Assembly: GCF_001544915.2 (NCBI RefSeq)
Contig: NZ_FCOE02000043.1
Coordinates: 1 to 30,000 of the forward strand
Direction: 5' to 3'
DNA: 30,000 bases
From: Caballeronia pedi
GTDB lineage: Bacteria; Pseudomonadota; Gammaproteobacteria; Burkholderiales; Burkholderiaceae
Shown: positions 1 to 30,000 of the stretch, piece after piece
Numbering within the stretch: position 1 is the first letter of the stretch
Layout of the letters: each line of letters begins with the position of its first letter
The notes under the pieces: model-generated
The model's database searches: none
What the model was told of the DNA's origin: nothing
Seen by the model: the letters and a program-made list of their open reading frames with translations, nothing else
Program-made: the position numbers and the translations under genes

Positions 1-239
1 ATGTTCAGCACCGTCGCATCGATGTTTTCCGCGAGGCCTTCGGCGAGTTGGGGCGCATCGGCGAGCAGCACTTTGCTGACGCCCGCGATCTTCGCTGCCG
101 CATCCGCCGCGCCTTGCGCGTTCGAACCTGCAACCAGCACATGCACATCGCCGCCGATCTTCGCGGCCGCTGCCACCGTGTTCAGCGTCGATGCCTTGAT
201 CGACGCGTTGTCGTGTTCCGCAATTACCAGAATCGTCAT
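1..239 (-). CDS. etfA: Electron transfer flavoprotein alpha subunit, N-terminal fragment (gene runs off the left edge of the window)
   Basis: Minus-strand ATG at 237-239 with a GGAGA RBS (complement of 244-248). My translation reads MTILVIAEHDNASIKASTLN, a typical EtfA N-terminus. It lies 22 nt downstream of etfB. It is absent from the ORF track because no stop codon falls inside the window. Confidence 0.85.
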   Translation of the reverse strand, partial: MTILVIAEHDNASIKASTLNTVAAAAKIGGDVHVLVAGSNAQGAADAAAKIAGVSKVLLADAPQLAEGLAENIDATVLN

Positions 240-261
240 GTTGTCTCCGCGTGTGTGGCGA

Positions 262-1011
262 TCAAAGCACCTTGGCTTCGGTCTTGAGCTTCTCGACCAG
301 CGTCTTCACGTCCGGCACCGTGATGCCCGCGCTGCGCTTAGGCGGCTCGACCACTTTCAGCGTCTTCAGACGCGGCGCGACATCGACACCCAGATCGGCG
401 GGCTTCACCGTCGTCAAAGGCTTCTTCTTCGCCTTCATGATGTTCGGCAGCGTCACATAGCGCGGCTCGTTCAGGCGCAGGTCCGTCGTCACGACTGCGG
501 GCAGCTTCAGCGACAGCGTTTCCGCTCCGCCGTCGACTTCACGCGAAACGGTTGCCTTGCCATCCGCGACCACGACCTTCGATGCGAACGTCGCTTGCGG
601 CAAGCCCGCCAGCGCCGCGAGCATCTGACCGGTCTGATTCGAATCGTCGTCGATGGCTTGCTTGCCGAGGATGACCAGTTCCGGCTTCTCCTGATCGACG
701 AGCGCCTTCAGGATCTTCGCCACCGCCAGCGGCTGCAGTTCATCGGCGGATTCGACGAGAATCGCGCGATCCGCGCCGATGGCCAGCGCCGTGCGCAACG
801 TCTCCTGACACTGCGTCACGCCGCACGATACGGCGATCACTTCCGTCGCAACACCTGCTTCCCTCAGACGCACCGCCTCTTCCACGGCGATTTCGTCGAA
901 CGGGTTCATCGACATCTTCACGTTGGCGATATCGACACCCGTGTTATCCGATTTCACTCGGACCTTCACGTTGTAATCCACCACTCTTTTCACCGGCACC
1001 AGAATTTTCAT
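262..1011 (-). CDS. etfB: Electron transfer flavoprotein beta subunit
   Basis: ORF 262..1038. The conserved EtfB N-terminus [19 protein letters not shown] begins at the internal ATG at 1009-1011, preceded by a GAGGGAAGG RBS. The product is 249 aa, the canonical length. Confidence 0.9.
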
Positions 1012-1041
1012 GACCCAACCTTCCCTCGACGAAATCAATAC

Positions 1042-2001
1042 TCACTTGATGATCAACACCTTCGAACGATCGAACGCCACCGTGACAGCGACGATCAGAA
1101 TCAGCCCGAACACGATCTGCTGCGCGAACACGCTGATGCCGACGAAGGTCATCCCCACGCGCGCCACCGACACCAGCAGCGCACCGACCAGCGTCCGGCC
1201 GATGCCACCCGCGCCGCCCGTCAGCGCCGTGCCGCCGACGATCACGGCCGCAATGGCTGGCAAAAGGAATTGATCGGCGAGCGTGGGCGAACCGCTTCCC
1301 AGCCGCCCCGCCATCACCACGCCCGCGAGCCCGGCAAAGAACGACGACGTGCCGAACACGAGGCACTTCGTGACCGACACGCGCACGCCCGATGCGATCG
1401 CCGCCGGCTCGCCCGCGCCGATCGCATCGGTACGCCGGCCGAACACCGTCGAGCGATGCAGGAACACGCAGAACAGAAACACCGCAACGCCGAGCAGGAT
1501 TTCATGCGGTACGCCGAACGAGGTGCCCGTCGTCCAGCCGAGCGACGCATTGCGCATCTCGTCGCTGATGCCGATGGAGCGCGTGCCGGACAGCGTCAGC
1601 GCCGCCGCCGATGCAATTCCGCCGACCGCGAGCGTCGCGATGAACGAGGGAATGCGCAACACGGTCTGGATCACGCCGCTCAACAGCCCGATGCCGAACG
1701 ATGCCGCAAGCGCAACGACCGCCGCCATCGCGCCATAGCGCGGCAGCAACATCGCGACGATCACGCTCGACAGCGACGCCACCGCCTGCAACGAAAGATC
1801 GATGCTGCCGAGCAGAACGACGAAGGTCGTGCCCGCCGCCATGATGAACAGGGTCGAGCTATCGGCGAGCAGGCCGAGTTGCGTCGATGGCGCGAAAAAG
1901 CCCGGCTGCGCGATCTCGATCAGGACATAGAGCACGATGAGTGCGAGAAACGGCGCGTTGTCGCGCAACTTTGCCGCGAGGGGTGCGTTCAGTTGTGGCA
2001 T
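1042..2001 (-). CDS. Sugar ABC transporter permease (RbsC/AraH-type, CUT2 family)
   Basis: ORF 1042..2088, a polytopic hydrophobic protein typical of ribose/xylose-type permeases. I chose the start at MPQLNAPLAAKL (ATG at 1999-2001), 7 nt after the ATPase stop. The upstream 29 aa of the ORF overlap the ATPase gene. Confidence 0.85.
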   Translation of the reverse strand: MPQLNAPLAAKLRDNAPFLALIVLYVLIEIAQPGFFAPSTQLGLLADSSTLFIMAAGTTFVVLLGSIDLSLQAVASLSSVIVAMLLPRYGAMAAVVALAASFGIGLLSGVIQTVLRIPSFIATLAVGGIASAAALTLSGTRSIGISDEMRNASLGWTTGTSFGVPHEILLGVAVFLFCVFLHRSTVFGRRTDAIGAGEPAAIASGVRVSVTKCLVFGTSSFFAGLAGVVMAGRLGSGSPTLADQFLLPAIAAVIVGGTALTGGAGGIGRTLVGALLVSVARVGMTFVGISVFAQQIVFGLILIVAVTVAFDRSKVLIIK

Positions 2002-2008
2002 GTTGACC

Positions 2009-3508
2009 TCAGACCATGTGTTCGACGATTTCGACCTGCGAAGGCTTATGGCCGACTTCGCACGGCAGGATCTTTTCGGCGCGGCCATCGCGCATCACCA
2101 TCACGCGATGACTGAGGCCGAGAATCTCTTCCAGCGTGTCGCCGGTCAGCACCACCGCCACGCCTTCCGCCGTCAGTTCGCGGATGAGTTGATAGACCTC
2201 TTCTTTCGCGCCGACATCGAGTCCGCGCGTCGGATGATCGAGCACGAGAATCCGGCTGCCCGCGAAGCGCCATTTCGCCAGCACCACCTTCTGCTGATTG
2301 CCGCCCGAGAGATTGCGGCAGGAAGCATCGGCGCCCGGTGTCTTGATGTGCAGGCGTTCAATCCACTCGTTGGCGAACGCGCGCTCGCTCGCCTTCTTCA
2401 CGATGCCGCCACGGCTGACCGCGCCAAGACGCGGCAGCGTGAGGTTCTGCGCGACGCTCATCTGCGTGACGAGACCTTCGACCTTGCGTTCGCGCGGCAC
2501 GTAGCCGATACCCAGCGCGACGGCATGGTTCGCCTGCGGCTTCAGACGCGTGGCGCCGACCAGCACTTCGCCGCGATCGAGCTTTTCGAGTCCGGCGATG
2601 ACGCGGCACAGTTCCTCGCGCCCCGACCCGACCACGCCCGCGACGCCGAAGACTTCGCCGCAGCGGACATCGAAGGACACGTCGTCGAGCACATGACCGA
2701 GCGATGCGTGACGCACCGACAGCGCCACTTCCTCTCGACACGGCTTCTGAAGGTTTTCGCGGTAGTACTCGCCATGCAGCGAGCGGCCCACCATCAGTTC
2801 ATGCAGCTTCGTCACCGACGCCGTGCCCGACGCCATCTCCGACACGACCTTGCCATCCTTCATCACATACACGCGATCGGAGAGCGACAGCAATTCATCG
2901 AGCCGATGCGAGACGAACACGAACGAGGCGCGCGATCTCAGCTCACGCACCAGCCCGAAGAGAATCTCGATCTCGCCCGCTTCGAGCACGGAGGTCGGCT
3001 CGTCGAGCAGGATGATCGGCGTGCCGCCGGTGCGGCTCGCGAGCGACAGCGCACGCGCGAGTTCGACCATCTGCCGCTGACCGAAGGACATGTCTTCGCA
3101 GAGCGTCAGCGGATCGATGTCCAGACGCACGGTCGCCAGTTCCTTTCTCGCCGCCTGCTTGAGCTTCTTCCAGTTCATGCGGCCGAAGCTGACGAACGCC
3201 TCCTCGCGGCCGAGGAAAAGGTTCTCGGCAACGGTCAGGTTCGGCAGGATCGACTGCTCCTGATACACCATCGCGATGCCTTTGGAGGTTGCATCGCGCG
3301 GATTGCGGATCGCAAGCGGCTTGCCGTTGAGCGTGATATCGCCCGCATCCTGGCGATACGCACCCGTCAGCAGCTTCATCAACGTGGACTTGCCCGCACC
3401 GTTCTCGCCGATCAGGCCGACGATCTCATTGGGCCGCACGTCGATCGATACGTCGTCCAGCGCGAGCACGCCTGGAAAGCGCTTGGTGACATTCCTGAGT
3501 GACAGCAT
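2009..3508 (-). CDS. Sugar ABC transporter ATP-binding protein with duplicated ATPase domains (RbsA/MglA-like)
   Basis: 499 aa. Walker A GENGAGKST in the N-terminal half, signature LSGGNQQKV in the C-terminal half, and the two-domain architecture typical of CUT2 importers. GAGGAG RBS upstream of the ATG at 3506-3508. Confidence 0.9.
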   Translation of the reverse strand: MLSLRNVTKRFPGVLALDDVSIDVRPNEIVGLIGENGAGKSTLMKLLTGAYRQDAGDITLNGKPLAIRNPRDATSKGIAMVYQEQSILPNLTVAENLFLGREEAFVSFGRMNWKKLKQAARKELATVRLDIDPLTLCEDMSFGQRQMVELARALSLASRTGGTPIILLDEPTSVLEAGEIEILFGLVRELRSRASFVFVSHRLDELLSLSDRVYVMKDGKVVSEMASGTASVTKLHELMVGRSLHGEYYRENLQKPCREEVALSVRHASLGHVLDDVSFDVRCGEVFGVAGVVGSGREELCRVIAGLEKLDRGEVLVGATRLKPQANHAVALGIGYVPRERKVEGLVTQMSVAQNLTLPRLGAVSRGGIVKKASERAFANEWIERLHIKTPGADASCRNLSGGNQQKVVLAKWRFAGSRILVLDHPTRGLDVGAKEEVYQLIRELTAEGVAVVLTGDTLEEILGLSHRVMVMRDGRAEKILPCEVGHKPSQVEIVEHMV

Positions 3509-3524
3509 GTTGATCTCCTCACGC

Positions 3525-4544
3525 TTACTTGACGATGCGGCGGCGCGAGCGATTCAGCGCGAGCGTCACCGCCGCGATGATCAGCACGCCCTGAATGCCC
3601 TGCTGCACATACGGCGGAACGCCGAGCAGCACCATGCCGTTGCCGAGCACGATGACGATGAGCGTGCCGATCAGCGTGTTCATCGGGCTGCCGTTGCCGC
3701 CCGCGAGCGACGTTCCGCCGACCACGATCGCGGTGATGGCGACGAACAACTGCCCATCGGCGATGCGCGCGTGGCCCTGTCCGTATTGCGCCACCGCGAG
3801 AATGCCCGCGACGCCATAGAACGCACCGGCCAGCGCGAACACCGCGATACGCACGCGCGACACGCGCACGCCGCTCAGACGCGCGAGGTCCTCGCCGCCG
3901 CCGATTGCGAGCGTATGGCGGCCGAGCAGCGTGTGTTGATAAACAAACCACGCGATTCCCAGCATCAGCACCGCGATCCACACCGACAGAGGCAGGCCGA
4001 AATAGCGCGTGATCGAGATCGCGCGCAGCATCGGATCGCTGACGCGGATCGTGTTCCCGGACAGCCACGCGGTCCCGATGCCCGTCGCCACGAAGCCGAT
4101 GGACAGCGTCGTGATGAACGAGGGAATCCGCAGGAACACATGCAGCGCGCCATTGGCGAAACCCAGCAGCACGCCCGCCGCGATCGCCACGGCGAGCACC
4201 CATAACCCGTAGTGGTTGTCGTTGTACGAGTTCTCGACGAGCATCGACACCGCAATCGCCGCCACGGCGACGATGCCTTCCGCGGACAGATCGATGCTGC
4301 CGAGCTGAATCACGAACGCGGCGCCCAGTGCGATCGTCAACGGAATCGCCGCGCCTACCGCGATGCGCGACAGGTTCATCGGATCGAAGAAGTCGTGGTT
4401 CAGCGCGCCGATGCAAAGACCGAGCGCCACCAGCACCAGAACGGGTGCGAATCGTCGCAGCAAGGCGCGCGTCGATACCTTCGGAGTCCCGGTTGTTGTT
4501 ATGCGTACGGCCTGCCGGGTGGGCGCTACGGTCAGCTTGTTCAT
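3525..4544 (-). CDS. Sugar ABC transporter permease (second, non-identical RbsC-type subunit)
   Basis: 339-aa polytopic membrane protein paralogous to the 1042..2001 product. Its ATG overlaps the stop of the binding-protein gene (ATGA at 4541-4544). Confidence 0.85.
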   Translation of the reverse strand: MNKLTVAPTRQAVRITTTGTPKVSTRALLRRFAPVLVLVALGLCIGALNHDFFDPMNLSRIAVGAAIPLTIALGAAFVIQLGSIDLSAEGIVAVAAIAVSMLVENSYNDNHYGLWVLAVAIAAGVLLGFANGALHVFLRIPSFITTLSIGFVATGIGTAWLSGNTIRVSDPMLRAISITRYFGLPLSVWIAVLMLGIAWFVYQHTLLGRHTLAIGGGEDLARLSGVRVSRVRIAVFALAGAFYGVAGILAVAQYGQGHARIADGQLFVAITAIVVGGTSLAGGNGSPMNTLIGTLIVIVLGNGMVLLGVPPYVQQGIQGVLIIAAVTLALNRSRRRIVK

Positions 4545-5620
4545 CGATACACCACCGGACCCGAAACGCGGGCATAGAGGTTGTTCCAGTCACCGCCGGG
4601 TGCGGCGGCACGCTTGATCACGTCCTGCACGTTCGCCTTGGTCACGAACGTGGCCTTGCAATAGGATTCGCGCCGATCCTTCGGCAGGGCCGCCACGTCG
4701 ATCTTCTTGTCCTTCGCTTGCAGGCCCATCGACAGGCCGATGCCGCCGAGCCAGTACGGGTCCCAGTCGACCGATGCGATCAGCTCGCCCGCCTTGATCG
4801 CAGCGAGCCCGGGCGGCGTGCCGTCCATGCCTGTCACCGGCATCTGGCCGGCCAGCCCTTCCGCGCGCAACGCCTCGATCGCGCCGAGCGCCATGTCGTC
4901 GTTCGCGGCCCATACGCCCTTGATCTTCGCGTTGAAGCGCGTCATCCAGGCCTGCATGATCGGGAACGCCTTCTGCGAGTTCCAGTCGGCGACCTGGAAG
5001 TCGAGCAACTGGATGTCGGGAAACTTCTTGAGCGCGGCATCGAGACCCGCCTTGCGCTCGATCGCGGGGACATTGCTGAAGATGCCGCCGAGCGCGACGA
5101 CGCCGCCCTTGCCACCCATCGCCTTGAAGAGTTGCGTCGCGGCTTCCTCGCCGTAGGCGACGCCATCGTAGGAAAGATGCGCAACGTAATTCGGGTTGTG
5201 GTCCCACGGATGCAGATCTTTCGGCTTGTTCCAGATCGTCGTCACGAACGCGCCCGCCTTCGAGCAGGCTTCGACGATCACGCGCGCATCGGCGGAATCG
5301 TTGGGATCGACGTTGAGCACGAGATTGCCGTTGGTTCGTTGCAGCAGCGCGCGAATATCCGCGATGCCTTTCTCGGAACTGCCTTCGGTCGTGAGCGGCA
5401 CATAAGGCAGACCCACGCTCGCGGCAAAGCTCTGCGCGCCCTTGTTGAACGCGGCGTGGTACGGATTGGTCAGCGAGCGAAACGAACAGGCCAGCGTCGT
5501 CTTGTCCGCGCCGAGCGACAGGCACGAGAGGCCGCCGCCGGCCGCCGCGAACGCCGCACCGGCGCCGAGCTTCATGAAATCCCGGCGCGAAAAGACCGCG
5601 CGTTGATCTTGATTCGACAT
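4541..5620 (-). CDS. Periplasmic sugar-binding protein (PBP type I) with a twin-arginine signal peptide
   Basis: ORF 4541..5635. I chose the start at MSNQDQ (ATG at 5618-5620), directly after an AGGAGA RBS. The N-terminus SRRDFMKLGAGAAFAAA fits the Tat consensus S/T-R-R-x-F-L-K plus an h-region. The rest resembles ribose/xylose-type binding proteins. Confidence 0.85.
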   Translation of the reverse strand: MSNQDQRAVFSRRDFMKLGAGAAFAAAGGGLSCLSLGADKTTLACSFRSLTNPYHAAFNKGAQSFAASVGLPYVPLTTEGSSEKGIADIRALLQRTNGNLVLNVDPNDSADARVIVEACSKAGAFVTTIWNKPKDLHPWDHNPNYVAHLSYDGVAYGEEAATQLFKAMGGKGGVVALGGIFSNVPAIERKAGLDAALKKFPDIQLLDFQVADWNSQKAFPIMQAWMTRFNAKIKGVWAANDDMALGAIEALRAEGLAGQMPVTGMDGTPPGLAAIKAGELIASVDWDPYWLGGIGLSMGLQAKDKKIDVAALPKDRRESYCKATFVTKANVQDVIKRAAAPGGDWNNLYARVSGPVVYR

Positions 5621-5669
5621 GATGTCTCCTACCAACGAAATAAATATACGGATAGTTATTTACCGCCTG

Positions 5670-5694
5670 AAGGATCCGGTGAAGCCGGACCCTT
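5670..5694 (-). terminator. Intercistronic stem-loop between the GMC oxidoreductase and the binding-protein gene (possible attenuator or mRNA-stabilising hairpin)
   Basis: The minus-strand RNA reads AAGGGUCCGG-CUUCA-CCGGAUCCUU, a 10-bp stem with one G-U pair. It starts 8 nt after the GMC stop codon. AT-rich sequence follows, but there is no contiguous U tract. Confidence 0.3.
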
Positions 5695-5701
5695 CGGGCG
5701 C

Positions 5702-7375
5702 CTACGCCACGGTCGCGCTGGCGTCGCGCATCGAGCGGCCAGCGTGCGCCGCCAGTTGACCCGTCACCGGCATCGGCGCCGCGACCAGTCCGCGAATCAG
5801 GTCGGAGGCCTTCTCCGCGATCATCAGCGTCGGCGCATTCGTGTTGGAGCTGACGATGCGCGGCATCACCGATGAATCCGCCACCCGCAAGCCTTCGATG
5901 CCATGCACGCGCAATTGCGGATCGACCACCGACATCTCGTCGATCCCCATCTTGCAGGTGCCGACCGGGTGATAGCCCGTGCGCCCGTACTGCTTCGCGT
6001 ATTCCTCGTATTGCGCCTGCGTGCGCACCGTGCCGCCCGGAAAGTGCTCGCTCCTGATGTACTTGCTGAACGCCTTCTGGCTCATGATTTCGCGGCTCTG
6101 ACGGATGCCTTCGACCGCCACCTTGAGATCGTAAGGATCACGAATGTAGGCGGGATCGATGACCGGCGCGTCGGCGGGATCGGCGCTGTTGAGCGTCACG
6201 CTGCCGCGGCTTCTCGGGCGCAGGAAGTACGAGTTAAGCGTGCAGCCCGAACCGGAAGGCACCGGCGGCACGCCCGCTTCCACGCCGGCGCCGGGCAGGA
6301 AGTGGAACTGCAGATCAGGCGTCGGCACATCGCTGCCGGAGTACCAGAACGCGCCGCCTTCCGCGATGTTCGACGTCACCGGTCCCTTGTTGAACATTTT
6401 GTATTCGAGGCCGGCGAGCAGCATCATGTGCTTCTTCGCGTACTTGTCGAGACTGTACGGGCCGTTGAGCTCGTACACGATATCGATGTCGAAGTGATCC
6501 TGCAGATTCGCGCCGACGCCATCGAGCGCGTGCAAGGGTTTGATGCCCGCACGCTCGAGATCCGCTGCGCGCCCGATGCCCGAGAGCATCAGTATCTTCG
6601 GCGAGCCGATCGCGCCGGCCGTCACGATCACTTCGCGCTCGGCGCGCGCCACGATCACATTCGAGCGCGCGTTCTGATCGGCATATTCGACGCCCACCGC
6701 GCGCCCGTTCTCGATCACGATGCGCGCTACGAGACAGTTCGTCTTCACGGTGAGATTGCTGCGCGAGCGCGCCTGTTGCAAATAACCGACCGCCGCGCTG
6801 CAGCGCCGTCCGCCGCGTTGCGTGACCTGATACACGCCGACGCCTTCCTGCTGTGCGCCGTTGAAATCGCTGTTGTACGGCAGGCCCGCTTCCTGACCGG
6901 CGAGCACGAAAGCCTTGGTCAGTTCGTTGACGCTGATCAGATCGGACACACCGAGCGGTCCGCCAACGCCGTGATATTCGTTGCACAGGCGCTCATTGTC
7001 TTCCATGCGGCGCAGATAGGGCAGCACGCCGTCGCGAAAGCCCCAGCCAGTGCAGCCTTCGCGTTCCCAGCCGTCGTAGTCGGCGGGCTGACCGCGCGTA
7101 TAGACCATCGCGTTGATGGAACCGCCGCCGCCGAGCACACGCCCCTGCGCGAACGGAATCTCGCGCCGTTGCGTTTCCGCCGCCGCCACCGTGCGATAAC
7201 CCCAGGTCAGCGGGCCGCCGGTCATCTTGAAGAAGCCGACCGGCATATGGATGTAGGGGTCGGTATCAGCGGGACCCGCTTCGAGCAGTAGCACACGGCT
7301 GCTTGCGTCTTCGCTCAGACGCGCCGCCAGTGCACAGCCCGCCGCGCCACCGCCCACGATCACATAGTCATACAT
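5702..7375 (-). CDS. GMC-family FAD-dependent oxidoreductase (choline/alcohol dehydrogenase-like)
   Basis: ORF 5702..7597. The real start is the internal ATG at 7373-7375 (MYDYVIVGGGAAGCALAARLSED, an ADP-binding fold at the N-terminus) with a GGAGAC RBS. The C-terminal part carries GMC hallmarks: HPVGTCKMG and RVADSSVMP. Confidence 0.9.
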   Translation of the reverse strand: MYDYVIVGGGAAGCALAARLSEDASSRVLLLEAGPADTDPYIHMPVGFFKMTGGPLTWGYRTVAAAETQRREIPFAQGRVLGGGGSINAMVYTRGQPADYDGWEREGCTGWGFRDGVLPYLRRMEDNERLCNEYHGVGGPLGVSDLISVNELTKAFVLAGQEAGLPYNSDFNGAQQEGVGVYQVTQRGGRRCSAAVGYLQQARSRSNLTVKTNCLVARIVIENGRAVGVEYADQNARSNVIVARAEREVIVTAGAIGSPKILMLSGIGRAADLERAGIKPLHALDGVGANLQDHFDIDIVYELNGPYSLDKYAKKHMMLLAGLEYKMFNKGPVTSNIAEGGAFWYSGSDVPTPDLQFHFLPGAGVEAGVPPVPSGSGCTLNSYFLRPRSRGSVTLNSADPADAPVIDPAYIRDPYDLKVAVEGIRQSREIMSQKAFSKYIRSEHFPGGTVRTQAQYEEYAKQYGRTGYHPVGTCKMGIDEMSVVDPQLRVHGIEGLRVADSSVMPRIVSSNTNAPTLMIAEKASDLIRGLVAAPMPVTGQLAAHAGRSMRDASATVA

Positions 7376-7446
7376 TGCTGTCTCCGATTCCTTGTTTGCC
7401 ACGAGTCGCGCGTGGCCTTTGCGCGTCGCTCTCTCCGGAACGTGCC

Positions 7447-8955
7447 CTACGCGATCCAGCGCGGCCGCTTGCCGAGCTGGACATGTACGGACTTGATTTC
7501 CGTGTATTCCTCGACGCCATAGCGCCCCGTCTCGCGACCGATGCCCGATTGCTTGAATCCGCCGATGGGCATTTCCGGACCGCCGGTGATCGTGCAATTG
7601 ACCCAGATGCGGCCCGCCTGCACGTCGCGCAAGCTCTTGAACGCGCCTTGCAGATCGCGCGTCCAGATGCTTGCGGCGAGACCGTACGGCACGCCGTTCG
7701 CGAGTCCGATGGCTTCATCGAAGCTGTCGAAGGGCATGACCGACAGAACCGGCCCGAAAATCTCGTCCTGCGCGAGCGCGCTGCCGGGCTGCACGTTGCG
7801 AAACACCGTCGGCTGGATGAAGAAGCGTTCGCCTTCGCTCCTCGTGTCGCCGCCGCATACGAGTTGCGCGCCGTCCCGCGTGCCCGCATCGATGAAGCCG
7901 CGAATCTTGTCGAACTGACGCGCCTCGACGATCGCCCCGACATGATTGGACGCATCGAGCGGATCGCCCGTGCGCACGCGGGCGAGCACCGCGCGGATAC
8001 GCTCGACGAGTTCGGCTTCCACCGACCGGTGCACGACGAGCCGGCTACCCGACACGCAGCACTGACCCGCATTGAACGCGATGCCGAACGCGATGGCGTC
8101 GGCGGCGTCGTCGAGATCGGCATCGGCGAAGACGATCTGCGGATTCTTGCCGCCGAGTTCGAGCCCGACCTTCTTCATGTTGCCGCCCGCCGCTGCGAGC
8201 ACCGCGCGGCCCACTTGCGTCGAACCGGTGAACGAGATCATGTCGACGTCCATGTGCTCGGCGAGCGCCTGGCCGACCACCGAACCGAGACCCGTGACCA
8301 CGTTCACCACCCCATCGGGCAGACCGGCTTCGGTGAGGAGCGCGGCGAGTTTGAGTGTCGTGGTCGAGGTCAGCTCGGCAGGCTTCACGACCACCGTGCA
8401 TCCCGCGGCGAGCGCGAACGGCAGACGTTCGGAAAGAATGAAGAACGGAAAATTCCATGGCGTGACGATGCCCACGACACCCACCGGCTGCCGCAGCACC
8501 AGCCCGAGCATGTCGGGGCCGAGCGTGTCGTGCGAATCGCCATGCACCACGCGCGCAAGCCCCGCCGCGTATTCCCAGATGCCCGCGGCCGCCGTGACTT
8601 CGCCGCGCGACTGGCCGATCGGCTTGCCGCTTTCGAGCGTTTCCAGATACGCCAGCGTCTCCACGTTGTCGCGGATCAGGCGCGCCGCTTTCAGCAGGAC
8701 CGTCGCGCGCTGTTCGCCGGAAAGCCGTGACCAGCGGCCGTCGTCGAACGCGCGGCGGGCGGCGGCCACCGCTGCGTCGAGATCGCCGGCTGACGCGCGC
8801 AGCGTAGCCGTGACGCCCACGCCGTGCCCCGGACTCTTGCGCGTCACCCATTCGGCGGATGAACCCGTATGGTCTTTTCCGTCGATGAACATCGGCGTGC
8901 GCAACGGTTCGTCGGGAAGATGCAGCGAGGCTGCGAGTTTGCTCAGGTCACTCAT
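7447..8955 (-). CDS. NAD(P)-dependent aldehyde dehydrogenase
   Basis: ORF 7447..8967. ALDH hallmarks are ELGGKNP and the catalytic-Cys segment FNAGQCCVSGSR. I chose the start at the second ATG (8953-8955, MSDLSKL) because a GGAGAC RBS lies 5 nt upstream of it. Confidence 0.9.
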   Translation of the reverse strand: MSDLSKLAASLHLPDEPLRTPMFIDGKDHTGSSAEWVTRKSPGHGVGVTATLRASAGDLDAAVAAARRAFDDGRWSRLSGEQRATVLLKAARLIRDNVETLAYLETLESGKPIGQSRGEVTAAAGIWEYAAGLARVVHGDSHDTLGPDMLGLVLRQPVGVVGIVTPWNFPFFILSERLPFALAAGCTVVVKPAELTSTTTLKLAALLTEAGLPDGVVNVVTGLGSVVGQALAEHMDVDMISFTGSTQVGRAVLAAAGGNMKKVGLELGGKNPQIVFADADLDDAADAIAFGIAFNAGQCCVSGSRLVVHRSVEAELVERIRAVLARVRTGDPLDASNHVGAIVEARQFDKIRGFIDAGTRDGAQLVCGGDTRSEGERFFIQPTVFRNVQPGSALAQDEIFGPVLSVMPFDSFDEAIGLANGVPYGLAASIWTRDLQGAFKSLRDVQAGRIWVNCTITGGPEMPIGGFKQSGIGRETGRYGVEEYTEIKSVHVQLGKRPRWIA

Positions 8956-9027
8956 ATCCGTCTCCATTCAACATTCTCATGGTGCGTTCGACATCCACGC
9001 CGCCCCGCGTCAACGGAACGCATTCTG

Positions 9028-9043
9028 CACCATCCGGTTACTT
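9028..9043 (+). promoter_or_regulatory. Candidate operator box A (CACCAtccGGTTACTT) in the ALDH/TetR divergent intergenic region
   Basis: 13 of 16 positions are identical to the box at 11434..11449 on the same strand. An inverted partial copy, ATGGTGC, lies at 8979-8985. Both copies are preceded by CATTCT. Confidence 0.45.
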
Positions 9044-9124
9044 CCGTACAAGCCGATTTTTGGTTTATAGTCGCTAACATCCTGATCGCCTGCCGGCATT
9101 CCAATTTTTCTTTCGACGACGCAC

Positions 9125-9808
9125 ATGACCCTCGCCACCACCACGCAGAAACGCGCATCCAAGACCGCCGAGGCCGACGTCACGCGTCAGCCCAGACAAC
9201 GGGACCCGGAGGTGACGAAGGCCCGCATCCTCGAAGCCGCGAAAAAGGAATTCGCCAAGCTCGGCATGGCGGGCGCGCGAGTCGAAGCCATCGCGACACG
9301 CGCGAAGGCCAACAAGCGGATGATCTATCACTACTTCGGCAGCAAGGAGGAACTGTTCGTCGCGGTCCTCGAAGACGTCTACGCCGACATCCGCTTTGCC
9401 GAGCAGAAGCTCGATCTCGACCATCTCTCCCCCGAGGACGCGATCGTCGCGCTCACCACGCACACCTGGAACTACTACCTGAAGAACCCCGAATTCATGA
9501 CGCTCGTGAACAGCGAGAACCTGCATCGTGCGCGGCATGTCAAGAAGTCCGCGCGCTTCAAGGAACTGCATCAGGGTTTCATTTCGATGCTCCAGCGCAT
9601 CCTCGACCGCGGCGTCGCAGCAGGCGTGTTCCGTAGCGGCGTCGATGCGCGGCAACTGCACATCACCATGGCCGCGATCGGCTATTACTACCTCACGAAC
9701 CGCTTCACGAGCGGTGTGATCTTCGACATCGACTTCATGGACAAGGCGGCGCTCAAGAGCCGCCTCGACTTCAACATCGAGACCATCCTGCGGCTCGTAC
9801 GGCCGTGA
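9125..9808 (+). CDS. TetR/AcrR-family transcriptional regulator
   Basis: 227 aa. The N-terminal HTH region ILEAAKKEFAKLGMAGARVEAIATRAKANKRMIYHYFGSKEELF is typical of TetR proteins. The gene is transcribed divergently from the ALDH arm. Confidence 0.9.
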   Translation: MTLATTTQKRASKTAEADVTRQPRQRDPEVTKARILEAAKKEFAKLGMAGARVEAIATRAKANKRMIYHYFGSKEELFVAVLEDVYADIRFAEQKLDLDHLSPEDAIVALTTHTWNYYLKNPEFMTLVNSENLHRARHVKKSARFKELHQGFISMLQRILDRGVAAGVFRSGVDARQLHITMAAIGYYYLTNRFTSGVIFDIDFMDKAALKSRLDFNIETILRLVRP

Positions 9809-9833
9809 AGCTTGCGCGCGCAGTGGCGTCATC

Positions 9834-11366
9834 TCACGCCACCTTCTCTTGCGATGCCGACATCCGCGCGAACAACGCTTCATCGACGAGCGGACGGAAC
9901 GCCATGCGCGCGAGCACGTCACGCTCGATATCGACGCCATCCGCAACCTCGATCAGACGCACGCCTTCGGCTTCGAGTCGAAACACCGCGCGCTCGGTCA
10001 CGTAAAGCACTTCCTGAGCGCTGCGCAACGCCTGCTCGCCGCTGAACGTGATGTGCTGCACGCGTTCGACGAGCTTCGGCACGCTGCCCGGCGACACGAT
10101 GTTCAAACGCGTCCCTACCTGTTCGACTGCCAGCCCCTTCGCCTCGAAACTGCCGCAGAAAACGATCTTGCGCGCGCCCTGCGTGATGTCGATGAAACCG
10201 CCCGGCCCGACCACCGTCGAACCGAGCTTCGACACGTTGATATTGCCCGCGCCATCCATCTCGCCCATGCCGAGGAAGGAAACATCGACGCCGCCGCCGC
10301 TGTAGAAATCGAACTGGTCGACGCTCGACAGGATCGCGTGTGCATTGCGCGCCGTGCCGAACATGGGGCCATCGAGCATGGCGCCGTTGTGGATGCCCTG
10401 CTCCACCGATCCCCAGAACGTGCCCATGCGCCCCTGCTCCGCAAGCAACGCCGGAATGCCGCCCGGAATGCCGAAACCGAAATTCGCCGACTGTCCCTCA
10501 TGCAGTTCGAGCGCGGCGCGCGCCGCGATGATGCGGCGGATGCCCGTCGGCGCTTCGTAGAACCCGTCGCCGATGGCGCACTGCGCTTCGCCGCTCAGCG
10601 CCGGATCGTAGTCCGACACCACGCATTGCACCTGCCCGGGTGTCTCGACGAGCGTATCGACGAGAATGCCCGGAATGCGTACGAGGCGCGCCGGCACATA
10701 GCCGTCAGGCTCGCGCTCCTTCACCTGCACGATGACGCGGCCCGCGCTGTTGTGCGCGGCCAGCGCGGCGGCGTAGACATCGAGGTCGGCCGGTTCGCGT
10801 CGCAGGGTGACATTGCCGCTTTCATCGGCGGATGAGCCGCGCACGATCGCGAAATCGACCTTGAACGGCTTGTAGCGCAGGTACTCACGGCCGTCGAGTT
10901 CGATCAGCTCCACCAGGTCTTCGCTGGCGCGTTCGTTGATCTTGCCGCCATCGATACGCGGATCGACAAAGGTTCGCAGTCCCACATGCGTGACGAGTCC
11001 CGGCCGGCCCGCGCCGATCTCGCGCAGCAGCGTGGAGATGACGCCCGCCGGAAAGCTGTACGCCTCGAACGCATTCTCGCGGGCGAGCTTCTGCATCGCG
11101 GGCGCCCAGCTCCAGTGGCCGCCGATCACGCGCCTGACCATGCCCGCATGCGCGAACCGGCCCAGCCCGCTGCCCTTGGCGTCGCCGATACCGAGCGCGT
11201 GGACGATGGTCAGGTCGCGCGGATGCCCGGTTTCGAGAAAGCGCCGTTCGAGCTGCGCGAGCACGGCGTCCGCTTCGAGCAGCCCGCCGCCGGAACCCGC
11301 GAGCGCGATCGTCGCGCCATCGAAAATCTGCCCGACCGCAGCGGCAGCGTCCATCCACTTGTTCAC
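9834..11366 (-). CDS. Family-I acyl-CoA:acetate/3-ketoacid CoA-transferase, fused alpha/beta type (YdiF-like)
   Basis: ORF 9834..11414. The product is about 510 aa with the ALAGSGGGLLEADAV and GGHWSWAP regions typical of fused family-I CoA-transferases. I chose the GTG at 11364-11366, 6 nt after an AAGGAG RBS. The ATG at 11352-11354 is an alternative start. Confidence 0.8.
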   Translation of the reverse strand: MNKWMDAAAAVGQIFDGATIALAGSGGGLLEADAVLAQLERRFLETGHPRDLTIVHALGIGDAKGSGLGRFAHAGMVRRVIGGHWSWAPAMQKLARENAFEAYSFPAGVISTLLREIGAGRPGLVTHVGLRTFVDPRIDGGKINERASEDLVELIELDGREYLRYKPFKVDFAIVRGSSADESGNVTLRREPADLDVYAAALAAHNSAGRVIVQVKEREPDGYVPARLVRIPGILVDTLVETPGQVQCVVSDYDPALSGEAQCAIGDGFYEAPTGIRRIIAARAALELHEGQSANFGFGIPGGIPALLAEQGRMGTFWGSVEQGIHNGAMLDGPMFGTARNAHAILSSVDQFDFYSGGGVDVSFLGMGEMDGAGNINVSKLGSTVVGPGGFIDITQGARKIVFCGSFEAKGLAVEQVGTRLNIVSPGSVPKLVERVQHITFSGEQALRSAQEVLYVTERAVFRLEAEGVRLIEVADGVDIERDVLARMAFRPLVDEALFARMSASQEKVA

Positions 11367-11400
11367 TGAAAGCTCCTTTGAGAATCCGCCGCGAAAGCCA

Positions 11401-11429
11401 TTGACAGCGGCCATTCGTTGGTCTTAAAT
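11401..11429 (+). promoter_or_regulatory. Putative sigma70 promoter of the ACAD operon (TTGACA-N17-TTAAAT)
   Basis: Perfect -35 TTGACA at 11401-11406, a 17-nt spacer, and -10 TTAAAT at 11424-11429. The implied leader before the ATG at 11569 is about 130 nt. Confidence 0.5.
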
Positions 11430-11433
11430 AACC

Positions 11434-11449
11434 CACCAGATGGTTACTT
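11434..11449 (+). promoter_or_regulatory. Candidate operator box B (CACCAgatGGTTACTT) overlapping the predicted transcription start of the ACAD operon
   Basis: Same box as 9028..9043. It is embedded in the inverted repeat TAACC-N8-GGTTA (11429-11446). An inverted copy of ACCAGAT occurs at 11539-11545. Confidence 0.45.
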
Positions 11450-11568
11450 GTTGCGAATGTTGGCACACGAAACCTCTGAATTCAAGCGGTATTTCGACGG
11501 TCTGCGGGTATACCTTCAAGACAAGTCCTGCCGCAAATATCTGGTCTGACGAATGGCATGGAGACAGC

Positions 11569-12714
11569 ATGAGACTCTCGGAAACACACGAGCAAATCCG
11601 CGACACCACGCGGCGTTTTGCGCAGGAAGTCATCCGGCCCCTGGCCGAGGAACTGGATCGCGAAGAGCGCTTTCCGGCGGAGATCTACAAGCAGATGGGC
11701 GAGCTCGGGCTATTCGGCATCACCGTGCCGGAGGCATTCGGCGGCGCCGGGATGGATGTCACGGCGTATGCGCTCGTGATGGAGGAGTTGTCGCGCGGTT
11801 ACGCGTCGGTGGCGGACCAGTGCGGCCTGCTCGAACTCGTCGGCACCTTGCTGAGCGTGCACGGCAGCGATGCGCAGCGCGCAAGGTATCTCGAATCGCT
11901 GCTGCGCGCGGAGCTGCGCCCGGCTTACTGCATCACCGAATCCGACGCGGGGACGGACGTCTCCGGCATCCGGACCACCGCCACGCGTACGGCCGATGGC
12001 TGGGAACTCAGCGGCGCGAAGCTGTGGATTCATAACGCGCCGGTCGCGGACCTCGCCTTCGTGCTGGCGCGCACCGACCCGGCGGCGGGCAAGCGCGGCA
12101 TGAGCATCTTCATCGTCGACTGTCATTTGCCAGGTGTATCGAAGGGGCCGAAGGAGCACAAGATGGGGCAGCGCGCGTCGCAGGTCGGGGAGCTTCATTT
12201 CGATCGCGTGAAGCTTGCCGAAGACGCGCTGCTCGGACAGGAAGGCCGCGGCTTTCACATGATGATGAGCGCGCTCGACAAAGGCCGCGTGGGCATTGCC
12301 GCGCTGGCGGTCGGCATTGCGCAGGCGGGTCTCGAAGCCGCGCTCGACTACGCGCAGACCCGCAAGCAGTTCGGCACGCATATCGCCGAGTTTCAGGGCG
12401 TGCAGTGGATGCTCGCCGACATGGCGAAGGATATCCAGGCCGCGCGCCTGCTGGTGCACGATGCCGCCGCGCGTCTCGAAGCCGGTGAGCGTGCGAGCAT
12501 CGCATGTTCGATGGCGAAATGCTTCGCGGGCGATACAGCGGTCAAGCACAGCGCGAATGCCGTGCAGATCTTCGGCGGCAGTGGCTACATTCGCGGCTAT
12601 GAAGTGGAACGCCTCTATCGCGATGCGAAGATCACGCAGATCTACGAAGGCACGAACCAGATTCAGCGCACGATCATCGCGCGCGATCTGATCGCCAACG
12701 GAGCATCGTTATGA
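11569..12714 (+). CDS. Acyl-CoA dehydrogenase (short/medium-chain type, ETF-dependent)
   Basis: ORF 11440..12714. I chose the start at MRLSETHEQIRDTTRRFAQE (ATG 11569) after a GGAGAC RBS. The product is 381 aa. The C-terminal IYEGTNQIQRTIIAR segment carries the catalytic Glu typical of this subfamily. Confidence 0.9.
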   Translation: MRLSETHEQIRDTTRRFAQEVIRPLAEELDREERFPAEIYKQMGELGLFGITVPEAFGGAGMDVTAYALVMEELSRGYASVADQCGLLELVGTLLSVHGSDAQRARYLESLLRAELRPAYCITESDAGTDVSGIRTTATRTADGWELSGAKLWIHNAPVADLAFVLARTDPAAGKRGMSIFIVDCHLPGVSKGPKEHKMGQRASQVGELHFDRVKLAEDALLGQEGRGFHMMMSALDKGRVGIAALAVGIAQAGLEAALDYAQTRKQFGTHIAEFQGVQWMLADMAKDIQAARLLVHDAAARLEAGERASIACSMAKCFAGDTAVKHSANAVQIFGGSGYIRGYEVERLYRDAKITQIYEGTNQIQRTIIARDLIANGASL

Positions 12715-13490
12715 GCGCGCGCCCCGTTGCGCTCGTCACGGGCAGCCGGCGCGGCATCGGGCGGGCGATTGCAATCGAACTCGGCCGCGCGGGATTCGAT
12801 GTCGCGCTCACCGACGCCGTGGCCTCCGATGAACTCGATCAGGCCGCCGCCGAAGTCGCACGGACCGGCGCGCGGGCGATCGCCGTCGTCTCCGATCTCG
12901 CCGATATCGCCTCGCATCACGCCACGCTGCTCGATGTCGAAACGCGTCTCGGCGGTCCGATCGATTGCCTCGTGAATAACGCGGGCGTGTCGGTAATGTC
13001 GCGCGGCGATCTGCTCGACGTGACGCCCGAGAGCTTCGACCGCTGTATCGCGATCAATACGCGCGGGACCTTCTTTCTGACGCAGGCGTTCGCGCGGCAC
13101 TTTCTGTCGCGTACGCGCAAGAGCGTGGCGGCACATCCGAGCGTCATCACGATCACCTCGTCGAATGCGGTCGCCGCTTCGCCATTGCGCAGCGAGTATT
13201 GCGTGTCGAAGGCGGGGTCATCGATGGCCACGACGCTGTTTTCGCTGCGTCTCGCGGAGCACGGCATCGGCGTCTATGAAGTGCAGCCCGGTCTGATCGA
13301 GACCGAGATGACCGCGCCTTCCCGCGCGCGCTATGACGCGCAGATGGAGCAAGGTCTCACCGCCATCAGGCGCTGGGGCACGCCACTGGAAGTCGCGACC
13401 GCCGTGCGCACGCTCGCGACCGGTGGCTTGCCCTATAGCGTAGGACAGGCGATCCGCGTCGATGGCGGCTTACTCGTCAACAAATACTGA
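12711..13490 (+). CDS. Short-chain dehydrogenase/reductase (3-oxoacyl/3-hydroxyacyl reductase-like)
   Basis: 259 aa. Cofactor motif TGSRRGIGRAIA, NNAG, and catalytic YCVSK (YxxxK). The start overlaps the ACAD stop (ATGA at 12711-12714). Confidence 0.9.
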   Translation: MSARPVALVTGSRRGIGRAIAIELGRAGFDVALTDAVASDELDQAAAEVARTGARAIAVVSDLADIASHHATLLDVETRLGGPIDCLVNNAGVSVMSRGDLLDVTPESFDRCIAINTRGTFFLTQAFARHFLSRTRKSVAAHPSVITITSSNAVAASPLRSEYCVSKAGSSMATTLFSLRLAEHGIGVYEVQPGLIETEMTAPSRARYDAQMEQGLTAIRRWGTPLEVATAVRTLATGGLPYSVGQAIRVDGGLLVNKY

Positions 13491-13491
13491 C

Positions 13492-14667
13492 ATGCACATG
13501 ACCTCAACGCTCAAGCTGCCGACTACCCTCGGCACGATGGAAAGTTATCGCCTGCAAGGCACGCCGCTCGATGTGCGAACGCCCGCTCGCGCGTTCAACC
13601 GCATCACCTATTCGGCCGCGCACGTCGTGGCCGATCCGCTGCGCGCCGCTGAACTCGGCGCGCCGCCCGCCATCGACTGGGAGCGCACGCTCGAATATCG
13701 GCGCTATCTGCTCAGGCAAGGTCTCGGCATCGCCGAGGCGATGGACACCGCGCAACGCGGCATGGGTCTTCCGTGGCATAGCGCGCTGGAACTCATCACG
13801 CGCACCATCGAAGGCACGCGCGATATTCCCGGCGCATTGATTGCGTCGGGCTGCGGCACGGATCACGTCGCGCTGTCATCGATCACGAACTGCGATCAGG
13901 TGATCCGCGCCTACGCCGAACAACTCGAAGCCGTGCAGCGCGTGGGCGGACGCGTCATCCTGATGGCAAGCCGGGCGCTTGCGCGGGTCGCGCGCTCGCC
14001 GGATGACTATCGGCGGGTCTATCGTGAAGTCCTGGCAATGTGCGATCGGCCGGTGATCCTGCACTGGCTCGGCGAGATGTTCGATCCCGAACTGGCGGGT
14101 TACTGGGGCGAAGCGGCTTATGAGCGCGCCGCGCAAGTGTGTCTCGACGTGATCGGCGACAGCGTCGATCGTGTCGACGGCATCAAGATATCCCTGCTCG
14201 ACGACGCCAAGGAAATTGCGTTCCGCCGTCGGCTGCCGCACACGGTGAAGATGTACACCGGCGACGATTTCAACTATCCGGACCTGATAGCGGGCGACGC
14301 CGCCGGTTATTCGCATGCGCTGCTCGGCATCTTCGATGCGATTGCGCCGGCCGCGTCGCAGGCACTCGACGCGCTCGCCGGCGATGACCTCGATACGTTC
14401 CATGCGCTGCTTGCGCCGACGGTTCCGCTGTCGCGTCACATCTTCCGGGCGCCGACGCAGTACTACAAGACCGGCGTCGTGTTCCTCGCCTATCTGAACG
14501 GCTTTCAGGATCACTTCTTCATGCTCGGCGGCCATCATGGCATGCGCCCGCCCGCCTATCTCGCGGATGTTTTCCGTCTTGCCGACCAGGCAGGTCTGCT
14601 GCGCGATCCCGACGGTGCCATCGGCCGCGTTCGCAAGGTCATGACGGCGCTTGGTTGCGGCGAGTGA
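13492..14667 (+). CDS. DUF993-family protein (annotated in databases as dihydrodipicolinate synthase family; function unknown)
   Basis: ORF 13462..14667. The segments YSAAHVVADPL and GIAEAMDTAQRGMGL match what I recall as hallmarks of DUF993. The ATG at 13492 lies 1 nt after the SDR stop; the ATG at 13498 is equally possible. Confidence 0.7.
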   Translation: MHMTSTLKLPTTLGTMESYRLQGTPLDVRTPARAFNRITYSAAHVVADPLRAAELGAPPAIDWERTLEYRRYLLRQGLGIAEAMDTAQRGMGLPWHSALELITRTIEGTRDIPGALIASGCGTDHVALSSITNCDQVIRAYAEQLEAVQRVGGRVILMASRALARVARSPDDYRRVYREVLAMCDRPVILHWLGEMFDPELAGYWGEAAYERAAQVCLDVIGDSVDRVDGIKISLLDDAKEIAFRRRLPHTVKMYTGDDFNYPDLIAGDAAGYSHALLGIFDAIAPAASQALDALAGDDLDTFHALLAPTVPLSRHIFRAPTQYYKTGVVFLAYLNGFQDHFFMLGGHHGMRPPAYLADVFRLADQAGLLRDPDGAIGRVRKVMTALGCGE

Positions 14668-14669
14668 TC

Positions 14670-15521
14670 ATGAGAAACCTGCAGGGAAGACTCGATCTTT
14701 GCTCCGTCAACACCGCGACGCTCGGCCATCGCGAGCCGCTGAGCGTGACGATCGACCGCATTGCGGCGGCAGGATTCGGCGGCATCGCACCGTGGCGTCA
14801 TGAAGTGGAGAACGCGAATGTGGCCGAACTCGCGAGGCAGCTCCGCGCTGTCGGCCTGAGCGTCACGGGCTATTGCCGTTCGACGTATCTGCCAGCGACC
14901 AGCCGTGAGCAATTCGCCGCGAACATCGACGCGAACAAGGCGGCCCTGCGCGATGCCGCGACCCTTGGTGCGCGCTGCTTCGTCATGGTGGTCGGTGGCT
15001 TGCCCGAGGGCAGCCGAGATCTGGACGGCGCGCGCGCTCAGGTCATCGACGGGATCGGCGAACTGCTTCAGACGGCGCGCGATTGTGGCGTGCCGCTCGC
15101 GCTCGAACCGCTTCATCCGATGTACGCAGCGGACCGCGCCGTCATCAACACGCTTGCGCAGGCGCTGGACATTTGCGCCGAACTCGATCCTGAGCACGCC
15201 GGCAATCTCGGCGTCGCGCTCGATGTCTATCACTGCTGGTGGGACCCGGCGCTGCGCGCATCGATCGCGCGAGCGGGACAGGACGAACGCCTGCTCGCGT
15301 TTCATGTGTGCGACTGGCTGCGCGAAACACGCGATCTCTTGCTGGATCGCGGCATGATGGGCGACGGTGTCGTCGATCTCTCCGGCATTCGAAGGAGCGT
15401 CGAGCACGCCGGTTATGACGGACTGGTCGAAGTCGAGATTTTCTCGAAAGAAAACTGGTGGCGCCGCGATCCGGATGACGTGCTGCGCATCTGCGCGGAA
15501 CGCCTGCAGAACGTATGCTGA
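14670..15521 (+). CDS. Sugar phosphate isomerase/epimerase-family protein (xylose isomerase-like TIM barrel)
   Basis: ORF 14655..15521. I chose the start at MRNLQGRLDL, 2 nt after the DUF993 stop. At 283 aa, its length and pattern (LALEPLHP, FHVCDW) are typical of the AP-endonuclease-2/xylose-isomerase-like TIM family. Confidence 0.8.
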   Translation: MRNLQGRLDLCSVNTATLGHREPLSVTIDRIAAAGFGGIAPWRHEVENANVAELARQLRAVGLSVTGYCRSTYLPATSREQFAANIDANKAALRDAATLGARCFVMVVGGLPEGSRDLDGARAQVIDGIGELLQTARDCGVPLALEPLHPMYAADRAVINTLAQALDICAELDPEHAGNLGVALDVYHCWWDPALRASIARAGQDERLLAFHVCDWLRETRDLLLDRGMMGDGVVDLSGIRRSVEHAGYDGLVEVEIFSKENWWRRDPDDVLRICAERLQNVC

Positions 15522-15539
15522 AACGATGAGAGGAACATC

Positions 15540-16523
15540 ATGACGCGTGACAAGGTTCGTTGGGGCGTGCTTGGCGCCGCCCGAATCGCCGACAATTTCG
15601 TGGTGCCCGCCATCCAGCGATCGGCCAACGGTCGCGTGGTGTGCGTCGCCGCGCGCGATCGCGAGCGCGCTGCCGCTTTCGCCGCGCGGCACGGTATCGC
15701 AGCCGCACATGCGAGTTACGACGAAGTCATCGCAAGCGACCAGATCGATGCCGTCTACATCCCTCTGCCGACGGCCAGTCACTTCGAGTGGTGCAGAAAG
15801 GCGCTGCTCGCGGGCAAACATGTCCTGTGCGAAAAACCCATCGCGATGACGGCCTCGCAGGTTCGTGAGTTGATCGCGCTGCGGGACGCGACGGGCCTGA
15901 TCTGCGGCGAGGCGTTCATGGTTGCGCACCATCCGCAGTGGGCGTTCGTGAAGGAGCGCATCGCAGACGGGACACTTGGCCAACTGAAACGCGTGGAAGG
16001 GTCCTTCACTTATTTCAACGATGATCCTCGCGCACTCAAAAATGATCTGGCGCTGGGCGGCGGCGGGGTGCGCGACATCGGCGTCTATCCCGTCGTCACG
16101 ACGCGCATCGCGACGGGCCTCGAACCTGTCGAGGTCAACGCGAGCATTACCATCGATCCGCGCTACGGCACGGACACGCTGGCGGTCTGCGATCTGAAGT
16201 TTCCCGGCTTCGACCTTCACTTCTACTGCGGCACGCAACTCGCGCGCCGCCAGCATATGATCTTCCACGGCTCGAAAGGCTGGCTTTCACTGGATGCGCC
16301 GTTCAACCCCGGCGTATACGCCGGCGCGTGCGTTCATATTCGTTCGGATGACACGGGAAAGGTCGAAACGGTCGAGTTTGGAAACGTCGATCAGTATCAG
16401 TCGATGGTGGAAAACTTCAGTGCGGCGGTGCTCGGGCCGGACAAATCGATTGCATTTGCGCTCGAGAATTCGCTGGGCAACCAGCTTGTCATCGACGAGG
16501 TCCTGTCTCATGCCGACCGTTAG
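15540..16523 (+). CDS. Gfo/Idh/MocA-family NAD(P)-dependent oxidoreductase
   Basis: 327 aa. N-terminal Rossmann segment VRWGVLGAARIADNFVVPA plus the family motif HVLCEKP. GAGAGGA RBS upstream. Confidence 0.85.
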   Translation: MTRDKVRWGVLGAARIADNFVVPAIQRSANGRVVCVAARDRERAAAFAARHGIAAAHASYDEVIASDQIDAVYIPLPTASHFEWCRKALLAGKHVLCEKPIAMTASQVRELIALRDATGLICGEAFMVAHHPQWAFVKERIADGTLGQLKRVEGSFTYFNDDPRALKNDLALGGGGVRDIGVYPVVTTRIATGLEPVEVNASITIDPRYGTDTLAVCDLKFPGFDLHFYCGTQLARRQHMIFHGSKGWLSLDAPFNPGVYAGACVHIRSDDTGKVETVEFGNVDQYQSMVENFSAAVLGPDKSIAFALENSLGNQLVIDEVLSHADR

Positions 16524-16551
16524 CGCGACCGCAGGCAGGAAAGCAACGTCG

Positions 16552-16800
16552 ATGACCGATGTGCAGCAACTTCGGGAAACCCGCGCGCTGGCGGCCGCCT
16601 GCGCCAACGCGGATGACGCATCCTTATGGCGATGGTTTTCGGCCTTGATGGACGGTGGAGAAATTCGCTGGTGCCGCGCGGCCGAAGGCTGGCTCGTCAG
16701 CGTCAATCATCGGCATGTGGCGACCGCCGCATCCTTCGATGAGGCCATTCGCAGCGCCAAGGCGCATGTTCATTCCGCGATGCGCTTGAAACTGGCGTAG
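16552..16800 (+). CDS. Small hypothetical protein (82 aa), no family recognised
   Basis: Internal ATG of ORF 16294..16800, preceded by AGGAAAG. Third-codon positions are mostly G/C, consistent with coding sequence in this genome. Its 3' end overlaps the convergent RNase-like gene by 31 nt. Confidence 0.4.
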   Translation: MTDVQQLRETRALAAACANADDASLWRWFSALMDGGEIRWCRAAEGWLVSVNHRHVATAASFDEAIRSAKAHVHSAMRLKLA

Positions 16801-17228
16801 TAATCCTCGGTGTAGTAGCAGTCGCCCGTCTGCCGGCGCGGTCCGCCGCACACGATGCGGCGCTGCCCGCGATCCGTCGAACCGGGCGTGCGAACCGTAT
16901 ATGCGTGGTAATAGCCGCGCGGATGCTGCGGCAGCAGTGTCGAGCTGTTGCGGAACAGGACGCCGTCCTCGCCAAACGGGTACGGGCCGCCCGCTTTGAT
17001 CAGACGCAGCGTTTCGGTTGCCTCCGCCGGCAACTTCGCCCGGGTGACTGTGGCGAGCACGCCCGACGCGGCGGGTGGCTCGCTCGCGGCCTGGCTCAGC
17101 TGGCCCGCCGCCTGACTCGCGGCGGATGCGCCCGTGTCCTGAGCAGCAGTAGGCGATTTGTTCTTGTCGCATCCGCCGAGGAGAGCGCTCAAGACGAAGA
17201 TGCAGGTGAAAACGCGTGCCGGTTTCAC
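16770..17228 (-). CDS. Lipoprotein of the barnase/RNase Sa (N1/T1) ribonuclease family, apparently lacking catalytic residues
   Basis: 152 aa with a GTG start after a GGAGAC RBS. Signal peptide with lipobox LLGG-C, followed by an Ala/Ser/Gln-rich linker. The C-terminal domain aligns by eye with RNase Sa (LPAEATETLRLIKAGGPYPFGEDGVLF...GYYHAYTVRTPG...RGQRRIV...YYTEDYYASFKRI). Confidence 0.8.
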   Translation of the reverse strand: MKPARVFTCIFVLSALLGGCDKNKSPTAAQDTGASAASQAAGQLSQAASEPPAASGVLATVTRAKLPAEATETLRLIKAGGPYPFGEDGVLFRNSSTLLPQHPRGYYHAYTVRTPGSTDRGQRRIVCGGPRRQTGDCYYTEDYYASFKRIAE

Positions 17229-17321
17229 GAGATGGTTGTCTCCACGTTGACCTGCATCCGACGATCACGAACGATTCAGGGTATCGCTAATGGCAAGGCG
17301 AATCAACGTTTCGACGCCGAC

Positions 17322-17360
17322 AAAAAAATGGCGCCGCAGGCATTCAGCTTGCGGCGCCAT
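17322..17360 (-). terminator. Rho-independent terminator of acnB
   Basis: The minus-strand RNA reads AUGGCGCCGCA-AGCUGAAUGCC-UGCGGCGCCAU followed by UUUUUUU. The structure begins about 30 nt after the acnB stop codon. Confidence 0.8.
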
Positions 17361-17391
17361 CGCATGACGATGTTGAGAACCGACAGCGTCC

Positions 17392-19977
17392 TTACATCTT
17401 CACGGTATCGGCCACTTCCTTGAAGTCTTCGATGCGGTCGAAGTTCATGTACTGGTAAATCTTGTCGCTGTTGGCGTCGAGCACGCCGATGTCGGCCATG
17501 TATTCGGCCTTGCTCGGAATCTTGCCCAGCCGCGAGCAGATCGCCGCCAGTTCCGCCGAGCCGAGGTACACGTTCGTGTTCTTGCCCAGGCGGTTCGGGA
17601 AGTTGCGGGTCGAGGTCGACATGACCGTCGCGCCTTCGCGCACCTGTGCCTGGTTGCCCATGCACAGCGAGCAGCCCGGCATTTCGGTACGCGCGCCGGC
17701 CGTGCCGAACACGCCGTAGTGGCCTTCCTCGGTCAGCTGCTTCTGATCCATCTTCGTCGGCGGAGCGACCCACAGCTTGACGGGGATGTCGCGCTTGCCT
17801 TCCAGCAGCTTCGACGCGGCACGGAAGTGACCGATGTTGGTCATGCACGAACCGATGAACACTTCGTCGATCTTGGCGCCGGCCACGTCCGACAGCGTCT
17901 TCACGTCGTCCGGATCATTCGGGCAGGCCACGATCGGCTCGTGAATATCAGCGAGGTCGATCTCGATGACGGCTGCGTACTCGGCGTCTGCATCCGGCGA
18001 CAGCAATTGCGGGTCGGCGAGCCACTGTTCCATCGCCTCGATGCGGCGCTGCAGGCTGCGCGGATCCTGATAGCCCTGGGCGATCATCCACTTCAGCAGC
18101 GTGACGTTGCTGTTGAGATATTCGATGATCGGTTCCTTGTTCAGATGGACCGTGCATCCGGCGGCCGAACGCTCGGCCGAAGCATCCGACAATTCGAACG
18201 CTTGCTCGACCTTCAGGTCGGGCAGGCCTTCGATTTCGAGCACGCGGCCCGAGAAGATGTTCTTCTTGCCTTGCTTGGCAACCGTCAGCATGCCCTGCTT
18301 GATCGCGTACAGCGGGATTGCGTTGACCAGATCGCGCAGGGTCACGCCCGGCTGCATCTTGCCCTTGAAGCGGACCAGCACCGATTCAGGCATGTCCAGC
18401 GGCATGGTGCCCGTGGCGGCCGCGAAGGCGACCAGGCCCGAACCCGCCGGAAAGCTGATGCCGATCGGGAAGCGCGTGTGCGAGTCGCCGCCGGTGCCGA
18501 CGGTGTCGGGCAGCAGCATGCGGTTCAGCCACGAGTGGATCACGCCGTCGCCCGGGCGCAGCGCGATGCCGCCACGGGTGCTGATGAAGTTCGGCAGGGT
18601 CTGGTGGGTCTTCACGTCCACCGGCTTCGGATAAGCGGCCGTATGGCAGAACGACTGCATGACGAGATCGGCCGAGAAGCCCAGGCACGCCAGGTCCTTC
18701 AGTTCGTCGCGGGTCATCGGGCCGGTGGTGTCCTGCGAGCCGACCGAGGTCATCTTCGGTTCGCAGTACGTGCCCGGACGCACGCCCTGACCTTCCGGCA
18801 GGCCGCAGGCGCGGCCGACCATCTTCTGGGCCAGCGAGAAGCCACGGCCGTTGTCGGCGGGTTGCTGCGGCAGGCGGAACAGGGTCGATGCAGGCAGGCC
18901 CAGCGCTTCGCGCGCCTTCGCGGTCAGCCCGCGGCCGATGATCAGCGGAATGCGGCCGCCGGCGCGCACTTCGTCGAACAACACGTCGGACTTGACCTGG
19001 AATTCGGCGATCACTTCGCCGTTCTTCAGCGCGCGGCCTTCGTACGGGCGCAGTTCGACCACGTCGCCCATTTCCATCTTCGAGACATCGAGTTCGATCG
19101 GCAGGGCGCCCGCGTCTTCCATGGTGTTGTAGAAGATCGGGGCGATCTTGCCGCCCAGGCACACGCCGCCGAAGCGCTTGTTCGGGATGAACGGAATGTC
19201 CTCGCCCGTGAACCACAGCACCGAATTGGTGGCCGACTTGCGCGAGGAACCGGTGCCGACCACATCGCCTACATACGCGACCAGGTGACCCTTTTCCTTC
19301 AGCGACTCGATGAACGCGACAGGCCCACGCTTGCCGTCTTCTTCCGGCGTGATGCCGGGACGGGCGTTCTTCAGCATCGCCAGCGCGTGCAGCGGAATAT
19401 CCGGGCGCGTGGTGGCGTCCGGGGCCGGCGACAGGTCGTCGGTGTTGGTTTCGCCCGTCACCTTGAAGACGGTGATGGTCAGGCTTTGCGGCACTTCCGG
19501 ACGGCTCGTGAACCATTCGGCGTCCGCCCAGCTTTGCAGCACGGCGCGCGCGTTGGCGTTGCCCGCGTCGGCCAGTTCCTTCACGTCGTGGAACTGGTCG
19601 AACATCAGGAGGGTTTTCTTGAGCGCTTCGGCGGCCACGGCGCCGACTTCGGCGTCGGACAGCAGCTCGATCAGCGGCTCGATGTTGTAACCGCCGAGCA
19701 TGGTGCCGAGCAGTTCGGTGGCGCGGGCGCGCGTAATCAGTGCGCAGGCCGTCTGACCCTTGGCCACGGCGGCGAGAAAGCCGGCCTTGACGCGGGCGGC
19801 TTCGTCCACGCCCGCGGGCACGCGGTTGGTGATCAGGTCGAGCAGCGTCTGCTCTTCACCGGCGGGCGGATTCGCCAGCAGTTCCACCAGCTCGGCGGTT
19901 TGCTGAGCCGACAGCGGCAGGGAAGGAATACCGAGCGCGGCGCGCGCGGCTGTATGGGCGCGAAAGTTTTCGAGCAT
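17392..19977 (-). CDS. acnB: Aconitate hydratase B / 2-methylisocitrate dehydratase
   Basis: 861 aa, colinear with AcnB throughout, from the N-terminal [22 protein letters not shown] to the C-terminal Fe-S ligand region ([14 protein letters not shown]). Confidence 0.95.
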
Positions 19978-20049
19978 GGTGACCGTTCGTATTGCGTTTC
20001 AGGGGCTTTCCAAACGTGCCGAGGGTGTTCTGGCACTGCTTCGGCCGCC

Positions 20050-20078
20050 ATTTTAATCGCAATACTGCACCGCGTCAA
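20050..20078 (-). promoter_or_regulatory. Putative sigma70 promoter of acnB (TTGACG-N17-TAAAAT)
   Basis: On the minus strand, -35 TTGACG lies at 20078-20073, followed by a 17-nt spacer and -10 TAAAAT at 20055-20050. The implied 5' UTR is about 65 nt. Confidence 0.55.
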
Positions 20079-20080
20079 AT

Positions 20081-20101
20081 GTCTTATGTCTTATGTCTTA
20101 T
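20081..20101. repeat. Three perfect tandem heptamers (GTCTTAT x3; ATAAGAC on the acnB strand) immediately upstream of the acnB -35 element
   Basis: Read directly from the sequence: gtcttat gtcttat gtcttat at 20081-20087, 20088-20094 and 20095-20101. Confidence 0.9.
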
Positions 20102-20155
20102 ATAAGAGTTGATGGCGAAAAGTTTGCCCAGTGATGATGGGCAGTCGATGTTCCC

Positions 20156-20180
20156 GTGCGCCGCCCCGTAGGCGGCGCAC
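20156..20180 (-). terminator. GC-rich stem-loop 5 nt downstream of the ketopantoate-reductase-like gene (possible terminator, no U tract)
   Basis: GTGCGCCGCC-ccgta-GGCGGCGCAC, a perfect 10-bp stem. A second, weaker hairpin (TGCCCA-N7-TGGGCA) at about 20125-20143 is followed on the minus strand by AAACUUUUCG. Confidence 0.4.
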
Positions 20181-20185
20181 GTCTG

Positions 20186-21202
20186 TCAGGCCGTTTCCAC
20201 TACGGGCGTCGGATTTTCGGCTGGCCGGGCCGTGTGCTCAGCTACCTGTCCCCGCAGCTTGATGAGCGCCAGCACGGTATCGATCGTCGGTGTCGGCTGG
20301 CCGACGAGTCGCCCCATCTCCTGGACGACGGTGAGGAGCGGATCGATCTCCATCGGCCGGTTGGCTTCGAGATCCTGGAGCATCGACGTCTTATGCGCAC
20401 CGACCGCGCCCGCGCCGTCGATACGCCTTTCGACGTCGACCCGAAACTGCACGCCAAACTGATCGGCGATTGCCTTGGCCTCCAGCATCATGGCCTTCGA
20501 CACGGCGCGCGTAGCCGGGTTGCTCGTGATGACATCGAGGGTTGCATGCGTCAATGCGCTGATCGGGTTGAAGCAGAGATTGCCCCAGAGCTTCAGCCAG
20601 ATTTCATCGCGGATACGCTCGCGGATGGGCGCATCCAGACCCGCTGCGCTCATGATTTCATGCAGCTTCTGAACGCGCTCGCTGCGCTCTCCATCGGGTT
20701 CGCCGATGGGGAATTTCTTTCCATACACATGGCGGATCACGCCCGGCGCGACGACTTCCGCCGCCGGGTACACCACGCATCCGATCGCGCGCTCCGGTCC
20801 GAGCGCGCTCCATTGCGTTCCATCGGGATCGACGCTGTCGAGCGTGGTGCCTTCCAGTTTTCCGCCGTGTTTATAAAAGTACCAATAGGGAATCCCGTTG
20901 ACGGCCGTGACGATCGCCGTGTCCGGCCCGAGCAGGGTCCGTATCTGGCCGACGACACCCGGCACCGAATGCGCCTTCAACGCGACGATCACGTAATCCT
21001 GCTGGCCCAGCTCGCGCGGGTCCGATGCGCATCGGACCTTGACGACACGTTCCTCGCCCTCGATTTGCAGCCGTACGCCTTTTTCCTGCATGGCAGCGAG
21101 GTGCGGACCGCGTGCAACGAAACTCACGTCGCCACCGGCGAGCGCCAGTTGCGCGCCGAGATATGCGCCGATTGCACCGGCGCCATAGACACAGATCTTC
21201 AT
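20186..21202 (-). CDS. 2-dehydropantoate 2-reductase-family (ApbA/PanE) NADPH-dependent oxidoreductase
   Basis: ORF 20186..21208. N-terminal motif MKICVYGAGAIGAYLGAQLA. I chose the ATG at 21200-21202 because a GGAGCG RBS lies within the last pntB codons. The GTG at 21206-21208 directly abuts the pntB stop. Confidence 0.85.
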   Translation of the reverse strand: MKICVYGAGAIGAYLGAQLALAGGDVSFVARGPHLAAMQEKGVRLQIEGEERVVKVRCASDPRELGQQDYVIVALKAHSVPGVVGQIRTLLGPDTAIVTAVNGIPYWYFYKHGGKLEGTTLDSVDPDGTQWSALGPERAIGCVVYPAAEVVAPGVIRHVYGKKFPIGEPDGERSERVQKLHEIMSAAGLDAPIRERIRDEIWLKLWGNLCFNPISALTHATLDVITSNPATRAVSKAMMLEAKAIADQFGVQFRVDVERRIDGAGAVGAHKTSMLQDLEANRPMEIDPLLTVVQEMGRLVGQPTPTIDTVLALIKLRGQVAEHTARPAENPTPVVETA

Positions 21203-21208
21203 GGTCAC

Positions 21209-22606
21209 TCACGCTCCAAGATGATTGAGCAGCGCATCGACACTGCCTTTCGCATCGCCGAACAGCATGCGCGTGTTTTCCTTGTAGAAAAGCGGGTTGT
21301 CGACACCCGCATAGCCCGCCGCCATGCTTCGCTTGGACACGACCACGGTGCGCGCCTTCCACACTTCGAGCACCGGCATGCCGGCAATCGGACTGGCCGG
21401 ATCTTCGAGCGCGCCGGGATTCACGATATCGTTCGCCCCGATCACGAGCACGACATCCGTGCTGGAAAAGTCCTCGTTGATTTCATCCATTTCGAGGACG
21501 ATGTCATACGGCACCTTCGCCTCCGCCAGCAATACGTTCATGTGCCCCGGCAAGCGGCCCGCCACCGGATGAATGCCGAAGCGCACCTTCACGCCCTTGC
21601 TGCGCAGGTTCTTCGTGATCTCGCTGATGGTCGCCTGAGCCTGTGCAACAGCCATGCCGTAGCCCGGCACGATGACGACTTCCGACGCATCGCGCAACAA
21701 CGCGCCGACTTCATCGACCGTGACCGGCGCGACTTCTCCCTCGATCGCCTTTCCTGCCGTTGACGTCACCGTGCCGAAGCCGCCCAGAATCACGGAGAGA
21801 AATTTGCGGTTCATCGCGCGGCACATGATGTAGCTCAGAATCGCCCCGCTGGAGCCGACCAGCGCGCCGGTCACGATCAACAGATCGTTGCTGAGCATGA
21901 AGCCGGTCGCGGCGGCAGCCCAGCCCGAGTAGCTGTTCAGCATCGACACGACCACCGGCATGTCCGCGCCGCCGATCGCCATTACCAGATGCACGCCGAG
22001 CAGCGCGGCGATCGCGGTCATCGTGAGCAGCGCGCTGATGCCGACATCCGCGTCGGGCGCAGTGAGGAACACATAGCCGAGCGCAAGACACGCGAACACG
22101 CCGACGAGATTCAGCGTGTGCCGCATCGGCAGCAGCAAGGGCTTGCCGCCGACGATGCCCTGCAGCTTGAGAAATGCGGCGATGGATCCCGTGAATGTCA
22201 CCGCGCCGATGAACACGCCGAGATAGATCTCGACTTCGTGCACCGATTGCGCCACGCTGTCCGGCTCCGCGCCGGACCCCGGCGACAGATAGCTCGCGAT
22301 GGCGACCAGCACCGCCGCCAGCCCCACGAAGCTATGCAATGCCGCGACGAGTTGCGGCATCTGCGTCATCTCGACGCGTCGTGCGAGCAGCGCGCCGCCC
22401 GCCACGCCGATCGCCATCAGCACGATGACGACCGGCAGCGCCGCGCCACCGTTGAGCCATAGCGTCGTGACGATCGCGATGGCCATGCCGGCGACGCCGC
22501 AGAGATTGCCGCGCCGCGCCGTCGCCGGATGACTGAGCCCGCGCAGGCTCAGGATGAACAGCACGCTCGCCACCAGATAGGCGATGCTTCCGATTCCAGT
22601 TTGCAT
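21209..22606 (-). CDS. pntB: NAD(P) transhydrogenase subunit beta
   Basis: 465 aa. N-terminal membrane domain plus C-terminal NADP(H)-binding domain ([20 protein letters not shown]), colinear with E. coli PntB. Confidence 0.95.
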
Positions 22607-22616
22607 GTCGATCTCC

Positions 22617-24176
22617 TTAGCGCTGGAACATGTTCAACATGCGTTGAGTGACGAGAAAGCCGCCAGCGATATTGATGGTCGCGATCAGAATCGCCAGGCC
22701 GGAAAGAATCGCGACCAGGTTATTCGGCGTGCCGACCTGCAACAGCGCGCCCGTCACGATGATGCCGCTGACCGCGTTGGTCACGCTCATCAGCGGTGTG
22801 TGCAGTGCGGGCGTCACGTTCCATACGACCTGATAGCCGACGAAGATCGCCAGCACGAACACGGTGAAGTGTGCGACGAACTCAGGCGGAGCAACGGCGC
22901 CCAATGCCGCGAGCAATACGGCTGCAACAACGAGCCCGGCCACGCCGATCCATCCCGCGCGGCGCTTCTGTTCGACCGTCGCGGCAATCGTCGTGGCGGG
23001 CTTCGCGGCGGCGGTAGGCGCAACCGCAGGCGCGGCCTTCCTCGGCATCGGCCACCGCACCTGGCCGCGCAGCACCACGGCCACGCCGCCGATTACTTCG
23101 TCATCCGTATCGATCACGATTTCGCCGTTCTTCTGCGGCGTCAGATCGGTCAGAAGATGCCGCAGATTCGTGCCGTACAACTGGCTCGATTGCGTCGCCA
23201 TGCGCGATGGCAGATCCGTATAACCGACGATCGTGACGCCCTCCACGGATGCCGCATAGCCCGGCTGCGTCAGCTCGCAATTGCCGCCCTGCTCCGCCGC
23301 CATATCGACGATCACGCTGCCCTGGCGCATGCTGCGTACCATATCGGCGGTGATCAGTCTGGGCGCGGGCTTGCCCGGAATTAGCGCGGTCGTCACGATG
23401 ATGTCGACCTCCTTCGCCTGCGCGGCGAACAGCGCCATTTCCGCGGCGATGAATTCCGCGCTCATCTCTTTCGCGTAGCCGCCGCTGCCGCTGCCGTCTT
23501 CCACATAATCGAGTTCGAGAAACTCCGCGCCCATGCTCTCGACCTGCTGCCGCACTTCGGGCCGCGTGTCGAATGCACGGACGATCGCGCCGAGACTGCG
23601 CGCCGCGCCGATCGCCGCGAGTCCCGCCACGCCCGCGCCGATCACCATCACTTTCGCCGGGGCGATCTTGCCTGCCGCCGTGATCTGTCCCATGAAGCCA
23701 CGGCCGAACTGGTGCGCAGCTTCGATGACCGCGCGATAGCCCGCCATATTGGCCATCGAACTCAATGCATCGAGCTTTTGCGCGCGCGAGATGCGCGGCA
23801 CGCAGTCCATCGCGAGCGCGGTGACGTTGCGTGCGGCGAGACGCGCCAGCAGCGTTTCGTTCTGCGCCGGCCAGACAAAGCTGATCAGCGTCGATCCTTC
23901 GCGCAACCACACGACTTCATCGGCCGCAGGTTCGATGGAAGGCGCGCGCACTTTCACGACGATATCCGCGCCCGCATAGAGCGACGGCGCGTCCTGCGCG
24001 ATATGCGCACCGGCGGCGCGATAGGCGTCATCGGAAAATGCGGCAAGTTCACCCGCGCCGGTCTCGACGGTCACTTCGAAACCGAGCTTCAGCAGATGTC
24101 CGACTACTTCGGGCGTCAAGGCGACGCGACGTTCCCCGGGATAACGCTCCCGTGGCACTGCAATCATCATTGGCAT
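22617..24176 (-). CDS. pntA: NAD(P) transhydrogenase subunit alpha (unsplit form with C-terminal transmembrane helices)
   Basis: 519 aa. N-terminal alanine-dehydrogenase/PNT domain ([36 protein letters not shown]) and a hydrophobic C-terminus. The exact start (M1, M3 or M4) is uncertain. Confidence 0.9.
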
Positions 24177-24233
24177 GACTAAATTCCCAATCGACGGTTT
24201 GAAATTCTGAGTGGCGCGCGCCTGAGAGAAGCC

Positions 24234-25043
24234 TTAGCGTGCTTCAACCGTCGCGAGTACTTCCGACACGTGGTTCGTCAGTCTGCCGATGCCTTCGATC
24301 GAAACCTCGACCGTCGCGCCATCGCGCATCGAACCCACGCCGAGCGACGTGCCGCACGCGATCACGTCGCCTGGCAGCAAGGTCATGTCGCGGGAAATGC
24401 GGCTCACCTGTTCCAGCGGTGAAAACGCCATGTCGGCCAGCGGATAGTTTTGACGTTCGACGCCGTCGAGCGTGGTGACGACGTGGGTGTTTTCCCAGTC
24501 GAGTCCGGTCGCGATCGCCGGTCCGATGCAACCGAACGTGTCATAGCCTTTCGCGCGACACCATTGCGCAAAGTTCGCGTCTTCGAACAAGAGATCCGCG
24601 GCGGTGACATCGTTGACGCACGTATAGCCGAACACGTAAGCAGCGGCTTCTTCGACGCTTACATTGCTGCACCGTTTGCCGATCACGATCCCGAGCTCGC
24701 CTTCGTAGACGATCTTGCCGTCGTATGCGGCGGGACGCTGAATCGTGTCGCCGGGCCCGGCGAGCGTCGTCGACGGTTTGATCAGAAACAGCGGATGTTT
24801 GGGCAGCGGCTTGCCGAGCTTCGCGGAGAGCGCATGAAAGTTGTTCCATAACGCGACGATCCGGCTCGGCACGCACGGACTCGTCAGCGAAACGTCTTCG
24901 AGGCCGAATGTGCGTCCTGTCCGACTTGGCGAGGCGAACATGTCGCCTTCGTATTCGATCACGCGCCCCTCGTCGAGCAGGCCAAAACCGGCGCGGCCGT
25001 TATTCTTGCCCGTCGTGTGCGTATAGCGGATCCACAAGCTCAT
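24234..25043 (-). CDS. Fumarylacetoacetate hydrolase-family protein (hydratase, decarboxylase or isomerase; substrate unknown)
   Basis: 269 aa. The pattern PLFLIKPSTTLAGPGDTI...YEGELGIVIGK...GYTCVNDVTA is typical of FAH/HpcE-type domains. GGGAGAA RBS upstream. Confidence 0.85.
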   Translation of the reverse strand: MSLWIRYTHTTGKNNGRAGFGLLDEGRVIEYEGDMFASPSRTGRTFGLEDVSLTSPCVPSRIVALWNNFHALSAKLGKPLPKHPLFLIKPSTTLAGPGDTIQRPAAYDGKIVYEGELGIVIGKRCSNVSVEEAAAYVFGYTCVNDVTAADLLFEDANFAQWCRAKGYDTFGCIGPAIATGLDWENTHVVTTLDGVERQNYPLADMAFSPLEQVSRISRDMTLLPGDVIACGTSLGVGSMRDGATVEVSIEGIGRLTNHVSEVLATVEAR

Positions 25044-25178
25044 TTTGTTTTCTCCCGATGTCGCAAGACCTTTCGCGCTGCACGCGCGCAGCCGCCTGCG
25101 CCCCGCGTCAGCAAAGCTGGCGCAAGGTACGAATAGTTGTCGATTTCTGGTCGGTCAGCCGCGAACGCGGGCGTCGTC

Positions 25179-25208
25179 GAAGCGGCCGGTGGGATGGGTG
25201 GCCGCTTC
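25179..25208 (-). other. 9-bp GC-rich stem-loop between the PAS gene and the FAH gene (possible weak terminator or REP-like element)
   Basis: GAAGCGGCC-N12-GGCCGCTTC, about 80 nt downstream of the PAS stop codon. No U tract on either strand. Confidence 0.3.
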
Positions 25209-25287
25209 CTCCTCTACAGCTTCGTCCGTGCGCTTGGTGGTGCGCAGACGCGAGCTGCTGTTTTATGTTCTTTGTATCGATGAATTC

Positions 25288-25719
25288 TCAAGCGGGGGTC
25301 TTTGCCTCCAGCTCGGCGATCCTCTTGCGCAGCGCACGATCTTCCTGAAAGCGCGCGGTTTCATCGCGAATGATCGCGACAATGCCGGTCACTTCACCTT
25401 GCGGCGAGCGCAACAGCGCGACCGTGAACGCTATCGACATCGCGCGTCCGGCTTTATCGACGGCGGGCACCTTGAGCAGATCGTGGCCATAACGCGTCTC
25501 GCCGGTCGCCATCGTCTTCTGGTAGCCGTCCCAATGACGGCCGCGCAGACGTTCCGGAATGATCAGATCCAGCGACTGTCCCATTGCTTCGCTTTCGGTA
25601 AAGCCGAACATGCGTTCCGCAGCCGGATTCCATAGCGTGATCGCACCGCTCGCATCCGAAATGATCACGGCATCGCCAATTGCATTGACGAGCTGTTCGT
25701 AGTCGATGGTGTCGGTCAT
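25288..25719 (-). CDS. Stand-alone PAS-domain protein (143 aa, no output domain, C-terminal helical tail)
   Basis: The region GDAVIISDASGAITLWNPAAERMFGFTESEAMGQSLDLIIPERLRGRHWDGY is a classic PAS S-box. It ends in the probable coiled-coil ARFQEDRALRKRIAELEA. Confidence 0.8.
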   Translation of the reverse strand: MTDTIDYEQLVNAIGDAVIISDASGAITLWNPAAERMFGFTESEAMGQSLDLIIPERLRGRHWDGYQKTMATGETRYGHDLLKVPAVDKAGRAMSIAFTVALLRSPQGEVTGIVAIIRDETARFQEDRALRKRIAELEAKTPA

Positions 25720-25789
25720 GATGTCGTCCGGATCGTGGGGTAACGATGCAGCTTACGCTTGAAAGCGATCTAGTATTTATCGAGGGGAC

Positions 25790-25832
25790 GCTGCCGTTCT
25801 ACCGTCTTCCTGTCAAGACGGCAGAGGGCAGC
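25790..25832 (-). terminator. Compound stem-loop downstream of frc (possible terminator or processing site, alternative pairings possible)
   Basis: Outer stem GCTGCC/GGCAGC (25790-25795 with 25827-25832) and inner stem CCGTCTT/AAGACGG (25802-25808 with 25815-25821). CTGCCG (25791-25796) could pair instead with CGGCAG (25819-25824). No U tract. Confidence 0.35.
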
Positions 25833-25862
25833 GATCACCCTTTACCTGCCAATATAACCGCG

Positions 25863-27116
25863 TCAGACGGCCCGGATTTCCTGCATGCGCGCAACCTGCT
25901 CCGCGCTATAGCCAAGCTCGAGCAGCACTTCCTCGGTGTGCTCGCCCAGCAGCGGCGAGCCCGTGATTTCCGGCTTCAGATCCGAGAACTTGATCGGGCT
26001 GCCGACCGTGAGGTACTTGCCGCGCACCTTGTGATCCACTTCGACGATCGAGCCGCTCGCGCGCAACGATTCATCGTTCGCGAGTTCTTTCATCGTCAGC
26101 ACCGGCGCGCACGGAATATCGAACTTGCGCAGGATATCGACGGCTTCGAACTTGGTCTTGTCGGCGAGCCATGCTTCGATCGTATTGAAAATTTCGAAGA
26201 TGTGCGGCTGGCGCGCTTCGGCCGTCATGTAGTTCGGGTCCTGAATCCATTCCGGCTTGCCGATCGCGCGGCAGATCGGCGCCCACGCGTGACCCTGAAT
26301 CGTGAAGTAGATATACGCGTTCGGGTCGGTTTCCCAGCCCTTGCACTTGAGCACCCAGCCCGGCTGTCCGCCGCCGCCCGCATTGCCGCCGCGCGGCACC
26401 ACATCGCTGAACGTGCCGTGCGGATATTGCGGATACTCTTCCAGATAGCCGACGCGATCCAGGCGCTGCTGATCGCGCAGCTTCACGCGGCACAGGTTGA
26501 GCACGCTATCCTGCATCGACACGGCGACTTTCTGCCCCTTGCCCGTTTGCTGACGGCCGATGATCGCCGTGAGAATGCCGATCGCCAGATGCATGCCGGT
26601 GTTGCTGTCGCCGAGCGCGGCTGCGCTGATGGTCGGCGGACCGTCCCAGAAGCCCGTCGTCGAGGCCGCGCCACCCGCGCATTGCGCGACGTTTTCATAG
26701 ACCTTCAGATCGTCGTAATGGTGGCCGTCGCTGAAGCCCTTGACGGATGCCACGATGAGCTTCTTGTTCAGTTCGTGGATGTTTTCCCACGAGAAGCCCA
26801 TGCGGTCGAGCGCGCCCGGACCGAAGTTCTCGACCAGCACGTCCGATTCGCGGATCAGCTTGGTCAGCACTTCCTTGCCTTCGTCCGTCTTCGTATCGAG
26901 CGTCAAGGAGCGCTTGTTGCTGTTGAGCATCGTGAAATACAGCGCGTCGGCGTCCGGAATGTCGCGCAACTGGTTGCGCGTGACGTCACCCGAACCGGGA
27001 CGTTCGACCTTGATCACATCCGCACCGAACCAGGCCAGCATCTGAGTGCATGCGGGACCGGCTTGCACGTGCGTGAAGTCGATGATCTTGATGCCTTTGA
27101 GTGGTTTGTCGCTCAA
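25863..27116 (-). CDS. frc: Formyl-CoA:oxalate CoA-transferase
   Basis: 417 aa, colinear with Oxalobacter formigenes Frc as I recall it: [29 protein letters not shown], the [11 protein letters not shown] catalytic Asp region, and the glycine loop [10 protein letters not shown]. It uses a TTG start at 27114-27116, 6 nt after an AGGAGA RBS. Confidence 0.95.
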
Positions 27117-27144
27117 TTGAAATCTCCTGGGTGGCTGGTCTTGA

Positions 27145-28887
27145 TTACTTTTTCATCGCCGCGGTTTGCGGGTTCAGATTCGTCAGGCGACCGCTCTCCG
27201 TGCCGGCCGTTTCATCGATCACTGCGTTGATCAGCGTCGGCTTGCCCGACTTGATCGCTTCCTCGAGTGCATGCGTGAGCTCTTCGGGCGTCGTCGCGTG
27301 GAAGCCGATGCCGCCGAATGCCTCGATCATCTTGTCGTAACGCGCATTCTTCACGAACACGGTCGGCGCGACGTCCTTGCCACCGGTCGGATTCACATCG
27401 GTGCCGCGATACACGCCGTTGTTGTTGAAGACGATGGTGCAGACCGGCAAGTCGTATCGGCAGATGGTTTCGAGTTCCATGCCGCTGAAGCCGAACGCGC
27501 TGTCGCCTTCGATCGCGACGACCTGCTTGCCGCTCGTCACCGCCGCGCCGATCGCGAAGCCCATGCCGATGCCCATGATTCCCCACGTGCCCGAATCGAA
27601 GCGCTTGCGCGGCTCATACATGTCGATGATGCTGCGCGCATAGTCGAGCGTGTTCGCACCTTCGTTGACGACGTTGATGTCCGGGCGCGTCTTCAGCACG
27701 TCGCGAATGGCGCGCAGCGCGCTGTGAAAATTCATCGGCGACGGATTCTTCGCGAGCGTGGCCGCCATCTTTTCGAGGTTCTTGTTCTTGCGCTCGTTGA
27801 TCGCGCCCGTCCATTCGCCCGACGGCTTCGGGAAGCCCGCATCGATGCCCGCGACGAGCGCCGACACACACGAACCGATGTCGCCGATCACCGGCGCCGC
27901 GATCGCGACGTTGCTGTCGATCTCGGTCGGCGAGATGTCGATCTGCACGAACTGCTTGGGCGCCGCCCCCCAGGTCTTGCCCTTGCCGTGCGCGAGCAGC
28001 CAGTTCAGACGCGCGCCGATCAGCACGACGCAGTCCGCTTCCTGCAGCACGAAGGAACGCGCCGCCGACGCCGATTGCGCATGCGTGTCGGGCAGCAGGC
28101 CCTTCGCCATCGACATCGGCAGATACGGAATGCCGCTCTTCTCGACCAGTTCGCGAATCTGCGCATCGGCTTGCGCGTAGGCCGCGCCCTTGCCCAGCAG
28201 AATCAGCGGACGCTTCGCGCTCTTGATCACGTCGAGTGCGCGCTTCACCGAATCCGGCGACGGCAACTGACGCGGCGCGGCATCGACCACCTTGATCAGC
28301 GATTGCTGGCCCTTGAGCGCGTCCATCGTCTGTGCGAGCAGCTTGGCGGGCAGATCGAGATACACGCCGCCCGGACGGCCCGACACGGCTGCGCGAATCG
28401 CCCGCGCAATGCCGATGCCGATGTCCTCCGCATGCAGCACGCGATAGGCCGCCTTGGCATACGGCTTCGCCGCGTTCAGCTGGTCCATCTCTTCGTAGTC
28501 GCCCTGCTGCAGATCGACGATCTCGCGCTCGCTGGAGCCGCTGATCAGGATCATCGGGAAGCAGTTGGTGGTGGCGTTGGCGAGCGCGGTCAGGCCGTTC
28601 AGGAAGCCCGGCGCCGACACGGTCAGGCAGATGCCCGGCTTCTGCGTCATGTAGCCGGCGATCGCGGCCGCGTTGCCCGCATGCTGCTCATGACGGAAAC
28701 CGATGAAGCGCATGCCTTCCGCCTGCGCGAGGCGCGCCAGGTCGGTGATCGGAATGCCGACGAGGCCGAAGATCGTGTCGATGTCGTTGAGCTTCAGCGC
28801 ATCGATGACCAGGTGGAAACCGTCAGTCGTCTGCTGCACTTTTTCTTCAGCGACTGCCTGCGCGCTTTCCTCGAGTACGTCTGCCAT
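27145..28887 (-). CDS. oxc: Oxalyl-CoA decarboxylase (ThDP-dependent)
   Basis: 580 aa. ThDP-binding motif [31 protein letters not shown] and overall colinearity with Oxc. AGGAGG RBS upstream. It lies 28 nt upstream of frc. Confidence 0.95.
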
Positions 28888-28918
28888 TTTGTCTCCTCCT
28901 GATGGATGGTTATCGTGG

Positions 28919-28952
28919 TGATATACTAGATATCAGATACTGAATTTGTCAA
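28919..28952 (-). promoter_or_regulatory. Putative oxc-frc promoter (TTGACA-N18-TAGTAT) with an overlapping inverted repeat TGATAT-N5-ATATCA
   Basis: On the minus strand, -35 TTGACA lies at 28952-28947 and -10 TAGTAT at 28928-28923. A perfect 6-bp inverted repeat at 28919-28935 covers the -10. The whole element sits in an AT-rich island within otherwise GC-rich DNA. Confidence 0.4.
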
Positions 28953-28995
28953 AGCCTATTTTTCGTTTTTTTTGGGCCAACCCTTCTTGAAACCG

Positions 28996-29022
28996 AGGCC
29001 GCGGACGTCCGTCACGCGGCCT
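28996..29022 (-). terminator. Stem-loop between oxlT and oxc (possible terminator or attenuator)
   Basis: AGGCCGCG-N11-CGCGGCCT, an 8-bp stem starting about 27 nt after the oxlT stop. On the minus strand only a weak U-containing tail follows. Confidence 0.4.
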
Positions 29023-29048
29023 TTGCGTTTCTACGTGTCAACGGGTCT

Positions 29049-30000
29049 TCATCGAGCCGACGACTTGCTCGGCGCTTCCGTCCAGTCAGACGGGAACGAC
29101 ATGCCAAGCGGCGGTGGCGAAGCGGTCTGCGTGATCGTGTTTTCTATCCAGCGGCGGCGCATTGGCGCGAGTACGAACTTGGCGCATACGCCCGCTGCTA
29201 TCGACGTGATCGCGGTCGTGATGAACACCGTGTTCCACGAGCCGAACGACGCCAGCACGGAAGCCACCGGCACCATCATCGAGGCCGTCCCTTTGGCCGT
29301 GTACAGCGTGCCCGCGTTGGCGGCGGCGTACTTGCTGCCGAAGGTGTCGGCGCAGGTCGCCGGGAATATCGAAAAGATCTCGCCCCAGCACAGGAACGTC
29401 AGCGCCGCGAACACCATGAACATGTAGGGGTTCTGGCCGAACTGCATCAGCCCGAGCAGCGCGACGCCCTCGCCCAGAAAGATGATGAACATGGTGTTTT
29501 CCCGGCCGATCTTGTCCGAGATGAAGCCGCATAGCGGGCGCGTGAAACCGTTGCACAGGTTGTCGATGGACAGCGTCATCGCGAGCAGCGGCAAGGTCGC
29601 GCCGAACAGGCTCACCGGCATGCTGGCGAAGCCGTATTCCTTGGCGATCGGTCCGAACTGCGCCGTGGCGATCACGCCGCCCGCCGCCACCGCGACGAAC
29701 ATCGCATACAGTACCCAGAAGATGGGCGCACGCACCATCTGCCCGGTCGTGTAGTCGATCTTGGTCGACACGATGCGTTTGGCCGGCGCCAGGTTCGCGG
29801 GCGGCTTCGGCCGCACGAGCAACAGCGCGAGCACGAAGATCACCGCGCCTTGCAGACTGCCGAAGAACATGAACGCGCTTTCGTAGCCGGAGCTCTGGAT
29901 CATGTTGGAGATCGGGATCACGGTCACGGCCGCGCCCGCGCCGAAGCCTGCCGCCGTCAGCCCTGCCGCGAGGCCGCGCTTGTCCGGAAACCACTTCAGC
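29049..30000 (-). CDS. oxlT: Oxalate:formate antiporter-family MFS transporter, C-terminal part (5' end lies beyond the right edge)
   Basis: ORF 29049..29927 continues in frame to the window edge. My translation upstream of the first Met reads KWFPDKRGLAAGLTAAGFGAGAAVTVIPIS, a typical OFA-family loop. The rest is polytopic and hydrophobic. Confidence 0.85.
   Translation of the reverse strand, partial: LKWFPDKRGLAAGLTAAGFGAGAAVTVIPISNMIQSSGYESAFMFFGSLQGAVIFVLALLLVRPKPPANLAPAKRIVSTKIDYTTGQMVRAPIFWVLYAMFVAVAAGGVIATAQFGPIAKEYGFASMPVSLFGATLPLLAMTLSIDNLCNGFTRPLCGFISDKIGRENTMFIIFLGEGVALLGLMQFGQNPYMFMVFAALTFLCWGEIFSIFPATCADTFGSKYAAANAGTLYTAKGTASMMVPVASVLASFGSWNTVFITTAITSIAAGVCAKFVLAPMRRRWIENTITQTASPPPLGMSFPSDWTEAPSKSSAR

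Follow-up and report, generated by a model that had tools for sequence, protein, structure and literature searches.

The acyl-CoA and sugar-type genes in the window (the whole stretch of 30,000 nucleotides of Caballeronia pedi DNA that was analysed) probably form the right half of a single catabolic regulon under TetR control and encode a route of non-thiolytic CoA breakdown, a reading to which a probability of about 0.55 was given. In its best reading, the overall route would lead from an alcohol to an acid, an acyl-CoA and a 3-oxo intermediate, followed by non-thiolytic processing by a DUF993 protein and a TIM-barrel enzyme. The original prediction of a unit of five genes plus one was not borne out, as at least 17 genes were found under one TetR-type putative operator. 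The members named were the CoA-transferase gene and the genes from ACAD through Gfo and, running left to the window edge, those for TetR, ALDH, GMC, the four components of a CUT2 ABC transporter, and ETF beta and alpha. The genes and operator-like motifs were located as follows:

1..239, minus strand: ETF alpha-subunit gene, of which only the 5' part lies inside the window (tblastn with the ETF alpha of L025 and L084; 96% nucleotide match to etfBA of NK8)
262..1011, minus strand: ETF beta subunit (Pfam ETF; exact protein on record; starts 30 nt after the ABC permease gene)
1042..2001, minus strand: CUT2 sugar-type ABC permease 1, 319 aa (Pfam BPD_transp_2; 319-aa call on L094; homologues named ribose/monosaccharide permease)
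2009..3508, minus strand: ABC ATPase with two ATP-binding domains (Pfam ABC_tran, two stretches)
3525..4544, minus strand: CUT2 sugar-type ABC permease 2 (Pfam BPD_transp_2)
4541..5620, minus strand: periplasmic sugar-type binding protein with twin-arginine signal SRRDFMK (Pfam Peripla_BP_4; 359-aa call in NK8)
5702..7375, minus strand: GMC flavoprotein oxidoreductase, choline-dehydrogenase-like (Pfam GMC_oxred_N and GMC_oxred_C)
7447..8955, minus strand: NAD(P)-dependent aldehyde dehydrogenase (ALDH), first in the leftward operon (Pfam Aldedh, 550 bits; 502-aa call in NK8)
9028..9043, no strand: operator-like motif CACCATCCGGTTACTT, ALDH/TetR divergent region
9125..9808, plus strand: TetR-family regulator (Pfam TetR_N and TetR_C_29; convergent with the CoA-transferase gene)
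9834..11366, minus strand: fused family-I CoA-transferase, YdiF / 3-oxoacid type (Pfam CoA_trans; PDB match to E. coli YdiF, 1.7e-113)
11434..11449, no strand: operator-like motif CACCAGATGGTTACTT, CoA-transferase/ACAD divergent region
11569..12714, plus strand: ACAD, short/medium-chain type (Pfam ACAD N, M and C domains; IYEGT in the translation)
12711..13490, plus strand: classical SDR dehydrogenase (Pfam adh_short; NCBIfam PRK12745 at 362 bits, cut-off 250)
13492..14667, plus strand: DUF993 protein (Pfam DUF993, 572 bits; PDB 4DNH)
14670..15521, plus strand: xylose-isomerase-like TIM barrel (Pfam AP_endonuc_2)
15540..16523, plus strand: Gfo/Idh/MocA oxidoreductase (Gfo), last gene of the rightward operon (Pfam GFO_IDH_MocA)

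The five rightward genes were read head to tail at 11569-16523, with junctions exactly as predicted: an ATGA overlap at 12711-12714 (ACAD/SDR), TGA-c-ATG with a 1-nt gap at 13491 (SDR/DUF993), TGA-tc-ATG with a 2-nt gap at 14668-14669 (DUF993/TIM), and an 18-nt gap at 15522-15539 with a GAGAGG ribosome-binding site inside (TIM/Gfo). The claimed absence of hairpins between the genes also held, since the scan of 8.5 kb gave 6 terminator-like sites compared with 5.6 expected and none at a junction. The ACAD gene started at ATG 11569 with GGAGA before it. The divergent CoA-transferase with its 202-nt control region was correct given the GTG start at 11366, which had AAGGAG upstream and agreed with the 510-aa call of the Caballeronia sp. 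NK8 orthologue; the alternative ATG at 11414 (longest ORF) would leave a control region of only 154 nt. The reading frames of the CoA-transferase and of ACAD to Gfo were supported by GC3 values of 0.75-0.82, and all six Pfam assignments (CoA_trans, the three ACAD domains, adh_short, DUF993, AP_endonuc_2 and GFO_IDH_MocA) were confirmed.

The ACAD retained the catalytic-glutamate motif (YEGT) and its top PDB matches were bacterial butyryl-/short-chain ACADs, while no NCBIfam equivalog cut-off was reached. The nearest relatives of the CoA-transferase in the PDB search were YdiF and the 3-oxoacid transferases, and a VEQG motif occupied the position of SENG, the usual family-I motif. In the leftward operon, the best PDB match of the binding protein was 2RJO (E 1e-200), followed by ribose- and allose-binding proteins. 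The GMC protein scored 585 bits against the NCBIfam choline dehydrogenase subfamily (cut-off 605) and did not reach the betA equivalog; for the ALDH, with an alternative start at 8967, every NCBIfam equivalog stayed under its cut-off. The order ABC permease-ETF beta-ETF alpha-second Gfo/Idh/MocA gene (Gfo2) was also found in L095, and Gfo2 continued the operon after ETF alpha in Caballeronia sp. LZ001 and P. caribensis (L095 and L093). The window ETF beta protein was identical to that encoded at the metNIQ-linked locus of chromosome 1 in NK8, taken to be the housekeeping copy, so the pathway specificity of the window protein is uncertain.

The operator-like motif CACCAnnnGGTTACTT had two exact matches in the 30 kb, both in divergent promoter regions and only there. 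The expected number was 0.01, a figure that overstates the significance because the pattern came from these two sites themselves. Independent support was provided by the orthologous clusters, whose promoter regions also carried the motif: with at most one mismatch, 48 hits were obtained in 1.6 Mb of related loci, 33 of them intergenic (intergenic DNA made up 13.9%) and almost all of these adjoining cluster genes. P. caribensis L001 had the CACCAGATGGTTACTT copy in the corresponding place. The CACCAnnnGGTTAC sites are apparently the predicted TetR operator. The two copies were flanked by the TetR gene and three transcription units, namely ALDH-GMC-ABC transporter-ETF, the CoA-transferase, and ACAD-SDR-DUF993-TIM-Gfo. 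The shared motif and the synteny supported the claim that the genes are one co-regulated, conserved unit uniting CoA-thioester with sugar-type enzymes.

The conservation of this unit was surveyed in 80 species-level genomes, with DUF993 as the only seed. ACAD-SDR-DUF993-TIM was contiguous in 19 of the 80, in Alpha- and Betaproteobacteria, usually accompanied by CoA-transferase, GMC, ALDH, ETF and a CUT2 ABC transporter and often by enoyl-CoA hydratase (ECH), aldo-keto reductases and glycerate kinase; the same gene set and motif were seen in both classes. The predicted five-gene order was thus conserved for its first four genes and not for Gfo, which was found in its window type only in close Burkholderiaceae relatives (L001, L003, L004 and the NK8 locus). 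The conserved core consists of CoA-transferase, ACAD and/or ECH, dehydrogenase, DUF993 and TIM, and the window Gfo lies outside it. The TIM gene adjoined DUF993 in nearly all 80 loci. The clusters annotated on pSymA of one Sinorhizobium meliloti strain and on a Sinorhizobium sp. plasmid each contained ECH, two aldo-keto reductases and glycerate kinase. In an actinobacterium, a family-III CoA-transferase and ECH adjoined Gfo-DUF993-TIM-glycerate kinase, and this recruitment of a non-homologous CoA-transferase family beside the pair argues for a coupling of DUF993-TIM to CoA chemistry. Glycerate kinases of two unrelated families adjoined DUF993-TIM, in only about 8 loci and in none of the Burkholderiaceae clusters. 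In a second architecture, type B, the DUF993-TIM pair was accompanied by the same TetR type and motif but by no CoA enzyme at all; a TetR_C_29-type regulator adjoined the pair in both architectures.

The occurrence of DUF993-TIM without any CoA gene and the narrow distribution of the window Gfo would suit a chance juxtaposition, in which a fatty-acid ACAD-SDR pair lies beside an unrelated, separately regulated DUF993-TIM-Gfo sugar module. This is hardly credible in view of the different CoA-transferase families recruited beside the pair, the overlap of 4 nt or gaps of 1-2 nt at the junctions, the same motif at both promoter regions and the single clade of the CoA-linked DUF993 proteins; it was largely refuted by the same gene order in 19 of 80 genomes of two proteobacterial classes.

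The predicted model of DUF993 (pLDDT 79) matched the DHDPS/NAL class I aldolase TIM barrel in Foldseek, and no sequence-profile link between DUF993 and DHDPS was found. Lys232 was invariant in 69 sequences and sat on predicted strand 228-234; its putative role rests on this predicted-strand position and not on residue-level superposition. The locus had been described as having no class I or II aldolase, a claim that fails because the predicted class I aldolase fold with its invariant lysine suggests that it is not aldolase-free. The DUF993 match 4DNH is annotated as uncharacterised. The nearest structures to the TIM barrel were SMc04130 (3QC0, 3JU2) and 7VPF, a 'putative sugar isomerase', and those to the window Gfo were 4HAD, then sugar ketoreductases and dihydrodiol dehydrogenases; the structures matching DUF993, TIM, binding protein, SDR or Gfo were all unannotated structural-genomics entries, and no close homologue of characterised function was found to back any of the individual pathway steps.

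In the proposed regulon, a neutral sugar-like alcohol or polyol would be imported via the CUT2 ABC transporter, and its terminal alcohol would be oxidized to a carboxylate by the GMC flavoenzyme and ALDH, as by BetA and BetB on choline. The family-I CoA-transferase would make the acyl-CoA with no ATP spent, ACAD with its own ETF would desaturate C2-C3, an enoyl-CoA hydratase (encoded in most orthologous clusters, not in the window) would add water, and the SDR would convert the 3-hydroxyl to a 3-oxo group. Instead of thiolysis, the 3-oxoacid-type transferase probably returns CoA to a fresh substrate molecule, a 'CoA handle' similar to that of the carnitine Cai system. The oxo-acid would then pass to DUF993, with Schiff-base chemistry on Lys232 (aldol-type cleavage, decarboxylation or dehydration), and to a metal-dependent TIM-barrel isomerase/epimerase, to give a C2 unit and a C3 unit that probably ends as a product such as glycerate, while redox adjustments of the substrate or fragment would fall to Gfo and aldo-keto reductases. 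The predicted substrate class, a CoA-activated hydroxylated carboxylate, is still the most reasonable.

The predicted absence of thiolase was general, none being found within the flanks (up to 10 kb) of the CoA-linked loci examined; one Caballeronia genome had a thiolase 4.5 kb past the operon end. The absence of enoyl-CoA hydratase held for the window, where the step from ACAD to SDR is consequently unaccounted for, but not as a general trait, since the gene was present in Alphaproteobacteria clusters and in a minimal Burkholderiaceae variant. The thiolase absence is the more telling.

The thiolase result would also fit the same regulon with an intermediate that stays CoA-bound throughout, releasing acetyl-CoA (or acetoacetate) and a glyceryl unit, with the acetyl-CoA or glyceryl-CoA reused by the CoA-transferase to activate the next substrate molecule. 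The conserved, translationally coupled order ACAD-SDR-DUF993 and the separate clade of CoA-linked DUF993 proteins also speak for it, as does the proposal of a CoA-transferase turning glyceryl-CoA into glycerate in the Klebsiella deoxyribonate route (PMC6365646). The class I aldolase fold of DUF993 offers a further point. A precedent for this fold is LsrF, for which Marques and colleagues are said to have described CoA-dependent diketone cleavage in 2014. However, the DUF993-TIM pair, TetR type and motif recur in the CoA-less type B loci and the two DUF993 clades are separated by just 4 alignment positions, which argues for action on a CoA-free intermediate; nearly all conserved residues are shared, which suggests a common CoA-free substrate for both clades. 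The CoA-bound course is less probable, and non-thiolytic processing after release of CoA was preferred.

Another class of substrate is suggested by two Paraburkholderia loci. In P. caribensis L086, a gene of the shikimate-dehydrogenase family immediately preceded DUF993-TIM in a locus with a CoA-transferase, and another was located after ETF alpha-Gfo2 in the orthologous operon L093. The substrate could then be a carbocyclic polyol acid related to quinate, shikimate or hydroxycyclohexanecarboxylate, with CoA ester, ACAD, hydratase and SDR acting as for cyclohexanecarboxylate in the Ali/Bad pathway, DUF993 catalysing a Schiff-base dehydration in the manner of type I dehydroquinase, and TIM working like dehydroshikimate or inosose dehydratase. 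Cyclohexane-1-carbonyl-CoA dehydrogenase was the second-best NCBIfam match of ACAD (315 bits, under cut-off), TIM had weak matches to QuiC, IolO, IolI and AsbF, and the type B Gfo matched inositol 2-dehydrogenase best, but all these similarities were far under the family cut-offs. The binding protein was of ribose/allose type, ring-cleavage or aromatic-acid genes were not found nearby, and an aromatising route would hardly account for two unrelated glycerate kinase families, so that a carbocyclic substrate is unlikely.

The original prediction of no recognisable pathway match was upheld, as neither a curated equivalog model nor a paper was found to fit the cluster. The generic SDR model PRK12745 alone reached its NCBIfam cut-off, 'DUF993' and 'PF06187' were absent from about 8 million full texts, and literature searches by PDB code and locus tag of the homologues gave nothing functional. 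No matching published pathway was found, and two enzymes without assigned function probably stand in place of the usual final cleavage enzyme. It is very improbable that a known pathway (for the breakdown of deoxyribonate, carnitine/gamma-butyrobetaine, levulinate, inositol or choline, for example) lies behind the cluster under a different name, since the defining enzymes of these known routes (thiolase, BKACE, CaiB-type transferase, IolD/C/J, LvaAB) are absent, although individual parts of the cluster do resemble known systems. ALDH-GMC with the TetR gene resembles betIBA, and CoA-transferase, ACAD/ETF and ECH resemble cai/fix. The nearest concept, as predicted, is the Klebsiella deoxyribonate acyl-CoA route (PMC6365646), which has another gene set and which the cluster resembles in CoA activation, dehydrogenase and glycerate kinase.

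All six reading frames named in the original prediction proved to be real, being supported by Pfam domains and by a GC3 of 0.75-0.82, which favours them over overlapping alternatives. The genes were as follows.

The CoA-transferase gene and the ACAD-to-Gfo operon
ORF ending at 9834, − strand: CoA-transferase (Pfam CoA_trans)
11569-12714: acyl-CoA dehydrogenase, ACAD (three ACAD Pfam domains)
12711-13490: short-chain dehydrogenase, SDR (Pfam adh_short)
13492-14667: DUF993 protein (Pfam DUF993, 572 bits)
14670-15521: xylose-isomerase-like TIM barrel, TIM (Pfam AP_endonuc_2)
15540-16523: Gfo/Idh/MocA oxidoreductase, Gfo (Pfam GFO_IDH_MocA)

The four junctions from ACAD to Gfo, read from the sequence, were those predicted (an ATGA overlap, TGA-c-ATG, TGA-tc-ATG and an 18-nt spacer with GAGAGG), and no terminator-like hairpin was found at any of them by the hairpin scan. 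The ACAD gene starts at ATG 11569, preceded by GGAGA. Judging from the sequence, the most likely start of the CoA-transferase was GTG 11366 with AAGGAG ahead, and the orthologue in Caballeronia sp. NK8 was annotated with the equivalent start (510 aa). This start gives a divergent control region of 202 nt, the length originally proposed, and the original observation is confirmed. The TIM-barrel protein was 100% identical to a Caballeronia pedi protein, the DNA at 3498-24692 showed 96% identity to an 848-kb replicon of NK8, and no RNA families were detected in the window by the Rfam scan.

The interpretation drawn from these genes, a sugar-type acid handled as a CoA ester by a five-gene operon, was right in spirit, but too narrow in extent, since the unit is larger, and wrong in holding an aldolase to be absent. 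To the left lie further genes, of which the ALDH, GMC, transporter and ETF genes are all on the − strand and tightly spaced.

The TetR gene and the ALDH-to-ETF operon
9125-9808: TetR_C_29-type regulator, between ALDH and CoA-transferase
7447-8955, − strand: aldehyde dehydrogenase, ALDH
5702-7375, − strand: GMC flavoprotein oxidoreductase
1042-5620, − strand: CUT2 sugar-type ABC transporter (binding protein with twin-arginine signal, two permeases, ATPase)
262-1011, − strand: ETF beta
window edge, − strand: ETF alpha, start only, running off the window

Beyond the left edge of the window the operon is known from homologous operons in relatives. Both Caballeronia sp. LZ001 and Paraburkholderia caribensis have a second Gfo/Idh/MocA gene past ETF alpha, and in P. 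caribensis this is followed by genes for a shikimate-dehydrogenase-like protein, an aldo-keto reductase and a Zn-dependent alcohol dehydrogenase. Since the leftward operon goes on beyond ETF alpha in these relatives, the ETF genes are embedded in it. In the LZ001 locus (L095), four tandem 86-aa ORFs and one 89-aa ORF on the opposite strand (14872-16660), without Pfam matches, were located just past the MOSC gene of the operon. The ETF beta of the window was 100% identical in protein and 96% in DNA to positions 10001-10750 of locus L088; this twin belongs to a metNIQ-etfBA-long ACAD locus that NK8 and Burkholderia sp. THE68 carry on chromosome 1, and the DNA similarity to the chromosome 1 copy ended exactly at the start codon. 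The metNIQ-linked ETF locus of NK8 chromosome 1 is taken to be the housekeeping copy, and the match suggests that a duplication or a gene conversion has recently involved this presumed housekeeping ETF and the cluster ETF.

A shared motif, spotted by eye and then tested by pattern search, was common to both divergent intergenic regions. The sequence CACCAnnnGGTTACTT occurred at 9028-9043 and 11434-11449, which were its 2 matches in 30 kb against 0.01 expected, an expectation that overstates the significance because the pattern was derived from those two sites. A search for inverted repeats in the two regions found none. With at most one mismatch, the 11-base core of the motif had 48 occurrences across related loci totalling 1.6 Mb, exact matches among them, and 33 of these occurrences were intergenic, while intergenic DNA made up 13.9% of the total. 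Nearly all of the 33 directly preceded cluster genes, including those for the CoA-transferase, ACAD, ALDH, TetR, binding proteins and aldo-keto reductases, and a full palindrome, GTAACCAnnTGGTTAC, stood at the site in several genomes. We infer that the motif is the putative operator of the cluster TetR. The shared motif would join the ALDH-to-ETF operon, the TetR gene, the CoA-transferase gene and the ACAD-to-Gfo operon into one regulon; a shared candidate operator before each unit, conserved in orthologous loci as in a TetR regulon, was found at the sequence level, and the gene set is conserved and apparently co-regulated.

The genes for aconitase B, a PanE-type 2-dehydropantoate reductase and the PntAB transhydrogenase (17392-24176; same order in NK8) look like ordinary neighbours outside the regulon, since the operator motif was absent near them. 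Between Gfo and aconitase B, a 152-aa protein with a lipoprotein signal was encoded on the − strand (16770-17228), whose NK8 orthologue belongs to Pfam PF00545 (barnase/guanyl-specific ribonuclease family); small ORFs at 16524-16800, of 82-90 aa in NK8, adjoin this gene, and such an ORF might encode its inhibitor. On the − strand at 25863-28887, frc (formyl-CoA transferase, 727 bits vs cut-off 504) lies beside oxc (oxalyl-CoA decarboxylase, 1000 vs 739), with an MFS gene at 29049-29927; frc and oxc are a known oxalate degradation pair and unrelated to the regulon.

The distribution of the cluster was determined by a synteny scan of one genome per species, seeded with DUF993 only. DUF993 matched at least 8,000 protein clusters and was present in at least 593 species-level genomes, and in the best 80 of at least 593 loci it adjoined TIM almost everywhere. 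Because in-house gene calling on the relatives' loci missed genes and produced spurious Arg-rich ORFs, counts derived from it are lower bounds, and the tblastn table of loci is the safer source. In CoA-linked (type A) loci the order was (TetR) (ALDH-GMC) (aldo-keto reductase) CoA-transferase (enoyl-CoA hydratase, ECH) (glycerate kinase) (aldo-keto reductase) ACAD-SDR-DUF993-TIM (ETF beta-alpha) (CUT2 ABC transporter). Contiguous ACAD-SDR-DUF993-TIM was kept in 19 of the best 80 genomes, including Caballeronia, Paraburkholderia, Rhizobium, Shinella, Labrenzia, Paracoccaceae, Acetobacter, Gluconobacter and Gluconacetobacter, and type A was also found on two Sinorhizobium plasmids, pSymA of one S. 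meliloti strain and one from a Sinorhizobium sp. Of the five genes in the predicted order, the terminal Gfo gene was found only in the closest Burkholderiaceae relatives (best 80 loci and NK8) and is an add-on outside the core.

CoA-free (type B) loci comprised, in this order, TetR, a transporter of the NitT/TauT-type ABC or tripartite tricarboxylate type, a 472-aa protein, a 387-aa Gfo (PDB 3OQB) and DUF993-TIM, and no CoA enzyme was found in them. A neighbour-joining tree of DUF993 split CoA-linked and type B loci almost perfectly. The 472-aa protein was covered by no family model, and its only recognisable similarity, to the enolase superfamily, was faint (PDB dipeptide epimerase, E 0.007); it was conserved directly upstream of Gfo-DUF993-TIM in loci L048, L024, L034 and about 30 others. 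Two further arrangements were a minimal Burkholderiaceae variant (MFS-ECH-CoA-transferase / TetR-SDR-DUF993-TIM) and an actinobacterial plasmid with Gfo-DUF993-TIM-glycerate kinase beside a family-III CoA-transferase, an ECH and an FAD oxidoreductase. In two P. caribensis loci, genes annotated as ‘ThiF family adenylyltransferase’ (L086 8122-8946 and L093 5558-6409) were actually shikimate/quinate-dehydrogenase-like (Shikimate_dh_N), and that of L086 takes the dehydrogenase position immediately before DUF993.

The absence of thiolase and ECH noted at the locus was borne out in the window, where tblastn with cluster ECHs over the 30 kb revealed no ECH, and glycerate kinase and aldo-keto reductase were also lacking; an ECH is, however, encoded in orthologous alphaproteobacterial clusters. 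With E. coli AtoB as tblastn query, no thiolase was found in the window or in the CoA-linked loci first examined, with flanks up to 10 kb, and the sole match was in a type B locus, L055; in the LZ001 locus, examined later, a thiolase lies 4.5 kb past the operon, behind unrelated genes. The enzyme set is of beta-oxidation type, consistently without thiolase and consistently with DUF993 and TIM. Glycerate kinases of two unrelated families (PF02595; DUF4147 + MOFRL) adjoin DUF993-TIM in about eight loci and are the best clue to the end product.

The fold of DUF993 bears directly on the missing aldolase. The protein matched PDB 4DNH (SMc04132, ‘uncharacterized’) with E 4e-136, and its AlphaFold model (pLDDT 79) aligned to 4DNH with TM 0.91. 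Beyond 4DNH, the top 50 Foldseek matches of the model were all dihydrodipicolinate synthase (DHDPS), N-acetylneuraminate lyase (NAL), MosA or PhdJ at probability 1.00 (target-normalised TM 0.72-0.85, E 1e-9 to 1e-10, identity 9-16%). As modelled, DUF993 is a (beta/alpha)8 barrel of the DHDPS/NAL class I aldolase topology, which contradicts the statement that the locus has no class I or II aldolase. The candidate Schiff-base lysine is Lys232, which was invariant in 69 sequences of both clades and lies on predicted strand 228-234, which we take to be barrel strand 6, the strand that carries the Schiff-base lysine in DHDPS. DUF993 is about 90 residues longer than these enzymes and has His-Trp after strand 5, where DHDPS has its catalytic tyrosine. 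The low identity was accompanied by a lack of profile-level matches, as a profile search of the PDB returned 4DNH alone and no DHDPS/NAL, and hhalign against E. coli DapA gave a probability of 0.4%. The two DUF993 clades differed at only four alignment positions.

The TIM barrel was closest to SMc04130 (3QC0, 3JU2) and to 7VPF, a Paenibacillus ‘putative sugar isomerase’, followed structurally by IolI, ketose 3-epimerases, YcjR and YgbM (1K77). The ACAD keeps the IYEGT catalytic-glutamate motif and resembles short/medium-chain ACADs, and the CoA-transferase, of family I, resembles E. coli YdiF. GMC scored 585 bits, narrowly missing the 605 that the choline dehydrogenase subfamily model requires, and ALDH was under every NCBIfam equivalog cut-off; the sole NCBIfam model passed was the generic SDR model PRK12745.

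Based on this gene set, a hypothetical mechanism for the regulon was proposed. A neutral sugar-like alcohol would be imported and oxidised to the acid by GMC and ALDH, the acid would be activated by the CoA-transferase, and the acyl-CoA would be desaturated by ACAD with ETF. Hydration would follow, with a hydratase presumably encoded elsewhere in the Caballeronia pedi genome but inside the orthologous clusters, and SDR would oxidise the product to a 3-oxo compound, which DUF993 and TIM would process, probably to a C3 fragment and then to glycerate. CoA would serve as a handle, handed back to fresh substrate by the 3-oxoacid-type transferase, so that DUF993-TIM would act on a CoA-free intermediate also produced by type B loci. 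The alternative is that DUF993 cleaves the CoA ester itself. The CoA-free intermediate is favoured because type B loci have the same enzyme pair, regulator type and operator, and the active-site residues of DUF993 barely differ between the clades.

A second alternative is a substrate of quinate/shikimate type, suggested by weak similarities of the TIM barrel and ACAD and by the two Paraburkholderia loci that have shikimate-dehydrogenase-like genes. Other candidate substrates, among them AI-2/DPD, mevalonate, 3-hydroxypropionate/acrylate, PEG-type ethers and carnitine-like betaines, were considered and not taken up, as each fits only part of the gene set or clashes with the sugar-type transporter or the ALDH subfamily.

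A tentative joint reading, to which we give a probability of about 0.3, is that DUF993 and TIM make up a C-C-cleaving or decarboxylating module, of class I aldolase fold, that has so far gone unrecognised. The module would stand in for thiolase as the last step when deoxy-sugar-type acids undergo beta-oxidation with a CoA handle. Two non-homologous funnels, one CoA-dependent (CoA-transferase, ACAD, ECH, SDR) and one CoA-independent (enolase-like protein and Gfo), would lead to one common intermediate, which would also be the TetR effector. If this holds, soil, plant-associated, acetic-acid and marine Proteobacteria would turn polyols or hydroxy acids into glycerate by a non-phosphorylative route that is both new and widespread.

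The gene cluster is real and widespread, a probable catabolic regulon and, as far as we found, uncharacterised. A full-text literature search found no mention of DUF993 or PF06187 and no functional work on locus tags or PDB codes of the homologues, and work in journals outside it is possible. S. meliloti SMc04132 and SMc04133 are listed as PhaR-regulated ‘uncharacterized’ genes in the one S. meliloti match of that search. Crystal structures without function are available for three structural-genomics targets, SMc04132 (DUF993), SMc04130 (TIM) and the Gfo-type 3OQB, which come from a single S. meliloti locus or from orthologues of it. Through the ties of DUF993-TIM to CoA chemistry, a dedicated ETF, a sugar-type transporter and a conserved putative repressor site, a domain known only by its DUF number becomes part of a pathway hypothesis that can be tested and that narrows the candidate substrates to a few. 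Confirmation would reveal a thiolase-free way to finish beta-oxidation of hydroxylated acids and fill an annotation gap in Caballeronia, Paraburkholderia, rhizobial symbiotic plasmids, Acetobacter and Gluconobacter.

Several known systems share part of this logic. Routes for acid sugars combine a dehydrogenase, an AP_endonuc_2 isomerase or epimerase and a decarboxylase or aldolase, as in tetronate OtnI/OtnC, Ula/Sgb UlaD-UlaE and levoglucosan LgdA-LgdB. The likeness lies in a dehydrogenase giving a keto intermediate for a metal-dependent TIM-barrel isomerase and a C-C-cleaving enzyme; in Caballeronia, however, the cleaving enzyme would be DUF993 and the module is coupled to CoA chemistry, and the route would be non-phosphorylative, as no kinase is present. 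The betI-betB-betA genes likewise place a TetR-family gene beside ALDH and then GMC and turn a primary alcohol into an acid, but the Caballeronia transporter is sugar-type rather than BCCT/ProU, its TetR is divergent and of TetR_C_29 type, and the BetA and BetB equivalog cut-offs were not reached (betA 509 bits vs 732, BADH 439 vs 669).

The statement that the locus is not standard beta-oxidation, iol or cai/fix was upheld, the defining enzymes being absent or under cut-offs. From Fad-type beta-oxidation, an ACAD with catalytic glutamate and an ETF occur in the same regulon, while ECH and 3-ketoacyl-CoA thiolase were missing from the window. For iol, the IolG model scored 85 bits vs 355, the TIM barrel gave weak IolO and QuiC matches, and no ThDP hydrolase, kinase or aldolase of iol type was found within the regulon, the ThDP enzyme of the window being oxalyl-CoA decarboxylase. 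E. coli cai/fix (CaiB, CaiA, CaiD, FixAB) also uses a CoA-transferase, CoA as a recyclable handle without thiolysis, and an ACAD with dedicated ETF plus a crotonase on the CoA ester. CaiB, however, is a family-III transferase whereas that of Caballeronia is family I, Cai runs reductively on a betaine with the CaiT antiporter, and the crotonobetainyl-CoA dehydrogenase (CaiA) model scored 173 bits vs 540, with ECH absent in the window.

In Pseudomonas simiae, a deoxyribonate dehydrogenase works with a beta-keto-acid cleavage enzyme (BKACE, DUF849) (PMC6365646). There, as in dehydrocarnitine cleavage of aerobic carnitine catabolism, a 3-oxo acid made by an SDR is cleaved by a TIM barrel instead of a thiolase, and the same logic is proposed for SDR followed by DUF993. 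BKACE belongs to another family, while DUF993 has the DHDPS/NAL fold, and we know of no acetyl-CoA dependence of DUF993.

The nearest precedent, as predicted, was the acyl-CoA route for 2-deoxy-D-ribonate in Klebsiella michiganensis, in which a hydroxylated sugar-type acid becomes a CoA ester, is oxidised at C3 and, as proposed, is cleaved to give a C2 unit and a glyceryl unit leading to glycerate (Price et al. 2019, PMC6365646). The route proposed for Caballeronia would share the CoA ester, the C3 oxidation and the split; a CoA-transferase in the cluster is shared, as is glycerate kinase, which on the DUF993 side occurs only in orthologous clusters. The gene list nevertheless differs: the Klebsiella cluster encodes a CoA synthetase, beta-hydroxyacyl-CoA dehydrogenase, thiolase, CoA-transferase and glycerate kinase, without ACAD/ETF, DUF993, TIM barrel, GMC or ALDH (PMC6365646). 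Of these five, the window has only the CoA-transferase and a dehydrogenase (SDR), lacking synthetase, thiolase and glycerate kinase, and the thiolase-free Caballeronia cluster is proposed to start from an alcohol. Membership in the Klebsiella deoxyribonate, SDR-plus-BKACE, Cai/Fix and AP_endonuc_2 acid-sugar systems fails on the defining enzymes while the logic is similar, and the regulon is classed as a variation on known thiolase-free, CoA-assisted routes for hydroxylated acids.
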